DNA of 64,000 nt from a virus (lineage: Duplodnaviria > Heunggongvirae > Uroviricota > Caudoviricetes), in IMG/VR virus record IMGVR_UViG_3300042401_002002. The stretch is one strand, 5' to 3'. The notes under the pieces are model-generated. The model worked only from the letters and a program-made list of their open reading frames with translations. It made no database searches and was not told where the DNA came from. Positions 1 through 64,000 of this stretch are shown here, one piece after another (positions within the stretch are counted from its first letter, which is position 1; the number at the start of each line of letters is the position of its first letter). The translations under genes were made by a program, and so were the position numbers.

Positions 1-96
1 AGATATTACTGGACTAGAAACAAAAGATGTTAAAATGAGTTTAACTAAATTTAAATCATTATACCAAGAAACTAAAAGAAATTTATTTGTTTAATT

Positions 97-501
97 ATGC
101 AAATTATAGACAATACTACCAATTACCATCAAGTTGGTGACTGTATAATGACAGGTACAACTACAATAACCGCATCTGCTTGTAATGTCGGTTATTGGAA
201 TGATAATTTTAATATAAACGATAATACAATCAAATTTATATATAACGGAAATAAAACATATACATCTACGACTTTTAAAACTTATTTTAACGAACAATTA
301 GTTAAAACTGAAATAAACGACGATTCTGTTGTTTTTATTTATAAAGCTGATGATGCTACTATTCTAACTAATACAGGTAGTTGTAAAATTTGCTTTAAAG
401 ATATTTACAAAGTAATAGATAATAAACTTGTAAAACAAGAAAGAATATTTGGTAAATTAGAACCTGCTAAAACTATTGAAGAAACTTATTTATTTGATTA
501 A
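97..501 (+). CDS. hypothetical protein
   Basis: 134-aa ORF, no recognisable motif. Confidence 0.6.
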   Translation: MQIIDNTTNYHQVGDCIMTGTTTITASACNVGYWNDNFNINDNTIKFIYNGNKTYTSTTFKTYFNEQLVKTEINDDSVVFIYKADDATILTNTGSCKICFKDIYKVIDNKLVKQERIFGKLEPAKTIEETYLFD

Positions 502-503
502 TC

Positions 504-695
504 ATGGAAAAATTTTGGAAAGTAACTTATTTAGATTATAGTGGTAATTTACAATGTTATATTGCTAAGGGATTTGATTTATTCAACCTTCAAAACAATT
601 TAAATTGTTTACCTAATTTCAACAACAACGGTTTGCTTAAAGTTGAAAGATTTATAGAAATGGAACCTCAAAATAAAAGTGAGTTTTTAATTTAA
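504..695 (+). CDS. small hypothetical protein
   Basis: 63-aa ORF starting 2 nt after the upstream stop. Confidence 0.6.
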   Translation: MEKFWKVTYLDYSGNLQCYIAKGFDLFNLQNNLNCLPNFNNNGLLKVERFIEMEPQNKSEFLI

Positions 696-717
696 AAAAA
701 TAAATTTGTTACTTTAC

Positions 718-748
718 TTGCAAATTCAAAAAGTAATTAGTAGGTTTG
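718..748 (+). promoter_or_regulatory. Bacteroidota-type primary sigma promoter for tRNA-Ser
   Basis: TTG at 718-720, 20-nt spacer, TAGGTTTG (TAnnTTTG) at 741-748. Confidence 0.75.
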
Positions 749-763
749 TTTTATAATTAACAT

Positions 764-850
764 AGAGAGTTGGGTGAGAGGTTTAAACCAGGGCATTGCT
801 AACGCTCCGACCCCTAAAAAGGTCCACAGGTTCAAATCCTGTACTCTCTG
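764..850 (+). tRNA. tRNA-Ser(GCT)
   Basis: Acceptor AGAGAGT/ACTCTCT, discriminator G, anticodon loop TT-GCT-AA, long variable arm, T-arm ACAGG-TTCAAAT-CCTGT; no encoded CCA. Confidence 0.93.
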
Positions 851-938
851 CTTGGCACAGTACAACTAACTGTAAAGATTCTTATAAACTGGTAAGTTTA
901 AGAGCAGCTAAACCAATTAAAATATAAAGAGTAATAAC

Positions 939-1178
939 ATGAATGAAAACAGTATAATTATATTAAAAATAATATTTTGTGTTTGGTGTGGTTTAGGTTT
1001 CATATCTTTCACATACTGGTTAGAAAAAGGTTGGAGAAATAGAGACAATATAACATTCAACTATTCACTTTATTTATTTTTGTTAGTACTTAATATAATG
1101 TTTGGAGCTTTCTCATTCTTTATGACAACTTTTGAAATATCTGCTGAACCATCAATTAAAAAAGACAATGATAACTGA
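939..1178 (+). CDS. small membrane protein
   Basis: 79 aa, two hydrophobic segments. Confidence 0.65.
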   Translation: MNENSIIILKIIFCVWCGLGFISFTYWLEKGWRNRDNITFNYSLYLFLLVLNIMFGAFSFFMTTFEISAEPSIKKDNDN

Positions 1179-1353
1179 AACAGAAGAATTAGAATTCTTA
1201 CAAAAGAAAATGTTTGACGCTATAACTTATCAAGGATATTTTGGTAAAACAGGTAGTGAATAACAAATTAAAAGACAAGCTGATAATTGTGCGAAATTAT
1301 CTATACAATTTACTAACAAAAAGATTCAAAATTTAAAAGATTTAACTATTTAA
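1168..1353 (+). pseudogene. small ORF interrupted by in-frame TAA
   Basis: MITETEELEF...GKTGSE, TAA at 1261-1263, then same-frame QIKRQADNCAK...KDLTI*; start overlaps upstream gene end. Confidence 0.55.
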
Positions 1354-1436
1354 AAGAAAGACTTATTATGAAAAACACTGATTTTGTTGCTTGGAATAAA
1401 GATATTATTGCTATCTAAAAAATAATTAAATAAAAG

Positions 1437-1467
1437 TTTGTTTATTAAAATATTAATAGTACATTTG
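1437..1467 (+). promoter_or_regulatory. Bacteroidota-type promoter for tRNA-like element and ssb
   Basis: TTTG-N19-TACATTTG. Confidence 0.75.
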
Positions 1468-1479
1468 TAAAACAAAAAA

Positions 1480-1571
1480 GCTCATGTCGTATAACGGTAA
1501 TACGAACTACCTATAGGTTTCCCTGAGTGGTCGTAGGTTGGTTTATACTAGTTCGATTCTAGTCAAGAGTT
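1480..1571 (+). tRNA. tRNA-like element with enlarged anticodon arm, anticodon undetermined
   Basis: Acceptor GCTCATG/CAAGAGT (one mismatch), D-arm GTAT-AACGGTA-ATAC, T-arm ACTAG-TTCGATT-CTAGT; about 20 extra nt between D- and T-arms. Confidence 0.65.
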
Positions 1572-1647
1572 CTAAATGTTACCTAGTAACATAAAAGATA
1601 ATCATCGTTAAAACTAAAATAAATGTTAATTTAAAACAATTGTAATC

Positions 1648-2544
1648 ATGGGATTTGCAACTAACAACACGGGTTCATCGAAACCAACAACGTATCTTAA
1701 AATTAAAACGTTAAGAAAAGTACAAACAGACAAAGATTCACCGATTATCGGTAAATGCTTCACAAACTCTACTACAGGTGAAGACATGGTATCTGCAAAA
1801 GGATATCCAGCACCATTCTACGGTTATTTAACCAACATCCAACCAAACTTAAGTAATGTTATTAAAGGTAAAGGTGGTCAAGCAGACAAACCAGTACCAA
1901 TGATTAACTTTTGGTTCAAAGATGATTCAGATGAAAATTTCTGTTTATCATTAAACTGGACATCTGATGGTGGTAAAATTAACTTAATTGTTAATAACTT
2001 ATTAAACAGTTTAGCTGGTATTGAAAATTTTGGTTTACTTAAGTTAAGTATCTTTAGCACCACAAATACTAAAGACGATAAAACTTATACCAATTTCAAC
2101 ATTTCTGTTAAAAACGCAGAAAACTGGGTGGCTGGTTCAAACAATTATGATGTGTTCAAAAAGAACGAAGATGGTAGTGACCCAACTAAAGCTTCTTGGA
2201 AATATGATTTCAAAGATATTCCTGCTGTAGAAATCGAAGAAGAGATTAAAGGTAAACTTAGAAAAGTTGACAACTCTGAAGAACATCAACAATTCTTCCT
2301 TGATATCGTTGAAGCTGTTGTACCTAAAATCAAAGCTACTAAATATGATGTGATTTCAGGCATTTCTACTGCTTCAAATACTCAAAATGGTAGTCAAGGT
2401 CAATCTCAACAATCAAACGCTTCTAGCACACCTAAAAACGCTCCAAAAACATCAGCTAAGTCTGACGAAGAATGGGAGAAAGAAAATGGTCTTAAAGGTA
2501 TCGACCTTAACGCTAAAGTTTCTGAAGACGACCTTCCCTTCTAG
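1648..2544 (+). CDS. ssb: single-stranded DNA-binding protein (phage-type)
   Basis: Q/S/N-rich linker then acidic tail ending SEDDLPF; directly upstream of RecA. Confidence 0.75.
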   Translation: MGFATNNTGSSKPTTYLKIKTLRKVQTDKDSPIIGKCFTNSTTGEDMVSAKGYPAPFYGYLTNIQPNLSNVIKGKGGQADKPVPMINFWFKDDSDENFCLSLNWTSDGGKINLIVNNLLNSLAGIENFGLLKLSIFSTTNTKDDKTYTNFNISVKNAENWVAGSNNYDVFKKNEDGSDPTKASWKYDFKDIPAVEIEEEIKGKLRKVDNSEEHQQFFLDIVEAVVPKIKATKYDVISGISTASNTQNGSQGQSQQSNASSTPKNAPKTSAKSDEEWEKENGLKGIDLNAKVSEDDLPF

Positions 2545-2558
2545 AATAAAATAAACAT

Positions 2559-2611
2559 AAGTATATAACCTTGTTGTAACGATGATGCAAGGTTGTATGC
2601 TTATTTTTTTT
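2559..2611 (+). terminator. intrinsic terminator after ssb
   Basis: AAGTATATAACCTTG...CAAGGTTGTATGCTT stem followed by T-run. Confidence 0.65.
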
Positions 2612-2811
2612 GTTTTTGTGTAGATAATAATTTTATTCTAATTGTAAAAAATAAATTATTAAGTTTGTTTTGTTTTTATCAAAACTTTTACTACATTGCA
2701 ATATCAAAAAAATAATTCTTTGTTTTTAATGAATAACAACTTTTATAGATTATAGTTTTATAACAAAGAATATAGATTTTAAACTCAAAATATTTTAATA
2801 TTAATTTTCAG

Positions 2812-3951
2812 ATGGCTAAGACCAAATCAGAAACAGCACCAGAAGTTGTTGTCAACACAGAAGAAACTACAGTACCTGCTAGAGGTAAAAAAATCGAAAA
2901 AAAGTCATTTAGTTTAAGTGATTTTAAAGCTAAAAATAATTTAAATGATGAAGTTAAAGATAAACCTTTAGATTTTATTAGAGTATCGCAAGCATTTGAA
3001 GAATCAACTGGTCTAGGTATCGCTGTTGGTTATTTTTCAATTGTTGCTGGGCATTCGAGCGTTGGTAAAAGCACACTAGTAATGGAAGCTATTGTTGGTG
3101 CACAAAAAAAGGGTATATTACCTGTAATTATAGACCTTGAAAATAACTTTTCATTTGAAAGAGCGAAATTAATGGGTATGGAATTTGATGAAATAGTTGA
3201 TGAAAGTACAGGTGAAATTGTAGGTTATGATGGTTTTTTCCTTTATATTAATTCACAATATATTTTAGATAACTACGATAAAAAAAGAAACCCTAAATTA
3301 AAGGAACCAACAATTGAAGGTTTAGCTGCTTGTATGAATCATTTATTAGATGAACAAGAAGATGGTAACTTGGATTACTCTTTATTTTTTGCATTAGATT
3401 CAATAGGTGTATTAGCTGATGAAAAAAGTGCATTAGGTTCTAGGAATAATCAATTTGCTGCTGGAGCTTATTCAACACATTTTCAATCATTATTAAACTA
3501 TAGAATACCTGCGTCTAGAAAACTCAATAGAAAACACACTAATACAGTTTTAGCTGTTAACAAGATTTGGTTGGATAACTTAAATGGAGGAGGAATTAAA
3601 ATGAAAGGTGGTGACTCGTTATTCTATGCTTGCCGTGCAATTTTTTTACTAGGAAATCAAATTACACATGGTACTAAAAAACTTTATGCAGAGTGCACTT
3701 ATCAAGGTCAAAAATATAGTTATCAATATGGAATTGAAGTTAAAGTCAAATGTATAAAGAACCACATTACCGGTGTGTCCGTCGAAAATCGTATCATATC
3801 ATCAGTACACGGTTTCATATCAGTTAACGATGTTGACAAATATAAAAAAGATAATAAAATATTCTTATTATCAAAACTAGGTATACCTGAAAATGCTGAT
3901 GTTGATTTAAAAACAACAGAGATTGAATCAGATAATGTAGAACTAGAATAA
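2812..3951 (+). CDS. recA: RecA/UvsX-like recombinase
   Basis: Walker A GHSSVGKST, IIDLE, Walker B FFALDSIG, C-terminal IKNH motif. Confidence 0.9.
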   Translation: MAKTKSETAPEVVVNTEETTVPARGKKIEKKSFSLSDFKAKNNLNDEVKDKPLDFIRVSQAFEESTGLGIAVGYFSIVAGHSSVGKSTLVMEAIVGAQKKGILPVIIDLENNFSFERAKLMGMEFDEIVDESTGEIVGYDGFFLYINSQYILDNYDKKRNPKLKEPTIEGLAACMNHLLDEQEDGNLDYSLFFALDSIGVLADEKSALGSRNNQFAAGAYSTHFQSLLNYRIPASRKLNRKHTNTVLAVNKIWLDNLNGGGIKMKGGDSLFYACRAIFLLGNQITHGTKKLYAECTYQGQKYSYQYGIEVKVKCIKNHITGVSVENRIISSVHGFISVNDVDKYKKDNKIFLLSKLGIPENADVDLKTTEIESDNVELE

Positions 3952-4045
3952 ACACTAAAACCCAATAGAAATATTGGGTTTTTTTATAATAAAAATAATA
4001 GACAAGATACATAAAATAAAAATTTAACTATTTAAAATAAAACTT

Positions 4046-5266
4046 ATGAATTATAAAATATACGCTTTAACTACACCTACTCAATCTATTAGATACATTG
4101 GTTACACTAAACACACTTTAAATAGAAGATTTAATGGACATAAACAAGAATCTAAAAGAAAAAACCCTGACGGGTCTTATTATAATACAAAACATAAAGA
4201 TAAATGGTTTAGAAAAAACTACGATGAAATTTCAATAATATTAATTGAAGAAAATATCACAAGTTATGAAAAAGCTTTAGAACGTGAAAAATATTGGATT
4301 AAATATTATAGAGATAATGGCTATAACTTAGTCAATAGTACAGATGGTGGTGACGGCACAGTTGGTTATAAATTAACCGAAGAACACAAACAACATTTAA
4401 GTAATATTAATAAAGGTAAAACTTTAACAGAAGAACATAAACAAAAAATTTCAAATTCTCATAAAAAATTAAATAAAAAAATGCCAGAAGAACACAAAGA
4501 ATTATTATCTAAAATAACTAACACACCTGAAGCTAGAAATAAAATTAAAATATCTAGGTATAGAATTTTCCTAGAAAGAAACGGTGTAAATTTTGAAAAT
4601 AATGATAATGATATTATTGAAAAATATAACAAATTAAAATCTGACATCGAAAATACAAAACTTCAAAAACAAAATGAAATAAATGAACTAAAGAGTAAAA
4701 TTAAACAAATTAAAGACGAAGAAAATATTAAAAAACAAATTCTAAAAGATAATTTAAATAACAAAAGAAAACAAGAGAAAATAGAAAGAGAAGCGAATAA
4801 AATAAAGTCTTATGAAGAGTTAGTTAGTCAAGGTTTAATGTATAAATTTATAGATAAAAATGGTAAAATAATATACAAACATATAGTTTCAGAAGAATCA
4901 AAACAAAAAATGTCAGAATCACACAAAGGTAAAATTATTTCAGAAGAAACTAAATTAAAAATGTCTGAATCAATAAAAGAATATTATGTGAATAATCCTA
5001 AAAAACCTTTGACTGAAGAACAGAAACAAAACTTAAGGGAAAAGAATTTAGGTAAAAAACAAAGTAAAGAAACAATCGAAAAACGTGCTATCAAAAATAG
5101 AGGTGAAAATAGTGGTAGTGCTAAAGTAACTGAAAAAGATGTTATTGAAATGCGTAGATTGATTGAAACAAATGAATTAACTAGAAAACAGGTTACTGAA
5201 AAATACAACTTAGATTATACTACAGTATGTAAAATATACCAACGAAAACTTTGGAGTCACATTTAA
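4046..5266 (+). CDS. free-standing GIY-YIG homing endonuclease with NUMOD3 repeats
   Basis: KIY...YIGYT motif, GYNLVNSTDGGDG, repeats such as EESKQKMSESHKGK, C-terminal HTH; ACTATTTA at 4027-4034. Confidence 0.88.
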   Translation: MNYKIYALTTPTQSIRYIGYTKHTLNRRFNGHKQESKRKNPDGSYYNTKHKDKWFRKNYDEISIILIEENITSYEKALEREKYWIKYYRDNGYNLVNSTDGGDGTVGYKLTEEHKQHLSNINKGKTLTEEHKQKISNSHKKLNKKMPEEHKELLSKITNTPEARNKIKISRYRIFLERNGVNFENNDNDIIEKYNKLKSDIENTKLQKQNEINELKSKIKQIKDEENIKKQILKDNLNNKRKQEKIEREANKIKSYEELVSQGLMYKFIDKNGKIIYKHIVSEESKQKMSESHKGKIISEETKLKMSESIKEYYVNNPKKPLTEEQKQNLREKNLGKKQSKETIEKRAIKNRGENSGSAKVTEKDVIEMRRLIETNELTRKQVTEKYNLDYTTVCKIYQRKLWSHI

Positions 5267-5301
5267 ATAAACTAACAACACAAAGTATTAAACAAAACAA
5301 T

Positions 5302-6588
5302 ATGAACCCAACTGAAACTTTTATATCAAAAGCAAGGAAAAAACACGGTGATAAATATGATTATTCAGAAGTTAACTTTATAAAAAACACTATCCCTGTA
5401 ACAATAATATGTAGAACACATGGACCTTTTCAACAAACACCAGCAACACACTTAAAAGGTTCTGGTTGTCAGAAATGTTCTAAAACAGCTAAATTAACAA
5501 CTGAAGAATTTATTGAAAAAGCAAAAGATATACATGGTGATAGATATGATTATTCTGAAACAATATATATTTCAAATATTTTACCTGTAAAAATTAAATG
5601 TCATAAACATGGGTATTTTGAGCAAAGACCCAATTCACATTTATCATCAAAAGATGGTTCAAAAGGTAATTGTCCACTTTGCGCTAAAAAAATATTAACA
5701 AAAGATGAATTTATTCAAAAAGCAAGAGAAGTTCATAGTGATAAATATATTTATGATGATGTTGTATATGTTAATGAAAGTAAAAATATCACAATTAAAT
5801 GTAAAATACATGGTCCATTTGAACAAACACCAAAATCACATTTAAAGGGTAATGGATGTTCAAGTTGTTCTGGTTTAAAACAATTAACAACTGAAGAATT
5901 TATAGAAAGAGCTAAAAAAGTTCATGGTGATAGATATAATTATTCGGAAAGTGAATATATTAATTCCAACACTAAAATAAAAATTATATGCAAAGAACAT
6001 GGTCCATTTTACCAGACACACACTATACATTGCAGTGGTAATGGATGTAGTAAATGTTCAGGTATGCATAATAAAACAACTGAAGAGTTTGTAAAAGAAC
6101 TTGAAAAAATATATGGTGATAAATATGATTACAAAGATGTTAAATATATTAACAATAGGGTAAAAGTTTTATTACACTGTCCTACACATGGAGAGTTTTT
6201 AAAAACACCTAAAGAATTACTTAAAAACACCGGTTGTCCAAAATGTAGATGTTCCAAAGGTGAACACAAAGTTGATAGTGTATTAAGTGAAGCAGGTTTT
6301 GAATTTGAAACAGAAAAAACTTTTGAAGGGTGTTTTTATAAAACTAAATTACGATTTGATTTTTATTTACCTTACCAAAATTTATGTATTGAATTTGATG
6401 GTAAACAACACTATGAACCTGTTAAAATATTTGGTGGTAAGGATGCTTTTGAAGAGTTACAAAAACGTGATAAAATTAAAGAACAGTATTGTAAAGATAA
6501 TGGAATTGATTTAATACGTATTCGTTATGATGAAGATATAATTCAGAAAATCGAAGAATTTTTCACACCCACAGGACCTGTATATTAA
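5302..6588 (+). CDS. homing-type endonuclease: five Cys/His zinc-ribbon repeats plus C-terminal PD-(D/E)XK (Vsr/DUF559-like) domain
   Basis: Repeats FIEKAKxxHGDRYDY...CxxHG.F.Q.P..HL.G.GCxxC; RFDFYLP...IEFDGKQH. ORF track starts at 5251; 5302 is the more plausible start. Confidence 0.85.
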   Translation: MNPTETFISKARKKHGDKYDYSEVNFIKNTIPVTIICRTHGPFQQTPATHLKGSGCQKCSKTAKLTTEEFIEKAKDIHGDRYDYSETIYISNILPVKIKCHKHGYFEQRPNSHLSSKDGSKGNCPLCAKKILTKDEFIQKAREVHSDKYIYDDVVYVNESKNITIKCKIHGPFEQTPKSHLKGNGCSSCSGLKQLTTEEFIERAKKVHGDRYNYSESEYINSNTKIKIICKEHGPFYQTHTIHCSGNGCSKCSGMHNKTTEEFVKELEKIYGDKYDYKDVKYINNRVKVLLHCPTHGEFLKTPKELLKNTGCPKCRCSKGEHKVDSVLSEAGFEFETEKTFEGCFYKTKLRFDFYLPYQNLCIEFDGKQHYEPVKIFGGKDAFEELQKRDKIKEQYCKDNGIDLIRIRYDEDIIQKIEEFFTPTGPVY

Positions 6589-7131
6589 ATTCCTAAACTA
6601 ACCCAGTTATCTTCTTTAATTAGAAGATAACTTTCAACCCACATTTCCTTCTTCAACCAACTTTCCACCAACATACCTTTTTCTATCGTGGTAAAGAACA
6701 ATATCTTCAACCACTGTTTCCCCTTCGGCTCCTTCTGATTCTTCGTTAGCACCTTCTCTATTACTTCTAGAACTAGTATTATCCAAAGCGACATCAATAC
6801 CTTCAAACGGACTAGCTTGAAGTATATCTTCAACAACATCTACTTCTATTTCATGCAACATACCAATTAGGTCAAAACTTCCTTTATTATCAGCATCATT
6901 AGAAAAAGGTATTGCTGATAACTTACTTTTGGAACCTACTTGTGTATCATGTAATTCTTTAATCATTTCTTTCATGTGCTGAATTTCAACTTTAAGCATT
7001 TGAAGTTCAGTTTGCATGTTTAATACATAAATAACACCAGCTAGGACAACACCACCAATAAAGATAAAATTCTTTAATTCTGATTGAGTAATAAAACCTT
7101 TATTTTCATTATTGTTATTAGAAGCTGCCAT
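6585..7131 (-). CDS. membrane-anchored coiled-coil protein, probably frameshifted near its 3' end
   Basis: N-terminal TM (FIFIGGVVLAGVIYVL) plus coiled coil; ORF stops at 6634, but removing one G gives GNVVESYLLIKEDNWVSLGI* ending at 6585. Confidence 0.55.
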
Positions 7132-7319
7132 GCTATGTATTTTTATTTCTTTTAAATATAGAAATATATGATTTTTATTAGCTAATTAACAAAAAATAGT
7201 AAAATTTATTTTATATAAAACAAAAAAATAACCCAACATAAATAAATGTGTTGGGTTATTTTAATAAACAACATTACGTTACATTGTTAAACAAGAGGCT
7301 TTACGTAATCTAAACTATA

Positions 7320-7895
7320 TTAAGCGTAATAACCAAATAATTTAAGTTGGATTAAATATTCAGTTGCGTTATCAACATCAAGTTTTCCGTCAAGTTCAGC
7401 TTTTTCAACTACTTCATTTTTAAGTGGAATATAAGAAATTTCAATCTCTTTACTCATTAAATCATTATTTTCTGTAACATACTCCTCAAATCTCGATGGT
7501 TCAACTGGATATGGAATAAATAATGGTTTAACATTGAAAATTTCAAAAGATTTTTTATCATCTTCAGTATAATTTTCTTCAATTTCTTTTACAGCTTCTT
7601 CAGAAAACTCAATTTCTTTTTCATCTTTAAAGAAAGGTCTAATTGTCTGACCATTATCAACTGATATATAAAGAAATTGTTTATAGGTTGTATTACCTTG
7701 TTGGTCTGTACCATTTTCAATAGAAAAGGAATCAACTAATAGTTTATTTTCTTTACCAAGTTTATCGGTTTCTAATTGAAGTGTTACTAAGTTATTTGCA
7801 ACAAAAGATGGAAATAATTTAGCATCTTTAATTTTTTCAAAAAGTGATTTAGCTTCGTAAATCTGTTTGGTTTTTAACTTTAAAGTTGTTGACAT
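7320..7895 (-). CDS. hypothetical protein (possible tail-associated chaperone)
   Basis: 191 aa, late motif upstream, at end of tail-fibre cluster. Confidence 0.5.
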   Translation of the reverse strand: MSTTLKLKTKQIYEAKSLFEKIKDAKLFPSFVANNLVTLQLETDKLGKENKLLVDSFSIENGTDQQGNTTYKQFLYISVDNGQTIRPFFKDEKEIEFSEEAVKEIEENYTEDDKKSFEIFNVKPLFIPYPVEPSRFEEYVTENNDLMSKEIEISYIPLKNEVVEKAELDGKLDVDNATEYLIQLKLFGYYA

Positions 7896-8075
7896 ATTAT
7901 AAAAATTAGGTTTATTTTATTATAAATAGTTTTATCTTTTAAAACTTAAGATTTATAAATATATAAAATTACTTTGTAAAAAACAAATAAATACTCATTT
8001 ATTTTTGATAGTAACATAAAAATTGCACAATAACATAATCAAAGTTATTGTGCAAAAATCATGTTAGTATAATAT

Positions 8076-8597
8076 TTAATCAACCAAAGGTAAATCTATT
8101 TTAATTATTTCATAGTTATTTTCAATATAATCACCAGCTCTAAATGAATTTTCAGCATCACCAAAACAAGTAAGCATTAATTCAAAACAAAACCATTTGT
8201 CTGGATTATTGATATTCGACAATGATTTACTTAATCTTGACTCAGCACCAAATAATTTATTTGACAACAAAAATAATGCGTAACTATACCAAACTGATAG
8301 TTGATATTTTTTACCTTTTTGTGATATTAAGAAATTATAATCACCTGATGTTTTTGGTATAAATGACCAAACTTCTCTTTTAGGTTCTTTCTCTTTCCAA
8401 GTTTTATAATCAGTCTCAATCACGCCATGTCCAACAGCCTCAATAACTACTTTTTTACCATCAGGATATTCTACAAGAATAGCTCCGTGATTAAAGTAAG
8501 TTCCCAACACTTCTCTTTGTAAAGCTGAAGCGTAAAACAAAGGTCTTTTCCATTCAAATGGATTATGTATAAGTAACGGAGTTAGTTTTATTTCCAT
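8076..8597 (-). CDS. permuted papain-like (YaeF/YiiX, C92-type) amidase/peptidase
   Basis: His motif FNHGAIL precedes Cys motif KWFCFEL; VIEA...GV signature; GKKY motif. Confidence 0.72.
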   Translation of the reverse strand: MEIKLTPLLIHNPFEWKRPLFYASALQREVLGTYFNHGAILVEYPDGKKVVIEAVGHGVIETDYKTWKEKEPKREVWSFIPKTSGDYNFLISQKGKKYQLSVWYSYALFLLSNKLFGAESRLSKSLSNINNPDKWFCFELMLTCFGDAENSFRAGDYIENNYEIIKIDLPLVD

Positions 8598-8780
8598 TTT
8601 ATCTAATTTTAGATAATCGTAATGTTAGTTTTTTATTTAAATAGTTTGTAAGTTAAATAACTTAATCAAAATATTCAATATACGTTTTATAATTATTTTA
8701 TTACTATTAATAAGTTAAATTATACGTTTCATTTTTATAACAATCAATTACATAAAGTAACTTATTAAAATTTATTATAA

Positions 8781-9299
8781 CTAAGAAACTCTTTTATTTA
8801 ATTTACCTTTAATATCTGTTGTTAACATAGATTCAATACTCAAACCTATTGCTGAATATCTTATAGCATTAAAATAACTAACATATTCAGATTTCAATGT
8901 ATAAACCTTAGTTTGTGCATCATAATTATAAGCTGTTAAATCAGTCAAATCGGTAACAACACCTGTTAAAGTACTAACAACAACCGAATCATCAGTTATT
9001 AATTTATCTAAATTTTTAAATATTGAATTATCAATATTATTTGGTTGAACTTTATTCCATAAATTATTTATCATTGATAATTCATAGTGTGTTGTTGTAG
9101 TTTTTAGTGTTTTATTTAAGAAGGAAATATCTAACTCTTCTACAACAACCAAATATTGCGCACCATTATTTAGTATAGCTAAAACACATGGTACATTATA
9201 TGTTGAACCTGTAGTTGAACCTGTGTATATACCTCCATTTGGGTCATTATCGTTAATTAACCTACCTGATAATATTGTTTTTATTGAATTCATATTCAT
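8781..9299 (-). CDS. tail-fibre accessory protein (putative)
   Basis: Directly downstream of tail fibre 1, same arrangement as the ORF after tail fibre 2. Confidence 0.45.
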   Translation of the reverse strand: MNMNSIKTILSGRLINDNDPNGGIYTGSTTGSTYNVPCVLAILNNGAQYLVVVEELDISFLNKTLKTTTTHYELSMINNLWNKVQPNNIDNSIFKNLDKLITDDSVVVSTLTGVVTDLTDLTAYNYDAQTKVYTLKSEYVSYFNAIRYSAIGLSIESMLTTDIKGKLNKRVS

Positions 9300-9318
9300 G
9301 TTTTTATTTTTAAAAGTT

Positions 9319-12300
9319 TTATTTAATTATTCTAATATAATACCTAGCACCAGCAGGTACGCTTATAAAACTAGTTACTCTACTCCAGACCCTAATGGTA
9401 TTTGCTGCTGAAACCCAAGCTAATAATTGATAACCAGAACCAGCTGTCAACAAAGCACCATAAACTGAATCATCAACAACAACTTGAACATTATCACCCA
9501 AAGCGGCACCTGTTAATGTTATGGTTTGTGTATAATTTTGATTACCATTCCAAGACGCACCAGCTTCTGTAATTACAGCATTTGTAGATAAATTTGTTAT
9601 AGAAGAAGGAGTTGACCAAACAGGAACACCACCACTTACAGTTAATACTTGACCAGTTGTACCTATTGCTCTTTTAGATAAAGTATTCCCGGTAGAAGCG
9701 AATAAAATATCACCTGTTGAATAACTTGTTTGATTAGTACCACCATTTATTTCACTTAATTGTGTACCCAAATTTAAAGCACCAGCAACACCCAAACCAC
9801 CACTAACCACTAAAGCACCTGTTGTTGAATTAGTAGAAGATGTTGTTAATGGTATTCTAACACTACTATTACTAACAGTTGTTCCTGTTGTGTTTAAGAA
9901 TTCAAACGTATCATAATATGTTAATGCAAATCGTCTTGCTGAAATACCACCAATTCTTAGTTGCCACGTATTTGCTACTATATTAGAAATAGTATCATTA
10001 ACATACCTAAAAGATAATGAATCTAAATTATTATTAGATAACGACAAATAAGATGTTTGACCTGTAGTTACAGATGTAGTTAAAGAAATATTTGAAGTTG
10101 AATTTAAAGTACCTGATAAAGTACCACCTGTTAAATTAAGATAATTATTTAAATCATTTGATGTTAAATATGTATTTGTATCAATAAAAACTGTACCAGT
10201 ACCTCCTGAAACTCTAACAAAACCATTACTTGTAAATCTTGATAAGTTAATTGTACTTGAATTCAAACTTAAATTTCCAATTGAACCAGCAATAGCAGAA
10301 CCTAAGTTAATATTTGTTACACTTCCACTAACACCTGCTGTACCTATATTTATTGCCTTAACTGCTGCATTTGCAGTAGGTACAGCACCAAAGGAATAAA
10401 TAACACTTCCTGTATTAGTACCACCTATAGATAAAGTTGAAGCACCACCAAAAGCATTTATTACCGCTGAACCTGTATTAAATACTGCCATAGTAGCTGA
10501 CCCTATAACAGATGTTGCAAAAGTTGGTGATGTATTAAAGACAACAGTACCTGTACCTGTTTCATTTGTTAATGATGAGGCTAATTGTGCTGATGTTATA
10601 CTATTAGCTAATGTACTATATAAAGTACCTGAAGTAGGTAATGTTACATTCGTATTAGCTGTAACAGTTAAAGTTGTAGTAAACGCTCCTGAAGTAGTAA
10701 AGGCACCACCTAATGTAAAATCCTTATCATTAAAAGACCATTGACCAGTTGAAGATAATTGACCATACGTATTACCTGTTAATGAACCACCTGCTACAAA
10801 TTTTATACCTCTATTTGCTGTTATCGAACCTAAAACTAAGTTACCACCATTAACAAATAAATAACCGTCATTAGCTAAAGTTGAATTAAACGATGCTTCG
10901 TTGTAGCCACTATTATTGATACCTAAATTAATATAATTACTAGTATCATTACCGTTATTAGCTGTTGCAACAAAATCAGAAGATGCCGTAGAACCAGTAC
11001 TAAGATTTTGTATACTTGATTGTACATAACCATTACTATTACCACCTATACTTAAATAATTCAAAGAATTTAAAAAGGTACCACCATTTAAAGATAAAGT
11101 TGTTCCAGTAATATTATTAAACAACCCATCACCTTGACCTGTAATATAACTTACAGTACCACCTGTAGTATTCAATAATTCTAAAACTCTATCACTATCT
11201 AAACCTGAACCAACCTGCAAAGTAAAAGCACCTCTAGTTGAATCGGTAATGATTTCAGGTGACACACTGTTATTATAAGCACCTTGAAGTGTCGTTGTTG
11301 AAATTGAACCGCCATCAGTTCCGCTATCAAATCTAGCCGCTTTTATAATTCTTGCACGATTTGATGTTAAATCAGTACAATTTTTTTGAACAACAATATA
11401 ACCTATTAAAATTGATAACCCCTGCAAAGATGGTGACAAGACAAACTCATCAGTTGATAAATTATCAATAGCGTTAGCTAAAGATGGATAATGTTGTTGT
11501 CCATACTGTATTCTAATATTCCCACTAGGGAATAAAAATACTCTTTGAATAGTCGTTGTACCACCAGCACCAGGTACAGTTGTTACAACACCGTTTACAT
11601 CATAAGATGTTGGGTCAACCAACGTTACATTAGATGCTGTACCACCCGTTTGTGTTCTATACGCAAAAGATGCAGGTGTTGATGATGCAGGTATTGATAC
11701 AACATTAGGTGCAACAGGTATTGTTGAATAATTATATGCTCTAGTAAACATAGTACCAGCACTTTTAATGAATGTTAAATTCGCACCATTAGTACTAATA
11801 ACATTACCTGTTATGTTAAACTGCCCTAAAGCATCATAAAAATCATATAGATTATTCCCTAAATCTCCAACAATATCAGGTATTGTATTTGCAAAACTTA
11901 TTGACGTTCTATTTGCATGATTTAATCTACCTAAAAATATATTTTGTCTTCTTTGTAGTTGTGTTGGAAATGTTGATGATTGTAATACTGTACCACCACT
12001 AGTAATTAAAATATAACTAACATCAGATGATGAGATATAAGTAGGTGTAACACCAACAAAATCATTCCAAGATACATTTATTATTGCAGGCATAGCCATA
12101 TTAGTATAATCCACTATATGTCCAGTTCCACCTGAAATGTTAAACAAACTTGAATTACCATTATTAATAGTCAAATAACCACCGCTAATTAACCCTGTAA
12201 AACTATTCAAAGCCATTTTATTACCCAAATAACTATTATTAAATGTTGGGTTAGTTAATAAAATATCTGTACTAACAGTTAAACCACTAACAGTTAAATT

Positions 12301-12804
12301 TTTTGTTGAATTATTAAAATAAAAAGAATTATCAGAAGTTAAACCAGATATTGAATTAAAAAACGGTACATTATTAATACCACCTGTTCCAAATATAGGA
12401 TTATCAGTGTATTTAACATATTTAGTAAAACCACTATAATTAGATAGTTTTAAAGGTGTAACAAAAACATTATCTACTGTACCAGCATCAGTTTCTGGTT
12501 GTGTAGCTTGATATGGAACTGATGACATTAAGGTCCAAACTGAACCATTACTATAATAAACACCTTTTGCATAAAATGTACCACCTAAAGAACCTGGCAA
12601 CCAAGATGTACCTTGGTCATTTAAAACCAAATAACAATTTCCTGTATTACCACTAGCTGCTGGTAACAAAGAATATGTATCGACTTTATCTACAATAATA
12701 ATCCCTGTAGTAGAACCTGTGCCAGAACCACCACCTGAATTATCGTTGTTAACTAAATCTAATTGTTTTGTTATTGGATTATATATAAATTTGTATTTAG
12801 CCAC
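9319..12804 (-). CDS. long tail fibre / receptor-binding protein 1
   Basis: 1161 aa, G/S/T/N-rich; fibre motifs GALVVSGGLGVAG, GGTNQTSYSTGDILFAS, GTTGQVLTVSGGVPVW. Confidence 0.8.
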   Translation of the reverse strand: MAKYKFIYNPITKQLDLVNNDNSGGGSGTGSTTGIIIVDKVDTYSLLPAASGNTGNCYLVLNDQGTSWLPGSLGGTFYAKGVYYSNGSVWTLMSSVPYQATQPETDAGTVDNVFVTPLKLSNYSGFTKYVKYTDNPIFGTGGINNVPFFNSISGLTSDNSFYFNNSTKNLTVSGLTVSTDILLTNPTFNNSYLGNKMALNSFTGLISGGYLTINNGNSSLFNISGGTGHIVDYTNMAMPAIINVSWNDFVGVTPTYISSSDVSYILITSGGTVLQSSTFPTQLQRRQNIFLGRLNHANRTSISFANTIPDIVGDLGNNLYDFYDALGQFNITGNVISTNGANLTFIKSAGTMFTRAYNYSTIPVAPNVVSIPASSTPASFAYRTQTGGTASNVTLVDPTSYDVNGVVTTVPGAGGTTTIQRVFLFPSGNIRIQYGQQHYPSLANAIDNLSTDEFVLSPSLQGLSILIGYIVVQKNCTDLTSNRARIIKAARFDSGTDGGSISTTTLQGAYNNSVSPEIITDSTRGAFTLQVGSGLDSDRVLELLNTTGGTVSYITGQGDGLFNNITGTTLSLNGGTFLNSLNYLSIGGNSNGYVQSSIQNLSTGSTASSDFVATANNGNDTSNYINLGINNSGYNEASFNSTLANDGYLFVNGGNLVLGSITANRGIKFVAGGSLTGNTYGQLSSTGQWSFNDKDFTLGGAFTTSGAFTTTLTVTANTNVTLPTSGTLYSTLANSITSAQLASSLTNETGTGTVVFNTSPTFATSVIGSATMAVFNTGSAVINAFGGASTLSIGGTNTGSVIYSFGAVPTANAAVKAINIGTAGVSGSVTNINLGSAIAGSIGNLSLNSSTINLSRFTSNGFVRVSGGTGTVFIDTNTYLTSNDLNNYLNLTGGTLSGTLNSTSNISLTTSVTTGQTSYLSLSNNNLDSLSFRYVNDTISNIVANTWQLRIGGISARRFALTYYDTFEFLNTTGTTVSNSSVRIPLTTSSTNSTTGALVVSGGLGVAGALNLGTQLSEINGGTNQTSYSTGDILFASTGNTLSKRAIGTTGQVLTVSGGVPVWSTPSSITNLSTNAVITEAGASWNGNQNYTQTITLTGAALGDNVQVVVDDSVYGALLTAGSGYQLLAWVSAANTIRVWSRVTSFISVPAGARYYIRIIK

Positions 12805-12904
12805 TGTTTGTTTTGTTTTTAATAAATAGTTTATATATAAAACAAAAAAGTTCTGTACTAAATTAATAGAACAGAACTTTTTAATTTATAAGAAAATATT
12901 TTAA

Positions 12905-13171
12905 TTATCTACCATATTGATAACTTAATCTATCATCCCAAACATATTCTTCTTTATAACTTGGTACACCCTTATTATCAACTACAGAACCTATTGTTGT
13001 TATTGTACCACCATTCCCATCTGAACTATCAACCTGTCTTAAAATTTTCCAAAATGGTTGATTAGTGGGTGTACCTAATGGTGCATAACCATAATATGTT
13101 ACAGTACCACCACTTAAAGCATGTATTAATGGTGCTGGATTATTTTCCGCAACTATCGGATATTGTGTCAT
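12905..13171 (-). CDS. small virion protein in the tail-fibre cluster
   Basis: YYGYAPLG...WKILR...WDDR pattern; between two fibre genes. Confidence 0.55.
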   Translation of the reverse strand: MTQYPIVAENNPAPLIHALSGGTVTYYGYAPLGTPTNQPFWKILRQVDSSDGNGGTITTIGSVVDNKGVPSYKEEYVWDDRLSYQYGR

Positions 13172-13205
13172 TTATTATTAATTAATGTTTTAATTAGTTT
13201 TTTAA

Positions 13206-13712
13206 TTATCTAGTAGTCATATCTGCAAACATAGAATCTTTAAATTTTACTGATTGTTGAAAGAATGAAAACGCAGGTACTAAATTAGCTTTAACTTTTT
13301 TCTCATACTTTTTTGGTTCAAAAGAAACAGGTAATTCTGAATTAGTTGTATCAAGTATTTCTTTAGTTAAATCATCTTCATAAATATCTGATTCATTTTT
13401 AGCTAAAAGACCGTTTGTTGTGTTTAAATAAACTGAATCAGAAAGCACCATCTCTAGTCCATTATAACGATTTGAAACTTGATTACCTGTAACTCTAGTC
13501 CAACCACCTCTAGGTGTTTTAATAAACTCAACAACCTTAGATTTCATCCTATTTTCAAACACTTCAGACATTACCCAAACATCCAACTCTTCTGTACCAT
13601 CATCATTAATTCTATGACAACCAACTGATTTAAGAGGGTCATAAGTTACAATATTTGCTGTATTATTAGTCCAATCTATTTCAACTGAAACTTTATTTTT
13701 TACTGTTGCCAT
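13206..13712 (-). CDS. tail-fibre accessory protein (putative)
   Basis: Likely start MATVKNK at 13712 after late motif; track start 13772 overlaps the fibre gene. Confidence 0.5.
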   Translation of the reverse strand: MATVKNKVSVEIDWTNNTANIVTYDPLKSVGCHRINDDGTEELDVWVMSEVFENRMKSKVVEFIKTPRGGWTRVTGNQVSNRYNGLEMVLSDSVYLNTTNGLLAKNESDIYEDDLTKEILDTTNSELPVSFEPKKYEKKVKANLVPAFSFFQQSVKFKDSMFADMTTR

Positions 13713-13743
13713 TTTTTTGTTATTATTTTTAATTAAATAGTTT

Positions 13744-16700
13744 TTAATATAAATCATTCCAAGTTGAACCATTCCAACCTTGATGTTTATTAGTTGTAGT
13801 GTTATATATAATCATACCTGCATCACCTGACACCCAAGAAATAGCATCCCTTTCAGTAGTTGTCAATCTGTTAGGTAAAAAACCTTTACTAGTTGATTGT
13901 AATTCTAACTGTGCTCTTGCGTTAATTGTCGCAGTACCTAAAGCAAAACCTCCACTCCCAGCCCAATATTTTACTGTTGCATCTGCGGAATATCTTTCGT
14001 TTTCAATACCTAAATTTCTTACTCTACCCCAAGAATCAAAAGTTAATCTCTGATATGTAGCTGTAAATAAAAGACTTTGAGCAGTACCAGTTATTTGCGC
14101 TCTTCCAGAATTTAAAACTAAATCAAAAGCTGCTGTATCTATAGATGGTTGTAGTATATTAATATTACTTACACTCCCATCAGTAGTTACTGTTATTATT
14201 GCTGAGATATGATAATAAGGTGAATTTACTACATTATATATATCAACTTTTATTTTTTGGTCTGCATTAGATGTGGCATACTTAGCTATACTTGTTGATA
14301 TACTAGAGTTACCTCCGTTTGCAGGTGACGCTATTCTTCTACCATCCCACAACGCTAAAAACCCACCATCACCTCTATTGACCCAAAACTGTCCATCGTA
14401 TGGTCTAAGTAATTGATTACCATCACCGTTTGCAAACATTAAGAAACCTCTATTGGTATCCGCTGTTACAAATCTACCTATCTGAACAGGTTGAACAGGA
14501 TTGGTATTGCTAACTGTTACTGATGAACTAGCTAAATCTAAATAACTACCTAACGTCAACGGTGAACCATTTGAACGTTTATAACTTTGTAATACCCAAT
14601 CAGCTCCTTCTTTTCTATACACAGCTGTATCTCCTGCTTGTGTCACTATTGACCCAAATGAACCGTTATCAATTCTGTTTGGTGCAACACCTCCGCCAGA
14701 AGTAATAGTCAATGAACCTGAAAATCTTAACACCCTTACCGCACCATTTTGTACAGTAATACCTCCTGCGCCTCTTAATTCTGTTATGGTTGTTGTACCG
14801 TTAACTATGTTGTAAACTTGAGGTAAATTAAGAACACTAGTGCTACTAACTGTTGCTAAAGAATCATTTACAGGTAAGCTTGTATTTATATCTGTAGTAT
14901 TTTCTTCAATGTTAGTATTTACCAAACCACTTCCACTCCACTTAGTTAAACGGTTAGTACTCAATCCACTACCTGTTAACAAATTAACAACACCACCATT
15001 TTGAACACCTTTGAAACTATTAGCTATAGTATCATACCAAACAAGACCATTTCTTGTTGTACCTAAATCACCTGCAATTAAGTTTAATCCCAGACCTTTA
15101 GATGTTGATTGAAGGTCTAGTTGGGTTAACGCATTAATTGTATTAGTTCCCAATGCTAACCCACCAGCACCTGCCCAATATTTTACTGTACCATCGGGAG
15201 AATATCTTTCGTTTTTTTGAGGTATTATATAACTTGCACCAAAACCACCTGTTGTTTCTTTTACACAAATAAACTCAACCGTACCTCCTCCACTTCCACC
15301 AAATGCAAGTCTAGTATCTGTTATACTAACATTAAATATACTTGTATTTTGTGAATCTTTAGTAATATCCAAAGCAACAACAGCACCACTACTATTTACA
15401 GTAAAATAACCTTCAACTACAAAAAACTGAGAAGAAGCAGCGGTCATTGCCTTGAACCTAACTTGACAAGAATGTATATTAGTATTATATCTTAGTGTTG
15501 TATTACCTCCACCTTTACCACCATTTGCAGTCGCTCCAATTACAGCACCATCCCAATCTCTCATGAAAAAATTAGATGTTATTGATTGTTGCCACATCAT
15601 ACCATCCTCAAATTTCAAAAAACCAGCACCACCCCCTGCTTGAAAAACGCTTAAACCAAAACGATACCCGTTTATACTTAAATTTCTAATCTCCCCTGTG
15701 TATAAGTTAGTCGGTAGTGTTGAAGTAGAGTTTGAAATACTACTTAGTCCCATACCAATAGCAGGTGACGAAGTAGCTAAAACAGAGAATAAAGTATTTT
15801 GGTTTGTCAATATTTCATACCAACCTGGACCTTGACCATTTGTATAATGACTATAAATATATAACCTACCAAAATTTACCCCATTGTCTATATATTTCAA
15901 ATACCCAGACCATGCCGAGTTAGTTCCTGATGGCGCTCCAGATTGATTAAATGTAGGATAAGGTCTAGTAGCACCAACACCAGATGTATCACCTACCGTT
16001 CCTGTAAGCTCAGTTATATAAGAGTTTTCGTAACTTGTGCCGTTCCATCTTGAAACAGTATTAGTTGTCAACCCTGTAGGTGTGTTAAACTTACCATTCC
16101 ATGTGCTAGCACTTGCAATGTAAGCATCCATAATAGGTGTTCCTGACCAAGAACCTGTTATTATAGAACCTACAGTATTAATTGTTGTTTGACCACTATA
16201 ATTCGATGCTATATCAATAGTATAACCTGTTGTTATAGTTATTCTATTTGTGGTACCCGAATAAGCGATTAAATCACCTTCCATAAGGAAATTTTTCCAA
16301 GAACCACCTCTATACCCCTCAAATTGTGTATTTAAGGTGTTATATGCAATAGAACCATTACTTGAAACTCTATCAGCGGTTGAAATATTAGGTATTAATA
16401 ACCCTTTAGTTGAAATATTAGTATAACTACCTGAATTTGCATTCGTTAATGTAATAACAGGAGCATCCAAAACAAACGACCCAGCTGTATTTAACGTAGA
16501 AGTACCTGTTGATTGTTGCAAATGAAAATAATTATTACCAGCATACATTTCAACCCTAGTTTGACCCGAAATATTAACTTGTGTATTGCTTAACTCAACC
16601 TTACTTCTAATAGCACCGGATATTCCATAATACAAACCGATACCTGTAGTACTGCTAACATTAAGATATAACTGAGGTACTGATTCAAAAATACCAAATT

Positions 16701-17874
16701 TTACATCATTAGCTGTATTAGTTAACAAATCACCAGTTATTTTTCCTGAAGGTGTAGTACCTGTAATAGGGATATAACCATTTAAAGCGTTCCAAACACC
16801 ATAACTAGTAATACCGTGTTCATAGTTACCATTACTAGGAGTGTCTGTCAATGAACTAGATACTATTTCCCATGCATCAAACTTACCTTTTCTCAAAAGT
16901 AACCATTCACCGTTTTGTAATATAAAAGAATTAACACTTACACTATAAGTTGAAGGATTAGCTAAATTTTTAATATAAACTAGTCCACCATAAATATTAC
17001 TTGATGGCAATGTTACAAAACAATTATCAGCAACTAAATCGGTGTCAACATAAACTGAATCACCATAACTAGCTGTATAATATGGTGTCCCTGACAATGT
17101 AACTATATTAGGACAAATTTTTGTCATCGTATCAACGGTCCATGACCTATCAGCAGTTAAATCATAAGATTCACCGTTTATTGTTAAAGTTCTAGCTTCA
17201 GTAACAGGAGTATAACCTAAAGACTGGGCAACAGAACCATTAAACCATAAATCAACATTATTATCATACATTAATATTGAATTATTTGGTATTGGCTGAA
17301 ACATATATACATCAGTCAAACCTGACAAATAAGTTACAACATTAATACTATTACCACTAATACCTAAAACTCTACCTTTATTATCAACTGTGATACTTGG
17401 AATAATGGTACTAGACCCATACGTTCCACCACTTACACCTGTATTAGATAAAGATAATTCTATATTAGCACCTAAAATACCACTAGGATTAAACAGAGTA
17501 AAATCAGATGAACCACTTAAACTAACAGTTGTTACATCAGTACCGTAATTAACCATAATACCATCAGTGGTAAGATTATTTATTGATTGCAAACGTGGAC
17601 CAACTGTTGTACTACTACCTGTAAAAGATATAATTAAATTTTCACCATCATAACCAGTAGCTATACCTGTATTACCTATAACCTTACCAGATTTATAACT
17701 TTGTGTAAAACCATCAAATAATAAAGTTGAACCTAAAAATGGACTCCTAGGGTCAATCTCAAAACCACCTATTCTTAAAGTTTCACCTATATTTACAGAA
17801 CCTTGCCAATCAGCTGTCTGACCAGTAGGTATTCGTGATTGTTGTGATAAATCTAATTTAGTTTGAAAACTCAT
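13744..17874 (-). CDS. long tail fibre / receptor-binding protein 2
   Basis: 1376 aa; YGSSTIIPSITVDNKGRV fibre motif; C-terminal STSKGFLPNRLTTTERDAI...GMIIYNTTT...WNGSTW. Confidence 0.82.
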   Translation of the reverse strand: MSFQTKLDLSQQSRIPTGQTADWQGSVNIGETLRIGGFEIDPRSPFLGSTLLFDGFTQSYKSGKVIGNTGIATGYDGENLIISFTGSSTTVGPRLQSINNLTTDGIMVNYGTDVTTVSLSGSSDFTLFNPSGILGANIELSLSNTGVSGGTYGSSTIIPSITVDNKGRVLGISGNSINVVTYLSGLTDVYMFQPIPNNSILMYDNNVDLWFNGSVAQSLGYTPVTEARTLTINGESYDLTADRSWTVDTMTKICPNIVTLSGTPYYTASYGDSVYVDTDLVADNCFVTLPSSNIYGGLVYIKNLANPSTYSVSVNSFILQNGEWLLLRKGKFDAWEIVSSSLTDTPSNGNYEHGITSYGVWNALNGYIPITGTTPSGKITGDLLTNTANDVKFGIFESVPQLYLNVSSTTGIGLYYGISGAIRSKVELSNTQVNISGQTRVEMYAGNNYFHLQQSTGTSTLNTAGSFVLDAPVITLTNANSGSYTNISTKGLLIPNISTADRVSSNGSIAYNTLNTQFEGYRGGSWKNFLMEGDLIAYSGTTNRITITTGYTIDIASNYSGQTTINTVGSIITGSWSGTPIMDAYIASASTWNGKFNTPTGLTTNTVSRWNGTSYENSYITELTGTVGDTSGVGATRPYPTFNQSGAPSGTNSAWSGYLKYIDNGVNFGRLYIYSHYTNGQGPGWYEILTNQNTLFSVLATSSPAIGMGLSSISNSTSTLPTNLYTGEIRNLSINGYRFGLSVFQAGGGAGFLKFEDGMMWQQSITSNFFMRDWDGAVIGATANGGKGGGNTTLRYNTNIHSCQVRFKAMTAASSQFFVVEGYFTVNSSGAVVALDITKDSQNTSIFNVSITDTRLAFGGSGGGTVEFICVKETTGGFGASYIIPQKNERYSPDGTVKYWAGAGGLALGTNTINALTQLDLQSTSKGLGLNLIAGDLGTTRNGLVWYDTIANSFKGVQNGGVVNLLTGSGLSTNRLTKWSGSGLVNTNIEENTTDINTSLPVNDSLATVSSTSVLNLPQVYNIVNGTTTITELRGAGGITVQNGAVRVLRFSGSLTITSGGGVAPNRIDNGSFGSIVTQAGDTAVYRKEGADWVLQSYKRSNGSPLTLGSYLDLASSSVTVSNTNPVQPVQIGRFVTADTNRGFLMFANGDGNQLLRPYDGQFWVNRGDGGFLALWDGRRIASPANGGNSSISTSIAKYATSNADQKIKVDIYNVVNSPYYHISAIITVTTDGSVSNINILQPSIDTAAFDLVLNSGRAQITGTAQSLLFTATYQRLTFDSWGRVRNLGIENERYSADATVKYWAGSGGFALGTATINARAQLELQSTSKGFLPNRLTTTERDAISWVSGDAGMIIYNTTTNKHQGWNGSTWNDLY

Positions 17875-17894
17875 TATATAAAATTTATTTTTTA

Positions 17895-17937
17895 TAAATA
17901 GTTTCAGATAAAAACTAATATTTATTAAAACTATTTA
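17895..17937. promoter_or_regulatory. back-to-back late promoter motifs (ACTATTTA on each strand)
   Basis: TAAATAGT 17895-17902 (minus) and ACTATTTA 17930-17937 (plus) between divergent structural genes. Confidence 0.7.
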
Positions 17938-17951
17938 TATATAAAAATATT

Positions 17952-19340
17952 ATGGATTTAATAAGAACCTACCTAGATAAAGAATCAACTTTAATATACA
18001 ACAACAAAACAAACAACTCAAAAAATACTGTTTGGGAATTGGTACGTGGTTACAATCAAACAACTGGACAACCGTTTTATTCAAGACATATCTTCTCAAT
18101 TGATTTATCTGATTTAAGAACTAAGGTTAATACTTATGGTTTTAATTCAACACAACTAAATAAACATATTGTTAATTTTATTTCTACTATTAGATACAGA
18201 GAAGACCTAATTGGTGGTACAAATTTTGATGGTTTCGTAAGAGATTCTAATTATGAATTATCTATATATCCTATAACTGAAAACTTTACAGATGGTGTTG
18301 GTTTTGACTACAATTATGTTGATAGTGGCTCAGAAGCTCAAAATATTAATGTACCTAACTGGTTTTATAAAGATAAAGTTAATACTTGGAATGAAAATGG
18401 TACATTTACAGGAACAACAATACCTACCGGTTTAACAAACAACACACAATTATTTGAACAAGGTAACGAAAATATAAAATTTGATATTACAAGTTATATT
18501 AATAATATATTATTTACAACAACAGGTAATACAGCAAGTTTTGGTATATGTTATTCACCAGCTTACGAACAAATATTAACAGGTGATACTAATTATATTA
18601 CTAGTTTCTTTAGCCAACATTGTCAATCATTCTTTGAACCTTATTTAGAAACTAATATTAATTCTTATTTTGAAGATAATAGAAATTTATTTTACTTAGA
18701 TAAAAATAACACATTATGTTTATATACTAAACAACCAATAACTTCTGTTAATAGTGTTGAAATTTATGATAATAACGATGTGTTAATAAATACATTGACT
18801 GGTAATAGTATTACACAAGTTAACCCTACAACTTATTCAATTAATTTAAATATACCTTCATCAGGTTATACAGATTTAATTATGTTTACTGATGTTTGGA
18901 ACATTACATATAACGGCACCATTAAAGATATTACTAATCAATTTACTTTAGAAAGCGAAGACATCACTTTAGCAAACGATGATTATGATAATAGTAGATT
19001 TAACTTTAATTTTATTGGTATTAAACAAGAGGAAATAATAAAACAAAATTCCGGTGTTAGAAAAATACAGGTACAAACAAAAAGGTTATATGGTAATGAA
19101 GTTGTTAGTGAATATAATATCAGTAATTTAAAATATCGTTTATACACCATTCAAGGTGTAAATGAAATTGAGATAATTCCCTATACTTTAATTTCAAAAT
19201 CGATTAATGGTTTATTCTTTGAAATAGACATTGATTCATTGATACCACAGGTTTATTTTATTGATGTAATTGTTGAACGAAATGGATTAACTTACGGAAA
19301 CAACAAACACCTTAAGTTTTATGTAAAAAATATGTTATAA
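17952..19340 (+). CDS. putative virion structural protein
   Basis: 462 aa, N/T-rich, late motif upstream. Confidence 0.55.
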   Translation: MDLIRTYLDKESTLIYNNKTNNSKNTVWELVRGYNQTTGQPFYSRHIFSIDLSDLRTKVNTYGFNSTQLNKHIVNFISTIRYREDLIGGTNFDGFVRDSNYELSIYPITENFTDGVGFDYNYVDSGSEAQNINVPNWFYKDKVNTWNENGTFTGTTIPTGLTNNTQLFEQGNENIKFDITSYINNILFTTTGNTASFGICYSPAYEQILTGDTNYITSFFSQHCQSFFEPYLETNINSYFEDNRNLFYLDKNNTLCLYTKQPITSVNSVEIYDNNDVLINTLTGNSITQVNPTTYSINLNIPSSGYTDLIMFTDVWNITYNGTIKDITNQFTLESEDITLANDDYDNSRFNFNFIGIKQEEIIKQNSGVRKIQVQTKRLYGNEVVSEYNISNLKYRLYTIQGVNEIEIIPYTLISKSINGLFFEIDIDSLIPQVYFIDVIVERNGLTYGNNKHLKFYVKNML

Positions 19341-19368
19341 ATAAATATTTCATATCGGAATTTGGAAT

Positions 19369-19402
19369 AAAACCTCTACTTATTTGATTAGGTAGAGGTT
19401 TT
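19369..19402. terminator. bidirectional terminator, AAACCTC-family hairpin
   Basis: AAAACCTCTAC...GTAGAGGTTTT between convergent genes. Confidence 0.8.
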
Positions 19403-19409
19403 CGTTTTG

Positions 19410-20040
19410 TTATCTAACACTTTTCTTATATATACTCTTAACTATTTCACCTGTATCTTCATCCTGATAATCTTCAATTTCATAACCAGGTTGAACCTCA
19501 CCCATTGGTGATAACTTCTGTTTCATTTCACTGATTTGTTTTTGTAATTTTTGTAATTCTGTATTTTCACTATGCATAATATCCAAAGTCTTACCAGCAC
19601 TATTAACAATGTCTTCAAATAAATTATAAGGTGTATTTAATTTTATTATTTTAACTGGTGTATTACCTTCACCTTCTGAACTTACTTCTACAATATTAGC
19701 ATTATTATCTAATATTAAATAAAAATATCTAGCATCCCAACCCCTTAAATCCTCTTTAGGTATATTTAAGTTTAATGTTTTAACTAAAAATTCAGGTACA
19801 CCTAACATTAACCAATCTTTTGATGCCTCAACAAGAGTTTCTTTAATATAACTTTCATTTTTACGTAAAAAATTTTTAATGTAATTGTTACTTGATTCTT
19901 TTATTAACTTATTATTCGGATTTAACCTTTGTGAACCCATCTCTTCCTTAATAATTTTTTTAATAACACTTCTAAGTGATTCTACTAGGTGTTTATTTAC
20001 ACCCCCCCCCATTATTTGAGGTATTTTTTGAATTTGTCAT
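19410..20040 (-). CDS. putative internal head protein with a G9 tract near its start
   Basis: ATG at 20040 follows the late motif; the G9 run puts it out of frame while G8 would be in frame; alternative ATG at 20012. Confidence 0.6.
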
Positions 20041-20143
20041 AATTTAATTAAGTTTTATTTTAAATAGTTATAAATTAATTATGTAATTATAAGTAATTAA
20101 AGTAATTTTTTTTGTTTTTAACAAAATATTTTTTACATAATTA

Positions 20144-20174
20144 TTTGGTAATTAATTTTTTATTATTACATTTG
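20144..20174 (+). promoter_or_regulatory. Bacteroidota-type promoter
   Basis: TTTG-N19-TACATTTG. Confidence 0.75.
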
Positions 20175-20196
20175 TGTAGGTTTTAAATTTAAACGC

Positions 20197-20673
20197 ATGA
20201 TAAATACAAATGTTTTAAATAATGTATTAGAAATTATACAAAATGCTGTGTATTTTCAAGTTCAAAGAGTAGATTTACCTGAAGTTTTCGACTTATTTCT
20301 TGAAGAGAACTTTGAATACATTGGTAATGATAATATTGACTTGTTTATGCAAGCTAAAGAAGTTTACTGGTTATATGCTTCTTTTAAGAAAGAAGATTTT
20401 CACAAACAAGTAAGTGAAAGTTTTGGTAACAAGTTCATTAAAAAGAATAATGTTATTCTAATAAAAGTTTTAGATGACAAAAACTCAAAAATTCTTTTTT
20501 TACAATATGAAATTGATAGTGTTAGTAACACAAAACATAAACGTAAAACTCTTCAAGAATTAAATCTTGATTTAGAAGAGGCAGTTAAAAAAGAAAACTT
20601 TGAATTAGCTCAAAAAATTAAAAATAAAATTGAGTTAAAGGAAAAAGTAACCCAAACTAGATTCGACCAATAG
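20197..20673 (+). CDS. protein with C-terminal UVR (UvrB/UvrC) coiled-coil motif
   Basis: LEEAVKKENFELAQKIKNKI. Confidence 0.7.
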   Translation: MINTNVLNNVLEIIQNAVYFQVQRVDLPEVFDLFLEENFEYIGNDNIDLFMQAKEVYWLYASFKKEDFHKQVSESFGNKFIKKNNVILIKVLDDKNSKILFLQYEIDSVSNTKHKRKTLQELNLDLEEAVKKENFELAQKIKNKIELKEKVTQTRFDQ

Positions 20674-20705
20674 AATCAACCCAGATTTAATTAACTTAAT
20701 AATAA

Positions 20706-22550
20706 ATGAGAGAAGTATTGAGAAGATACGATAGTGCATTAAATATTATAAAACATGCATTAGAAAATAATTGTTCACTTGATGTTGCAACGATATATTT
20801 TGGTTATACTAAAGGTTATATTAAAGATTATATAACAAGAGGTGACATTAAAGGTAATTTAGCAAAAGGTAAAATTACACAAAACGAATATGATACCATT
20901 ATGTTATTGTTCGATAAATATAATAACAAAAAAGGTTTTAAAAATATTGACGTAATAAATATTACTTCAAAAGTTCAAGGTTTGATTTCTAAACTTGATG
21001 CTCACATTAGTTTAAATGAACAAAGTGATGATGAAAAATCTTTAGATACAATCTATAATGATATTTTAACAAAGACTAAAAAAGGTTTAACCAATTTAGA
21101 AGTTAAAGATTTAACTGTTTTAACTGGTTTATATAATACTTATAAAAATAAATTTTCTACTGTAAAAGGTACAACACCTAGTAACAGTTATAAAATAACA
21201 AAAGAAACTGATTTATCATTAGAAGAAAAATATGATAAAAGAAGTACTAATAATGTTGTTAGAGATGAAAATGGTAAAATAGTTAAATATACATTTAAAA
21301 TTCTTGTTAGAGATGAACCTGACTTTATTGGTGAATTATCTAGAGAACAAATGGAAACCATTTATGCTAACTATCCTTATGTTAACCAAAGAACAGTTTC
21401 TAATTATTTTTCTTATTTAACCTTTCCTCAATTTAAAAAAATTGTTCGTTGTTTTAACATAACAAAAGACATGTTATTTCCACAACACATTTTAGAGGAA
21501 AAAACAGATGAGGAAGCTGCTAAATTAGCATTAAAACACAAAGAACTTTCAGCTTACAAAAAATTCCAAGAGTTAAAGCCTGTTTTCCTTGAAAAAGAAT
21601 TACATGATGTTAAACAAGAATTGTTTAAATTAAAAAAACAAAAAGAAGGTTTTGATATTTTTCTTAAAGAGTATATCAGTGAACATGTTGAACAATTAAC
21701 ACCTATTATCAAAAACAATAACAATGTGTTTAAATCAGAGTTAAATGACAAAGCTTTAGTTATTTATTTATCTGACATGCACATCGGTGCTGAAAATAAA
21801 GAAGTTCAATACTCTGGTGAATATAACAAAGATGTTTACCAAGAAAGACTTAACACCATTATTAATAATGTCAAAGAAGAATTATCTATTCACAAATTTG
21901 AAAAGATATTTATTGTCGGTTTAGGTGACCAAATTGATGGTTTTAATGCAGAAACAACACGAGGTGGACATGCATTACCACAAAACTTAACCAATAAAGA
22001 ACAATTTAATACTTATTTAAACAGTATGATTGGTTTTGTTGAAGAATTAACTAATATTTTTGATGGTAGTATTGAATTTATTCATGTTTTAGAAAGTAAT
22101 CACGGTGGTGATTTTGAATATGGTGCAAATAAAGCTTTAGAACATATTTTACCTTTAAAATTTCCTTCACAAGCTAAAGCTAGAGTGTTAGGTAAAAATA
22201 TTGACCATTTTAATTACGGTGTTCATACACTTATTTGTACACATGGCAAGGATAATCATACTATGAGTCGCAACATGCCAATGCATCTCAATCCAAACAC
22301 TATTACTAATATCAATGAATATATTGATTTTAACAAAATCAAATCTGACAATGTTTTATTTGTAAAAGGTGACCTCCATAACCACACAAGTGAAACCAAC
22401 AAAAGATTTAAGTACATAAACGTACCTAGTATCTATGGTGGTTCCGGTTACACAGACGCTAATTTTGGTAGAACAAAACCAGCAACATTGTTTCATATTT
22501 TACATAAGAATAAACCTAAAGTTAATGAAATTTATATTGAGTTAGCTTAA
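20706..22550 (+). CDS. calcineurin-like metallophosphoesterase with long N-terminal extension
   Basis: SDMHIG, GLGDQIDG, SNHGG, THG, KGDLH motifs. Confidence 0.82.
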   Translation: MREVLRRYDSALNIIKHALENNCSLDVATIYFGYTKGYIKDYITRGDIKGNLAKGKITQNEYDTIMLLFDKYNNKKGFKNIDVINITSKVQGLISKLDAHISLNEQSDDEKSLDTIYNDILTKTKKGLTNLEVKDLTVLTGLYNTYKNKFSTVKGTTPSNSYKITKETDLSLEEKYDKRSTNNVVRDENGKIVKYTFKILVRDEPDFIGELSREQMETIYANYPYVNQRTVSNYFSYLTFPQFKKIVRCFNITKDMLFPQHILEEKTDEEAAKLALKHKELSAYKKFQELKPVFLEKELHDVKQELFKLKKQKEGFDIFLKEYISEHVEQLTPIIKNNNNVFKSELNDKALVIYLSDMHIGAENKEVQYSGEYNKDVYQERLNTIINNVKEELSIHKFEKIFIVGLGDQIDGFNAETTRGGHALPQNLTNKEQFNTYLNSMIGFVEELTNIFDGSIEFIHVLESNHGGDFEYGANKALEHILPLKFPSQAKARVLGKNIDHFNYGVHTLICTHGKDNHTMSRNMPMHLNPNTITNINEYIDFNKIKSDNVLFVKGDLHNHTSETNKRFKYINVPSIYGGSGYTDANFGRTKPATLFHILHKNKPKVNEIYIELA

Positions 22551-22558
22551 AAAACAAT

Positions 22559-22591
22559 AAACCTCCAGTTATTAAATCAACTGGAGGTTTT
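22559..22591. terminator. bidirectional terminator, AAACCTC-family hairpin
   Basis: AAACCTCCAGTT...AACTGGAGGTTT between convergent genes. Confidence 0.8.
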
Positions 22592-22594
22592 ATT

Positions 22595-23710
22595 TTATCC
22601 TCTTATTAAAAATCCTGACACAGGCATGTATTTTATAACTTCTTGCAAACTATTAGCAATATCTGCCCTCACTTTCATCATGTTAACATAAGATAAACGT
22701 TCAAGATAAACCTTTAAATCGTCATATATTTTATCCTTTTCATTAGTGTATTGTTCAATTAACATTTTATAATCCATTGTTATTTCTTTTCCATCTCTAC
22801 CTTTTACAACACCAGAATACTTCCCTCTACCTAGTGCCATAACATTTTTAGCTTCACATAATAATAATCTTCTAATCCTAGCTTTAGCACTTTCATTCAA
22901 TCTACTATATTCAGGCGTATCAACTAACACATCAAATGGTGAAACAATAACATCCTTATTAGCATCAACACAAGCATCAGCATCATCCATCTCAGAAGTA
23001 TCATAATACCAATAAAACACCAAACTACCATCTAAATGCTTACCATGTCTACCTGAAATTTCATCTCTCGAACCTGGAACTGGATATAAATGTAAAACTC
23101 TAGTACCGTTTGGTCCAGCTGTAATTTTATATGTTAAATCTGACTGCCAAATTTGTTTTTGTGTTTTCAAAGTTTGTTGATACAATAAAGCATAATAACT
23201 TGGTAACACGGCATTCATGGGTGAACCCATAAAATTAAAACCTGAAGCTGTTGCTGCTAAACCGTCAACACTCAAACTATCATAAATTGGCGCACTACCC
23301 ATACTTGGTGGTGTTGACCACAAAACATCAATTACTTCTCTACCTTTAGGTATTGTATAATATTGTGTATCACCAGTAATAACAACATAATCTTTTTTTA
23401 ATTCCCAAGTTCCAGTTGTTGAAATTCCTGTTTGACGACTATAACTAGCAGCAAAGGCTCTCTCAAAATCCAATGTTTTTGTTGTTAATGAATAAACTAA
23501 ATCTGATTGATTTATTGACTTATTTTGTAAAGTACTAAAATTTTGCTCAACAACCCATTCATTTATTTTACCACAATACTCTTCAACAGAAACTTTCAAC
23601 AAAACATCCAATTCTTCATCAGTTATTTCAACACCCCTACCAGCAGCACCGCACATAATACGTACTTCATGGAATAACTTATCTTTTTGTGATTTACTTA
23701 TTGCTGACAT
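22595..23710 (-). CDS. neck/head-tail connector protein (T4 gp13-like)
   Basis: VEITDEELD, YYTIPKGREV..V, ALGRGKYSG...G..ITMDY pattern; divergent from gp14-like gene. Confidence 0.72.
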   Translation of the reverse strand: MSAISKSQKDKLFHEVRIMCGAAGRGVEITDEELDVLLKVSVEEYCGKINEWVVEQNFSTLQNKSINQSDLVYSLTTKTLDFERAFAASYSRQTGISTTGTWELKKDYVVITGDTQYYTIPKGREVIDVLWSTPPSMGSAPIYDSLSVDGLAATASGFNFMGSPMNAVLPSYYALLYQQTLKTQKQIWQSDLTYKITAGPNGTRVLHLYPVPGSRDEISGRHGKHLDGSLVFYWYYDTSEMDDADACVDANKDVIVSPFDVLVDTPEYSRLNESAKARIRRLLLCEAKNVMALGRGKYSGVVKGRDGKEITMDYKMLIEQYTNEKDKIYDDLKVYLERLSYVNMMKVRADIANSLQEVIKYMPVSGFLIRG

Positions 23711-23711
23711 A

Positions 23712-24065
23712 TTATATTAAATTTAAACTTTTAAAGTTTACTAAAATATTTTTAATTGTTGATAAGTTCTTATTAAAAATAAAATCATAATTATTTAATA
23801 CATCTGTTATTAAACTATGTAATTTAATAACTTTTCTATACTCATCAGTATTTCTATCTGTAGAATCTAAAATAAATTTCTTTAAAATATCAGAAATTTT
23901 AACTAAAAAATTATATGTATCTTCTGAACTATCTAATATTTTATCAAAATTACCACTATGTGTAATATCTTTCAATTCCCACCCTAATTTATTTTGAGTT
24001 AACATAGTCTTATCCAACTCCTCATTAATAAGTTTCTTTAATATAATATCTATTTTATTTTCCAT
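23712..24065 (-). CDS. hypothetical late protein
   Basis: 117 aa, N-terminal LINEE, late motif upstream. Confidence 0.55.
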   Translation of the reverse strand: MENKIDIILKKLINEELDKTMLTQNKLGWELKDITHSGNFDKILDSSEDTYNFLVKISDILKKFILDSTDRNTDEYRKVIKLHSLITDVLNNYDFIFNKNLSTIKNILVNFKSLNLI

Positions 24066-24081
24066 CCTATTTGTTTTATTG

Positions 24082-24104
24082 TAAATAGTTTAAGTTACTA
24101 TTTA
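24082..24104. promoter_or_regulatory. back-to-back late promoter motifs
   Basis: TAAATAGT 24082-24089 and ACTATTTA 24097-24104. Confidence 0.7.
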
Positions 24105-24120
24105 AGAATAAATTGTTATC

Positions 24121-24636
24121 ATGCAAAAACCAAACAAAAAACCATCAACACCTTTTAAATATTATACTGAAAAAGATTTTAACTATGACTTGATGTTTTC
24201 AAGAGAATTTAGTGATAGTGACGCTATAGCTATAGTTAGATTATACAGAGTTGATGTTGTTAAATCAAATGTTCATAGAGTTTATGGTGAAGCCAAACCA
24301 AGTCAAAAACGTTTTTTAACCCCAATTGAAATGAATGTTACAATAACAATCGGTGATTTAGAACATAATGATATCGGTGGTTCTGGACCTAATAGACAAA
24401 ACCCAAGTTCAGTTGAGTTAGGCATCTACAAAGAAGAAATGGAAGAAAAAAATGTAAATATAAACAAAGGTGATTTCTTTGCTTATTATGATGGTGAAAG
24501 AGAAAGATTTTATGAAATTATAACAGTTAGCAATATCGCTTCAAATAATAGTACAATTGGTTATAAACCGTTTTTCATGACATTCACAGCGGTACATGTA
24601 CTTAGGGACGCTATTGAAGAATATTTTAATAATTAA
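24121..24636 (+). CDS. head closure/neck protein (T4 gp14-like)
   Basis: LYRVD...VYGEA...KGDF...RFYEI pattern. Confidence 0.6.
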   Translation: MQKPNKKPSTPFKYYTEKDFNYDLMFSREFSDSDAIAIVRLYRVDVVKSNVHRVYGEAKPSQKRFLTPIEMNVTITIGDLEHNDIGGSGPNRQNPSSVELGIYKEEMEEKNVNINKGDFFAYYDGERERFYEIITVSNIASNNSTIGYKPFFMTFTAVHVLRDAIEEYFNN

Positions 24637-24638
24637 AA

Positions 24639-24670
24639 TTTGGTTTTGTGAAATTAAATTTGTAGGTTTG
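24639..24670 (+). promoter_or_regulatory. Bacteroidota-type promoter
   Basis: TTTG-N20-TAGGTTTG. Confidence 0.75.
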
Positions 24671-24687
24671 TTAAAATAAAAAAATAA

Positions 24688-24957
24688 ATGGATAAATATA
24701 CTATCACTAACCTAAGTATGCAATTAGCCATAAATACTATTATAATAATATTATATTTAATATGTGTGATTGTTTGGTTTCATTTTAACAAAACAAAAGA
24801 ATACTTGTATAAAGAATCATTATACGAATTTACATGTGAAAAACCTTTACCAATAACAGTTGTTATATTGTTTTTCACTGTAAATTGTGTTTATTCAATT
24901 TTTTGGTTAACAAAACTTTATGTTTATTTATTAAATAATATTTTTTATGTTGAATAA
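24688..24957 (+). CDS. small membrane protein
   Basis: 89 aa, two TM segments. Confidence 0.6.
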   Translation: MDKYTITNLSMQLAINTIIIILYLICVIVWFHFNKTKEYLYKESLYEFTCEKPLPITVVILFFTVNCVYSIFWLTKLYVYLLNNIFYVE

Positions 24958-25145
24958 ATTTATCTTAATATTTTACAAAAAAATATAAAATAATTCTACT
25001 ATGTTTATTCTTAGGATTAATTTTTATACCGTTATATTTTACAGTACAAGAGATATATAACGGTTATCAAGGGTTTTTTGTATGTTTTTTCAGTTATTTA
25101 ATTGTATCTATATTACTACAATTAAAATATTCAGATAAATTTTGA
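24947..25145 (+). pseudogene. small two-TM protein frameshifted at an A7 run
   Basis: With A6 at 24977 it reads MLNKFILIFYKKYKIILLCLFLG...LKYSDKF*. Confidence 0.55.
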
Positions 25146-25150
25146 AAACA

Positions 25151-25182
25151 AAAACCTCTCCTAATATTTAAGAGAGGTTTTT
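25151..25182. terminator. bidirectional terminator, AAACCTC-family hairpin
   Basis: AAAACCTCTC-CTAATATTTAA-GAGAGGTTTT. Confidence 0.8.
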
Positions 25183-25188
25183 TCATTC

Positions 25189-26088
25189 TTAAGGTTGCAT
25201 TTTAAAATTCCTCATTAAAGGACCTGCACTATTAATACCGTTCCAATCCGAATCCCTTGATTTAGTATTTAAATCAATAAATTTATTAGCAAAGTAATAA
25301 CAAAAATGACCTTCAGTTGGTTTATTACCTGCAATTTTTAAAAACTCATTCATGTTAGTATTATTAATTTTCTTAAATTGAACAGGAAATTGTACATTTG
25401 TTTCAAAACAAAAAGCTGATGCATAAACAAATAAAGGTCCTTCATCTTGATTTACATATAATTTAGGTTTAACAACCTTCAAGAATACATCAAAAGCTGG
25501 GTCAAAGTAATATTTAATTACTACACCTAGATATATTTTTTTACTTCTATCAGTACTTAATAAATCATATATTTTTTGCAACAAAGGTTTATCTATTCTA
25601 GCTTTTTTAGAATTTACATCAGTATAAAGATTACCTGGATATGGTGAACCGTTTTTAAATTTTTCTTTAACTTCCAAATAAATATCATTATCTAGTAATT
25701 TTAAAAACTCCATTAATGGATTCCCTTCCGTTGGATTAGCTAATTGAATGATACCGACTGACAAACCACCATTATCGTAAGTATTTATAGAATTAAAATT
25801 ACCTTCATGCTCTGCAACAATACCCAAAGCATATAAAAAATATGTAGTGTATTCGGAACACAAAATTTGTACATCATTTGGTTTCCATGACGGGTTTTTA
25901 GCTAACGTATTTTTATATCCATATTTTGAATTTTCATTAAAAGCATCAATAACTATTTGATTAATTGGGTTATTTTTTGCCTTAGATAAACTATCTTTGG
26001 AAAAATTTGTTGGTTTTGGACCTGTACCTGATATCTTATATCCTGGTGCTGTAAAATTATCTATTGTATTAACGGAAAAAATTGACAT
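25189..26088 (-). CDS. putative lysozyme-like peptidoglycan hydrolase (endolysin candidate)
   Basis: HEGNFNSINTYDNGGLSVGIIQ motif; likely start MSIFSV at 26088. Confidence 0.55.
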   Translation of the reverse strand: MSIFSVNTIDNFTAPGYKISGTGPKPTNFSKDSLSKAKNNPINQIVIDAFNENSKYGYKNTLAKNPSWKPNDVQILCSEYTTYFLYALGIVAEHEGNFNSINTYDNGGLSVGIIQLANPTEGNPLMEFLKLLDNDIYLEVKEKFKNGSPYPGNLYTDVNSKKARIDKPLLQKIYDLLSTDRSKKIYLGVVIKYYFDPAFDVFLKVVKPKLYVNQDEGPLFVYASAFCFETNVQFPVQFKKINNTNMNEFLKIAGNKPTEGHFCYYFANKFIDLNTKSRDSDWNGINSAGPLMRNFKMQP

Positions 26089-26164
26089 AATTTTGTAACC
26101 TTTATTTGTAAATAACGTTATAATCATTAAATTTGTAAAAATGTTAACTTAAATTGTAAATTAA

Positions 26165-27550
26165 ATGAAAAAATTACTAACAACGCTATTAATATTATCT
26201 TATTTAACTGTTTCTGCGCAGATTAAAAAAGTTTATTACAATACTCACTCGGACACTACTATATTTAATGGTAAAATATATAGGGAAGATGTTTTTAATC
26301 CAAACAAAACTGTAACTATTAATAACATAAATTATAACTACAGTTTTTTACATTTATATAAAGATACCAAAGGTGCATTAAGAAGTTATGGTGATTTTGA
26401 AGCTAATCGTTGCGAATCAACTGACACAACTTTGTTTTATTATATTAGCAAAAACAGTTTATACAAAGTAAATGACAAGAAAATACAGAAGTTAAAATTC
26501 AATGATGACAACCCACAATTAATTGATGAAATTTGCTTTCTAAGAAAGAATTTTGGTATAGCAAGGTCAAACTACCGACTATATGTTTACGATGGTTCTG
26601 ATACGCTTAAATTCAAATCTAAACTACTAAACTACGCTTTGCCATATAAAGGTGAAGAAAATAAATTTGTTTATTATGATAGTATTTTAGGTTTATTTAA
26701 TGAAAACTTAACACAAGTTATTAATAGAGAAAAATATACAGAAACAGGTTATTATGTACCAAGAGAATCTGTACAAGATTTTCTTAACTATATAAAATGT
26801 AACAACATTAATAATTCGTGTTTAGATACTAAATATGTAAGATATGATTACCCAACATTTAACCAAGAATATACATTTTATTACGACAAACGTGAGTTAT
26901 ACCACTATACTAGCAATTTACTAGAACAATATTTAGATAATCGTTCAGATGAATATTTAAAAGAAATAAGTAAAACACCAGATAGTTTAGTTATTGATAA
27001 TATTATTATGACTGATTTGTTATTAAAAGTTGCTTTACAATCAAAAATAAATTTAGATGTTAAATTATTAACGTATTCAATGTTTTTATTAAATGATAGT
27101 TTAATGATAACAGGTTATAGCCATAATAATGAATATCAATTAGGTTTGTATAACTTAAAAAATAATTCATTCATTAAATTCACACCACCTACTTGCAAGT
27201 TTATTACCAAATATTATGATGAGGATGGTTTTAGAAATATTAAAACCGAAACAGTTCCATTAACACCACATTTAATTTCATATCATTACAATGAGAATGA
27301 AAATAGTGTTTTATGCAGCGGTAATGATGGTTATATATTTAATATTGACTTAAACACATTTAAAATAAATAACATAACTGATTATGTTATTAAAGAAAAT
27401 ATTCACACATCTAAAAATGATAAATTTAAAGAAGTTGAAATGGTCTACTTAAAGGAAATAAAAGATGGAGTTTATACTGAGATACCTTGGTTAAACTATA
27501 TTAAGAAAAACTTCTTAGTTCAAAAATTTTACAATAATGATAATAGATAA
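26165..27550 (+). CDS. exported protein with SPI signal peptide
   Basis: MKKLLTTLLILSYLTVSA|QIKK; TTTG-N19-TAAATTTG promoter at 26105-26135; stop codon overlaps attC-like box. Confidence 0.7.
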   Translation: MKKLLTTLLILSYLTVSAQIKKVYYNTHSDTTIFNGKIYREDVFNPNKTVTINNINYNYSFLHLYKDTKGALRSYGDFEANRCESTDTTLFYYISKNSLYKVNDKKIQKLKFNDDNPQLIDEICFLRKNFGIARSNYRLYVYDGSDTLKFKSKLLNYALPYKGEENKFVYYDSILGLFNENLTQVINREKYTETGYYVPRESVQDFLNYIKCNNINNSCLDTKYVRYDYPTFNQEYTFYYDKRELYHYTSNLLEQYLDNRSDEYLKEISKTPDSLVIDNIIMTDLLLKVALQSKINLDVKLLTYSMFLLNDSLMITGYSHNNEYQLGLYNLKNNSFIKFTPPTCKFITKYYDEDGFRNIKTETVPLTPHLISYHYNENENSVLCSGNDGYIFNIDLNTFKINNITDYVIKENIHTSKNDKFKEVEMVYLKEIKDGVYTEIPWLNYIKKNFLVQKFYNNDNR

Positions 27551-27680
27551 CTAACAGAATATTTGCTAAAGTGGGTTTTTATCCTTACCTTTGTTTTCAA
27601 TCTAAAATTCTACTAAAACCAAAATTATGAACCTTATTCAATCTTTAATAACCCACCTTCGCAAATATTATATGTTGTGT
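27549..27680 (+). repeat. attC-like site A, copy 1
   Basis: R'' AACTAAC (27549-55), arms AATATTTGCTAAAGTGGGTT / AACCCACCTTCGCAAATATT, R' GTTGTGT (27674-80); near-identical to 58057-58189. Confidence 0.72.
27562..27593 (+). promoter_or_regulatory. Bacteroidota-type promoter embedded in attC-like site A
   Basis: TTTG-N20-TACCTTTG. Confidence 0.72.
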
Positions 27681-27956
27681 GTTAGTTTAATAAGACCGCA
27701 ACAACACGACACAGACTTGCAAGAGAATGAAAAAAATGGTAAGTTTGAGAAAAATAATAAGACTATGACAGATGTTGAAGTAAATAATAAAAGGTATCTT
27801 TCATCAAGTAAGATATCTGAAACCGAAATTAACTCTATTAAAAATAGAGCGCAAGAATCATACCAAGCACACCATAACAAGGTAAATCAATTTACCAAAA
27901 TGACACCTGACGAAAGATTAAAAATGGTTTTAAATAATCGCAATGTTTCAAAATGA
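27627..27956 (+). CDS. hypothetical: attC-encoded leader fused to cassette cargo
   Basis: Starts inside hairpin A; first ~43 aa homologous to N-terminus of 58136..58651, remainder unrelated. Confidence 0.6.
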   Translation: MNLIQSLITHLRKYYMLCVSLIRPQQHDTDLQENEKNGKFEKNNKTMTDVEVNNKRYLSSSKISETEINSIKNRAQESYQAHHNKVNQFTKMTPDERLKMVLNNRNVSK

Positions 27957-28484
27957 ATATATTATAGAATACAATATTAATAACTACGGTATTGGTGTAA
28001 TCACTTATGATATCAGTTACATTAATCCATTATGGAAAATAATAATTTTTAAATTTAACTATTTAACGTACTATAATAATTCTATGTTATTAGAGAGTTA
28101 CTTTACTTTAGAAGATGTAAACAAAAATGACAATTTTAGTATGTACAGCAAAAACGATAAAATTATATTATGGAAAATTATTTTTAGTATTAAAAACTAT
28201 TATTTTAACAAACACAAACCAGATATTGTTGAACACTTTATTGATGGTAATTTTTCAAAAAGATTAAAATTATATAAATGTTATTTAAATCCGACACATT
28301 ATTATTACCAAGACGAACAACATTTAAATATATTTTATTTAAAACTTTAACAAAACCAACACACAACATGGGTTTGGTAAAAGCAGGGCTGACGTGAATA
28401 ACCAAGTTTCAACTTCTATCAAACTTAAGTTGTTAAACCCAACAGATGTAATTCTAAACCCTGCCTTCACCAAGCCCTTTGACG
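27675..28484 (+). mobile_element. putative integron-like gene cassette 1 (810 bp)
   Basis: Between G|TT crossover points of sites A and B; 5' end TTGTGT complements its own R'' ACACAAC. Confidence 0.62.
27943..28350 (+). CDS. hypothetical cargo protein
   Basis: 135 aa, overlaps upstream ORF, ends 10 nt before site B. Confidence 0.6.
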   Translation: MFQNEYIIEYNINNYGIGVITYDISYINPLWKIIIFKFNYLTYYNNSMLLESYFTLEDVNKNDNFSMYSKNDKIILWKIIFSIKNYYFNKHKPDIVEHFIDGNFSKRLKLYKCYLNPTHYYYQDEQHLNIFYLKL

Positions 28485-28490
28485 TTAGTT
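28361..28490 (+). repeat. attC-like site B, copy 1
   Basis: R'' ACACAAC, arms GGGTTTGGTAAAAGCAGGG / CCCTGCCTTCACCAAGCCC, R' GTTAGTT (28484-90); near-identical to 58904-59032. Confidence 0.75.
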
Positions 28491-28514
28491 ATCATTATAC
28501 AAACATATAATAAC

Positions 28515-28739
28515 ATGAATTTCTTAGACGATTATAAAAAACTAGAGAATGAGTTATTAGCTTCAGAGCAAGAAAATAACCGAAAAAAGAACTATTTATT
28601 AAGAGAACTTAAAGCAACACCTATAGAAGAAATTATTGGGATACCTCAAGATTTAGTCAATAATATTGAAAACCCAGATAAACTAGAAACTAAAGAACCG
28701 ACTAAGCTATTTGGTTGGTTAAAGAAAATATTTAGATGA
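28515..28739 (+). CDS. hypothetical protein
   Basis: ATG MNFLDDY at 28515; track start 28479 lies in site B. Confidence 0.6.
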   Translation: MNFLDDYKKLENELLASEQENNRKKNYLLRELKATPIEEIIGIPQDLVNNIENPDKLETKEPTKLFGWLKKIFR

Positions 28740-29692
28740 ACATTTCAACACAAGACAGAACTATTGATTTAACAAGAATTGGTGGTATAAAATTTGAAGA
28801 ACATAATCATAGATACACAAATAAAGAAGGTGTAAGATATAATGGTGTTACTACTTTATTAAAAAATTATGAACATCATTTTGATACAGAAATTGGTGCT
28901 ATCAATTCAGCTATAAAATATGTAATTATTGAAGAATTCGGAGAAGAAAAATTCAATACTTTAAAACACCAATGTAAAAATGAACAATTAAATAAATTAA
29001 AAGGTTTAATTAGCAAAGAAGATGAAAAACATGTTTTCGGACATAATTTTTTACATGAAAAATTACATTCAATTACCAATAAATATCCTTTATTAAAGGA
29101 TAAAGTTGAAGAAAACAGAGTTAGGTTTTTAAAAGAATGGAAAGAAGCTAGTGATGAAGCAATAAAAATAGGCTCAGGTGAACACGACCTTAGAGAACAA
29201 AATATTAAAAAATATGGTTATTGGTTTGAAGGTGTACATTACAAATATATTGAAGGTAAAAACATATTAAACGTAACAACTGATGACGTAATTATTATAC
29301 CGGAGTGTTTAGTTTGGAATCATAATGTAAAACTTGGTGGTCTTGCTGATATATTTCTTTTTAACAAAGGTTATATATTCGTACACGATTTTAAAACGAA
29401 CCAATCAATTGACATGGAATCGTTCTTAGGAAAAAAGATGAAAGGTTGTTGTTCTAGATTAATGGATTCATCGTATTATCACTATTCATTACAATTAAGA
29501 ATATACCAAAAAATGGCTCTTGACTTAAGAAAAGAATTCAAACAAGGTGAAAATTACATAATACACACAACATCAGAAAAATATAACAGAACCGAAGATA
29601 GTTATATTAAATGTTTTGAGGTTGAGAATGAAGTGGAGAATATTTTTAAAGATTTATATGAACGTGATTTTAGTAAAAATAATACATTTTAA
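28736..29692 (+). CDS. PD-(D/E)XK exonuclease (lambda-exo/Cas4-like fold)
   Basis: F.E..H.Y and GVTTLL N-terminus, PECLVW, GGLADI, HDFKT, YSLQL.IY. Confidence 0.82.
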   Translation: MNISTQDRTIDLTRIGGIKFEEHNHRYTNKEGVRYNGVTTLLKNYEHHFDTEIGAINSAIKYVIIEEFGEEKFNTLKHQCKNEQLNKLKGLISKEDEKHVFGHNFLHEKLHSITNKYPLLKDKVEENRVRFLKEWKEASDEAIKIGSGEHDLREQNIKKYGYWFEGVHYKYIEGKNILNVTTDDVIIIPECLVWNHNVKLGGLADIFLFNKGYIFVHDFKTNQSIDMESFLGKKMKGCCSRLMDSSYYHYSLQLRIYQKMALDLRKEFKQGENYIIHTTSEKYNRTEDSYIKCFEVENEVENIFKDLYERDFSKNNTF

Positions 29693-29734
29693 TTGTAAAC
29701 TTTAACTATTTATAATAAATAACTAAATCTTTTA

Positions 29735-31462
29735 ATGCTTTCTCTTAATTTACCTATTATACATAACAGTGATACTAATTTTGTCGAAGACAAAATGAAT
29801 CAACACGCTTATGCTTTTAGGTATATGTTTAGAACATTAGATGAATCCGGTAATCGTCAATACGATGATAATATTAAAAATAAATTTAAATTAAATGATA
29901 CTGAATATAGTTCACTTGAAACGGTAGTAAAAACTTTCTTTAAACAGTGTGAAACAAACAATAAAAAGACACAAAAACGTATTAATAATAAGTTAGATGA
30001 AATTGAAGAACTTAAAACCAAACAACAAGACCCTAAAAAGTTTCTAACTAAAAAAGAAAAACGTTCACTTCATAAATTACAAGAACAAGTTGTTTATTTA
30101 AAAGGTGTTCTTAAAAACAAACCTGTTTTTGGTGGTAGAAAGAACCTACAACATTTAACACATTTACATAATCAGTACAATACTTTAGTTAATAATCTAT
30201 CTGTTACAACTGATGAAACTGAAATAATATTACTTGAAAATGAATTAGTCGAACAGTTTGATAAAATTGAAAAACAAAAGAACAAATATGTTACACAGAG
30301 ATTAAGGTCTTTTTATTTGTTGGGCGAAGCCAATCAAAAAGGTAACAGGTTCTTTGACTTTATAAAACTAAATGAAGGTTTGTTGGTTTACAAACCCAAA
30401 CAAGGTACTAAAGTCAACTTAACTGTTAAGGTTTGCAAGAATGAACTTAAACTTGTTAACAAGTTGATTGAGTTATCTCAAACTAAAAACATTAGTTTGT
30501 CTGTTTATTTATCAAACAAAAGTGTTTCAATTGCTTACGATGATGATATTGTTAACGGTTGGACACTTGATGAAACTGAAAAGAAACAAAAGATTAAAGA
30601 AATAAAAGAAACGTATGTTGATAAAGAGTTACAAACAACACTTATAAAAGCTGTTTACAGTGAACACCATAGAAAAGTTGAGCAATTAAAACTAGAAGGT
30701 AAAATTGAAGGACGTTGCGTAGCAATTGATATGAATCCATCTTATATTGGAGTTGCTATCTTAGAACGTGATTATGAGAATGAAGATACAGAAACAGGTA
30801 AACATGCTGTAAAAGTAATACATAAGTTCTGTTATTCTTTAAAGTATTTTATACAAAAGCTTCCTAAGGAAGCAACAGAAGAGGAAAGAGAATACTTACG
30901 TAACAAACAGAAACATGAGATTAAAGAATTAAATCATCATTTGTTTAATGTAGCTAATCATTATAAATGTTCAAGTTTTGTAATGGAAGACTTAAATTTT
31001 AATGAGTCAAAAGAAACATTAAAGAAAGGTAAAGAAGCAAACAGACAAACCAAAAATGTATGGTACAGAGGTCTGTTTACACAGATGATAATGAAGTTAA
31101 CTTCAAAATATGGTATCAAACTTATAGAAGTTGAACCAAGTTATTCTTCATTTATTGGAAATATAATGTACAAGAACTTTGACCCTATCAATTCAGCTAT
31201 TGAGATAGGAAGAAGAGGATTGTATAAGTTTATAAAAAATTGTGCAGGTTTACCACAGATTACCGAAGGTATCTTGAACACCGTGGCTGAAATTCTTTTA
31301 AAGAATGGAGAGGATGTTTCAAAGATGAACAAAATGAGTAAAGTGACGTGGAAAAACTTGTTTAACCTCTTGAAAAAATACAGATGGAGAGGTTCATCGG
31401 ACTTGGTAACAAGTCGATGCAGGATGAGTACTAAAAAGAGTAGAGTTAAGATATTAAGCTGA
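29735..31462 (+). CDS. tnpB: large TnpB-like RNA-guided nuclease (IS200/IS605-related), no transposase adjacent
   Basis: RuvC-I AIDMNPSYIG, RuvC-II FVMEDLNF, EVEPSYSSFIG, RuvC-III DPINSAIEIGRRG. Confidence 0.82.
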   Translation: MLSLNLPIIHNSDTNFVEDKMNQHAYAFRYMFRTLDESGNRQYDDNIKNKFKLNDTEYSSLETVVKTFFKQCETNNKKTQKRINNKLDEIEELKTKQQDPKKFLTKKEKRSLHKLQEQVVYLKGVLKNKPVFGGRKNLQHLTHLHNQYNTLVNNLSVTTDETEIILLENELVEQFDKIEKQKNKYVTQRLRSFYLLGEANQKGNRFFDFIKLNEGLLVYKPKQGTKVNLTVKVCKNELKLVNKLIELSQTKNISLSVYLSNKSVSIAYDDDIVNGWTLDETEKKQKIKEIKETYVDKELQTTLIKAVYSEHHRKVEQLKLEGKIEGRCVAIDMNPSYIGVAILERDYENEDTETGKHAVKVIHKFCYSLKYFIQKLPKEATEEEREYLRNKQKHEIKELNHHLFNVANHYKCSSFVMEDLNFNESKETLKKGKEANRQTKNVWYRGLFTQMIMKLTSKYGIKLIEVEPSYSSFIGNIMYKNFDPINSAIEIGRRGLYKFIKNCAGLPQITEGILNTVAEILLKNGEDVSKMNKMSKVTWKNLFNLLKKYRWRGSSDLVTSRCRMSTKKSRVKILS

Positions 31463-31505
31463 AGAGTTTAATAAAATTCTATTGTTTTTATTACTATATC
31501 TATCT

Positions 31506-31996
31506 GATGACAATCAAATTTTTATAGGTGATAACATGATTAAAGCTGGACATGAATTTATTGAATTAATGCACAGTCGCGGTGCCGTACTTTTAGATAC
31601 GGAAATGGTTTTGGGTTGTCCACATTTAGGTTATACAGGACAACCAGATAAGGTTTGGTTATTTAATAAAAACGGTGAATTGGGTATCATTATCAGCGAT
31701 TACAAAAGTAATAAACCAAAAAACTTTGAATCACATTGGTACACTATTCCTATGTTAAAACCTTTTGAACAATACGATGACACAGCATTAAGTCATTACT
31801 ATTTACAATTACCTTTTTATGTAAGATTGTTATTACAAATGTTAAAAGGTCAAAGTATGAAAATATATCTTTCTTCGGTGGTATCGTCCTTTTACTTAAA
31901 GAAGATGCAACATACAAGGAATATAGAATTCCAAAAGATATTATAACCAAAGTATTTAGTTTAGATATTAAAAATATTCTACAAAACAACATTTAA
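31506..31996 (+). pseudogene. 5'-truncated, frameshifted second PD-(D/E)XK nuclease
   Basis: DTEMVLG...GYTGQPDK...ISDYKSN...HYYLQL; 1-nt frameshift at 31850/31851 continues as SKYENISFFGGIVLLLKED...QNNI*; N-terminal part absent. Confidence 0.7.
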
Positions 31997-32048
31997 GTTT
32001 TAAACTATTTATAAAAAACTTAATAAAGAATTTTAACTTTAAATTATA

Positions 32049-32228
32049 ATGAATAATGACAAATTAAAAGCGTTTTTAAACAATGGTTCAAAAAACGCAC
32101 CAATTATTTCACCTGATAATAAATTTGATAACGAGGAAATTATCGAATCAAGACAAGGTTTAATTGAAAGAGTTGACAGAACTCTAAAAACTAAAGACGG
32201 ACGTATTCTTTTAATGGAACAAAGATAA
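32049..32228 (+). CDS. small late protein (59 aa, not in ORF track)
   Basis: MNNDKLKAF...IERVDRTLKTKDGRILLMEQR*; ACTATTTA at 32004-32011. Confidence 0.7.
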   Translation: MNNDKLKAFLNNGSKNAPIISPDNKFDNEEIIESRQGLIERVDRTLKTKDGRILLMEQR

Positions 32229-32232
32229 TAAA

Positions 32233-33117
32233 ATGGCTAAGATTAGAGAAATATTAATCGAAAACAAAATAACTGAAACTAATTATAGAGTACAGGTAGG
32301 TAAAAAATTTCTTGCATTAAATTCAAAAGAAGAATTAGATAATGTAATGAATGAATCTTTAAATACTGAAAATACTCTAACAGTTAAAAGTTATAACGTT
32401 GATGGTTTTGTTAAAGAAACAAAATACATTAATGAAAATAAGTCATGGGTTGAATTTAAACCAACATTAAATGAAAGTTATGTTGAAAAATTCAAAAGAT
32501 TAGTTGAATATGAAATAAAACCACATGTTTCTTCTTCAACAATTATTGACGAGGATGATGAAGATGTTGTTGAAATACCAGATTCAAAACCTGCTATTGA
32601 ACCATTTGAGGACACTGAAGCTATTAATCAAATCCAAAATACTGAAGCACCTGTTGATATAGTTACAGAATTAACACCTGAACAAAAAGCCAAAGAATTA
32701 GAAGATTTAGCAAAAGTTGATGATATTACACGTATCAAAGAAATTCAGGACCAACAAACACTCGAATTAAACAACATGCTACAAACTGTTGATTTAATCA
32801 AAACTGAAATGTTAAATTTAACCAACAGAACAGCCGACATTCCAGCAATGAAAGCTAATATTGATATTGTTAATAAAAAAGTTAGAGAATTAACACCTTT
32901 AACAACTGAAGAACAATTAACAAAAAATGCTATCATGTCAGGTGGTATGAAAATTGAAGATGTTTGGAATAAATACATTTTAAACAATGAAGTTCAAAGA
33001 GCTGTATTTGATAGTGTTGACGAACAAAAACCTGAACTTGAAAAATATAGTGAAGATGTTCGTAACATTAAAAAATACAACGATAATGATGTTAAAAAAT
33101 CATTTGGTTTAAACTAA
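32233..33117 (+). CDS. putative internal head/prohead protein
   Basis: Acidic, many (L/I/V)xE motifs, late operon. Confidence 0.55.
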   Translation: MAKIREILIENKITETNYRVQVGKKFLALNSKEELDNVMNESLNTENTLTVKSYNVDGFVKETKYINENKSWVEFKPTLNESYVEKFKRLVEYEIKPHVSSSTIIDEDDEDVVEIPDSKPAIEPFEDTEAINQIQNTEAPVDIVTELTPEQKAKELEDLAKVDDITRIKEIQDQQTLELNNMLQTVDLIKTEMLNLTNRTADIPAMKANIDIVNKKVRELTPLTTEEQLTKNAIMSGGMKIEDVWNKYILNNEVQRAVFDSVDEQKPELEKYSEDVRNIKKYNDNDVKKSFGLN

Positions 33118-33142
33118 TAAAATAAAACTCTTTTAAATTAAA

Positions 33143-33931
33143 ATGGAAAATAAAAAACTTATTTTAGAACAAAAAATTACCAAACTAGCTGTTGAACAGT
33201 TAATGGAAAAATACAATGCTGGTCAAATTGATGAAGCTGGATTAGCATCAGCTATTGGTGGTTTAAAAAATTTGGCAGGTAAAGTTGCAAATAAATTTGT
33301 TGACAAAGCTAAAGAAGTTAAACAAGGTTTATCGGATGTTGGAACTGAAATTAAAGATACAGCAAAATATATTGGTAATGATATTAAAACATCAGCGCAA
33401 AATGCCACTAAAGGTGTTGCTGACTCAGTAGGTAATATTAAACAAAATATAGGTAACAATATTGATAAAGCTAAAACAGCTTACAAACAAGGAGCCTTAC
33501 CAGTTCAAAGAAAACAAACTGAACAAGCTTTTGAAACATTTGCTAAAGCACTTAATACTTATAACCAAGAAGCAAGAAAATATAGTGCTGAACCACTTTC
33601 TATTCAAGGTATGTTAAATATATACCGTAGAACTTATCCTAATTTGTTTAAAGAAAGCGAAGAACCTATTTGCAAGACTGAAGTTATAAAAGAATCAGAA
33701 GACAAAGAATCTAAAGACGAAAAATGGATTCAAAATGCTGACATTAAAAAAGGTAAACTTAAAAAAAGATTAGGTTTAGCTGATGATGAAAAACTTACAA
33801 TTAGTAGAGTTAATTCAGAATTAAAACATCTTAAAGCTAAATATAAAGAAGGTGAAAAAATGAGTAAAGAAGATTTAACTTTTGAAAAAGAATTAAATTT
33901 AGCTAAAACTTTATTGAGTTCTAAAAAATAA
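33143..33931 (+). CDS. putative internal head protein
   Basis: LILE, VIKES motifs; amphipathic repeats; C-terminal KWIQ..IKKG.L. Confidence 0.55.
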   Translation: MENKKLILEQKITKLAVEQLMEKYNAGQIDEAGLASAIGGLKNLAGKVANKFVDKAKEVKQGLSDVGTEIKDTAKYIGNDIKTSAQNATKGVADSVGNIKQNIGNNIDKAKTAYKQGALPVQRKQTEQAFETFAKALNTYNQEARKYSAEPLSIQGMLNIYRRTYPNLFKESEEPICKTEVIKESEDKESKDEKWIQNADIKKGKLKKRLGLADDEKLTISRVNSELKHLKAKYKEGEKMSKEDLTFEKELNLAKTLLSSKK

Positions 33932-33954
33932 TATTCTAACATTTACAGTAAATA

Positions 33955-33989
33955 AAAAACCTCTTCCTATTAATTTAAGAAGAGGTTTT
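33955..33989. terminator. bidirectional terminator, AAACCTC-family hairpin
   Basis: AAAACCTCTTC...GAAGAGGTTTT. Confidence 0.78.
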
Positions 33990-34053
33990 ATTTTTTGTTC
34001 ACTTTATTTTTATGTTCACAAAAAGATGAACAATCTTATTTTAATGAACAGTA

Positions 34054-34500
34054 TTAAACAGGATTTTCATCATTACCACCTGTATTGTTGACAATACTTG
34101 ACCATCTACCTTTCCACTCAGCAAAGAATTCTAACACTTTAGAGAAAACAAAAACTAAATCAGTTGTTAAACCCAAAGCAGTTTGTCCATTTGCCAAAGC
34201 TATACTTGGTGAAGGTTCATTTAAATTAAAAATACAAACGTATTCTAAATTATTCAATACAATAGAACATTTAAATACTACATTCAAACCATCCATTGTG
34301 TGACTTTTTCCTGGATAAACTTTAACAATAGCCTTACCTTCAAGTTTATCTTCTAAAGCATCAACGTCTCCCTTAGCATCATCAGCAAATCTAGCTGGTA
34401 ATTCAGCTTCATGTAAATTATACCTTTGTTTATTTTCATTGATATAACGTCTAATTTTAGACATTGTGTTATGTATGTCATCTGATTCTGAGTACCTCAT
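34054..34500 (-). CDS. hypothetical late protein
   Basis: 148 aa. Confidence 0.6.
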   Translation of the reverse strand: MRYSESDDIHNTMSKIRRYINENKQRYNLHEAELPARFADDAKGDVDALEDKLEGKAIVKVYPGKSHTMDGLNVVFKCSIVLNNLEYVCIFNLNEPSPSIALANGQTALGLTTDLVFVFSKVLEFFAEWKGRWSSIVNNTGGNDENPV

Positions 34501-34504
34501 AATA

Positions 34505-35272
34505 TTAATCTATAGTTTGAACAAATCTAGTTCCGTATTTAATACCATCAAAACCTTTTTTAACCGCTTCTTGGTAAATTCTTTTTAAAACATAATTCTC
34601 AAATGTTAATACAGCTCTAGCAGCTTCCATTTTAAAATTATCATAATCAGGGAACCATTTCTTAGCTAAATTTTCAACCGGATTATCACCACACTCCTTA
34701 TCATCAATCTCTAATAAGTTTTCAAACTCAAACTGATAAGCTTTATCATAAGAAGGTTTTTGTTTATCAATCAACAAATTACCTATTTTACTATTAGGTG
34801 TAAATGGTTTATTAGAATATAATGTTAATGTTTTACCATTCTTAGTTTCTTCTTCAGAAGATTCTTGAATATCATCTTCTTGTTTTTCAGTAAAATTATT
34901 ATCTAAATTATTTTCCCAATTATATTTATCCTGTATTTTATTTAAAATTCTAGACGCATCATGTTTATCAGCATAAATTTTAACACAAACAACTTTAGCA
35001 ACTTCAGGTGTTGTTTGAAATGCAAATAATCTATCATGTCCATCCAACACTTCATTATCTTTAGAGATAAATATAGGATTAACAGGTTTTAAATTTAAAA
35101 TACTATCCTTAACACCTCTAACGTTTTCTACATTAACATTATCCGTTAAAGGTTTTAATTCATTAGGGTTAAAATTATCAATTTTATAACCTACTTGACT
35201 ATTATCTAAATTTTTATATATATAATCGTAGTCAGATGTTATTTGTGGTAACCAACTATTTTTAACTGCCAT
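34505..35272 (-). CDS. ParB/sulfiredoxin-like domain protein
   Basis: PIFISKDNEVLDGHDR; likely start MAVKNSW at 35272. Confidence 0.65.
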   Translation of the reverse strand: MAVKNSWLPQITSDYDYIYKNLDNSQVGYKIDNFNPNELKPLTDNVNVENVRGVKDSILNLKPVNPIFISKDNEVLDGHDRLFAFQTTPEVAKVVCVKIYADKHDASRILNKIQDKYNWENNLDNNFTEKQEDDIQESSEEETKNGKTLTLYSNKPFTPNSKIGNLLIDKQKPSYDKAYQFEFENLLEIDDKECGDNPVENLAKKWFPDYDNFKMEAARAVLTFENYVLKRIYQEAVKKGFDGIKYGTRFVQTID

Positions 35273-35279
35273 TTTATGT

Positions 35280-35840
35280 TTATTTTTTGTTTTTAAGTTC
35301 AATTAAAGCGTCCTTAATATAAGTTTTAATATTTTCCTTAATAATTTTATTAACTATCTTTTCAATTCTTTTTTCTGATAAACCCTCATGTATAATAAAA
35401 TCATAAACTGTTTCTTTTATGTATTCTTTTATTTCAGAATCAGACATAGAAGAATTATTTGTTTTTTGCTCTTTTAACAGATTATTATAAACAGGTTCCT
35501 CTATACTTTTAGATATCTCTTTTCTATATGTTTCATATTTAGGTGCAACATCATGTGCCTTAGCTTCAGCTTCAGCCAACGCACCTTTCTTACCACTCAA
35601 TAATGCTGTTATAGCATCCATTGGAACAGGTGCAGCTACTTCATTAAATGTAGCAACTTTAACATTACCATCACCTATAACCTTCTCTATACTCTCTAAC
35701 TGCAAAGCTACATCTTTTTCAGATTTAACTTTATTTTTAACATCAATAGCACCATCAACAGCCACCGCATTTTTAAATAAATTAGCAGCTTCAGGTGTTA
35801 TTTGTCCATTCAAAAAAGCAGATAACGCTTGTTTATTCAT
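35280..35840 (-). CDS. hypothetical late protein
   Basis: 186 aa, late motif upstream. Confidence 0.6.
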   Translation of the reverse strand: MNKQALSAFLNGQITPEAANLFKNAVAVDGAIDVKNKVKSEKDVALQLESIEKVIGDGNVKVATFNEVAAPVPMDAITALLSGKKGALAEAEAKAHDVAPKYETYRKEISKSIEEPVYNNLLKEQKTNNSSMSDSEIKEYIKETVYDFIIHEGLSEKRIEKIVNKIIKENIKTYIKDALIELKNKK

Positions 35841-35880
35841 GATAAAAAATATTTATTTAATTTAAATAGTAAATAAAAAC

Positions 35881-35914
35881 AAAAAACCTCTCCTAATATT
35901 TAAGAGAGGTTTTT
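35881..35914. terminator. AAACCTC-family hairpin terminator
   Basis: AAAACCTCTC-CTAATATTTAA-GAGAGGTTTT. Confidence 0.78.
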
Positions 35915-35915
35915 A

Positions 35916-36170
35916 TTAGTTTTCTGATTCAGTTTTCTTAACAGTTGTATGTCCAAAAAATTTGGCAACTAAAACCAAACCTAATAAAACTTGTTTAACC
36001 CAAGCAGGTACTAAACCTTCCGGTAATGCATTTACATATTCCAAAGTCTCAACAGCACCAGCGGTTAAACCTAAAATAAACGGAATCTTGGTGGTAAACC
36101 ATTTACCAAACTCAGAACTTTCAGCTTGAAACCTTTCAACTAAAGTCATTTCACTTATTTTCTTTTTCAT
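35916..36170 (-). CDS. small membrane protein, holin candidate
   Basis: 84 aa, two hydrophobic segments, charged termini, late motif upstream. Confidence 0.45.
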   Translation of the reverse strand: MKKKISEMTLVERFQAESSEFGKWFTTKIPFILGLTAGAVETLEYVNALPEGLVPAWVKQVLLGLVLVAKFFGHTTVKKTESEN

Positions 36171-36202
36171 AAATATATTTTTAGTAAATAGATAAAAAAT
36201 AA

Positions 36203-36234
36203 TTTGTTTAAATGAAACTTTATTTGTAGATTTG
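36203..36234 (+). promoter_or_regulatory. Bacteroidota-type promoter of early island
   Basis: TTTG-N20-TAGATTTG. Confidence 0.75.
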
Positions 36235-36259
36235 TGCTTGTAAATAGAATGTATAAATT

Positions 36260-36481
36260 ATGTTAATAAATAATAAAGAAGAGTTTGAAGAATTTTATCC
36301 ATATTCAAAAGACCAAATAACAAAATATCCATCTGAATATCCTTGTTTATGTTCATGGTCTCATGAAGGTGGTGGTTTAATGGGTGAATACAAACAAGTA
36401 TGGGTTATTTACTTTCCTAAAAATGTAACAGTAGAAGAAGCTTTTCTATTAGGTATAAAAAAACAATGGTTAGAATTATGA
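36260..36481 (+). CDS. small hypothetical protein
   Basis: First gene of early island. Confidence 0.65.
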   Translation: MLINNKEEFEEFYPYSKDQITKYPSEYPCLCSWSHEGGGLMGEYKQVWVIYFPKNVTVEEAFLLGIKKQWLEL

Positions 36482-36651
36482 AAAATTCAGAACAAGTAGA
36501 ACAATATGCTAATGAATTATTAATGAAAATGTATAGTAATGATAAAGCATTATTAGCAATAAAAGAAATATTGAAATTTTCCGATAATAAACATAAAGAA
36601 TCTCTATTAAAGGTTCAAGAGTTACTTATTAAATGGACTAAACAAAGGTAA
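36478..36651 (+). CDS. small hypothetical protein
   Basis: ATGA overlap with upstream stop. Confidence 0.55.
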   Translation: MKNSEQVEQYANELLMKMYSNDKALLAIKEILKFSDNKHKESLLKVQELLIKWTKQR

Positions 36652-36653
36652 CT

Positions 36654-36827
36654 ATGGAACATTACTATGTGTTTTACAAACATGAAGATGATAATATGTT
36701 TGATAGAACTTGCGGAACAAAAGAATCTGCTGAAGAACGTATTAATATCTTAAAAAATAAATATAATTATAGTGATGCTGAATATTTCTTAAATGAAATT
36801 CCTAAAGATTATATTTATTTTTATTAA
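36654..36827 (+). CDS. small hypothetical protein (57 aa, not in track)
   Basis: MEHYYVFYKHEDDNMFDRTCGTKESAEERI...; tight packing. Confidence 0.6.
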   Translation: MEHYYVFYKHEDDNMFDRTCGTKESAEERINILKNKYNYSDAEYFLNEIPKDYIYFY

Positions 36828-36842
36828 TCAAAACTATTATTT

Positions 36843-37004
36843 ATGAATAAACTAGATGATAAAACAAAGAAACTTATGATTGAGTTTGCTAGACACTGTA
36901 TGATAGAACTCGTATCACAAACTCCGCCTGGTGGTACATTTTCTGAAATTTCTTCACAAAATCTCAGTAAAATTACAAAAATACTTAATGAAAAATTTAA
37001 ATAA
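36843..37004 (+). CDS. small hypothetical protein (53 aa, not in track)
   Basis: MNKLDDKTKKLMIEFARHC...; tight packing. Confidence 0.55.
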   Translation: MNKLDDKTKKLMIEFARHCMIELVSQTPPGGTFSEISSQNLSKITKILNEKFK

Positions 37005-37006
37005 TT

Positions 37007-37210
37007 ATGTGGCGAATAAAATGCAGTAATGGTTTGTATGTAAATAAAACAACGTATGGTACTTGGATAAGTTATTCTAATAAAGGTAAAATATTTACAA
37101 ATGAAAAAATAGCACTAAAGAATCTATCTTTATGTCAAGAATTTGCGAATAAAGATGAAAAACATAACACGCTAACTTACACAATTGAACAAACCTCTCC
37201 TAATAACTAA
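37007..37210 (+). CDS. small hypothetical protein
   Basis: 67 aa; runs into terminator hairpin. Confidence 0.6.
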   Translation: MWRIKCSNGLYVNKTTYGTWISYSNKGKIFTNEKIALKNLSLCQEFANKDEKHNTLTYTIEQTSPNN

Positions 37211-37220
37211 GAGAGGTTTT
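37191..37220. terminator. bidirectional terminator, AAACCTC-family hairpin
   Basis: AAACCTCTC-CTAATAACTAA-GAGAGGTTT. Confidence 0.8.
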
Positions 37221-37226
37221 TATATT

Positions 37227-39050
37227 TTATCTAGATAACTGAGTTCTTTTCTTTAAGTTAAATACAATATCTGAATTAGGGTATTTAATTTCAAACATCC
37301 CATCCATTGGTGAGTATATTGCGTTATCAATCAATTCAATTTCCCTTGTGTCATTATTAACATAAGGTTGCTCAATTTCATTCAATGAATACTGTCCACC
37401 TACTTTGTTATAAACTTTATAATTAATAACATCAATTACACCAACAACAGCATTAAGTTGTTTTAATATAGAACCAATAAAAACATCATTATTCATTTTG
37501 TTGTTATTAATATTAAAGAAATCACTAACAACTTTTTGACAAGCTAATACTATTTGGTTACTTGGAACATTATCTTCTATAAACAAATCAAAAGCAAAAC
37601 CTATATTAATTATCTTACCGTTTCTAACTTCTACATAATCATTTACACTTCTAAATTGTGATAAATATTGCGCAATATTTTCTTCCAAAACAGACGTTGA
37701 TGTATTATCAAGTTTACCTGCACTATCTATACCTAAAATAGAAACAACAACTTTATTATTTTCTTTAAAAACAGCATTTCTAAATGGTACACCGAATTCG
37801 CTTGGCATCTTAAATAATTGAGCAGAATAATCTGACAAAGTAATACATCTATTTTGTGCTGAAAAATTATACGGGATTATATTTCTAACCTCTTCAGTAC
37901 TTGGAGCATCAGCACCACCTAAAGCTGGAATAATATTTGTAACCTTTAATGTTCTTAACACTTTTTGATTAACCTCATCCAAAGGACCATTTAAAGAACT
38001 AAACACAGCACCAACTGATGTTAAAACATTTGAACCTAAATTTGAACCAATACCACCACCTGTTCTATACTTAACCCAAATCTGACTATTAATCGGAGGA
38101 ATTTCACCAAAAGCTGTGTTATTTAAATAACCATCTAAACCATTATAAACACCGCCATTAGTCATTGCTGTATTAAATAAATCATAATCACCATTACCAC
38201 CACCAAATGTTATTTTACATAAACCATTATGTGTAAATTCAGTAATAAATTTTTTAGTTACCTTATCCCAAACACCCGTTTTTAATGAACTATTATTATT
38301 TGAAGCTTTAAAAATTCTATCTTGTAACAAATAATCAACCTCATACCATAACTTAGTTGAATCATAAAAATCGGCATTAACAGGGTCCGGATTAGTTAAA
38401 CCTGGTAATACAATTATTTGGTCAACTTGTATAATATCTGTTTCAGGTAAATTAAAAGATAAAAATGGTTTATAATTACTTGATGTTACTGAACGTGAAA
38501 ATATCCTAGTTATACCATTATAAACAACCTCACTTTTTGTTATATCGTAACTTAAAACTTTTTCATCAGCAGAAATATTAGGTTTTATAGTTCTATTAGG
38601 GAAACCCAAAGCACTTGTATCACTATCAAAATCAACATCACTTCTTAACTCAAAAACTTGTCCACCACCAACAACTTGTGTACCTGCTTTCAATATAGGT
38701 AAATATTTTGAATCATAAGTATCACCCAAAACAGGAACTGTAAATGTAAATGAAACTATTGTAACAGAACCTCTTTTGTTAGGAACCTTTAAACCCATAT
38801 TCTTTGCAATGCTAAAGATAGACCTTCTTTCTTGTGCAAACTCTAATTGTGTTTCCTGAAAACGTCTGTTTATTTGATAATTTAAACTATCACCCAAACC
38901 AGCAATCAACTCAATAAATAAAACACCTAAATCGTTCTCTGTAAAATCAGACAAACTATCAGGATAATACTGTTTAACGTAATTTATTAAATCCTCTCTA
39001 ATAGATAAGAAATCTCTAGAACTATAATTAAGTTGTTTGGATGTAGCCAT
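37227..39050 (-). CDS. baseplate wedge protein (T4 gp6/baseplate J-like)
   Basis: LNYSSRDF.SIR..L, QET...AQERRS...IA..MG, GGAD..S.EE.R, AQNR.IT..DY. Confidence 0.88.
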   Translation of the reverse strand: MATSKQLNYSSRDFLSIREDLINYVKQYYPDSLSDFTENDLGVLFIELIAGLGDSLNYQINRRFQETQLEFAQERRSIFSIAKNMGLKVPNKRGSVTIVSFTFTVPVLGDTYDSKYLPILKAGTQVVGGGQVFELRSDVDFDSDTSALGFPNRTIKPNISADEKVLSYDITKSEVVYNGITRIFSRSVTSSNYKPFLSFNLPETDIIQVDQIIVLPGLTNPDPVNADFYDSTKLWYEVDYLLQDRIFKASNNNSSLKTGVWDKVTKKFITEFTHNGLCKITFGGGNGDYDLFNTAMTNGGVYNGLDGYLNNTAFGEIPPINSQIWVKYRTGGGIGSNLGSNVLTSVGAVFSSLNGPLDEVNQKVLRTLKVTNIIPALGGADAPSTEEVRNIIPYNFSAQNRCITLSDYSAQLFKMPSEFGVPFRNAVFKENNKVVVSILGIDSAGKLDNTSTSVLEENIAQYLSQFRSVNDYVEVRNGKIINIGFAFDLFIEDNVPSNQIVLACQKVVSDFFNINNNKMNNDVFIGSILKQLNAVVGVIDVINYKVYNKVGGQYSLNEIEQPYVNNDTREIELIDNAIYSPMDGMFEIKYPNSDIVFNLKKRTQLSR

Positions 39051-39129
39051 TAATGTAAAAATCTTTTTTTATAAATAGCTTGGAACTAAATAAATTATTT
39101 TGTATGTTTGTGTACTTAAATGTTATGTT

Positions 39130-39267
39130 ATGGAAGAAAAACTAGAAAAATTATCAATAGCTGAGTTAAAAATCGTAATTGATGAATCAGAAAAAATGCG
39201 AAAACCTAAACTAAAACAGGTTGCTGAAAAAGTTTTAAAAAATAAAATTAACGAACTGGGTAAATGA
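39130..39267 (+). CDS. small hypothetical protein (45 aa, not in track)
   Basis: MEEKLEKLSIAELK...; TTGG-N19-TATGTTTG at 39080-39110; ATGA overlap with next gene. Confidence 0.6.
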   Translation: MEEKLEKLSIAELKIVIDESEKMRKPKLKQVAEKVLKNKINELGK

Positions 39268-40118
39268 AAAAGAAACAAATTATAAATACCAAAGATAGTA
39301 GAACTTACCACGTTGGTTCACTTAAGTATGATTTTGAATCATTATTTGAAAATAATGATTTTTATAACAATAATGAAGTCTTTAATATTAATTACTTTAC
39401 ATTTCATGTAGAATTACCTTGTGATAATGGTGAAGTTTGTACTGACACTTTTAATGTAAAAGAAATTGTTACTCAAAATAAATTAAACGATTTAGTTTTA
39501 AGTATTGTTCTTGATAAACATTTTGAAACTAGATTTAACAGTGTAATTGATGTTGAAAATTATTTAAAAATGTTTTTAGATGATTATATATTATTTTCAT
39601 ATTCAAAAAAAGTTAATAAGTTCTTTATAGTTAAACCAGAACAAGTTATTAAAAATGCTGAAACATATTTTTTATTTGCATCATTAGCTAATGAACCCTT
39701 ACAAGAACTAGAAGAAAAAGGAGAAATTGTAGATATAATACTTGATACAGTAGAAGAATGTCTAGGTGACAATACATTAGGTTGTATTGGAATTGATGGA
39801 AAAACATGGTTTAATATTTATAAAACTGAAGATAAAGGGTTAATATTTAATGAAACATTTGATGATTTTTACGATACTCTATTTAAAGAATTTAATAAAC
39901 GTAAAAACCAACCTACTTATATTTTCATTAAAGTTGTTACTAATCCAGAAATATCGTTAGATGAACAATATTTAGAATTTTATGGTATTTGTTGTCTTAA
40001 AAATAATACTAACGAATACGAAATAGGTTTTGTTAGTGCAGAGGGTTTAAAACAATGCGTTAAACCTAATGGTGATAAAATAATTTACTGTGATTTAGAA
40101 GGAAATAAAATTAACTAA
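39264..40118 (+). CDS. hypothetical protein, paralog of 40121..41038
   Basis: Shared HVE(L/I)P, KL.DLVL.I and terminal DLEGN(K/R)I. Confidence 0.65.
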   Translation: MKKKQIINTKDSRTYHVGSLKYDFESLFENNDFYNNNEVFNINYFTFHVELPCDNGEVCTDTFNVKEIVTQNKLNDLVLSIVLDKHFETRFNSVIDVENYLKMFLDDYILFSYSKKVNKFFIVKPEQVIKNAETYFLFASLANEPLQELEEKGEIVDIILDTVEECLGDNTLGCIGIDGKTWFNIYKTEDKGLIFNETFDDFYDTLFKEFNKRKNQPTYIFIKVVTNPEISLDEQYLEFYGICCLKNNTNEYEIGFVSAEGLKQCVKPNGDKIIYCDLEGNKIN

Positions 40119-40120
40119 AT

Positions 40121-41038
40121 ATGAACTACAAAGCTAAACAAAAGAAAGAGTATTTTATCGTTTCTAGTGAAGAAATAAATTGGTCAGATGTTGAAACACA
40201 GAATTTTGATATAACTGATTTTGATAGTGAATTACAATATCATGTAGAAATACCTTTAATATCAGGTTCATCAATTACTAGTGATAACAAAAATCACAAA
40301 GATATTATCAAAACCAAAAAACTAAGTGATTTGGTTCTTTTAATTGAATCAGAAGGTTTTTATGAAGATGACTTTACTGAATCAGATGATTTTGTTGATT
40401 ATTTACATAGTTGGTTAGATTTCTACAAAATTTGTTGTTACAATAAAACAACAAAAAAATATTCTATTTGCAAAACTGAAAATGTTATTAATTGCTACAA
40501 TCAAACTGAAGAAGAATTAAATTCATGGAATAATAATATCATTAGTAAACCAGAAATTAGTTTTGATTTAGACAAAATTGGTTTTGATGAATCATTATAT
40601 AAAAGTAGTTTCAAAAACTTAGAATCAGCTTTAAATAAAAGTCTAGGTGATAAATTTAACTTTGGTGTGGTTTACTGTTCAAACAATTTAATCTTTGATG
40701 TTAATAAAAATAACAAAGGTGAAATTAGTTATGGTACTTTCTTTACTCATCACGAAAAAATAAAACGTGACATTGCTTTATATTTAGCACAAGATATTGC
40801 ACTTGGTATGACTTTTAAAGTTTATACAAAAGGTAAAGATGTGGAAGATAAAAAACAGTTCTTTGAAGTTTACGGTTTCGCTTTAATTAACAAACCAAAT
40901 GTTGATTATATATTTGATATAATGAATGTCACTGCCGAAGAAGTTAAAGATTCTTATAAAACTGACATAAACAAACAACCTGAACACTTTAAAAACTATG
41001 TTTTCTCTGATTTAGAAGGAAACAGAATAATTATTTAA
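40121..41038 (+). CDS. hypothetical protein, paralog of 39264..40118
   Basis: Same shared motifs. Confidence 0.65.
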   Translation: MNYKAKQKKEYFIVSSEEINWSDVETQNFDITDFDSELQYHVEIPLISGSSITSDNKNHKDIIKTKKLSDLVLLIESEGFYEDDFTESDDFVDYLHSWLDFYKICCYNKTTKKYSICKTENVINCYNQTEEELNSWNNNIISKPEISFDLDKIGFDESLYKSSFKNLESALNKSLGDKFNFGVVYCSNNLIFDVNKNNKGEISYGTFFTHHEKIKRDIALYLAQDIALGMTFKVYTKGKDVEDKKQFFEVYGFALINKPNVDYIFDIMNVTAEEVKDSYKTDINKQPEHFKNYVFSDLEGNRIII

Positions 41039-41041
41039 ATA

Positions 41042-41455
41042 ATGGAAATAAAACCAGGACTATCTTTAGTTTCAACTAAAGAATATTTTGAATTACTTAA
41101 ATTCAAAGAAACTATCGAAAACAAAGGTACTGTTATTGTAAGTGAAGGTAATCGTTTTAACGGTTATCTTGATACTAAATTCAGCTTCTTAACTGAAAAT
41201 GAAACTCTTGATAATTTATCTAAAAAGATAGAAACTTTAACAAAAGAAAATGTTTTATTAAAGGATGAAAACAATGTATTAAAAACTGAAAATAAAATTT
41301 TGAAATCTGATATTTTGTCTTTAAAATCGGTTAATTCTACATTAGAAAAAGGTAATGAATTATTATCTAATCAAATTCTAGAATTGACACCTAAAGTATT
41401 AATACACGAACCTAATTGGTTTCAAAAACTATTTAAAATAAATATTTTTAGATGA
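41042..41455 (+). CDS. coiled-coil hypothetical protein
   Basis: Heptad L..EN..L repeats. Confidence 0.6.
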   Translation: MEIKPGLSLVSTKEYFELLKFKETIENKGTVIVSEGNRFNGYLDTKFSFLTENETLDNLSKKIETLTKENVLLKDENNVLKTENKILKSDILSLKSVNSTLEKGNELLSNQILELTPKVLIHEPNWFQKLFKINIFR

Positions 41456-41661
41456 CACAACAACAGTTAGAAATCATTGATAGATTATATTCGTTTTACG
41501 CTATCAACAAGGAAGAATATAACATTTTAGTAGGAAATACTAACCAAGATACTTGCGTTAAATGTAGATGCTCAAAATGCACCAAAAACGAAAGATATGA
41601 AATACCGTATTCTCTTTATTCCAAAGATGGTACTATCAACTATAGTAAACATGGTTGTTAA
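41452..41661 (+). CDS. small hypothetical protein
   Basis: 69 aa, C..C.C..C cluster. Confidence 0.55.
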   Translation: MTQQQLEIIDRLYSFYAINKEEYNILVGNTNQDTCVKCRCSKCTKNERYEIPYSLYSKDGTINYSKHGC

Positions 41662-41673
41662 ACATTATATTAT

Positions 41674-41937
41674 TTATTTTAAATAAAAAACTCTTCTTAA
41701 ATTAATAGGAAGAGTTTTTTGTTTTAATGAGGTTATAAATTGCTCAAGTAAAATCTCAATATTAGTTTCATATTTATCACTAATCTTACCACATGTATTA
41801 CATTTTATTTTAACTAAACTTTGACTATTTTTATAATTTTCATGTACTAACGAATAATCAAACTTACCGATACCATGTATATATTCAGATTCTTCAATAA
41901 ATTGTTCAACAGGTATTGGTTTCAAAACATTACAGTT
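41674..41937 (-). pseudogene. 3' fragment of zinc-ribbon homing endonuclease, truncated
   Basis: EQFIEESEYIHGIGKFDYS...KIKCNTCG repeat as in 5302..6588; no nuclease domain follows. Confidence 0.7.
41685..41720. terminator. bidirectional terminator, AAACCTC-family variant
   Basis: AAAAACTCTTC...GAAGAGTTTTT. Confidence 0.75.
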
Positions 41938-41938
41938 T

Positions 41939-43454
41939 AAAATTTCATAGTATTTTATACTATTACTCTTCTTTTGTGGACTTTGACCTCACACTGGGTT
42001 AACTGCCAACCCTCTATCGGTTTCATGTTCCGTTTGGAACAATCCGCCCTTGCGTTTTATATTATTATCGGTACTAATTTACAGCGACTGCTGTCTAAGA
42101 ACCTACCGATACTTAACATATACTTTCTTAGTATATTATAACTACCATTCACATCTGAGTTAACTTTGATGTTGTTTTTACTAACGTACAAACCTCTTAG
42201 CTTACGACTTCCACTGAAACTGTAATTCTTAGCTTGGTTTTTATTATAAGTTGGTATCAAGTCATCATCAACAAAGCTCGCTTGTGATGTGTAACTTTCC
42301 TCTTGTTCCACAACAACGTTACCTATCAACTCACTTTTGTACTTTAACTGTTGAGTTAATTTAGTATAAGGTATCGAAACGAAGTTTTGGTTAACTTTCT
42401 TTGACATATTTACTTCGTCTTTCCAACCTTTGTTACAACCTACAACTATTGTACCAATATTATACTGTAAACATAGTTGCAATATTTTGTTTGTGTACTC
42501 ATGAAACTCATGTTCAATTTTACAGTTACGTTTGTGAGTTAAAGTGTTAATCTTATTTGAGTTCTGTAAGATTTGAGGGTTTCCTTCTTTGTCTTTCAAA
42601 CTAGAATGATTTGGTAGTTGCGACTGCAACTCTGCTCTGACTTTATTATAAAACTGATTTATTGATTTAACATGACCACCTTTAATTATACGAGGCTGAA
42701 AGCCTTCTACATTTGATGTTATGGTCATTAAATTGTTAACTCCGTAATCAATACTTATAATATTATCTTTATTTAAGTTCATGTTCTTTTCTTCTACATC
42801 ATAAACAACTTCAATTTTATATTTTTTATTTGACATTGGTACTAATCGTACCATTTTCAAAACACCGTTGTGTTTGTTAATGACAGGTACTTCAATGTTA
42901 GTTCCACTAAGTTTAATAAAACCTTGTTTTAATTTAGTTTTAGATATTGCACCAAGTTCATACGTTACTACGTAACGACCTTTGGTTTTGTGCAAGTAGT
43001 TAGGTAACTTTGGTCTGCCTGTTAAACAGTCTTTATTACTTTTGTACTTTTTACAAAGAGCAAAGAAAGATTTAAAGTTTTTATCAACCAACATAAGAGT
43101 TTGATTACTAACTTTACGTGGTAATTCACAATAATCAACATCTTTACTGTCAACAAATTGTCTATTAATAGTATTATAATTAAAATAATTTGCATGGTCA
43201 ACCATGCCTTGTTCTTTTAATTTGGAAGTATTAATAAATTCTTGTCTTACAGTATAGAGAGCTTTATTATACAGATTTTTACTTTTAAAACACAGAGAAT
43301 CAATCTCTTCATAGAAGCGATGTGATTTATTAATTATGTGTTTTTCGGTATTGTACATTAACAGTTATTATTTATTATAAATAGTTTGTTTTATAAAATA
43401 AATATGTTAAATTTACATAAAACTAACATAAAGTTCTATGTTAGATGGTTGCTT
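41939..43454 (-). mobile_element. non-autonomous tnpB-only IS200/IS605-type element (approximate ends)
   Basis: Subterminal hairpins CTAACATA/TATGTTAG (43423-44) and ATAGTAT/ATACTAT (41947-63); TTTAAA at both junctions; splits a homing endonuclease ORF. Confidence 0.7.
42057..43358 (-). CDS. tnpB: TnpB RNA-guided endonuclease
   Basis: EKHII...CFKSKNLYN N-terminus, RuvC-I SIDYGVNNL, EESYTSQAS, RuvC-III NSDVNGSYNILRK. Confidence 0.9.
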   Translation of the reverse strand: MYNTEKHIINKSHRFYEEIDSLCFKSKNLYNKALYTVRQEFINTSKLKEQGMVDHANYFNYNTINRQFVDSKDVDYCELPRKVSNQTLMLVDKNFKSFFALCKKYKSNKDCLTGRPKLPNYLHKTKGRYVVTYELGAISKTKLKQGFIKLSGTNIEVPVINKHNGVLKMVRLVPMSNKKYKIEVVYDVEEKNMNLNKDNIISIDYGVNNLMTITSNVEGFQPRIIKGGHVKSINQFYNKVRAELQSQLPNHSSLKDKEGNPQILQNSNKINTLTHKRNCKIEHEFHEYTNKILQLCLQYNIGTIVVGCNKGWKDEVNMSKKVNQNFVSIPYTKLTQQLKYKSELIGNVVVEQEESYTSQASFVDDDLIPTYNKNQAKNYSFSGSRKLRGLYVSKNNIKVNSDVNGSYNILRKYMLSIGRFLDSSRCKLVPIII

Positions 43455-43640
43455 TTAAACACAACCTCTTCTTTCATTTAGATGTCTATACGGCGTATTA
43501 AAAAATGTGGTTCCGCATTTATTACATTTAATTTCCACTTTTGTATCCACATTTTTGTAAACTACGTTACTATAATCATAACGTCCATCTCCATGTATAC
43601 TCTTACCTTTTTCTATAAAATTTTTTAATTTGTCTTCCAT
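43455..43640 (-). pseudogene. 5' fragment of zinc-ribbon homing endonuclease
   Basis: FIEKGKSIHGDGRYDYS...KCNKCG...RGCV*, broken at element boundary. Confidence 0.72.
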
Positions 43641-43701
43641 TTTATTTTAAATTAAAAAACCTGATATTAACTAAAATACCAGGTCACACTTGTTTAATGT
43701 T

Positions 43702-43848
43702 TTATTTTACTGAATCTTTAGCTAAAGAATCCACTTTAACTACTACCGAGTCAACCTTAGTTGAATCTACTGAATCAGTTTTTTTAGTTTCACCACAAGA
43801 TAATAAAGCGAAACTTACACAGATAATTGGAACTAATAATTTTTTCAT
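43702..43848 (-). CDS. 48-aa lipoprotein with five D-S-(V/T/L) sequons (not in track)
   Basis: MKKLLVPIICVSFALLS|CGETKKTDSVDSTKVDSVVVKVDSLAKDSVK; lipobox LLSC. Confidence 0.78.
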   Translation of the reverse strand: MKKLLVPIICVSFALLSCGETKKTDSVDSTKVDSVVVKVDSLAKDSVK

Positions 43849-43893
43849 TTAATGAAATTTTTGGTTTAAAATTAAAGATTAGACAAAAATACA

Positions 43894-43920
43894 AAAAGCT
43901 TGGAATAAATCCAAGCTTTT
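43894..43920 (-). terminator. major capsid terminator overlapping a Bacteroidota-type promoter
   Basis: AAAAGCTTGG-ATTTATT-CCAAGCTTTT; TTGG-N19-TATTTTTG on minus strand, 43914-43884. Confidence 0.7.
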
Positions 43921-43946
43921 CATACAATTTATTTTCAACTTATTGA

Positions 43947-45650
43947 TTAAGCTCTTAAATCAGAACCTACTGCGTAAGTTGGAATTGCATCTACATAAAT
44001 TTTACCATAGAAACGGTTGTTAATTACTTTAGTTGCAAAACGTGACATTAACATATACACTGAAGTACCATCATTGAAGTTAGTCATTTTTGGTAACATC
44101 ATGATTGGAGTGTATGGTGCATACACATAACCTGTTGAGAATATGTCTGACCCCTTGTGTCCAATCAATAATTGAGAACTGGGGCTATAGTTGTCGACAT
44201 ATAAATCATAACGGTTTTGTAACGAACCAATTTTCTCAATACCCATAGAGAATTTAGTTTCACCAGCAGAAGCATCAGATACGTGGAAATACTCTAAAGA
44301 GTTAAACAACGCAGCGATTTCTGGAGAACAAACAATCCAGTTAGCTCCACCACCGTTTAAAGTAGATTTAGAGATAGCAGCTGAGATTTGATTAATTTTG
44401 ATAATTAACTCTTGGTTGTAATCTTGACGAGTAATACCACTTCTTTTTGAGAAACCATTGTAATCAAAACGGTCAATATAAGCAGCACATGCACGTAATT
44501 CTCTTAAGATTGTACGGTCAATTTCAGTAGAAACTGATTGAGACATAAGAGAAACTAAAGACTCTTCAACATCAAAGTTGTGATAAGCTTTCGCATCAGC
44601 AGCAACCTCTGGAGTGAATGTAGCTCTTAATTTTCTTGGTTCTCCAACATCAATTGTAGTATAAGCTAAATCGAATGAAACCTCAGCAATTTCTGAATCT
44701 TGCTCTAAATCAGAATATAAAGAATAAGAAGCTGTAAATACTGGTGTACCAGTTGTAGAACCTGATAAAGCGATGTATGAACCATCAGTTGCACCTGGAT
44801 AAGTTAAATCTAAAATTAATTTTAAGTTACCGTTAGCATCAACGATAGATTTAGACCAAGACTGTAAACCTAATTTGAATGGAATTTCAGAACCAGCAGC
44901 AACATCATAGTTACCATTAGAAGCAGCGTTACCAACAAAAGCAACGTTTGAAGTAATTTTCAATGAAGCTAAGAATTCTTCAGTATCCATTGGGTCTCCA
45001 ACAGGACCTTGCATTTTTCCACCGTTTGAAGTGAAACCAGTTACGTTAACAGTGAAGAATTTAGTTACACCATTAGTGAAAGTACCACCTGAAACAACTG
45101 GAGCTTTTACAAAGATTTTTCCAGTAGTTCTATCGAACAATGCATCACCATACTCAGTAGCAGTTTGAGCATAATAAGCATCATACAATGAATAAGTCTC
45201 AAATTGAGTTCCGCCTGTTTTACCTGTACGTCTTCCGTCAGCATCTAAAGAATAGTTAGCAGCAGCATTTGAATAAGCACCATCCATTGAAGTATGTGCA
45301 TCATTTACTCTTTTAGAAATTTTTGGGTTATAGTAATAGATACGTCCGTTAGGTCTATCTAAAGCTTGAACCGAAACAATTTCGTTAGCAAGTAATTTTG
45401 AGAACACACGTCTAATTACAGGGAATACAACTGTTTCAAAAGAACCAGAAGAATCTGTAGTTGTAGACTCATTTACCATCCAAGAAGCTTGGTTTTCTAA
45501 TAATTGAGCCATGTTACCTTTTTGGAAACCGTTAAAACCTTCTAAAAGACCAACAGCATCCCATTTTTGAGCAATTAATTCACGTTGCTCACGCATTAAA
45601 TTTGTACCGATGTTTCCTAATTCACCACCAGCTAATAAACTTCTACTCAT
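43947..45650 (-). CDS. major capsid protein (T4 gp23-like)
   Basis: KW...GLLEG, AQLLENQ, FPVIRRVFSKLLANEIVSVQ, RKLRATFTPE, STEIDR.IL, GYVYAPY.P. Confidence 0.95.
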   Translation of the reverse strand: MSRSLLAGGELGNIGTNLMREQRELIAQKWDAVGLLEGFNGFQKGNMAQLLENQASWMVNESTTTDSSGSFETVVFPVIRRVFSKLLANEIVSVQALDRPNGRIYYYNPKISKRVNDAHTSMDGAYSNAAANYSLDADGRRTGKTGGTQFETYSLYDAYYAQTATEYGDALFDRTTGKIFVKAPVVSGGTFTNGVTKFFTVNVTGFTSNGGKMQGPVGDPMDTEEFLASLKITSNVAFVGNAASNGNYDVAAGSEIPFKLGLQSWSKSIVDANGNLKLILDLTYPGATDGSYIALSGSTTGTPVFTASYSLYSDLEQDSEIAEVSFDLAYTTIDVGEPRKLRATFTPEVAADAKAYHNFDVEESLVSLMSQSVSTEIDRTILRELRACAAYIDRFDYNGFSKRSGITRQDYNQELIIKINQISAAISKSTLNGGGANWIVCSPEIAALFNSLEYFHVSDASAGETKFSMGIEKIGSLQNRYDLYVDNYSPSSQLLIGHKGSDIFSTGYVYAPYTPIMMLPKMTNFNDGTSVYMLMSRFATKVINNRFYGKIYVDAIPTYAVGSDLRA

Positions 45651-45706
45651 TTTGTTTTTTTAAATTATTTTAGTTAGTTTTATTTAAATAGATAAAAAAT
45701 TATTTT

Positions 45707-47113
45707 TTAAAGTAATTTTTTCCATCTAGCAACTAACGGATTAGTTTGTGTTTGTTCACCAGCTGCTTCGTTAAGTTTTTTACTATTAACTTCATCAGTG
45801 GCAAGGATTGTTGTTCTAGTTATTTTATCATTAATAGATTCCTTAACTAAAGTTTTTGTTGAACTAGAAAAACTTTCATTTAAATTACCGTAACATGCTT
45901 TAGCACCTTCGATAGTATCAACTGACATAAATTCTCTAATTACTTTAATTTTCTCATCTTTTGATAAGTCGTGTTCTAGGAACAACTGATTAACATGGGA
46001 AGTTTTATGTGACAACACTGTTGCCTCGTACAATTTTTCCTTGATTTTATCAAGGCTCTTTAAACTTTCTGTGTTATTTTTTTTAAGTTCAGTATTTTCA
46101 GCAATTAATTTTTCAGCAAGTGATTTTAATTGTTCAAAACCTTCACGTATAGTACCTTTATCTTTATTATATTCTCCGTATTGAGAAGGTTTAGCATTTA
46201 CTGATTTAGCGTTAGCGAAACTTCTTGAAGTACCTTCTTCTAAATCATCACCTTCTTGTTCAAATTGACCAGCAATTCTTTCAGCAATATCAAAAATTTG
46301 ATATTCTTGGTCTTCGTTAGCTGGTGCAAATTTATCCGTTAATTTATTTCCTAAAGCTTCAACATTTAATTGGTTATTTGAATCAACTAAATCAGAAGCT
46401 TCATGTTGAATTAAATATTTAGCAAAAGATTCAACCGCTTTAATATTTAATGGTGTTGAATCAACCTCGGTATTTTCTACTTCAGTATTTTCAATTTCAT
46501 TATCAACATCTAAATCATCTGAACCTAAAGCGTTAATAGCTTCTTCTAATTCAGCATCTGTAATTTCTGAATCATCATTATCAACAATAACATCAGCTGA
46601 TTCTTCACTTTCAATTTCTTTTAATAGTGCATTAACTTCTTCTTCTGATAAATTATTTAAAAAATCATCAGTGTCACCATTTTCACCTTCTTTAGGTTCT
46701 AAATTTCCAACCTCAGATTTAATTTCATCTTGTGAAATAGGTTCTTGTTCCTCACCTTTGTTAAATTCAGGCATTTCTGTATCTGTATTATCTGTCGTTA
46801 GTTTAGTTTCATCAGAACTAGTATTATCTACATCAGTTGTATCAACATCAGCGTTAATTAATCCTTCAATATCAACATCATTTAATATTGAATTAATAAA
46901 ATCAACATCATGTTCACCTTCTTGATTTTCAATTCCTGATTCTGGTGTATTTACTGGTGCGTCATTATCTAAATTTTCTTCACCTTCAAAAAGTCGTGCA
47001 AGTTTATTATCAAGGTGTTTTTTTGATTCTTTGATAACTTCTTTATTAGCAACTTTAGAAACGGTGTTTTTAATTTCTTTTAAATCAGCAACTGCTTTTT
47101 TTATTACACTCAT
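45707..47113 (-). CDS. prohead scaffolding protein (T4 gp22-like)
   Basis: Very acidic, coiled coil; between protease and capsid; C-terminal RWKKL. Confidence 0.78.
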   Translation of the reverse strand: MSVIKKAVADLKEIKNTVSKVANKEVIKESKKHLDNKLARLFEGEENLDNDAPVNTPESGIENQEGEHDVDFINSILNDVDIEGLINADVDTTDVDNTSSDETKLTTDNTDTEMPEFNKGEEQEPISQDEIKSEVGNLEPKEGENGDTDDFLNNLSEEEVNALLKEIESEESADVIVDNDDSEITDAELEEAINALGSDDLDVDNEIENTEVENTEVDSTPLNIKAVESFAKYLIQHEASDLVDSNNQLNVEALGNKLTDKFAPANEDQEYQIFDIAERIAGQFEQEGDDLEEGTSRSFANAKSVNAKPSQYGEYNKDKGTIREGFEQLKSLAEKLIAENTELKKNNTESLKSLDKIKEKLYEATVLSHKTSHVNQLFLEHDLSKDEKIKVIREFMSVDTIEGAKACYGNLNESFSSSTKTLVKESINDKITRTTILATDEVNSKKLNEAAGEQTQTNPLVARWKKLL

Positions 47114-47201
47114 TTTTTAGTTTTATTTTAAATAGTAATTTTTATTTTATTAAATATTTGTTTTTATGTTAAAACTTTTTTAATAAATTATTTTAGTAGT
47201 T

Positions 47202-47888
47202 TTATTTTATTAAAAAAGACTTATATTTATTTTCAATTTCTGATAATTGTCTTTTAACAACACTTTCATTAACATTTTTTAATTCATCAGAATCTATTGA
47301 TTTATATAAATAAGCATCCGGTGTTGATGGTGATGAAACTAAATCCCAACCAATTAATTCAAAATCATTCTGAACAACTAAAACATCGTTTTGTTTTCTA
47401 ACCGAACCTAAACCTCTAGATGAAATACCTAGTTTACATTTCTTTTTAAGTAAATCAGCTATATAATCAGCTTGACAACCTATTGTTCCGTCATTATCAT
47501 ATTTAATTGATGTTAATAGCTCGATAACACCCCATAATGTGTTTTGTGACCACCAAAAATCGACAACCAACAAACCTAAATCTTGACTCCTTAAAGAAAT
47601 ATCACTTCTATCAGGATGACAAACTTCACCAAAACTATTTCTATCTTTAACTAACTGAATATATTTTTGTAATTCTCTTTCTAAAATTTGTCTTGAGTAA
47701 ATTCTTGAATTACGATTTCTCACTTCTGCTTTTTGCAAAATACATTCAATATAAGTTGATTTACTATCTCTAACTAAATTAGAAACTGATTCATTTATAT
47801 TACTAGAACTAGTTATAATTTTATTAGTATAACCTTCATGTTCAATTAATATCCCAGTACCAACTTCTCTAGCTTCTAAAATTTTCAT
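47202..47888 (-). CDS. prohead protease (T4 gp21-like)
   Basis: ILQKAEVRNRN.RIY, GEVCHP, GISSRGLGS, DFELIGWDLVSSPSTP.A. Confidence 0.93.
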   Translation of the reverse strand: MKILEAREVGTGILIEHEGYTNKIITSSSNINESVSNLVRDSKSTYIECILQKAEVRNRNSRIYSRQILERELQKYIQLVKDRNSFGEVCHPDRSDISLRSQDLGLLVVDFWWSQNTLWGVIELLTSIKYDNDGTIGCQADYIADLLKKKCKLGISSRGLGSVRKQNDVLVVQNDFELIGWDLVSSPSTPDAYLYKSIDSDELKNVNESVVKRQLSEIENKYKSFLIK

Positions 47889-48024
47889 TAGTTTTAATTT
47901 TAATTAAATAGGTTAAAGAATTTTGTTATTTATTTTTTATAAAAAGTTATAATTAGTTTTTATTATAAATAGTCAACGTTATTTATTCTAACTATTTATA
48001 ATAAATAAAAAAACTTATAACTAG

Positions 48025-48801
48025 ATGATAAACTTTGGAATTATAAACGAGGCACTAAATTCATTATTCGTAAATGAAAGTATTGAAAATGGTGGTTTAA
48101 ATTCTACATACAAGGGTTATGTGGATTTAATTAAAAATTCAGAAATATTAAAACAAGAATTTAAAGTTTACAAAACTTTAGAAGACACAAAATTTGAAAA
48201 TAAAGATATAGCTAAAGTATTTCTTGATAAAATTCTAGAACCTTTTAAAAATTATACTTATAACGAGGTATTAAATGAAGTTGCTAAGATTAAAAATTTA
48301 GTATCAAATCCGGAAAGAATTGAAGATACAAAAAGAGATTTATTTATTGCAATTGACAACTTAATTTTAAGTTCTACTAAGGATGGTATTTTTAAAGAAC
48401 CAGTTAAAAATAATTTTGAAAAATCATTAAATACTGTTTTAACATTCATTACAGAACCACAAGTTTTAGAAACTGAAGACGAAGACGAAATAAGTGAGGA
48501 AGAGTTAGGTTATTTTAAATCAGATGATATAATGGATAAATCAGTTGAGTTATACGAGGAAGAATATGGTGAACAACTTAATGAAATGCAAAAGGAATTT
48601 ATTGGTAAGTTATTCAAAAGTGAAGATAATGAAAAACCATTAGTTTTTGAACAAATAAAACAACATGTTTTAAATGTTTTAGTGGAAGATAAAACAAGTG
48701 ACCCACAACTTATTGATAGTTGTATTGCTAAGGTAACTAAAATGAAATTCAATGAAAATAATTTCTATGAAAACGTCACAGATTTACTCGAATTCTGTTA
48801 A
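48025..48801 (+). CDS. conserved-looking late hypothetical protein
   Basis: 258 aa; ACTATTTA at 47991-47998. Confidence 0.65.
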   Translation: MINFGIINEALNSLFVNESIENGGLNSTYKGYVDLIKNSEILKQEFKVYKTLEDTKFENKDIAKVFLDKILEPFKNYTYNEVLNEVAKIKNLVSNPERIEDTKRDLFIAIDNLILSSTKDGIFKEPVKNNFEKSLNTVLTFITEPQVLETEDEDEISEEELGYFKSDDIMDKSVELYEEEYGEQLNEMQKEFIGKLFKSEDNEKPLVFEQIKQHVLNVLVEDKTSDPQLIDSCIAKVTKMKFNENNFYENVTDLLEFC

Positions 48802-48874
48802 AAACAAGAAAGATTGCAACTGTCCAAAAGATAAACCTAGAGTTATCAAACGTTAATAATAACCACTTGACTTT

Positions 48875-48908
48875 AAAAACCTCTCTTATTAATTTAAGGA
48901 GGTTTTTT
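48875..48908. terminator. AAACCTC-family hairpin
   Basis: AAAAACCTC...GAGGTTTTT. Confidence 0.65.
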
Positions 48909-49224
48909 ATTTTATAACCTCTTTGTAATCTTTACTGAAACGTAATAAATAATACCTGAAACGTAAAATATTTTCTATTTAAAATAAAATAGGGAGAGAT
49001 GAGGATGGTTTTTATTATTATCGCACTGGTTCTTACTTCTGTTGATATTACATTGCTTAACAGAAGAAATAAGACAAAAACTAAATATTCTGTTGTTTGT
49101 ACATTAAACAAACAAACAGAATCTGAACTAGAACATTTTTATTTATAAAATATTTTTAAACAGCTTGTAATTAATTTTGCAAGCTGTTTTCTTTATTAAC
49201 TATTTATTTGAAAAATACACAACT

Positions 49225-49554
49225 ATGATAATACTAGATTTTTGCTTTATATTTATGTTACTTGGAATAAGTGCTGGGTTATTCTCTAAGTTTATTGATT
49301 TTTGTTTTAATGAAGGTAACGTTTTAGATTTTTATTATCTTTGGGTTATCACGTACATTGAACCTTTATACCCTAAACTAGCTAAACCTTTAGGTGTTTG
49401 CAATGTATGTTTTAATTTTTGGTTCTCTAGTTTTTTATTTCCTTTATTATTAACTTCCATCGGGTTAAGTTTTAAAGTTAGTTATTTTTGTTTATATTTT
49501 ATTTACATTTCATTCACTTGTATAACTAGTTTATATTTGAATAAAGAAAATTAA
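49225..49554 (+). CDS. membrane protein with CxxC (DUF1360-like)
   Basis: KPLGVCNVCFNFW, three hydrophobic segments; likely start 49225. Confidence 0.5.
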   Translation: MIILDFCFIFMLLGISAGLFSKFIDFCFNEGNVLDFYYLWVITYIEPLYPKLAKPLGVCNVCFNFWFSSFLFPLLLTSIGLSFKVSYFCLYFIYISFTCITSLYLNKEN

Positions 49555-49585
49555 TTTATTCTATTTATTAATAAACATATCTAAT

Positions 49586-50005
49586 ATGTATACTATATAT
49601 CATTCAAAGAAACTAACTAATTTATCACCTGTTAAATATAAACTTTTCAACTTAGGTGTTGCATTTGCGGTTAATTATTTAAAAATAGATAAAAATATTA
49701 AATTCAATATTTACTTATTTCATAAAGATGATAAAAGTAAACCACAAAATATTACCCTTGCTGCTTATGACCCACAAACCCACGATATTCATGTAAGAGC
49801 TGATAATAGAATATTAATGGATATATTAAGAAGTTTCTTTCACGAAATGGAACACTTCAGGGAGCAAACTCAAGGTGGAATAGATTTTTCAAAGTATGAT
49901 GATATCCACTGTGATACAGAATATAATGCAAATAAACAAGCAGGTATAATGTGTAAAGTATTTGCAAAAGAAAATAATGCTAAGTGGATTAATAGTATTG
50001 ATTAA
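49586..50005 (+). CDS. zincin-like (HExxH) metallopeptidase-domain protein
   Basis: FFHEMEH..Q, downstream E.NAN..AG. Confidence 0.68.
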   Translation: MYTIYHSKKLTNLSPVKYKLFNLGVAFAVNYLKIDKNIKFNIYLFHKDDKSKPQNITLAAYDPQTHDIHVRADNRILMDILRSFFHEMEHFREQTQGGIDFSKYDDIHCDTEYNANKQAGIMCKVFAKENNAKWINSID

Positions 50006-50022
50006 TTCATTTAATTAAAGAA

Positions 50023-50092
50023 ACGGCTTAGGACCGATTTGCTGTTACGGCAAAATTTGACCTGCATGATTCGCTCCCATGCAGGTTTTTTA
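50023..50092 (+). ncRNA. candidate small structured RNA: three hairpins ending in a terminator
   Basis: CGG-CTTAGGA-CCG; TTTGCTG-TTA-CGGCAAA; ACCTGCATG-9nt-CATGCAGGT plus T-run. Confidence 0.35.
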
Positions 50093-50145
50093 TTTAAAAA
50101 ATTGGATTTTATTAATTTTATATATTTATGTTTAAAACCAACTCT

Positions 50146-50994
50146 ATGAAAAAATGTGCTAAATGTAAAATAGAAAAACCTGAAACTGAATTCGGTAATA
50201 ATAAATCTTCAAAAGATGGATTACATTCTTATTGTAAAGAATGTGAAAATAAATGTTCTCGTGATAAATATTATAATAATCGTGAAAAAAAACTTAAACA
50301 ACTAAAAGATAAATATCAAAATGACATTGAATTTAAAAATAAAAGAAATTCAATAATAAACACAGATGAATTTAAAAATAAAAGAAATGAAAATGCTAGA
50401 AATAAACGTAAAAATAATGAAGAATATCGCGAAAAAATAAATAAACAAGAACGTGATAAATACAATAATAAAACTGAATTACGTGAAAAAAAACTAAAGA
50501 AAATAAGAGACAAAACTGCTAATGATAGTGAATTTCGTGAAAAAGAAAGCAAGCGAAAAAAAGAATACCACGCAACACCCAAAGGTAAAAAGGTATTAAA
50601 ACGTGCATATTCAAAATACATAAATAAACCTGAAAATAAAATGATTCGTACTATTCGTGATTTTATCCATAGAACATTAAAATATAAAAATGAAACATAT
50701 ACTAACAAAGATTTAGGTTATACTAAACATGAGCTAAAAGAACACCTAGAAAAACAATTTGATGAAAATATGTCATGGGACAATTATGGTATTTGGCATG
50801 TTGACCATATTATACCTATTACAAAGTTTGATAAAACAACACCGATATATGTTATTAATCACCTAGAAAATTTACAACCTTTAGATGGTACTGAAAATAT
50901 GAGTAAGAATAACCGCATCGAATTACTACCTGAACGAACAATCGGTGAATATGTTTTATTTTTAAATGAAAATAATAAGTATCAATTAAAATAA
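50146..50994 (+). CDS. HNH homing endonuclease, one zinc-finger repeat
   Basis: KKCAKCKIEK...DGLHSYCKEC; WHVDHIIP...NHLENLQPL...N. Confidence 0.85.
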   Translation: MKKCAKCKIEKPETEFGNNKSSKDGLHSYCKECENKCSRDKYYNNREKKLKQLKDKYQNDIEFKNKRNSIINTDEFKNKRNENARNKRKNNEEYREKINKQERDKYNNKTELREKKLKKIRDKTANDSEFREKESKRKKEYHATPKGKKVLKRAYSKYINKPENKMIRTIRDFIHRTLKYKNETYTNKDLGYTKHELKEHLEKQFDENMSWDNYGIWHVDHIIPITKFDKTTPIYVINHLENLQPLDGTENMSKNNRIELLPERTIGEYVLFLNENNKYQLK

Positions 50995-51026
50995 TTTGTT
51001 TTATTGAAACCTTTTATGTAGGTTTG
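50995..51026 (+). promoter_or_regulatory. Bacteroidota-type promoter
   Basis: TTTG-N20-TAGGTTTG. Confidence 0.75.
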
Positions 51027-51050
51027 CGTTATAGTTTAAAATTACATTTA

Positions 51051-51320
51051 ATGATATTATCAGAACAAGAAATAAACGGATTTGAGATTTGTAAGTATGA
51101 ATCTACAAACATAACACAAACCAGGTATAACATTGAAACCAAAGAACTAATTGTGTTTTTTGGTAGAGCAGGAAGAGTTTTTAAATATTTCCCTGTAGAA
51201 TACGATAATTATTTGTTTTTCAAAAGTAGTGAATCACAGGGTAAATATTTTATTGCTAATATTCAAAAGAATCCTGATATTGATTTTGAACCTTATAAAC
51301 CTATAGAACAAAATGATTAA
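51051..51320 (+). CDS. KTSC domain protein
   Basis: STNI...RYN..TKEL.V.F...YKY..V....F..SESQGKYF; likely start MILSEQ. Confidence 0.85.
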   Translation: MILSEQEINGFEICKYESTNITQTRYNIETKELIVFFGRAGRVFKYFPVEYDNYLFFKSSESQGKYFIANIQKNPDIDFEPYKPIEQND

Positions 51321-51579
51321 TTCAACAAAACGTTTAGAACGTAGGAATATAACCTATAGTGAAATTGGTTATAAAAGTCAAGGTAGTATGTTTGATTTAT
51401 TAGATAATAGTTTAAAAACTGTTGCTAGGATAAATGATGAACAATATGATTTCATTGCTGAAAACGCAAATGATGATGAATTAGATTTATTAGTTAAAGA
51501 AGAATTTACTTTTGCTGAAAAAAGACAATTTATTATTATGTTAGAAAAATATTTAACACAGTTTAACAATAAAAAATAA
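51313..51579 (+). CDS. hypothetical protein
   Basis: 88 aa, coupled. Confidence 0.6.
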   Translation: MINSTKRLERRNITYSEIGYKSQGSMFDLLDNSLKTVARINDEQYDFIAENANDDELDLLVKEEFTFAEKRQFIIMLEKYLTQFNNKK

Positions 51580-51905
51580 TGGAAAAATATTTAGAACTTT
51601 GTAAGAAGCATTACGAGATAATGGAAAAGAAAAACGTTCTTATTTCAGTTTACAGTAATGCGAGTGGGTTTTTGTGGCAAGTAATGAAAGTTGATAGTGG
51701 AACCGATTTAGGTTGGTCTGAATTTAATGGAAATTGTGAATTATCTGGTACGTTTATTAAATACGAAGATGCGCTAGAAGATGCTATTAATTTAATAGAA
51801 AAAGCTAATTTAGTTAAGTTTAAAAAAGAAACTAAAACTTCTGAGTTTCATTGGGGAAATTACGTACACTACTTAAATAAAAATTACAGAAATGACTCCA
51901 AATAA
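51579..51905 (+). CDS. hypothetical protein
   Basis: 108 aa, coupled. Confidence 0.6.
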   Translation: MEKYLELCKKHYEIMEKKNVLISVYSNASGFLWQVMKVDSGTDLGWSEFNGNCELSGTFIKYEDALEDAINLIEKANLVKFKKETKTSEFHWGNYVHYLNKNYRNDSK

Positions 51906-52227
51906 CTGGAAAATTAAACCTTCCAATATAACTGATGTGGTTAAAGAAAAGGTCCAAGAAACAAGTAATTTTCTCAAAGAACTAGAAAAAGATTTTCAAA
52001 AGTTCAAGAAAAATAATACCAGCAAGAAAGGTAAAAAAGAATGGCAAACTAATGTTAATATCGAATCAAAGTCGGGCATGTTTGAAGTAACAAATTTATT
52101 TGATACTAAACAAATTGTCTTTGATATTCACGATGACAAGCTCAATATAGATAAACCTATTCATTCAATAACTTTGAGTTATAAAGAATTCAAAGAATTA
52201 AGTAAATTTATTAAAAAAATATCTTAA
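51892..52227 (+). CDS. hypothetical protein
   Basis: 111 aa. Confidence 0.6.
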   Translation: MTPNNWKIKPSNITDVVKEKVQETSNFLKELEKDFQKFKKNNTSKKGKKEWQTNVNIESKSGMFEVTNLFDTKQIVFDIHDDKLNIDKPIHSITLSYKEFKELSKFIKKIS

Positions 52228-52230
52228 GAT

Positions 52231-53664
52231 ATGGAAATAAACAATACTAAAAAATGTACCAAGTGTGGTGTTGAAAAAGAGTTGAGCGAGTTTGCTAAAA
52301 ATAAAAATACAAAAGATGGTGTAAAACCTGCTTGTAAAACTTGTGTAAATAAACAAACATCTGAAAAATATTTTAATGATTCAATTTTACGTGAAAAACG
52401 AAGTCAAGAAGCTAAAGAACGTTATAAAGAAAAACTTAAGGTTGAGAAAATAACTATTGATTTTTCAGCTTCAAAACCTTGTATTAAATGTGGTGTTGAA
52501 AAAACATTAGATAAATACACCAAAAATATATCTTCTATAGATGGTGTTGAAAATGTTTGTAAAGATTGTAAAAATGAACATAAAAGAAACAAGGTTAAAA
52601 ATGATTCAGAATATCGTGAAAAATTAAATAAACGAGGTAGAGATAGATATTTACAAAAAGCAAATGAAAACAAACAACAAGACCTTAATTTAATATTAAA
52701 GGTTTGTAGTAAATGTGGTATTGAAAAAGATGGTACCTGTTTTAATAAACACAAAAGTAGACAAGACGGATTAACAGGTGTTTGTAAAGAATGTAGAAAT
52801 AAATATTTACGTGATAAAGGTAAAGAAAACCCTGAATATCGTTATATGATAAATCAAAAAAGACAGGATAAAATTATTTTTAAAAAATATACATTTAAAG
52901 GTGTTGATAATACAATATTGAAACCTTGTAGTAAATGTGGTATTGAAAAAACTTTAGATAAATTTTCCAAAGAAATATTATGTACTGATGGTACTAAAAA
53001 TATTTGTAATGAATGTAAAAATGAACGAAACAAGGGAATACTAAATAATAATCCTGAACGTAGAATTAAATACAATACACAAAGACGTAATAAAATTAAC
53101 AACAATATTGAATATCGTAACAAAATCCGTCAAAAACAAAGGGAATTTTTAAAAAATAACCCAGAAATTAAAGAAAGGTATAAACAAACCCAAAAAGAAA
53201 AGTTTAACGACCCTGAGTATCGTGTTATCTATAATAATAGACAACGTAAATATCACTCATCACCTAGTAGTAAAAAAGCTAGAAAAATAAGAGAATCTAG
53301 ACCCGAATACAAAATAGCCAAAGCTATGAGACATTCAGTTAAAAGAGTGTTAAATTATAGTGATGGTAATTTTATAAATGAAAAATTAGGTTATACCAAA
53401 CATGAATTAATGGAACATTTAGAAAAACAGTTTGATGAAAATATGTCATGGAACAATTACGGTACTTGGCATATTGACCATATCATACCTATAACTAAGT
53501 TTGACAAAACAACACCTTCTTACATAATCAATCATCTTGAAAATTTACAACCTTTAGATGGTACAGAAAATAAAAGTAAAAATAATCGTATTGAATTAAT
53601 TCCTGAAATTTCAATTGGTGAATATGTATTATTTTTAAATGAATCAGGTAAATATCAACTATAA
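52231..53664 (+). CDS. HNH homing endonuclease, four zinc-finger repeats
   Basis: 4x KxCxKCG(V/I)EK...DG....CxxC; WHIDHIIP...NHLENLQPL. Confidence 0.87.
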   Translation: MEINNTKKCTKCGVEKELSEFAKNKNTKDGVKPACKTCVNKQTSEKYFNDSILREKRSQEAKERYKEKLKVEKITIDFSASKPCIKCGVEKTLDKYTKNISSIDGVENVCKDCKNEHKRNKVKNDSEYREKLNKRGRDRYLQKANENKQQDLNLILKVCSKCGIEKDGTCFNKHKSRQDGLTGVCKECRNKYLRDKGKENPEYRYMINQKRQDKIIFKKYTFKGVDNTILKPCSKCGIEKTLDKFSKEILCTDGTKNICNECKNERNKGILNNNPERRIKYNTQRRNKINNNIEYRNKIRQKQREFLKNNPEIKERYKQTQKEKFNDPEYRVIYNNRQRKYHSSPSSKKARKIRESRPEYKIAKAMRHSVKRVLNYSDGNFINEKLGYTKHELMEHLEKQFDENMSWNNYGTWHIDHIIPITKFDKTTPSYIINHLENLQPLDGTENKSKNNRIELIPEISIGEYVLFLNESGKYQL

Positions 53665-53670
53665 AACAGA

Positions 53671-53702
53671 AAAACCTCTCCTAATTTCTTAAGAGAGGTT
53701 TT
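53671..53702. terminator. bidirectional terminator, AAACCTC-family hairpin
   Basis: AAAACCTCTC-CTAATTTCTTAA-GAGAGGTTTT. Confidence 0.8.
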
Positions 53703-53722
53703 CTTTTTACATTTTAAGTTAA

Positions 53723-56398
53723 TTAAACATTAGCAAAACTTGCACCTTGGTTTGAAATTATCATACTAACCCCGATATATTCCAAACTCTTTACAGGTTT
53801 AACATAAATATTAAAATACAACTCATTACGTTCTCTAGTTGAACTATCATTAATATCAGCAAATGTAATTTTAGCATCCAATAACCCTCTTTCTGACCTA
53901 ACAGCATTAAGTATTGGATTAGCCTGGTCCAAGAACTGATTAATTACTGTATCATCATTAGGTTCAAACAACAAACCTCTTGCAATATTTGAGAATTGTC
54001 TACCTAAATACAAGAACAAACGTCTAACATTAATTCTATCTAAAGCAGATGGTTTAGTTGGTGATTTAAGAGTTTTATTACCAAACACATCAATTACACC
54101 ACCAAAATTAGCCACTGGGTTAATTGCTTGAGCGTATAAAACATCTCTTGCAGATTCTTTCAATTTAAATCTAACTTTATTAGCGTTCAACAAACCTCTA
54201 GTTGTACCAGCAGTTGCAAACCAACTATAGAATTTATTATCAGTGAATGCGAATGCTCTAGCCATCTCTCCGGTTGGTGGAATGTAAACGTTAACATTAT
54301 TATCTGTATCTAAAATCTGAATATGTGGTCCATAAGTACAAGCATAAGTGGTATCTAAATCAGCCGCTTCAATTAAACTAGCAATAGAACTAGCATAAGT
54401 TTCAGAAGTTTCATTAGGTAAATCTGGTGAGTCCATAATATACAAGAAATCACCTCTTTCATTTTCAATTAAGTCAACAACTTCATTTACTAATGTAAGG
54501 TTATCTGACCAGTTAAGTCCAGGTGTTGCAAACAAGTTAATAGGTGTTTCCTCAGCATTACTGAATGTTGCAATACCTTGTTCCCATGCTTGATAATCTG
54601 CACCTAAGAAATAACCACTACCACCTTTAGCATATCTAGGTGTAATAGTTCTTTGGTCTCTATATTCATCCCAACCATCAAAACCACCATAAGCAGTTAC
54701 AGTGAATTTTCTAGTGTTTTTATCGAAATATTTATTGTTAACATTTCTAACATCTGTAATAGTTTGTAATGTATCAGCACCTGTAACAAATTGACCAATT
54801 GAATAAGTACCATCAGTATAAGTACCTGTTGCACCTGAATCAAAGTGGAAACCTTTTGTTTTATTTACACTAGCTGAAGCTAAATTACCAGAGAATTGGA
54901 AGAAATCAGAATTAAGACCAGAACCAACAGTAGTTGTACTATCATAAGCTCTTTCTGAAATACCCAAGAAAACACGTTTAACTTTATCAGAATCAGCGTA
55001 AGATGATTTATATAATAATGTTGGTGTTTGTCCTGTATTAGTTACACCATTTACATAACCTCTTAAATTATAACCTTCAAAACCGCCAGGTAAAGTTGTT
55101 TCATCAATATTATCATAATCAGCGAATTCTAAATAAACATAAGAAGATTGATTATCGTAATTTTCACCACCATCACCAATTCTTTTACCTATAAAGTTAG
55201 TACTAGATTTTGATAAAGAACATCTAGTATATGATTCCAATACAGACATACTATCATCAGTATCATTAAAATCTCTAATAATTACATCAAACTCACCTGT
55301 TTCTGGTGAAACATTAGCAATAGAAACTTTAACAAATGTATTAGCTGCATTACCATCTGAGAATAAAACAAACCTAAACAATCTATCAACTTTATTTCCT
55401 TTTAGTAAAGAAACAATCCAAGGTGTCTCAGGTGTTTTGTAACCTGTATTAAATTCAGTTGTTTCAGTAAATAATGATAATGTAGGTGAAACACCATACA
55501 ATGCACCGTCATTATACAATTTTGAAATTAAAGCATCGTAAGATTTTTCAACAAAAATATCTGCTGTTTTATCTTTATGTTTAGTACCTAAAACTTTAGT
55601 AATATAAGATGAAGATTTTGGGTCAATAGATACTGTATAAGTATTAGTTGATGTACCTGATAATGTAAAGTTACTGTAAGGTGAACTATTTGCTACAGTT
55701 GAATCGCTAATAGTTAATCCTGAAATATTATAAATTAGTGTATCATTACTATAATAACCTCTACTTCTTAACAAACCAACAACCATACCTTCATAAGCAG
55801 CATAAGGTGTAGCTGTTTGAGTAGTTGCTGTATACGATACTGTACCTGTCAAACCATTAATTGTAGAAACAGCAGTTTGAGGGATAATAGTTACATAATT
55901 TCTGTTAAATGTAGCACCAGGTGTTGTAGCTCTAGTAAACGAAGTATAACCTGTTTGAGTAACACCTGTAGTTGTAATAGTTATACCACTAAACACACCA
56001 CCTGTATAAGTAGTTGACCCGGTTGTAGTACTACCATTAGCGATAGTTGCAGGGTCATAGTTAGCTAAAACTTTAATAGCGTAACCATTTCCAGAAGCGT
56101 AACCGCTTTTACCCAAAATTCTAGTAACAAATAAATTATTACCTTCACTTAAAAAAGAATCTGCATAGTAAGGTAATGTATATTTAAGGTTTCCACCTAT
56201 TTTTTCAATACTTTTACCACCAAAAACTTTTTTAAACTGGGTTTTATTTGTTATTTGCTGAGGTTCAAAAGCTGGACCTTGCGTTGTTTCACCCAATAAA
56301 CCTAATGCAGTAACACCCAAAGCAACACCACCATTATATTGGCTGTTATCAATCTCCCTTACTTTAACGGTTGGTGATACGAAAATAAAATCACTCAT
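53723..56398 (-). CDS. tail sheath protein (T4 gp18-like)
   Basis: FVSPTVKVREID, GETTQGPAFEP, INLFATPG, WFATAG..RG, LDRINVRRL, LLFEPND. Confidence 0.95.
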   Translation of the reverse strand: MSDFIFVSPTVKVREIDNSQYNGGVALGVTALGLLGETTQGPAFEPQQITNKTQFKKVFGGKSIEKIGGNLKYTLPYYADSFLSEGNNLFVTRILGKSGYASGNGYAIKVLANYDPATIANGSTTTGSTTYTGGVFSGITITTTGVTQTGYTSFTRATTPGATFNRNYVTIIPQTAVSTINGLTGTVSYTATTQTATPYAAYEGMVVGLLRSRGYYSNDTLIYNISGLTISDSTVANSSPYSNFTLSGTSTNTYTVSIDPKSSSYITKVLGTKHKDKTADIFVEKSYDALISKLYNDGALYGVSPTLSLFTETTEFNTGYKTPETPWIVSLLKGNKVDRLFRFVLFSDGNAANTFVKVSIANVSPETGEFDVIIRDFNDTDDSMSVLESYTRCSLSKSSTNFIGKRIGDGGENYDNQSSYVYLEFADYDNIDETTLPGGFEGYNLRGYVNGVTNTGQTPTLLYKSSYADSDKVKRVFLGISERAYDSTTTVGSGLNSDFFQFSGNLASASVNKTKGFHFDSGATGTYTDGTYSIGQFVTGADTLQTITDVRNVNNKYFDKNTRKFTVTAYGGFDGWDEYRDQRTITPRYAKGGSGYFLGADYQAWEQGIATFSNAEETPINLFATPGLNWSDNLTLVNEVVDLIENERGDFLYIMDSPDLPNETSETYASSIASLIEAADLDTTYACTYGPHIQILDTDNNVNVYIPPTGEMARAFAFTDNKFYSWFATAGTTRGLLNANKVRFKLKESARDVLYAQAINPVANFGGVIDVFGNKTLKSPTKPSALDRINVRRLFLYLGRQFSNIARGLLFEPNDDTVINQFLDQANPILNAVRSERGLLDAKITFADINDSSTRERNELYFNIYVKPVKSLEYIGVSMIISNQGASFANV

Positions 56399-56605
56399 TT
56401 ATAATAGTATATTAAATAATTAGTTTAGTTTTATTTTAAATAGTTTTTAAAAATCCAAAAAAAGTCTTATTTATTAAAAACAACTATGGGTTTCGGTTTT
56501 ATTTTTATAGTCATTTCTTCATTTTTTATTGTTGTTTTCAATAAAAAAATTTTCACCAAATGTGGTTCATGTTCAGACAGTAAACCTAAAATAAAATAAA
56601 TAAAA

Positions 56606-58042
56606 ATGGAAAAAATAACAACTATATTACCTAGCAAAAAGGTATTTAATTCATCCGACAAAGATTTATTTCTTAATATAAATTTAGAATCTGATTCTAA
56701 TGATTTACCTTTAACTGAAAATATTAATACTATTCTAAACTTAAGTGAATTATTAACAACTGAACGAGAAGAAAGTAAAAAATATTACCTTAATGGTACT
56801 GTTGATATTATCGCACCGTTTATTAACAGTTTTAAAAATCCTATAACTATTAGTAATATATTTAATTACTATAATGGTAATGATATTAAAAGTAATTATG
56901 TTTCTATTACTGATTTATTTAAAATACATATTTGTATTCCTAATTCATTAGAAATAATAACAGGTAATACTTATAAATTATTTCTTAAATCTTTATACAC
57001 ATCAGATGATAAAATAATTTTTAATCAATCAGGTTTTTCACAGAATTTATTTAGTGAACCCGTTTACCAGTATATTAATAAGAAAAGTGTTGATTTATCA
57101 ACTTATAATGATATTATTTCTGATGATGAAAAAATAATCTTACCTATTACAGATTTTTATATTTTTTTAGAATTTAAGAATAATTCAAATTATTATATTG
57201 ACACAATATATGATTACAATAAATTGTTTTATTCTGAAATTATATATGATAATAATGAATTTACATTTACTGAAAGTAATAATTACATTGAAACAATAAA
57301 ATTACCTATTACTAGCGGTACAACATCTTTAGAATTACAATACATTTATGAACCTTTTACTAAAATAAAAATAAAAGATTTTGATAATGATGTTGAATTT
57401 GGTAATATTAAAAATGAAACAAATATACCTTATTATGCAAGTATTCAAGATGACCAAACTAATAATTACAATAGTTTAAAAAGTGAATTTTATACATTTA
57501 ATGAATTTCCAATTTTTAGTGGTTCAAGCAGATTAACAACTTCAGACCCTTTATTAATGTTACCTAGAAAATTTATATATGACACTAAAACTAATAGTCA
57601 AGTTTATTTTTTAGAAAATACGATTTATGACATTAATAGATTAGAAGTTAGTTATAGTAAATACAATGATTTATCAACTAAAATAAAACTTGATTACTAC
57701 ACTGATTATTATAGTGATGTTATTGATACATATAAAGGTATTAATAAACTATTGTTTAAATTGGGTAATATTAACCAAGGTGATATGTTATATTTTACTT
57801 ATCATAGCGGTGAGAATTATATCTGGCGAGATTTATTAGCTAATGGAATAGTTGATGTTGAAAACAATCTAGGTGTTAATTTTCCTTTTGTAAATGGGTA
57901 TCACTATGTTCAGAATAATTTAAAATATATTATACAACCTAATTTAGATAATATTGACACGTTTAATGTTTACAACACATTTAAATTTACATCAGAAAAT
58001 AACAAAAATATTTTGAATAATAATTTTAACCAGAATTGTTGA
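56606..58042 (+). CDS. putative virion structural protein
   Basis: 478 aa; W(R/K)DL...G...D.PFVNG.HY pattern; divergent from sheath. Confidence 0.55.
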   Translation: MEKITTILPSKKVFNSSDKDLFLNINLESDSNDLPLTENINTILNLSELLTTEREESKKYYLNGTVDIIAPFINSFKNPITISNIFNYYNGNDIKSNYVSITDLFKIHICIPNSLEIITGNTYKLFLKSLYTSDDKIIFNQSGFSQNLFSEPVYQYINKKSVDLSTYNDIISDDEKIILPITDFYIFLEFKNNSNYYIDTIYDYNKLFYSEIIYDNNEFTFTESNNYIETIKLPITSGTTSLELQYIYEPFTKIKIKDFDNDVEFGNIKNETNIPYYASIQDDQTNNYNSLKSEFYTFNEFPIFSGSSRLTTSDPLLMLPRKFIYDTKTNSQVYFLENTIYDINRLEVSYSKYNDLSTKIKLDYYTDYYSDVIDTYKGINKLLFKLGNINQGDMLYFTYHSGENYIWRDLLANGIVDVENNLGVNFPFVNGYHYVQNNLKYIIQPNLDNIDTFNVYNTFKFTSENNKNILNNNFNQNC

Positions 58043-58056
58043 TAGTTAAAAACAAT

Positions 58057-58189
58057 AACTAACAGAATATTTGCTAAAGTGGGTTTTTATTCCTACATTT
58101 GTTTCTCAATCTAAAATTCTACTAAAAACCAAGTTATGAACTTTATACAATCTTTAATAACCCACCTTCGCAAATATTTAATGTTGTGT
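58057..58189 (+). repeat. attC-like site A, copy 2
   Basis: R'' AACTAAC, same arms as copy 1, R' GTTGTGT at 58183-89. Confidence 0.72.
58070..58101 (+). promoter_or_regulatory. Bacteroidota-type promoter embedded in site A copy 2
   Basis: TTTG-N20-TACATTTG. Confidence 0.75.
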
Positions 58190-58651
58190 GTTAGTTTGGT
58201 AAGACCGAAACGTAAAACAGAGTTGCAAGAGAATGAAAAAATTGGTAAGTTTGAGAATAACTTATATGAATTTATTATGATAAACAACCCTGAAGCTAAA
58301 AATAAAATAGAATCATTTGAAACACACAAATTATTTTCAAAATTTTTAAAAGAAAAAATAATTTTAGATGATATAAAAGAAATAACTGAATTTATATCAG
58401 AAAGTAAGACTATTATAAATATTGAATTACTTTTTTCAGAAGTTCATATAAAATATGAAGGTTTTATACATGAATCAGGTTTAATCAAAAACAAATATAT
58501 AGTAAAAGATAAAAATTTCAATGTGTTATATGAATTTAAAATAATTAAAAATTACCCAGGACTTTACTGTGAAATTAACAACACAAATCAAGAGTTTAAT
58601 GACGTAATGTTCATTAATATTATAATGAAAATAATTAATAATTTAAAATAA
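58136..58651 (+). CDS. hypothetical: attC-encoded leader fused to a different cargo
   Basis: MNFIQSLITHLRKYLMLCVSLVRP... leader, then ~130 unrelated aa. Confidence 0.62.
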   Translation: MNFIQSLITHLRKYLMLCVSLVRPKRKTELQENEKIGKFENNLYEFIMINNPEAKNKIESFETHKLFSKFLKEKIILDDIKEITEFISESKTIINIELLFSEVHIKYEGFIHESGLIKNKYIVKDKNFNVLYEFKIIKNYPGLYCEINNTNQEFNDVMFINIIMKIINNLK

Positions 58652-59026
58652 ATTCTGTTGAAAGGTTTGGTTGTTAAAGATTACCCTAGTTTCTGTCAAA
58701 ACTAGGGTTGTCTGCTCTACTTTCTTATTTCAAAAAATGTAATTTTATTCACATTAATATTAGTAGTTTTGTTAAAGTACATGGCAACGACAAATGCCAG
58801 AAACAATAGTTTGTAAAAATTTGACATATAAAAATTATTTAGACAGCAATCTACAAACTTTGACAATAACAACCAAACCCAAGACAGAAATAACAAAACC
58901 AACACACAACATGGGTTTGGTAAAAGCAGGGCTGACGTGAATAACCGAGTTTCTACTTCTACCAAACTTAAGTTGTCAAACAAAGTGATGTAATTTTAAA
59001 CCCTGCCTTCACCAAGCCCTTTGACG
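58184..59026 (+). mobile_element. putative integron-like gene cassette 2 (843 bp)
   Basis: Same boundaries as cassette 1, different interior. Confidence 0.62.
58683..58708 (+). terminator. hairpin after cassette 2 cargo
   Basis: ACCCTAGTTT...AAACTAGGGT. Confidence 0.6.
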
Positions 59027-59032
59027 TTAGTT
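58904..59032 (+). repeat. attC-like site B, copy 2
   Basis: R'' ACACAAC 58904-10, R' GTTAGTT 59026-32; arms identical to copy 1. Confidence 0.75.
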
Positions 59033-59091
59033 ATCATTTTACAAAACATAAACCTTATCAAGCTATTTAATTTAAACAACCTTAAATTATT

Positions 59092-59988
59092 ATGGCTCGT
59101 TACGGAACAAATAGATTAGCAACAATACAACCTACTGATGTAGAAATTTTTTACACATATAAAGCAGACAGAACAGTGGCACCAGACTTAACTAATGGAA
59201 TAAATACATTAAATAGTGCTACTGTCTTACAACCATACACAACAAATGGAACTGAATTATTTGGTGGTTTATATTCATTAAAATTACCTAGTTCAACATT
59301 TAATCAATTAGGAATTTACAACATTATCATTAAACCAAAACAAATAAGGGTTCAAATAACAGATTGTGGTTCATTATTTAATTTACCAAACGAAAAAGGT
59401 ATTGTTTTAAATTCAACATCAGCTGTTGATAATAATGGTAATCAAGTTGACTTAACTACTTTAGTTAACGATTTACCAGGTTATAGAATTGAATATCTTA
59501 ATAATGATACTTCATTAAAAACTAATTATTTCACTATTATCACAAGTGCAAACAAATGTGAACTTATTAGTAATAATAGTTCAAATAGTACACAAAAATC
59601 AGTTGCTTATAGATTAAATGACAGCGGTTCATTATTATTTTTATCAGTTACACCATCCACAGCTTCAACAACAAAACCAAATCAAAGACCATTTATTGGT
59701 GTACCAAATCAAAACATTATTTTAACAAATACATTTTTTAACCCTATAATGATTGAGGTTGAATTAACTGAATATACAGAAAATGAATTAGGTATCGGTT
59801 TATTTGGTGACCAAATTATTGACGAACAAAATGGTGTAGGTAGTTATTATAATCCTGATAAAACAATACTAAAACAAACTTTAATGTACGTAGTTGAAGA
59901 TGAAACAGGTAAACCTTTATATAGAGTTCGTGAAAATAAAACTCAAATAGATAACACACAAGATTTTAATACTATAACTACTTTGTAA
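59092..59988 (+). CDS. putative virion (baseplate/tail) structural protein
   Basis: 298 aa, T/N-rich, GCTATTTA late motif upstream. Confidence 0.55.
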   Translation: MARYGTNRLATIQPTDVEIFYTYKADRTVAPDLTNGINTLNSATVLQPYTTNGTELFGGLYSLKLPSSTFNQLGIYNIIIKPKQIRVQITDCGSLFNLPNEKGIVLNSTSAVDNNGNQVDLTTLVNDLPGYRIEYLNNDTSLKTNYFTIITSANKCELISNNSSNSTQKSVAYRLNDSGSLLFLSVTPSTASTTKPNQRPFIGVPNQNIILTNTFFNPIMIEVELTEYTENELGIGLFGDQIIDEQNGVGSYYNPDKTILKQTLMYVVEDETGKPLYRVRENKTQIDNTQDFNTITTL

Positions 59989-59989
59989 T

Positions 59990-60241
59990 ATGAAAATATT
60001 TTTTAAAAACAAAAAAGAGAGTTTTATTTACGATACTAATAAATCTAAAACAATAATAAAAACTATACACGAACTCATTGATTTTGTGTATGAAAAATTA
60101 GACGATAATTGGTATCTTTTTGAAATAGAAGATGGCACATTAAAACATTATCAAATTATTGATAGACTAAATAAAACTAAATGTACTTATGTTTATTCTA
60201 AATTAATTAAGAATAAACTTTATATAAAAAATGTTTATTAA
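59990..60241 (+). CDS. small hypothetical protein
   Basis: 83 aa, tightly packed between structural-type genes. Confidence 0.5.
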   Translation: MKIFFKNKKESFIYDTNKSKTIIKTIHELIDFVYEKLDDNWYLFEIEDGTLKHYQIIDRLNKTKCTYVYSKLIKNKLYIKNVY

Positions 60242-60243
60242 CT

Positions 60244-62679
60244 ATGAAAACATTAAGAATTAAAACTGACGTTAATAACCCAACAGATAAATATATTAAT
60301 ATCAAACTTGAACAAGATTTTGATATTATAAATATTTTATCAATGAATTTATCACAATCAGATGTTTATTCAACATTTAGTAGTGATACAGGTGTGGTAT
60401 GTGGTAGAATTAATAGTTTTTTTGTTGGTTTACCTAATGCAAAAGTTTCATTATTTATTCCTGTCTCTTCTGTTGAAAATAGACCTGATGTATTAGAACT
60501 ATATCCATTCAAAACCGTTAATGATACTGATAACAATGGTAAACGATATAATTTATTAAGTAGAATTAAAAAACTTAACCCATTTACTTATACTAAAGAG
60601 AATATTCTAGGTATTGGTTATACACCAAAAACTCCTGTTGGTTCTATACCTGATAAAAATGAATTATTAGTTAATAACACATGGATTGAAACTTACAAAG
60701 ATTATTACAAATTCACCACTACAACAAACGATAGTGGTGATTTTATGTTTACTAACATTCCAATAGGTACGTATAACTTACATGCTGAATTTGATATAAC
60801 AGATATTGGTAAGTATAGTACACCAGCACCTTTATTACAAAAAATAAATAATGTAAGTAAATCATTATATAACGAAGAAGGTAGTAAATTATTACCTAAT
60901 AATGATTTAAATTCAATGCCAAATATTTATAGTAGAAATGTTACAGTAAATGTTTTACCTTCATGGGGTGATAATACACAACAAGAAATAGACATTACAA
61001 GACAAGATATTGATTTTAAAGTAAAACTTACACCTGCTTTTACTGTTATCGGAAATGGTTTTACACAAGATGAAGATTCATTTTGGGGTGATAGAGTTTT
61101 ATTAAGAGTTTTATTTGCTATATCTAATTTATGTTTTGGTATTAATCAAGATTATACTGAAGAAAAAAAAGAATTTGTAACATTAAAATTTAGAATGAAA
61201 ATTCTAGGTAAATCTTTTGAATTAGGTTTTGGTAATAAATGGACAAGTAAAGCGCCACCTACAGCACTTTCGTTCAGAGTTGTTATTCCAGATGCTAGAC
61301 CTAGATTCAAGTTTGATATTGGACCTTATTATAAAGATAGAGTAAACGGTGGTCAGTTTGAATTAGCACCATTGGATTTTAAATTTCTAGGTTTTGGTAC
61401 AACTAAAGATGGTGCAGATGAAATAGGTTGTTGCAATTCATTTCCTGATTGCGGCGCTAACGCTGACACTATAACTGATAGGTTAAATCTAAACACATTT
61501 AGAACAGGTAAGATATTTACAAAATTATTTTCATATCAAGAAAATACTGATTTAACTGACCCATGTGTCGAAACAACAAATTCTGATTACATTGATTATT
61601 TAAAATCTGAATTAACAACTATTAATGAAAATAAATTTTATACATTTAATGAAGAGAAAGGTTCTTTTATTCACATAATACCTTGTAACAGAAAACGTGT
61701 TATAACTAATGAATTAGGTCAAGAAATTGAAACCGATGATTCAACAGTTGGTGTATTTACTGAATTTTCAGGTTCTATGATATATGAAATGGAAGATTTA
61801 TCTATAAAATCAACAGGTACTAGAATTGAAACGAATAGAGTTAAAATTAAAATACCACAAAATACTGACTATGATTATAATAATGATTTAAATAAAAATT
61901 TATGGGTTGTGAATTATTATACATTTAAATTAAATGAAGTGTATACAGTTTCTTGTTTTAATAATAGTTTACAGGAAGAATTTGTTAAAGGTGATAATTT
62001 CATTACGAAAGCTATAAATATAATAACAAAAGGTTCCACTGCAACAACTAACAAATATTATGCGCGTACAGGTTTATTTCTACCGAATATGTATGATAAA
62101 TTCACATTAAATTATACTGATGATGAACCTGAATATACAGGTAATAAGATTGACACTAAATATTATTTTAATCAATTCAATCTAACTAATATAAACGAAA
62201 ACAATTCACCTATATTTAATGATACCATAATACTAGGGACAGACAACTTATCTTCTGACACAATAAACCAAGAATGGATTACTGGCTCATTATTCTTTCA
62301 ACAATACGCAATTAAAAAACGTAGAAATAAAAAGAAAACCAAATACCCTAGTATATTATTCAATAATTATAAATTAGTGTTAAATAATAATGATAACATA
62401 GGTGCAAACGTAACTAATAGCAAAGGTTTATTATCAGGAACTATGTATCCAACAACATTTGTAAAATTAGGTTTAGAAACAACTGTAAATGGTAAAAATA
62501 TTACACAGAAAGATATTTTAATTGATTTATACAATAATAAAGATTTAGCTATGAATCTTGCTGGTAATGACAATATTAATACATTAATTTCAAATAATAT
62601 TAATAATAAATTTTTCATCAAAGGTATTAATACTGAGTCAAATATGATAAATAACTTAATTAAAAAAGATATTATTTAA
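60244..62679 (+). CDS. putative baseplate/tail structural protein with Ig-like domain
   Basis: GVVCGRI...LPNAKVSLFIP, TTTTNDSGDFMF..IPIG.Y. Confidence 0.6.
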   Translation: MKTLRIKTDVNNPTDKYINIKLEQDFDIINILSMNLSQSDVYSTFSSDTGVVCGRINSFFVGLPNAKVSLFIPVSSVENRPDVLELYPFKTVNDTDNNGKRYNLLSRIKKLNPFTYTKENILGIGYTPKTPVGSIPDKNELLVNNTWIETYKDYYKFTTTTNDSGDFMFTNIPIGTYNLHAEFDITDIGKYSTPAPLLQKINNVSKSLYNEEGSKLLPNNDLNSMPNIYSRNVTVNVLPSWGDNTQQEIDITRQDIDFKVKLTPAFTVIGNGFTQDEDSFWGDRVLLRVLFAISNLCFGINQDYTEEKKEFVTLKFRMKILGKSFELGFGNKWTSKAPPTALSFRVVIPDARPRFKFDIGPYYKDRVNGGQFELAPLDFKFLGFGTTKDGADEIGCCNSFPDCGANADTITDRLNLNTFRTGKIFTKLFSYQENTDLTDPCVETTNSDYIDYLKSELTTINENKFYTFNEEKGSFIHIIPCNRKRVITNELGQEIETDDSTVGVFTEFSGSMIYEMEDLSIKSTGTRIETNRVKIKIPQNTDYDYNNDLNKNLWVVNYYTFKLNEVYTVSCFNNSLQEEFVKGDNFITKAINIITKGSTATTNKYYARTGLFLPNMYDKFTLNYTDDEPEYTGNKIDTKYYFNQFNLTNINENNSPIFNDTIILGTDNLSSDTINQEWITGSLFFQQYAIKKRRNKKKTKYPSILFNNYKLVLNNNDNIGANVTNSKGLLSGTMYPTTFVKLGLETTVNGKNITQKDILIDLYNNKDLAMNLAGNDNINTLISNNINNKFFIKGINTESNMINNLIKKDII

Positions 62680-62697
62680 AATATTTTTGATAAAATG

Positions 62698-62729
62698 TTT
62701 GGTATTACAAAAATAAAACAGTAAGTTTG
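62698..62729 (+). promoter_or_regulatory. Bacteroidota-type promoter
   Basis: TTTG-N20-TAAGTTTG. Confidence 0.75.
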
Positions 62730-62755
62730 TTGTATGGATTAAATGAACTAATAAA

Positions 62756-63304
62756 ATGACAACAAATAAAATTCAAGTAACTGAAGCGTTACGTTTAAAA
62801 AAAGAAATATCTACTTATTTTAATAGAATTTCAAGTTTATATCACAGTAAAGTTTACTTCGGTACAACTACTATTGATAATGTAAAACAAAATGATTTGA
62901 TTGCTAATAAAATTTCAGCTTCAGATTATTTAGTTCATTTAGAAACATTATGTAATTTCTCTGAGGAAATAAATGATAAGTTATCTAACTTTAATAGAAC
63001 AACAAAAATTGATTCTTTAGTTAGAAGAAAAAGTAACTTACAACATCAGATTGATATTATTTCATTAGTATCTGAAAAATCTGTTGGTGTTGAAAAAGAA
63101 AGCACTACTATTACAGGTACTGGTGAAAAGGTTAAAACAATTACCAAATTCACGCCTACTTTGGATGTAAACAAAATCAAAGAAGATGTTTTGAAATTAA
63201 AATCTGAGGTTAGAGAAATTCAAAATAAAATTGATAAGTTAAATTTAAAAACTATTGACTTAAGTTTTGATTTTGAACAATTTGAAAAATTTAAATTAGT
63301 TTAA
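62756..63304 (+). CDS. coiled-coil hypothetical protein
   Basis: EAL.LKKEI N-terminus, C-terminal EIQNKIDKLN. Confidence 0.6.
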   Translation: MTTNKIQVTEALRLKKEISTYFNRISSLYHSKVYFGTTTIDNVKQNDLIANKISASDYLVHLETLCNFSEEINDKLSNFNRTTKIDSLVRRKSNLQHQIDIISLVSEKSVGVEKESTTITGTGEKVKTITKFTPTLDVNKIKEDVLKLKSEVREIQNKIDKLNLKTIDLSFDFEQFEKFKLV

Positions 63305-63306
63305 AA

Positions 63307-63843
63307 ATGGAACATTATGATTTGGTAGCATTAATACGAAAAACTATTAATGAAGAATTGAATAAAAAAGGTTTATTTGAAATGTCAATTTCAAAATCTG
63401 ACGCTATTAGAAAATTTAATAACTCAGCAGATGAGATAGTTGAACATTTATTTAAATTATTTATTTATCAAAACTCACCAAATTATAATAAATGGAAAAA
63501 AGAAATATCAACATTTGTCATACAAAGTGGTTCATTCACTGTAAAAACAGGTAATGGTAAATTAAAACAAAATGAATATTTTAATGGCATGTTTCAATAT
63601 ATTGAAACCGATATTGACAAAGAAAATAAATACAAGGTAGTTGTTAGTAAATTTAATTTAAACGCTCTTAGACGTGACATTAAAAATGTTGAACAACCTT
63701 TACCTTATGTTTATTTCATTAAATATATTGATGATATAATTAATACTATTACAGATATTTCTTTTTACTTAGCTGAAAATAAAAGTTTAGATGAAGGTAA
63801 AATAATTTTAATAATTAACAAACATTTACCTAAATTTAACTAA
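63307..63843 (+). CDS. hypothetical protein, DUF29-like segment
   Basis: IVEHLFKL...KWKKEI..F. Confidence 0.45.
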   Translation: MEHYDLVALIRKTINEELNKKGLFEMSISKSDAIRKFNNSADEIVEHLFKLFIYQNSPNYNKWKKEISTFVIQSGSFTVKTGNGKLKQNEYFNGMFQYIETDIDKENKYKVVVSKFNLNALRRDIKNVEQPLPYVYFIKYIDDIINTITDISFYLAENKSLDEGKIILIINKHLPKFN

Positions 63844-64000
63844 CTTAAAAATATTTATTCATCTCATCGGTTGCACCAAAATTTTTATAACTTTTTCTTG
63901 GTTGGAAAAATAAAAGTTATAACTTCTTAACCTACGGCTATTGGCTATCTGACGCAAGTTGTAAAAACGGTAAAGTTGTAATCTAGTAAATTAGTAAGTT

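Follow-up and report, generated by a model that had tools for sequence, protein, structure and literature searches.

AttC-like hairpin sites in a large T4-like phage probably bound a gene cassette served by the phage's own Xer-type recombinase

Introduction

A 64,000-nucleotide stretch of a tailed phage genome (IMG/VR record IMGVR_UViG_3300042401_002002; hereafter 'the window') contains two imperfect palindromes, hairpins A and B, that bound an 810-bp interval and appear to have exchanged their outer boxes. Is this interval a mobile cassette and, if so, which enzyme joined it there? Integrons are familiar from bacteria, where chemistry on folded strands is considered to need a domain that is specific to IntI. 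An initial annotation, made from the sequence alone, had proposed that the hairpins are attC-like folded sites, that a cassette had joined at G27674|T, and that the recombinase is encoded elsewhere. The analysis described here supports that core reading. We consider it likely that A and B are attC-like recombination sites, that the 810 bp are a cassette, and that a recombinase of the phage itself is the enzyme. Our literature search turned up no phage system of this kind with this recombinase.

Results

Both palindromes, and the distance of 810 bp from G27674|T to G28484|T, were found where the initial annotation had placed them. The arms of hairpin A (27558–27581 and 27646–27669) are 24 nt long and 88% complementary, and those of hairpin B (28370–28388 and 28459–28477) form 16 of 19 possible Watson–Crick pairs. 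In the outer cross-pair, GATAACTAAC at 27546–27555 (the left end of A) has its exact reverse complement, over 10 bp, at 28484–28493 (the right end of B). The inner cross-pair, previously put at about 15 bp, joins 27672–27688 with 28353–28369 over 17 nt at 94%. The two outer boxes of one site had been described as unmatched; this holds past the core, but the AAC and GTT cores do pair within each hairpin, so that the swapping is limited to the box sequence beyond them. The left box of A runs from 27547 rather than from G27546, since the base before ATAACTAAC is G, A or T in the three copies found in the genome and therefore lies outside the element.

The genome carries eight sites (A1, A2, A3, B1, B2, C, B3 and B4) and three units: an A-cargo-B unit at the hairpins described above (unit 1), a second A-cargo-B unit at 58055–59039 (unit 2), and an A-cargo-C unit outside the window (unit 3). 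The genes upstream of units 1 and 2 bear no relation to each other, and these units were therefore not duplicated along with their neighbours. All three copies occupy unrelated intergenic places, between structural genes and remote from the recombinase gene described below.

Site A copy 1 (27547–27687, plus strand) consists of a left box, ATAACTAAC, at 27547–27555, a 2-nt spacer, a left arm at 27558–27576, a 74-nt loop, a right arm at 27651–27669, a 4-nt spacer, the core GTT at 27674–27676 (plus strand; AAC...GTT being the core of the family) and a right box that belongs to the cassette. Site B copy 1 (28354–28497, plus strand) has a left box ending in AAC at 28365–28367, the two arms given above, a spacer TTTGAC, the core GTT at 28484–28486 and then the right box TTAGTTATC, which complements the left box of A. 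Its arms carry A.C mismatches at positions 10 and 13, as in the site family as a whole. After the distal right box comes a tail of ~14 nt (box and tail together 28485–28507, plus strand) that is conserved from unit 1 to unit 2. Units 1 and 2 also have in common a promoter-like match, TTCACC-18-TATCAT, at 28466–28495 in unit 1, which is a match to consensus only.

Chance can be excluded as the source of this arrangement, because a 12-mer of the inner box occurs seven times in the window against 1.3 expected (four of the seven belong to the two units). A scanner for the architecture matched these sites only in the 195-kb genome and nothing in each of 10 shuffles. When both strands were folded as RNA, the bottom strand was the more stable in each hairpin (−32.5 versus −24.3 kcal/mol for the top strand in A, and −48.0 versus −32.8 kcal/mol in B), and the folds of the hairpins beat those of shuffled sequences (z −2.5 to −4.4).

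Cassette 1 (27675–28484, plus strand, 810 bp) opens with a start box of 14 nt (TTGTGTGTTAGTTT), continues with the remainder of ORF109, ORF135 and site B, and ends with G28484. The start box is the reverse complement of the left box of B, with the family's fixed mismatch at position 11. ORF109 (27627–27956, plus strand, 109 aa) takes its ATG from the site A loop and continues across the right arm and the crossover point to enter the cassette; its first 16–17 codons come from site A. Its N-terminus is common to the ORFs of units 2 and 3, and the same leader with different C-termini was found in three more proteins from other samples. ORF135 (27943–28350, plus strand, 135 aa) is a cargo gene that matched no family; a low-confidence Atlas model of its product resembles GNAT acetyltransferases, which we take as a lead only. 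The cargo of the units in the window matched no Pfam or PHROG family, and its homologues were absent from the phage arrays examined.

In unit 2, site A copy 2 (58055–58196, plus strand, core GTT at 58183–58185) is 88.5% identical to copy 1 over 58055–58260, with an in-frame 3-nt indel between the copies. The counterpart of ORF109 in this unit, ORF171 (58136–58651, plus strand, 171 aa), starts in the loop of the site; its first 42 residues are like those of ORF109 and the remainder is unrelated. Its true start is uncertain because the public gene call starts at residue 48, and Atlas gave nothing usable for it. Cassette 2 (58184–59026, plus strand, 843 bp) agrees with cassette 1 in its start box and in the type of its site B, but its cargo is unrelated. 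Site B copy 2 (58897–59039, plus strand) is 93% identical to copy 1 and has its core GTT at 59026–59028, again followed by TTAGTTATC.

The third copy of site A points to the place of the crossover. Its homology to copies 1 and 2 is lost exactly after GTT, in agreement with the proposal that the cassette joined at G27674|T27675, and 870 bp further on lies a different site, C, with matching boxes, as had been forecast beforehand. Body and box are linked: body A goes with ATAACTAAC, B with CACACAAC and C with TTTGGTAAC. A crossover at the left-hand core was rejected, as it would uncouple bodies from boxes. In a related phage the inner boxes are as they are here, while the left box of A and the distal right box have co-varied, to AATAAATAAC and GTTATTTATT respectively. 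Compensatory changes are seen in the arms of site A in related phages.

These sites belong to a larger family. A covariance model (R2), trained on 40 sites that were all taken from other phages, recovered all eight sites of this genome at full length and on the predicted strand (40.7–103 bits, E ≤ 1.7e-5). Plus-strand scores were 42.5 bits for A1 (E 7e-6; about 20 bits on the minus strand), 48.7 bits for A2, 64.5 bits for B1 (E 3e-10) and 64.2 bits for B2. Counting somewhat against our reading, the scores of the A-type sites are the lower ones, and a T stands before their GTT in place of a near-invariant C. The architecture scanner returned 59 hits in 406 kb around homologues of the recombinase versus two in 739 kb of control phage loci. 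All but four of the 59 are found upstream of the recombinase gene and on the strand opposite to it, where they form arrays with as many as seven members. One complete relative (362 kb) has at least 12 sites in a single array, and another (288 kb) has an array beside its recombinase gene together with three remote clusters. Contigs labelled as Bacteroidota MAGs show the same pairing of sites and recombinase, and methyltransferase cassettes recur in the arrays of other phages. Upstream of the integrase of the Polaribacter Freya phages, the scanner found no site of such architecture.

When box positions 5–14 were compared in 39 pairs of neighbouring sites, the right box of the first and the reverse-complemented left box of the second agreed at no fewer than eight of the ten positions in 18 pairs; among unrelated pairs such agreement has a frequency of 0.6%. 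The two boxes of one site match each other no better than chance. The single box mismatch always falls at position 11 (A.C), and the boxes in the window carry it as well. The first 14 nt of a cassette complement the left box of its own site with this one fixed mismatch, a rule that the units in the window obey, and arrays and window alike have cassettes that start with the complement of their own R'', with an inferred crossover at G|TT. It is structure and not sequence that is conserved: double compensatory changes were found at all 16 consensus pairs, and at four pairs in A-type sites although one arm there is coding.

The initial annotation had noted that mismatches favour the bottom strand, and this extends from the folds of A and B to the family: A.C on the top strand, and hence G.T on the bottom strand, accounts for 94 of 140 arm mismatches, and with DNA parameters the bottom strand gave the more stable fold at 41 of 48 sites (p = 6e-8). 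The sites have the architecture of attC sites (folded imperfect palindromes, AAC/GTT cores, an unpaired spacer, mismatched bases and a bottom-strand bias), but the boxes fit the canonical RYYYAAC/GTTRRRY at the AAC/GTT core only, and the R duplex is 14 bp. ORFs run opposite to the top strand of the sites in the arrays beside recombinase genes and along it in the window, a lack of uniformity that likewise weighs against our reading.

A search of the rest of the genome for a tyrosine recombinase found one at genome positions 169639–170448, 12.4 kb past the end of the window. The 269-aa protein has Pfam Phage_integrase and Phage_int_SAM_4 domains, retains the RKHRHY catalytic motifs, and is 60–94% identical to thousands of environmental homologues (the family being defined as 265–269 aa); none of the cultured phages in the collection searched has a protein more than 37% identical to it. 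Its best model is XerA (192 bits versus a cutoff of 220), and XerA (4a8e) aligns with it from end to end. The NCBIfam integron-integrase model TIGR02249 gave 154 bits versus a cutoff of 265, split over two stretches. In alignment with VchIntIA (2a3v), residues 181–209 of the phage protein face residues 181–257 of the structure (29 versus 77 residues), and the additional domain near patch III that is the IntI-specific insert is missing. On this ground we regard the system as an integron analogue and not as an integron. No IntI-type protein was found. Of the two sources that had been suggested for the enzyme, a host IntI or the phage, the second is the likely one: the recombinase is encoded by the phage, is not IntI, and leaves a host IntI unneeded.

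Beside this gene the phage has an array of its own (genome 168213–169602) with two cassettes, orf112 with site B3 and a methyltransferase gene with site B4, and with boxes that were found as predicted beforehand. When the regions 5' of the recombinase gene in six phages are compared, they can be aligned only from ATAAC|TACTATATA onward, a point ~36 nt short of the start codon, which marks an attI-like junction next to the gene and outside the window.

The initial annotation had further pictured a self-complementary docking site that received the cassette, with an empty junction and an 810-bp circle as its traces, and here our searches lent it no support. Neither an empty A site nor a self-complementary docking site was present in any sequence reached. 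The assembled contigs of four sequencing runs, a kind of data that cannot exclude an empty junction or a circle, held the three known copies and neither of these forms; the single joint in them (27751 to 28348) corresponds to unit 2. Viral contigs scanned for exact matches to the arm patterns of A and B gave no hits, and metagenome contigs gave none and then four chance hits in unrelated GC-rich DNA. Neither A nor B was found at 74 loci retrieved with a structural protein (~45% identity), and these loci were rejected as an empty-site control because their synteny is too different. An exonuclease-like neighbour used as a query found no relatives, and exact-protein look-ups of the flanking genes returned the same arrangement only. 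The stretch itself occurs in lake and freshwater DNA runs, with no RNA run listed.

A sign of mobility comes from a related phage, in which a locus with nothing in the present genome is occupied by an A-cargo-B unit with different cargo; that whole unit is bounded by an imperfect direct repeat of ~15–22 nt of target. In this sole presence/absence comparison the entire unit was gained or lost together, which is not what a simple picture of a resident dock predicts. Moreover, five cargoes (units 1 and 2, P0124, P0125 and P0126) share ~55–80 nt past the crossover (codons 17 to ~42). Exchange at G|TT is therefore insufficient by itself, and homologous exchange between conserved ends or a functional N-terminal peptide must play a part as well.

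Discussion

We suggest that A and B act as folded-DNA recombination sites, functionally attC-like, in a cassette system that would be native to the lineage of large, T4-like phages from fresh water to which this genome belongs. The enzyme is likely to be the 269-aa Xer-type tyrosine recombinase encoded by the phage itself, which would act in trans on the folded, single-stranded bottom strand, with strand exchange inside the invariant AAC/GTT core, at or beside G|TT. The 810-bp cassette, made up of a start box, the cargo genes and a site B of its own, would have joined into a type-A site, and such a joining would account both for the cassette's box at the end of A and for the box after B that complements the left end of A. 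The unit at 58055–59039 and the third unit outside the window may have the same origin. Recognition of folded sites by this enzyme is made less certain by its lack of the insert with which IntI contacts extrahelical attC bases in integrons. The analysis shows the site family with its tie to the recombinase gene, the box rule, the breakpoints, the strand asymmetry and the leader fusions; the pairing of enzyme and site, chemistry on single strands, activity at the present day and any role of the leader are inferred.

The system resembles integrons, above all the sedentary chromosomal ones whose attC sites are long and uniform (Vibrio VCRs, for example), in several ways. A tyrosine recombinase of the Xer/IntI branch adjoins a polar array; the sites are folded imperfect palindromes, ~100–135 nt long, with invariant AAC...GTT cores, an asymmetric unpaired spacer and fixed mismatches in favour of the bottom strand; the start of a cassette complements the left box of its own site; and next to the recombinase gene there is a conserved junction. 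Clusters of sites far from the recombinase recall CALINs. The differences are the length of the enzyme (269 aa, with 29 residues where VchIntIA has 77), an R duplex of 14 bp with one fixed A.C mismatch where that of integrons has 7 bp, spacers of 2 nt and 4–6 nt, array genes that mostly run the other way from those of canonical arrays and in some cases may begin within the site that belongs to them, and the carrier, a lytic-type T4-like jumbo phage.

A hairpin of single-stranded DNA is the substrate in CTXphi and other IMEX elements, where folded phage DNA is integrated at the host dif site by the XerCD enzymes of the host. The common point is an Xer-type recombinase that works without the IntI insert; there, however, a whole filamentous phage is integrated, and the system is not known to build cassette arrays within a phage genome.

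What is added by the window is a site that, as the receiver, supplies the start of a protein, and in this site A departs from the ordinary sites of its family. From the ATG in the loop of site A, the 16-residue leader encoded in its right arm runs in frame into whatever follows the crossover, and site A may for this reason act as an expression dock. A small open reading frame of attI1, ORF-11, similarly supplies translation signals to incoming cassettes, but site A, a hairpin of the attC-like kind, differs from attI1 in having several copies, all at a distance from the recombinase gene, and in contributing a conserved leader of 16 residues that is fused to the cargo. We put forward tentatively, and with some doubt, the further idea that site A is a portable expression dock with a start codon, the leader and perhaps a promoter, that its copies are scattered over the genome, that a captured cassette is translated as a leader fusion, and that the whole amounts to a distributed Xer-type integron without the IntI domain. 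Together with the 26 conserved residues that follow it, the leader might serve as an address that directs the cargo to the virion or to a processing protease, for example.

A lineage of very large phages appears to carry the logic of an integron (hairpins, swapped boxes and arrays) with a plain Xer-type recombinase. If the system is active, it would explain how these phages trade in methyltransferases and small accessory genes, it would mean that folded-site recombination needs no IntI insert, and it would offer compact new recombination parts.

We think it unlikely that the hairpins are instead regulatory modules, a 5' hairpin with promoter, leader and translation control and a 3' insulator- or terminator-like hairpin, with cargo swapped by homologous recombination between them and the box complementarity a relic or an aid to RNA folding. 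T4-like phages recombine intensively, and they have a known parallel in PeSLs, short motifs of an early promoter and a stem-loop for which homologous recombination is the proposed mode of exchange and no dedicated recombinase is known. ORFan cassettes flanked by PeSLs, and the internal-protein locus, in T4-type phages are said to have been described by Arbiol et al. (2010) and Repoila et al. (1994), with shuffling reportedly proposed to occur by homologous recombination between repeats. The loci resemble each other in the T4-like genome, in small accessory genes placed between conserved 5' and 3' modules, and in a common 5' leader. Here the cargoes share ~210 bp on the 5' side (site A plus ~80 nt) and ~160 bp on the 3' side, the pattern expected of exchange between homologous flanks, and the ATG and leader inside A and the promoter-like match in the right arm of B would suit regulatory modules. 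PeSL-flanked ORFs, however, have the same short motif on both sides, and in this phage the flanking modules differ and are 140-nt hairpins; the phage sites, hairpins of 100–135 nt across the family, also have swapped boxes, a fixed core and a link to a recombinase gene. The same site family forms arrays beside that dedicated recombinase with breakpoints at a fixed 4-nt core, and a box rule with a fixed mismatch is the signature of reciprocal core exchange, not of homologous exchange. The third A copy breaks at GTT and is paired with a different site, C. A strand-specific RNA role is further opposed by the orientation of the sites relative to transcription, which varies among loci. The mismatches favour folding of the non-coding strand in the window.

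Recombination by the phage's own enzyme also accounts better for these sites than an origin in the host, which we judge very improbable, whereby canonical integron cassettes (CALINs) were moved in by a host IntI and the phage recombinase has nothing to do with them. Qi et al. 2023 (PMC9892861) reported CALINs and integron fragments in phage genomes, including those of virulent Bacteroidota phages (Polaribacter P12002L); using IntegronFinder and HattCI they classed the clusters as lacking an integrase and tested the host enzyme IntI1, and the word 'Xer' is absent from their paper. Their clusters resemble ours in being attC-like, in occurring in virulent phages and in having DNA methyltransferases as typical cargo (N6_N4 methyltransferase cassettes among them), and the attC sites of that study proved to be substrates for IntI1 (PMC9892861). 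Agreement with attC extends to the AAC/GTT cores and the preference for the bottom strand. The present sites differ in being tied to a phage-encoded, non-IntI recombinase: they co-occur with this short protein in dozens of viral contigs, where a conserved junction precedes its start codon by 36 nt. Their 14-bp R duplex with its fixed mismatch contrasts with the 7 bp of attC, their boxes depart from the canonical motifs beyond the core, and the sub-cutoff, divided match to the integron-integrase model and the failure to find an IntI-type protein count against a host enzyme.

Still less credence is due to the view that each A...B unit is a non-autonomous transposon (MITE-like, or of IS200/IS605 type with subterminal hairpins) with ATAACTAAC and GTTAGTTAT as inverted repeats and a transposase elsewhere. 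Homology does end sharply at inverted 9-nt ends, three copies sit at unrelated intergenic places, and the relative has a unit with a short imperfect direct repeat around it where this genome has none. Yet the ends vary between phages while staying mutually complementary, the inner boxes follow the cassette rule of the recombinase-linked arrays, and the hairpins are members of that array family. No target duplication of constant length was seen at the three loci, nor a regular one at loci 1 and 3.

The least probable reading, one large RNA for transcript processing or stability in which outer boxes, hairpin A, inner boxes and hairpin B form a four-way junction enclosing the ORFs, can be drawn and draws on the same folding advantage over shuffles (z −2.5 to −4.4), but its inner helix would fall inside the coding sequence of the leader ORF, the A.C mismatches are on its sense strand, which folds less well than the antisense strand, sites of this kind are found in both orientations with respect to genes, and it matches no Rfam family (tRNA was the only Rfam match at gathering thresholds, with nothing credible at E ≤ 10 over either locus).

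Some smaller features of the two loci may be added. ORF coverage gives no support for recoded stop codons, and two minus-strand ORFs that start in site B (28339–28473 and 58717–58983) look like antisense artefacts. Cassette 2 contains a terminator-like hairpin near 58676–58710.

Paired hairpins in the window and their further copies

Two long imperfect palindromes are present in the region 27546–28493 (unit 1), which the initial annotation had described as a pair of attC-like hairpins bounding an 810-bp interval; its coordinates and interval length are correct. The arms of hairpin A lie at 27558–27581 and 27646–27669 (24 nt, 88% complementary), and those of hairpin B at 28370–28388 and 28459–28477. 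The end of A (27672–27688) is complementary to the start of B (28353–28369) over 17 nt (94%), and the end of B (28484–28493) is the exact reverse complement of the start of A (27546–27555). The proposed swap of boxes between the two hairpins holds for the sequence beyond the core but not for the AAC and GTT cores, which pair within each hairpin. Both hairpins are more stable than shuffled sequence when folded, and the minus strand folds more stably than the plus strand for A (−32.5 versus −24.3 kcal/mol) and for B (−48.0 versus −32.8 kcal/mol), in line with the bottom-strand preference previously noted. The original observation is confirmed.

A second unit (58055–59039) is 88.5% identical to unit 1 in its left module and 93% in its right, with unrelated interiors. 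A third copy of hairpin A (A3) was found on the minus strand at genome 51129–51259 (coordinates of the whole viral record); it matches copies 1 and 2 up to and including GTT, from where an unrelated reading frame runs on. The record to which the window belongs is 195 kb long (26.6% G+C, estimated 61% complete) and carries T4-type baseplate, terminase, sheath and portal genes. Contigs of 265 and 309 kb encode proteins identical to its own, which makes the carrier a jumbo phage.

A phage-encoded recombinase and its adjoining array

A profile of B identified a diverged B-like hairpin at genome 169054–169208, flanked on one side by a methyltransferase gene of raised G+C and on the other by a small ORF and then a gene for a 269-aa tyrosine recombinase (genome 169639–170448). 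A phage recombinase encoded outside the window had been among the possibilities raised initially. The protein contains Phage_integrase and SAM_4 N-terminal domains, retains the catalytic motifs and scores highest against XerA-type models, with integron-integrase model scores below cutoffs. The IntI-specific insert is absent, because only 29 of its residues stand opposite 77 in the integron integrase VchIntIA. Environmental data contain very many homologues (60–94% identical), in T4-like contexts. In six phages, the sequence upstream of the recombinase gene can be aligned only from ATAAC|TACTATATA onward, a boundary that marks an attI-like junction. Many public assemblies (recombinase loci L086, L087, L088, L090–L092 and L094) end 30–200 nt upstream of the gene; such breaks would be expected if the adjoining array were repeated or variable within the population.

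Site plan and box complementarity

Hairpins upstream of recombinase homologues share a common plan: a left box ending in AAC, a 1–3-nt spacer, a ∼19-bp arm with two A.C mismatches, a loop, the return arm, a 4–6-nt spacer, GTT and a right box. They fall into two length classes (∼98 and ∼135 nt). On one contig, the left box of the next hairpin is the reverse complement of the preceding hairpin's right box. This is the integron cassette rule, and the three predictions that it made for this genome all held. B3 is a site in the array beside the recombinase; its left box has a reverse complement upstream of the site, 37 nt from the recombinase start (10/11 positions). Beyond the methyltransferase, a new hairpin (B4) has a left box that matches the reverse complement of the B3 right box (13/14), opening the further site that was predicted. 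A3 is followed 870 bp downstream by a different hairpin with matching boxes (C), whose left box complements the right box of A3 (13/14) and whose right box complements its left (12/14). An architecture scanner matched only these eight sites in the whole genome, and nothing in ten shuffles.

Adjacent sites agree at ≥8 of the 10 box positions 5–14 in 18 of 39 pairs, as against 0.6% of unrelated pairs, and over the same positions the two boxes of a single site agree no better than chance. The sole mismatch is always at box position 11, where the right box has A and the left box has C, including in the window's inner boxes and in site C. The arm consensus displays double compensatory changes at 16/16 pairs, top-strand A.C accounts for 94 of 140 arm mismatches, and the bottom strand is more stable in 41 of 48 sites (DNA parameters).

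In the long (∼135-nt) sites the loop sequence is non-random (L006:9103–9168, in a stretch of this genome, and columns 30–110 of the site alignment). Two direct repeats of 37 nt lie in the B3 loop, and many sites have spaced TTAATT.A and TTTGT motifs in common; these elements might serve as accessory binding sites or as promoters. The cassette next to the recombinase encodes an N6_N4 methyltransferase (L006:8286–9060, genome 168286–169060, outside the window) whose start codon falls within the loop of the cassette's own site, B4; the homologous gene in the array of another phage (L105) likewise starts in the loop of its site. The methyltransferase here comprises two overlapping frames (8286–8687 and 8635–9060), and the L105 homologue a single one; the split could represent a frameshift, a pseudogene or a sequencing error.

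Distribution across phages

The 30 viral loci reached via the recombinase (406 kb) gave 59 scanner matches, and control phage loci totalling 739 kb gave 2. Of the 59, 55 are located on the strand opposite to the recombinase gene and upstream of it, with as many as seven sites to an array. A covariance model trained solely on sites of other phages recovered 8/8 sites of this genome at full length and on the correct strand, with A scoring ∼20 bits on the opposite strand. In complete relatives large arrays adjoin the recombinase, and one also has remote clusters that follow the box rule. The same pairing of recombinase and sites occurs on contigs labelled as Bacteroidota MAGs. On one Flavobacteriales MAG contig (L146:9509–14973, recombinase 38% identical) the layout differs from that of the phage arrays: the sites share the strand of the gene and lie downstream of it.

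Ten near-identical cultured Polaribacter phages (L125:1–4150, Freya_10; L126:1–900, Freya_1) differ in small ORFs immediately upstream of the integrase, from 0 to ∼4.1 kb. Their integrase is 36% identical to this recombinase; the scanner detected no site of this plan upstream of it, and a hairpin at ∼3750–3830, similar to the arm motif of B, ends ...ACCAAC-GTT.

An ATG and a putative leader within site A

The loop of site A holds an ATG, and its right arm codes for residues 7–14 of a frame that crosses the crossover, giving ORFs of 109, 171 and 117 aa in the three units. An in-frame 3-nt indel separates copies 1 and 2, and arm pairing is kept through compensatory changes despite one arm being coding. 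The same N-terminus is found in three further environmental proteins, which diverge after it. One public gene call places the start of ORF171 at residue 48, and the start in the A loop is putative. After ORF171, cassette 2 carries a terminator-like hairpin (58676–58710; 9-bp stem CCCTAGTTT...AAACTAGGG), separated from site B by ∼190 nt of non-coding DNA.

Probable position of the crossover and mobility of whole units

Box relations taken alone are symmetric and cannot tell which core recombines. Sequence comparisons favour a crossover at the right-hand G|TT, because bodies and boxes travel together (A always with ATAACTAAC, B with CACACAAC and C with TTTGGTAAC), because A3 homology breaks at GTT, the very point named in the initial annotation (G27674|T), and because the outer boxes changed jointly in L138, a related phage: the left box of A became AATAAATAAC and the distal right box GTTATTTATT, with the inner boxes unchanged.

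Some features fit a simple cassette less well. Units 1 and 2 have approximately 55–80 nt past the crossover in common with each other and with the three environmental proteins, and since these carry different cargoes, G|TT exchange alone does not explain cargo replacement. In L138 an entire 1.15-kb unit (A, two ORFs and a B-type site) lies between homologues of genes that are adjacent here, at genome 92278–92299, where there is no A site; these 22 nt align to both sides of the insertion. The comparison shows mobility, though of the whole composite. L135 has an A site that lacks part of its left side and borders directly on a coding sequence, and neither a circle nor an empty junction is visible in public contigs. 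With these caveats, the reading of the units as cassettes docked at attC-like sites is supported.

L138:447–468 and 1621–1642 form an imperfect direct repeat around the unit, of a sequence that occurs once at genome 92278–92299. Unit 2 is flanked by a similar short repeat, AAAACAATAAC / AAAACATAAAC (58044–58063 and ∼59041–59053).

Relation to known systems

The closest system is the integron. This one appears to work like an integron, but is not classed as one because the defining integrase feature, the IntI-specific insert, was tested for and is absent. Qi et al. 2023 (PMC9892861) reported that virulent phages carry integrase-less attC clusters, with methyltransferases as cargo, and used IntI1 to recombine them. 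The literature that we searched, with incomplete coverage, contained no paper in which a Xer-type recombinase encoded by a phage is tied to such sites. Newly described here are A-cargo-B units remote from the recombinase, a site A that bears a leader, covariation between phages in the outer boxes that go with A, and a presence/absence comparison.

Additional observations

ARAGORN reports a tRNA with anticodon CTA ('Pyl') at 1480–1572, a possible amber suppressor; ORF coverage gave no sign of TAG recoding. The site model also matches genome 66537–66627, outside the window, weakly and over part of its length (∼26 bits, E ∼0.02, model positions 21–112); this stretch may be a decayed site.

Follow-up and report, generated by a model that had tools for sequence, protein, structure and literature searches.

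How can a hairpin with the anatomy of a cassette recombination site also hold the start of the gene that follows it? The question is raised by a 124-nt palindrome found in a window of 64,000 nucleotides of a Caudoviricetes genome. According to the original prediction, recombination site, promoter and translation start are compressed in this hairpin, and anything inserted next to it is transcribed and potentially translated. The underlying sequence pattern is real, beyond chance, and is a variant of the integron theme. The overall reading set out below, a stand-alone docking site with an in-frame leader, a lineage-specific promoter and a recombinase acting in trans, is considered moderately likely.

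The phage genome

The virus record spans 195 kb, has a GC content of 26.6% and is estimated to be 61% complete; the window is a part of it. The phage is a large, freshwater, lytic-type genome, and the sequencing runs matching it best come from lake and freshwater metagenomes. A protein identical to one of the phage's is also encoded on a 308-kb contig. Three variants of the hairpin, hereafter called A, are found among contigs of four DNA runs. The join expected at an empty site is not found among them, and its absence cannot be judged from contigs.

A hairpin of the attC type

Hairpin A occurs twice in the window (A1 and A2) and once more (A3) in the rest of the genome.

27548..27555, + strand: R''-type inverse core box of A1, TAACTAAC, complementary to GTTAGTTA after hairpin B1
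27553..27676, + strand: hairpin A1, 124 nt from AAC to GTT, docking site of the attC type
27674..27675, + strand: putative crossover G/TT in A1, exactly between codons 16 and 17
58061..58185, + strand: hairpin A2, 125 nt
genome 51253-51129, - strand: third hairpin A (A3), with promoter motif and leader, outside the window

Sites of the attC type are recognized as imperfect palindromes of 55-140 nt, starting with an AAC inverse core and ending with a GTT core. Hairpin A has these ends and a length of 124-125 nt, AAC and GTT being located in A1 at 27553 and 27674. The TAA within the TAACTAAC box is the stop codon of the upstream ORF 26165-27550. The crossover G is at 27674 in A1 and at 58183 in A2, and G/TT is the point where A3 and a further copy, L131, diverge or swap. 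Relative to shuffled sequences, the fold has z-scores of -3.2 (top strand) and -4.7 (bottom strand) in A1, and of -1.9 and -2.9 in A2; the bottom strand folds more stably than the top one in all the four A-type sites folded. Significance is confined to the hairpin proper, as the z-score of the whole 240-nt region is about -0.6. In the fold of the A family 97% of the cells are paired and three pairs are compensatory. These stem arm pairs co-vary between two phage lineages, the present one and a sister lineage, and may reflect a single lineage split, not independent events. The R'' box co-varies between the lineages with the flank found past the terminal hairpin (TAACTAAC with GTTAGTTA, TAAATAAC with GTTATTTA), which lies up to 1 kb away. 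Canonical attC sites have an unpaired central spacer, and their L'' arm carries extrahelical bases. A has one invariant unpaired C, in the right arm and not in the textbook place, and spacers of 2/4 nt.

A sister-type A with a decayed left arm, joined to the upstream gene, is found at L143:1090-1220 (also in L142 and L144). Leader and fusion persist there, and the upstream gene at L143 seems shortened relative to G000 178163.

Cassette exchange

The DNA following A1 and A2 is organized as a cassette closed by a hairpin of its own.

27675..27764, + strand: 5' pad of cassette 1, in frame, 30 codons, common to many cassettes
27765..27956, + strand: cargo ORF 1 from internal ATG, 63 aa, no family
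27943..28350, + strand: cargo ORF 2, 135 aa, no family, overlapping ORF 1
28365..28486, + strand: hairpin B1, attC-type site belonging to cassette 1, with its crossover G at 28484
58184..58651, + strand: cassette 2, 5' pad and cargo (internal ATG 58277, 124 aa, no family)
58908..59028, + strand: hairpin B2, end of cassette 2, crossover G at 59026
genome 50374-50259, - strand: closing hairpin of the A3 cassette, of another type (L136)

At the A3 locus, two phages share the left arm and the right flank, and differ in cassettes and terminal hairpins. In the sister phage the cassette carries an HNH gene and is closed by a B hairpin in place of a C hairpin. An equivalent exchange is seen at another locus in L139 and L159, and one cargo (proteins P0013 and P0020) has been found behind both platform types. 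The cassette start GTTGTGTG matches CACACAAC before hairpin B, and the ends of the cassette are complementary, as in attC-bounded cassettes. Because cassettes are swapped and the boxes are matched, A stays in place and the cassettes move, and the site emptied of its cassette would form a complete self-complementary attC. A is thus very probably a fixed docking site of the attC type, at which the DNA from G/TT to the next hairpin is replaced; the attC anatomy and the exchanges at A3 and in L139/L159 bear out the original prediction on this point.

A co-varying stem whose right arm holds a short leader ORF would also be expected of an RNA regulatory hairpin, either an attenuator or a processing site, copied with its leader peptide in front of accessory genes and foreign to recombination, and the modelled read-through RNA does fold, at -31 to -34 kcal/mol. 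Such a hairpin would hardly account for exchanges falling exactly at G/TT, for complementary cassette ends, for a better folding of the bottom DNA strand or for an R'' box changing in step with so distant a flank. Hairpin A, moreover, has no match in Rfam, and an RNA role of this kind is highly improbable.

Going back to the docking site, A-related sites have been identified at at least nine unrelated loci in the two lineages. Sites of the sister lineage map to six positions lacking A in this genome; given its absence at six homologous positions, the dock itself would spread, moving to new loci in its own right.

A few features of docks and cassettes are worth recording. In L148:9891-10789 a complete dock with its cassette lies between two genes only 3 nt apart in the present genome (G000:C1:166675-166679). 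At L148:10202-10555 and L159:8347-8568 the leader-fused ORF is overlapped at its 3' terminus by a second, convergent ORF. A sister phage hosts an eight-hairpin array (L159:12878-18384), in which mostly DNA methyltransferase genes are found between hairpins. For one cargo, PADLOC returned weak HNH matches only. Excision of cassette 1 would join the leader to ORF 28515 (100 aa; window 28485-28739).

A leader frame open through the crossover

An ORF starts within the hairpin and crosses its right arm.

27627..27674, + strand: first 16 leader codons, encoded by the A1 platform (loop: 2-8; right arm: 9-16)
58136..58183, + strand: A2 platform leader, codons 1-16

As predicted, frames starting at ATGs 27627 and 58136 are open through the right arm and G/TT, and form ORFs of 109 and 171 aa. 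The leader had been described as being ~42 aa long. A1 and A2 do share a stretch ending in GKFE (41 and 40 aa), of which the hairpin encodes codons 1-16 only. A 42-aa platform leader was rejected, as A3 breaks off at codon 16. Since A3 diverges right after G/TT, residues 17 to ~41 are assigned to the cassette, together with the 3-nt indel; the two indels initially noted, one of 1 nt upstream and one of 3 nt downstream of the ATG, are thus both found, the latter in the cassette 5' end and not in the leader proper. Internally, Met first occurs at codon 47 in A1 (27765) and at codon 48 in A2 (58277).

In each of the 12 full copies (11/11 aligned, and L148:3013), 48 nt separate the ATG from the crossover, and the stretch between AAC and ATG varies from 62 to 76 nt. 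The indel-free stretch includes 24 unpaired nt. In the 12 copies the platform features an ORF of 16 codons before G/TT which overlaps the crossover, in the manner of ORF-11 of class 1 integrons, and the starts have invariably A or G at -3 (12/12). The frame continues open into the cargo at every occupied site seen. Five copies were collected independently of the leader: A1-A3 and L148:2939-3069 (covariance model) by DNA, L138 through the A3 protein, mostly its cargo. All five are fused in frame, an outcome having a probability of (1/3)^5 = 0.004 on frame alone, and lower once stops, at 0.09 per triplet, are taken into account, with the proviso that A1 and A2 have a common pad and are incompletely independent. 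L138 has a different platform, a crossover in another codon phase and an A3-type cargo, and is still fused in frame. As a control, the leader was joined to the flank left by excision (simulated empty site), and the frame was kept at one of seven loci. The hypothesis that excision serves by design to fuse the leader to the downstream gene was discarded, as this single fusion could be chance. The dN/dS comparison indicated in the original prediction was carried out as pN/pS on 11 copies: the ratio is 0.42 in loop codons 2-8 and 1.2 and 3.5 for the two alternative frames, with small counts and a bias to low pN, as eight of the copies were found by leader similarity. Protein searches retrieved the leader on more than 10 further unrelated proteins, such as an HNH nuclease and a SocA/Panacea antitoxin, in a set biased to fusions.

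Start codon and frame through the crossover appear conserved and selected, and it is probable that the leader is both translated and under selection for frame. Ribosomes would start at the loop ATG and read 16 platform codons and the cassette pad into the cargo; selection would hold the cargo in the leader frame, and the product would often be an N-terminally extended protein. The notion that anything inserted is translated fits cassettes open in frame 0 from G/TT, and fails for the others.

Ordinary attC sites open by accident in one frame, kept alike by common descent and transcribed from upstream, could leave leader and promoter motif as mere by-products. In integrase-linked arrays 30 of 95 hairpins likewise hold an ATG running into the adjacent gene. 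Array genes face the opposite way, and hence the hairpin seems to travel with its gene; the frame of A crosses the exchange point. Pairing constrains right-arm codons, copies were ascertained by protein search, and the promoter described below is restricted to one lineage, all of which would suit by-products. Such an origin would nonetheless leave unexplained why indels have piled up before the ATG and are missing from there to the crossover, unpaired nucleotides included, why cargo junctions located at varied distances are still in frame, and why L138 is fused despite its platform and phase, when empty joins are in frame at chance level. It is accordingly judged quite improbable.

The original prediction had the leader fused in frame to each cargo; the frame is indeed conserved, and most cargo genes retain a plausible ATG of their own. 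Internal Met codons, mostly with A at -3, are found in 11 of 12 cargo frames. Cargo families begin at internal Met: the phrog_16034 match of one cargo starts exactly there, and the Panacea protein P0011 looks complete from its own ATG. Dock and translated leader could therefore be real and cargo be made mainly from its own ATGs, the leader working as a translation enhancer or hairpin opener of irrelevant peptide sequence. ORF-11 provides a precedent (PMC8876359): it acts via its initiation region, and changes in its amino acids are tolerated. Coupling of this sort needs no fixed frame, yet the five unbiased copies are all fused; loop codons show a synonymous excess, and the L159 cargo frame lacks any internal Met. 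Production mainly from internal ATGs is thus deemed unlikely, while the chances that the fused leader-cargo form would be the main product are evenly balanced.

The leader peptide has a hydrophobic moment of 0.38-0.63, about or above the 90th percentile of the phage's N-termini. A search for similarity between the leader and other N-termini of this phage gave none, and such a kinship was dismissed. A might be regarded as a portable tagging dock, which spreads, is served by a recombinase devoid of the IntI insertion, and adds an amphipathic targeting leader to every captured gene, directing unrelated proteins to membrane or virion. This is a speculative proposal, and doubtful.

A promoter motif in the hairpin

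Promoters read by the housekeeping sigma factor of Bacteroidota conform to TTTG-N19-21-TAHHTTTG, and transcripts start 5 nt past the final G (PMC6847099). Matching elements are found in A1 and A2.

27562..27565, + strand: -33 element TTTG, in the left stem arm of A1 (consensus of PMC6847099)
27586..27593, + strand: putative -7 element TACCTTTG, in the A1 loop, fitting TAHHTTTG; predicted TSS ~27598
58070..58101, + strand: bipartite promoter motif of A2; predicted TSS ~58106

The TTTG-N20-TAnnTTTG motif reported for both copies is indeed present at 27562-27593 and 58070-58101. Published spacing (PMC6847099) would place the TSSs at 27598 and 58106, against the ~27600 and 58108 first proposed. 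A sigma-70 scan was set aside as inapplicable to TTTG/TAHHTTTG promoters. The window contains 13 motifs against 3.9 expected, and no shuffle out of 100 contained 13 or more. Genome-wide, TTTG-N19-21-TAnnTTTG occurs 37 times (~10 expected), and 19 of the 37 are at most 80 nt from the start of a same-strand ORF, versus 4.6% of random positions. Because the motif is in excess genome-wide and half of its copies are near gene starts, we infer that the phage host belongs to Bacteroidota.

The full motif lies within the hairpin in four copies, A1, A2, A3 and L131, all from this lineage; in A1-A3 all variation in it falls in the -7 box, at the two free positions. None of eight sister-lineage hairpins has an internal motif, their stem reading TTTA and their loop being 6-14 nt shorter. 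Just upstream of these hairpins, three sister copies have a full motif, two the -7 box only, and three none; one of the upstream motifs is homologous to a promoter at an unoccupied locus in this genome. No same-strand motif was found in 85 other attC-type sites, and the idea that such sites generally carry a promoter was rejected. The predicted placement of a promoter motif within the hairpin consequently holds for the present lineage and not for its sister. On comparison of the copies, start codon and frame are the conserved part of A; the putative internal promoter is an optional feature, local to one lineage.

The -33 box is also a stem arm, hence conserved regardless of any role as promoter. 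A1-A3 are all downstream of same-strand genes, and read-through from these could be a source of transcription. In RNA models, codons 9-16 have an unpaired fraction of 0.64-0.72 if transcription starts at the predicted TSS, versus 0.23-0.24 in read-through RNA. RNA without the left arm leaves these codons mostly unpaired, which would be a reason for selecting an internal promoter, if used. That the promoter is active in this lineage is rather likely. The loop -7 box and the stem-arm TTTG as -33 would make up a promoter for the host sigma factor, and transcripts would start in the loop, free of the left arm and of any fold over codons 9-16. Sister-lineage sites would depend on upstream promoters.

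Recombinase and class of the system

A short tyrosine recombinase of 269 aa is encoded at genome 169639-170448, adjoining a separate two-cassette array. Its match to TIGR02249 is split and scores 154.5 bits, below the cut-off of 265. Residues 180-210 cover chain 180-258 of 2a3v, and in comparisons with both TIGR02249 and 2a3v the IntI-specific insertion near patch III is absent. Since the recombinase lacks this insertion, the system is integron-like in its predicted working and is not classed as an integron. Relatives of the enzyme head long arrays of similar hairpins. The recombinase, or a host relative, may act on A sites in trans. The A copies are ~18, 49 and 118 kb away from it, thus none is an integrase-adjacent primary site, and A folds as a hairpin, as a non-palindromic, double-stranded attI would not.

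In the array (G000:C1:168224-170448; L137, L001) the recombinase is beside two cassettes, one of them methyltransferase-like. The cassette genes oppose the hairpin top strand, and one begins inside its hairpin.

Comparison with known systems

Integrons normally divide the labour: the cassette is expressed from attI and Pc, next to the integrase gene, and brings its attC along. Hairpin A, taken as a stand-alone dock of an integron-like system of a Bacteroidota phage, would be an attC-type fold doing the job of attI at scattered sites, with a translation start of its own and, in one of the lineages, also a promoter motif.

The nearest parallel to A is attI1 of class 1 integrons with Pc and ORF-11, ORF-17 or ORF-18, a fixed site which similarly gives the first cassette transcription and a short ORF over G/TT (PMC8876359). 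attI1 is double-stranded, non-hairpin and beside intI, with Pc upstream, whereas A is an attC-type hairpin found at several loci. ORF-11 has a Shine-Dalgarno sequence and in most cases ends within the cassette core, which leads to coupling (PMC8876359); the A leader has no such sequence, does not stop in the cassette core or 5' UTR, and fuses to the cargo. Phage attC sites and CALINs, such as those of Polaribacter phage P12002L, resemble A in the parts of PMC9892861 consulted: AAC...GTT palindromes surround single-gene cassettes, and the bottom strand folds better. A differs from the sites described there in being a resident acceptor with a single docked cassette, and the same parts of that report mention no promoter or leader inside the phage attCs. 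TSSs have been mapped inside attC in a gene-less cassette of Vibrionaceae, scattered and possibly spurious (PMC11014356), and short ORFs in attC are described as lifting, by re-initiation, the block that the hairpin imposes on translation (PMC8876359, section 3.2). Compared with these cases, A features a consensus promoter motif whose -33 element belongs to the stem, along with an in-frame fusion that is conserved. The match to promoters and SD-less initiation of Bacteroidota is close (exact consensus, 20-nt spacer, leader of 29-30 nt, A-rich initiation region), the difference from the promoters in PMC6847099 being that the motif of A sits within a recombination hairpin. The literature, incompletely covered, yielded no description of an attC-type acceptor with a fused leader or of the present short-recombinase system.

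As a 125-nt portable site for insertion and expression, A would be suited to Bacteroidota engineering. Cassettes that have common ends, carry unrelated cargo and are joined in frame at varied distances bear on how cassettes acquire genes.

Relatives and other repeats

Viral, metagenome and genome collections, from which near relatives may be missing, were scanned for exact DNA patterns and gave chance matches only; tblastn-confirmed locus searches with leader and exonuclease queries gave no match. No A-like site was found near ORF 59092 relatives (0/74, all distant). Across 49 virus records, the covariance model detected nothing but weak generic attC matches, and INPHARED phages contained no meaningful match.

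A tRNA gene (window 764-850) is the sole Rfam match in the window. A family of terminator-like intergenic hairpins is found at window positions 25150, 33956, 35882, 37189, 48875 and 53670. Two inverted paralogues of 1.77 kb (window 29698-31436 and G000:C1:41073-42802; 75% DNA identity) encode proteins of 575 and 574 aa, and the window copy has no match in Pfam or PHROG. An inverted duplicate of 922 nt, 92% identical, links window 42460-43379 to G000:C1:194362-195283 and extends to the contig end.

Follow-up and report, generated by a model that had tools for sequence, protein, structure and literature searches.

Positions 58054-59047 of the window, the 64,000-nt stretch of DNA that was analysed (bases 93194-157193 of a 195-kb IMG/VR virus record with an estimated completeness of 61%), probably constitute one unit of an integron-like gene-cassette system that belongs to a giant phage of the Bacteroidota type. 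Three properties of the system were shown by comparison: replacement that was bounded by short cores, integron-like swapping of tails, and clustering of the sites beside a recombinase gene. In the mechanism that we propose, a 271-aa Xer-like tyrosine recombinase would bind the folded strand of a site and exchange DNA at its AAC/GTT core, the enzyme, the catalysis and the folding of the single strand all being inferred. A whole cassette, comprising a gene and its site, would be inserted, removed or replaced behind a docking site (site A), and the promoter and start codon of A would be read across the crossover into the incoming cassette. Since these predicted signals span the crossover, the incoming cassette would be transcribed, and its translation would probably begin with a short N-terminal leader.

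Layout of the locus 2 unit

The unit under study, at locus 2, was found between a 478-aa gene and a 298-aa gene, the latter conserved in 74 related contigs, with a tail-sheath gene (PF17482) 1.6 kb away (Table 1). It was bracketed by a 5-nt direct repeat, AAAAC (58049-58053 and 59043-59047). The first 16 codons of its 171-aa ORF were located within site A, and 47 codons preceded Met48, after which the cargo followed; this in-frame internal methionine codon, at 58277, is where database gene callers begin the gene (P0001, 124 aa). No Pfam or PHROG family matched the cargo and an Atlas search gave no lead. The G+C content of the cargo was 23.6-24.1%, compared to 26.6% for the genome.

The original prediction had placed here, at 58054-59050, a second copy of a cassette frame, with hairpins A and B near-identical to those of locus 1, a shared stretch past the crossover, unrelated interiors, one ORF followed by a hairpin terminator, AT-rich and phage-like cargos, and a position between late structural-type genes. 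Its coordinates agreed almost perfectly with those of the block that is missing in close relatives (58054-59047). The likeness of the hairpins and the unrelated interiors were upheld by blastn and word positions, the shared stretch was upheld at about 75 nt, and the base composition and the structural neighbourhood were as described. The ORF and the hairpin were also present; the terminator function of the latter is inferred.

Table 1. Coordinates of the features of locus 2, of the other units and of the recombinase gene (window positions unless marked as genome; a slash within G/TT marks the crossover; promoter and terminator functions are inferred).
Feature	Coordinates	Strand	Description
Whole inserted unit, locus 2	58054-59047		994 bp; site A, cassette, site B and 20-nt tail
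Site A	58048-58194	-	Imperfect palindrome; arms 58066-58083 and 58161-78; 77-nt loop; cores AAC 58061-63 and G/TT 58183/58184
Promoter motif, Bacteroidota type	58070-58101	+	TTTG-N20-TACATTTG; 5' arm and loop of site A; activity inferred
Cargo ORF, locus 2	58136-58651	+	171 aa; sole ORF of the unit
Exchangeable cassette, locus 2	58184-59026	+	843 bp, G/TT core to G/TT core; in order, R' tail TTGTGTGTTAGTTT, promoter-like module, ORF, hairpin, spacer, R'' head AACCAACACACAAC, site B body
Second promoter-like motif	58223-58253	+	TTG-N20-TAAGTTTG; in the ~75 nt common with locus 1 past the crossover; role inferred
Terminator-like hairpin	58684-58707	+	CCCTAGTT...AACTAGGG; 3' of the cargo ORF; read from the sequence, function inferred
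Site B	58895-59037	-	The cassette's own site; arms 58913-58931 and 59001-59019; 69-nt loop; cores AAC 58908-10 and G/TT 59026/59027
Locus 1, sister unit	27551-28514		A 27546-27685 (-), B 28352-28495 (-); two ORFs unrelated to locus 2
Locus 3	genome 51259-50250	-	Same site A; different site B with compensating stem changes
Locus 4	genome 168215-169205		G+C-richer sites; frameshifted N6/N4 DNA-methyltransferase gene
Xer-like tyrosine recombinase	genome 169633-170448		271 aa; 18 kb downstream of locus 2; PF00589, E = 2e-37

Blastn of loci 1 and 2 against GenBank phages gave no match, as did an exact-word scan of IMG/VR with the site A arm, and in the window Rfam at gathering thresholds detected a single tRNA and nothing else, with no intron or known RNA family. 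A group I or II intron at locus 2 was ruled out; the unit is intergenic and is missing in relatives whose flanking genes are unchanged. An IS200/IS605 element or a PATE, which would combine subterminal hairpins with a Y1/HUH transposase, was also ruled out, there being no match to PF01797 in the genome.

Other repeated features were observed in the window. Near-identical terminator-like hairpins (AAACCTCTCC...GGAGAGGTTTTT) followed genes on both strands (25152-25188, 35884-35920, 37191-37227, 48877-48913 and 53672-53708). Four tandem 189-nt repeats, 63-70% identical, occupied 5298-6065, probably within a repetitive protein gene, and a 300-nt direct repeat (50677-50976 and 53350-53649; 2.7 kb apart, 80% identical) probably lies inside repetitive protein genes.

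Four units in the phage genome

A scan of the whole record for hairpins (18-nt inverted arms with at least 15 of 18 positions paired, a loop of 40-130 nt, and flanking AAC...GTT) yielded exactly eight, which make up four units; the remaining candidates did not exceed the quality of hairpins from shuffled sequence. Exactly these eight sites were also recovered from the genome with R1, a covariance model built from an alignment (A1) of 57 array sites from other contigs.

Further copies of the frame were sought in the window with two query words, which occurred only at loci 1 and 2: AATATTTGCTAAAGTGGG at 27558 and 58066 and, on the minus strand, at 27652 and 58161 (0.18 chance matches expected), and CCCTGCCTTCACCAAGCCC at 28459 and 59001 and, on the minus strand, at 28370 and 58913 (0 expected). 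The other two units lie elsewhere in the genome. By blastn, identity was 88.5% over 209 nt for the 5' modules of loci 1 and 2 (27540-27747 and 58055-58260) and 93% over 161 nt for their 3' modules (28348-28507 and 58891-59050); the interiors showed no similarity. The proteins of the two loci had only their first 42-43 residues in common, a leader that was 77% identical.

At locus 3 the inner flank pair was GTTACCAAA and TTTGGTAAC, and the cargo in the phage under study consisted of 117-aa and 157-aa ORFs. Adjoining locus 3, a run of mini-genes of 44-47 codons (MKLK...) was observed at genome 51300-51700 (L087 2781-3189), with the same layout in the relative L137. Locus 4 was located approximately 430 bp upstream of the recombinase gene, and its methyltransferase cassette had a G+C content of 35%, compared to 26.6% for the genome. 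The methyltransferase gene was divided between ORFs of 133 aa and 141 aa, with an overlap close to an A7 run (genome 168286-169060; L086 2287-3061); a frameshift, a sequencing error or phase variation may be responsible.

A 575-aa TnpB-related ORF (29735-31462, plus strand; TIGR01766, 32.8 bits, just above the cut-off) was found 1.2 kb from locus 1. In this region homology to one relative (L146) ended at 28741 and returned at 31505, and another (L149) kept the exonuclease gene, with no match past 29658; the TnpB-like gene is probably a separate insertion.

Empty sites and cassette replacement in relatives

The locus 2 unit was missing in three relatives (L140, L141 and L142), whose 478-aa protein was 98%, 82% and 77% identical, respectively, to that of the phage under study. 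In these empty sites the 478-aa and 298-aa genes were 53-54 bp apart with a single AAAAC word, and blastn homology ended at approximately 58051-58072 and returned at 59044-59063. No R1 sites were detected in 87 kb of the closest relatives. The comparison with these relatives showed that the locus 2 unit is an insertion. The locus 1 unit, which was bracketed by a direct repeat, ATAAC, was missing in five contigs of relatives (within L146 to L151; 63-89% amino acid identity), where the flanking genes were 1-4 bp apart. In more distant relatives of the locus 2 region (52-60% identity), other small ORFs without R1 sites were observed in the gap after the 478-aa homologue (L145 4540-4743 and L143 6573-7848), and this gap may be a general insertion hot spot.

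At locus 3, two ENA contigs (L137 and L138) were 95-96% identical to the phage under study on both sides of the unit and retained site A. In place of the cargo they carried a gene for an HNH endonuclease of 286 aa, and their B site was of the type seen at loci 1 and 2. The breakpoints, ATGTT/ on the left and CGTTAGTTAC on the right, coincided with the two G/TT cores. The difference at locus 3 is a cassette replacement bounded by two cores.

Structure of the sites and pairing of their flanks

Sites A and B of locus 2 were scored on the minus strand with R1, which was built only from the arrays of other contigs, and gave 48.0 and 66.9 bits, respectively. The body and outer flanks of A recurred at loci 1 and 3 and in L137. 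The arm mismatches of B, at positions 4, 10 and 13, were those of the array consensus and included the conserved G.T at position 13. A reading of the spacer lengths in which B was inverted relative to A was ruled out; R1 placed both sites in one orientation, and its matches to the A and B sites of loci 1, 2 and 3 were all on the strand that is antisense to the cargo ORFs.

The flanks of the sites of locus 2 were complementary to each other. The tail after the G/TT core of A matched the head before the AAC core of B at 13 of 14 positions, ATG/TTGTGTGTTAGTT pairing with AACCAACACACAAC/AT, and the outer flank ATAACTAAC was complementary to GTTAGTTAT at 9/9 positions, ATAACTAAC pairing with G/TTAGTTAT. 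This is the trace that is expected from the insertion of one cassette into one site. In the arrays of other contigs, the 9 nt after the GTT of a site and the 9 nt that lead up to the AAC of the next site were complementary at a mean of 6.96 of 9 positions (n = 79, mode 8), compared to 3.33 of 9 for the two flanks of a single site and 3.43 of 9 for random pairs; the same rule held at loci 1, 2, 3 and 4. This complementarity of tail and head is the integron cassette rule, in which the R' tail belongs to the neighbouring cassette.

The part of the unit that moves was identified from what is conserved. Across loci 1, 2 and 3 the body and outer flanks of A were conserved, and the inner tails and site B varied together. 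For 18 pairs of array sites with arms at least 80% identical, the downstream 12-nt tail was conserved (at least 75% identical) in 6 and the upstream head in none, and HSP extension favoured the same direction (22 compared to 5). Site A was therefore assigned as the docking site, and the cargo together with B as the cassette. The alternative in which a site travels with its upstream ORF, the canonical layout in the array sense, was disfavoured by the conservation of tails and heads, by the HSP extension and by the replacement between locus 3 and L137.

Several observations do not fit this reading well. Loci 1 and 2, and in part the HNH cassette, share their cassette ends around unrelated ORFs, and because loci 1 and 2 also share about 75 nt past the crossover, site-specific exchange at A and B alone is not sufficient to explain them. 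By analogy, the shared ends recall the uniformity of attC sites within chromosomal integrons; the exchange of the ORFs, or the formation of the cassettes, is left unexplained. The outer junctions (AAAAC and ATAAC) do not fit the polarity of the inner crossover, and how a whole unit enters is unresolved. A reading of the ends of loci 1 and 2 as circularly permuted is possible and no more than suggestive.

These shared ends also bear on a second explanation, in which the unit is a regulatory cassette like the PeSLs of T4-type phages and its modules are portable homology for general or illegitimate recombination, with no dedicated recombinase. In its favour are the roughly 75 nt past the core and the two ends that loci 1 and 2 share around unrelated ORFs, the promoter motifs within the conserved modules, and the documented PeSL-mediated shuffling in T4-type phages (PMC2839356, PMC4122927). 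Against it, the breakpoints fall exactly at 3-nt cores, and swapped complementary tails, stems of free sequence with compensatory changes and tight linkage to a recombinase are not expected from exchange that is driven by homology. We consider this explanation highly improbable.

Site arrays beside homologues of the recombinase

Homologues of the 271-aa recombinase with 50-66% identity were found in 30 IMG/VR contigs, including phage contigs of 288 kb and 362 kb, the latter of which also encodes the 298-aa structural gene, and in Flavobacterium, Bacteroidales and other Bacteroidota MAGs. In approximately 20 other phage contigs and Bacteroidota MAGs the homologue adjoined an array of up to about 20 sites. 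With R1, 104 sites (E≤0.001) were detected in 604 kb around the homologues, nearly all upstream of the recombinase gene and on the same strand, compared to none in 739 kb of control loci from related phages. Arrays of long-loop hairpins of this kind occupied the 10 kb upstream of the homologues, and a simple hairpin scan gave 61 in 425 kb, compared to 2 in the 739 kb of controls. The control loci came from distant relatives that were found via the 298-aa protein (about 45% identity); these relatives were of no use as a test for empty sites, because the upstream gene is not kept there.

Each site of the family is an imperfect palindrome of approximately 130 nt (about 140 nt for A and B) that consists of TAAC-G, a stem of 17-19 bp of free sequence, a loop of 40-80 nt and TGTT(A). 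In alignment A1, AAC and TGTT were invariant (57/57), the adjoining T, G and A were almost invariant (consensus TAACG ... TGTTA), a G.T pair was present at arm position 13 in 55 of the 57 sites, and 16 of 17 stem pairs showed compensatory changes. The sites in A1 were chosen for complementarity and the paired fraction is partly circular; the invariant features and the genomic context lie outside this selection. The array sites had a one-sided bulge of 4-5 nt and a C.A mismatch at arm position 4, where attC has a symmetric unpaired central spacer and extrahelical bases; the two are analogous in being specific to one strand, with a different geometry. R1 was strongly strand-specific, the two strands of a single site scoring 111.7 and 14.1 bits. 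Each array site stands before its ORF, the start codon of which is often within the site. At nearly all loci the recombinase gene follows the array and has its orientation, and neither an attI nor a Pc was recognised.

The best family match of the 271-aa recombinase was to archaeal-type XerA (192 bits, cut-off 220), and it aligned end to end with XerA (4a8e). The integron-integrase model TIGR02249 matched in two pieces with 154 bits, compared to a cut-off of 265. In the alignment to VchIntIA (2a3v), residues 183-211 of the recombinase (29 aa) faced chain residues 181-257 (77 aa). The IntI-specific region of roughly 48 residues between patches II and III, which includes the I2 helix, was missing from the recombinase; this helix is held to let IntI recombine single-stranded sites (PMC7790495), and its absence counts against the proposed mechanism. 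Because the recombinase is without the IntI-specific insert, the unit is called integron-like here and not a canonical integron.

The first of the rival explanations is that these are ordinary host attC sites and cassettes (CALIN) that were moved by a canonical host IntI, the phage-encoded Xer-like enzyme being an unrelated integrase or resolvase. Orphan attC clusters, including methyltransferase cassettes, were reported in virulent phages by Qi et al. 2023 (PMC9892861). Among these is Polaribacter phage P12002L (NC_028924; L152), in which R1 found 7-9 sites between methyltransferase and Mom-like genes (29996-39253, minus strand; best 47.5 bits), so that the site family overlaps the attC calls of IntegronFinder. 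One P12002L site, not shown to be among the R1 matches, was recombined by IntI1 (PMC9892861), and no close homologue of the 271-aa recombinase was found in this phage, an observation that counts against our main reading. In addition, the cores resemble RYYYAAC and GTTRRRY. Against the rival, the arrays abut the Xer-like gene in approximately 20 independent contigs, five MAGs that contain arrays or recombinase homologues yielded no canonical IntI with a score above the family cut-off, the cargos are AT-rich ORFans that resemble the phage itself, and the sites have a one-sided bulge in place of the symmetric spacer of attC and stand upstream of their ORFs in the arrays. On balance we regard this rival as unlikely.

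The remaining claims of the original prediction can be assessed at this point. It had inferred a reusable, promoter-bearing frame that is refilled with new cargo, and this was upheld; site A was found at three places with three cargos, and a fourth, the HNH gene, was present in the 95%-identical relative. That the phage duplicated the frame is unproven, and related units could have been inserted independently at loci 1 and 2. Its proposal of host integron parts was right in kind, given the AAC and GTT cores, the swapped R-box tails and the arrays beside a tyrosine recombinase; a host origin was not shown. It requires correction in that the system has a phage-encoded Xer-like enzyme without the IntI-specific insert, and in that the sites, in array orientation, are antisense to the cargo. 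The prediction would have been refuted by the existence of only two copies with identical cargo in relatives, and this outcome was not met, since additional units, empty sites and different cargo were found.

Predicted expression signals in and behind site A

The TTTG-N20-TAnnTTTG motif, one example of which lies in site A (Table 1), occurred 13 times in the window, compared to 3.9 expected, and none of 100 shuffles reached 13. It was conserved in the A copies of loci 1 and 3. The second promoter-like motif was conserved at 27716-27747 in locus 1 and, at locus 2, was located 23 nt upstream of the internal methionine codon. The ATG at 58136 is in the loop of site A; in each of four cassettes, those of loci 1, 2 and 3 and the one with the HNH gene, its frame runs without a stop into that of the cargo. 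Sharing of an open frame by four cassettes was estimated to be unlikely by chance in DNA of 73% A+T. Promoter activity, translation of the leader and expression of the cassette are inferred from sequence, and which start codon is used is not settled.

A third explanation is that the hairpins function in RNA, for example as processing sites, insulators or terminators within an expression module that was duplicated, without a role in DNA mobility. It is supported by the folding of the A and B regions as RNA, which was better than that of shuffled sequence (z = -3.0 and -2.8, respectively), and by the start codon in an open loop. Against it, a transcript from the promoter that is predicted within A would be without the 5' arm of A, and it is therefore argued that the hairpin acts as DNA and not as an mRNA element. 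Furthermore, the sites are antisense to the cargo, Rfam gave no match, and the empty sites, the cassette replacement and the tail complementarity are facts at the level of DNA. This explanation is almost excluded.

Comparison with known systems

The phage units resemble integrons in their arrays of short genes, in imperfect-palindrome sites with AAC...GTT cores, in the G/TT crossover and in R' tails that pair with the next R''. The recombinase is Xer-related, the stems keep structure and not sequence, the mismatches are strand-specific and methyltransferase cassettes occur. Virulent phages also contain solitary two-site clusters, and R1 matches sites within the published CALIN region of P12002L (PMC9892861). 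Unlike integrons, the recombinase is small, is without the I2 helix and is encoded downstream of the array on the same strand, whereas canonical intI stands next to attI and Pc at the array head and is usually divergent. The sites of the phage system also differ in having a one-sided bulge and a long unstructured loop and in standing before the ORF, the docking site A would give a promoter and a leader, and the system is encoded by giant phages themselves. The sites meet the attC criterion (imperfect palindrome, R'' and R' cores, structure-conserving stem), as judged without the official IntegronFinder attC model. As judged by R1, locus 2 meets the definition of a CALIN (at least two attC sites close together, no integrase near), with two sites about 850 bp apart and the recombinase 18 kb away.

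PeSLs (Arbiol et al. 2010, PMC2839356; Comeau et al. 2014, PMC4122927) are similar in that phage ORFans are bracketed by promoter and stem-loop modules, that insertion, deletion and replacement distinguish close relatives, and that circular intermediates have been proposed. In contrast to the phage units, their promoter-terminator motifs are thought to recombine by homology, without a dedicated recombinase, AAC and GTT cores or swapped tails. The PeSL criterion, a T4-type early promoter fused to a terminator stem-loop on either side of the ORF, is not fulfilled; the promoter motif is a Bacteroidota-type one, the hairpins that bracket the cargo lack a T-run and have loops of 70 nt, and the terminator-like hairpin of locus 2 is inside the cassette.

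Xer-dependent modules, such as the pdif modules of Acinetobacter plasmids and IMEX, for example CTX phage, also combine a Xer enzyme with gene modules that are bounded by its sites. CTX phage integrates as a folded single strand, and the likeness to the phage unit is by analogy. The pdif and IMEX modules differ from the phage unit, which has arrays of hairpins of about 130 nt and no 11-6-11 dif-like sites. In the literature that was searched, there was no description of the linkage to a small recombinase without I2, of the array layout, of a promoter-bearing docking site or of direct evidence for gain or replacement.

Implications

The unit is, with good probability, a real, mobile and integron-like cassette unit; catalysis by the phage enzyme and folding of the single strand are inferred. 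The identity of the enzyme, like promoter activity and leader translation, rests on sequence without experimental evidence or read-level evidence of circles or excision. A bolder reading, which we would as readily doubt as accept, is that giant phages of Bacteroidota run an integron-like system of their own around a minimal Xer-like recombinase without the I2 helix, either an independent invention or a pre-integron relic. Scattered docking sites with promoter and leader would allow accessory genes to be plugged in anywhere, even in the tail module.

Integrons have been held to depend on the I2 helix of IntI and to be bacterial platforms, and orphan attC clusters were shown in phages only recently. 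The empty sites and the cassette replacement found in nature show that the units move, and P12002L may serve as a laboratory model for the site family. If the phage enzyme is the catalyst, the system would provide a direct test of how recombination of single-strand sites evolved, and the small recombinase and its site, with a built-in expression adaptor, would be a possible tool. It would also explain how giant phages acquire and shuffle ORFan genes.
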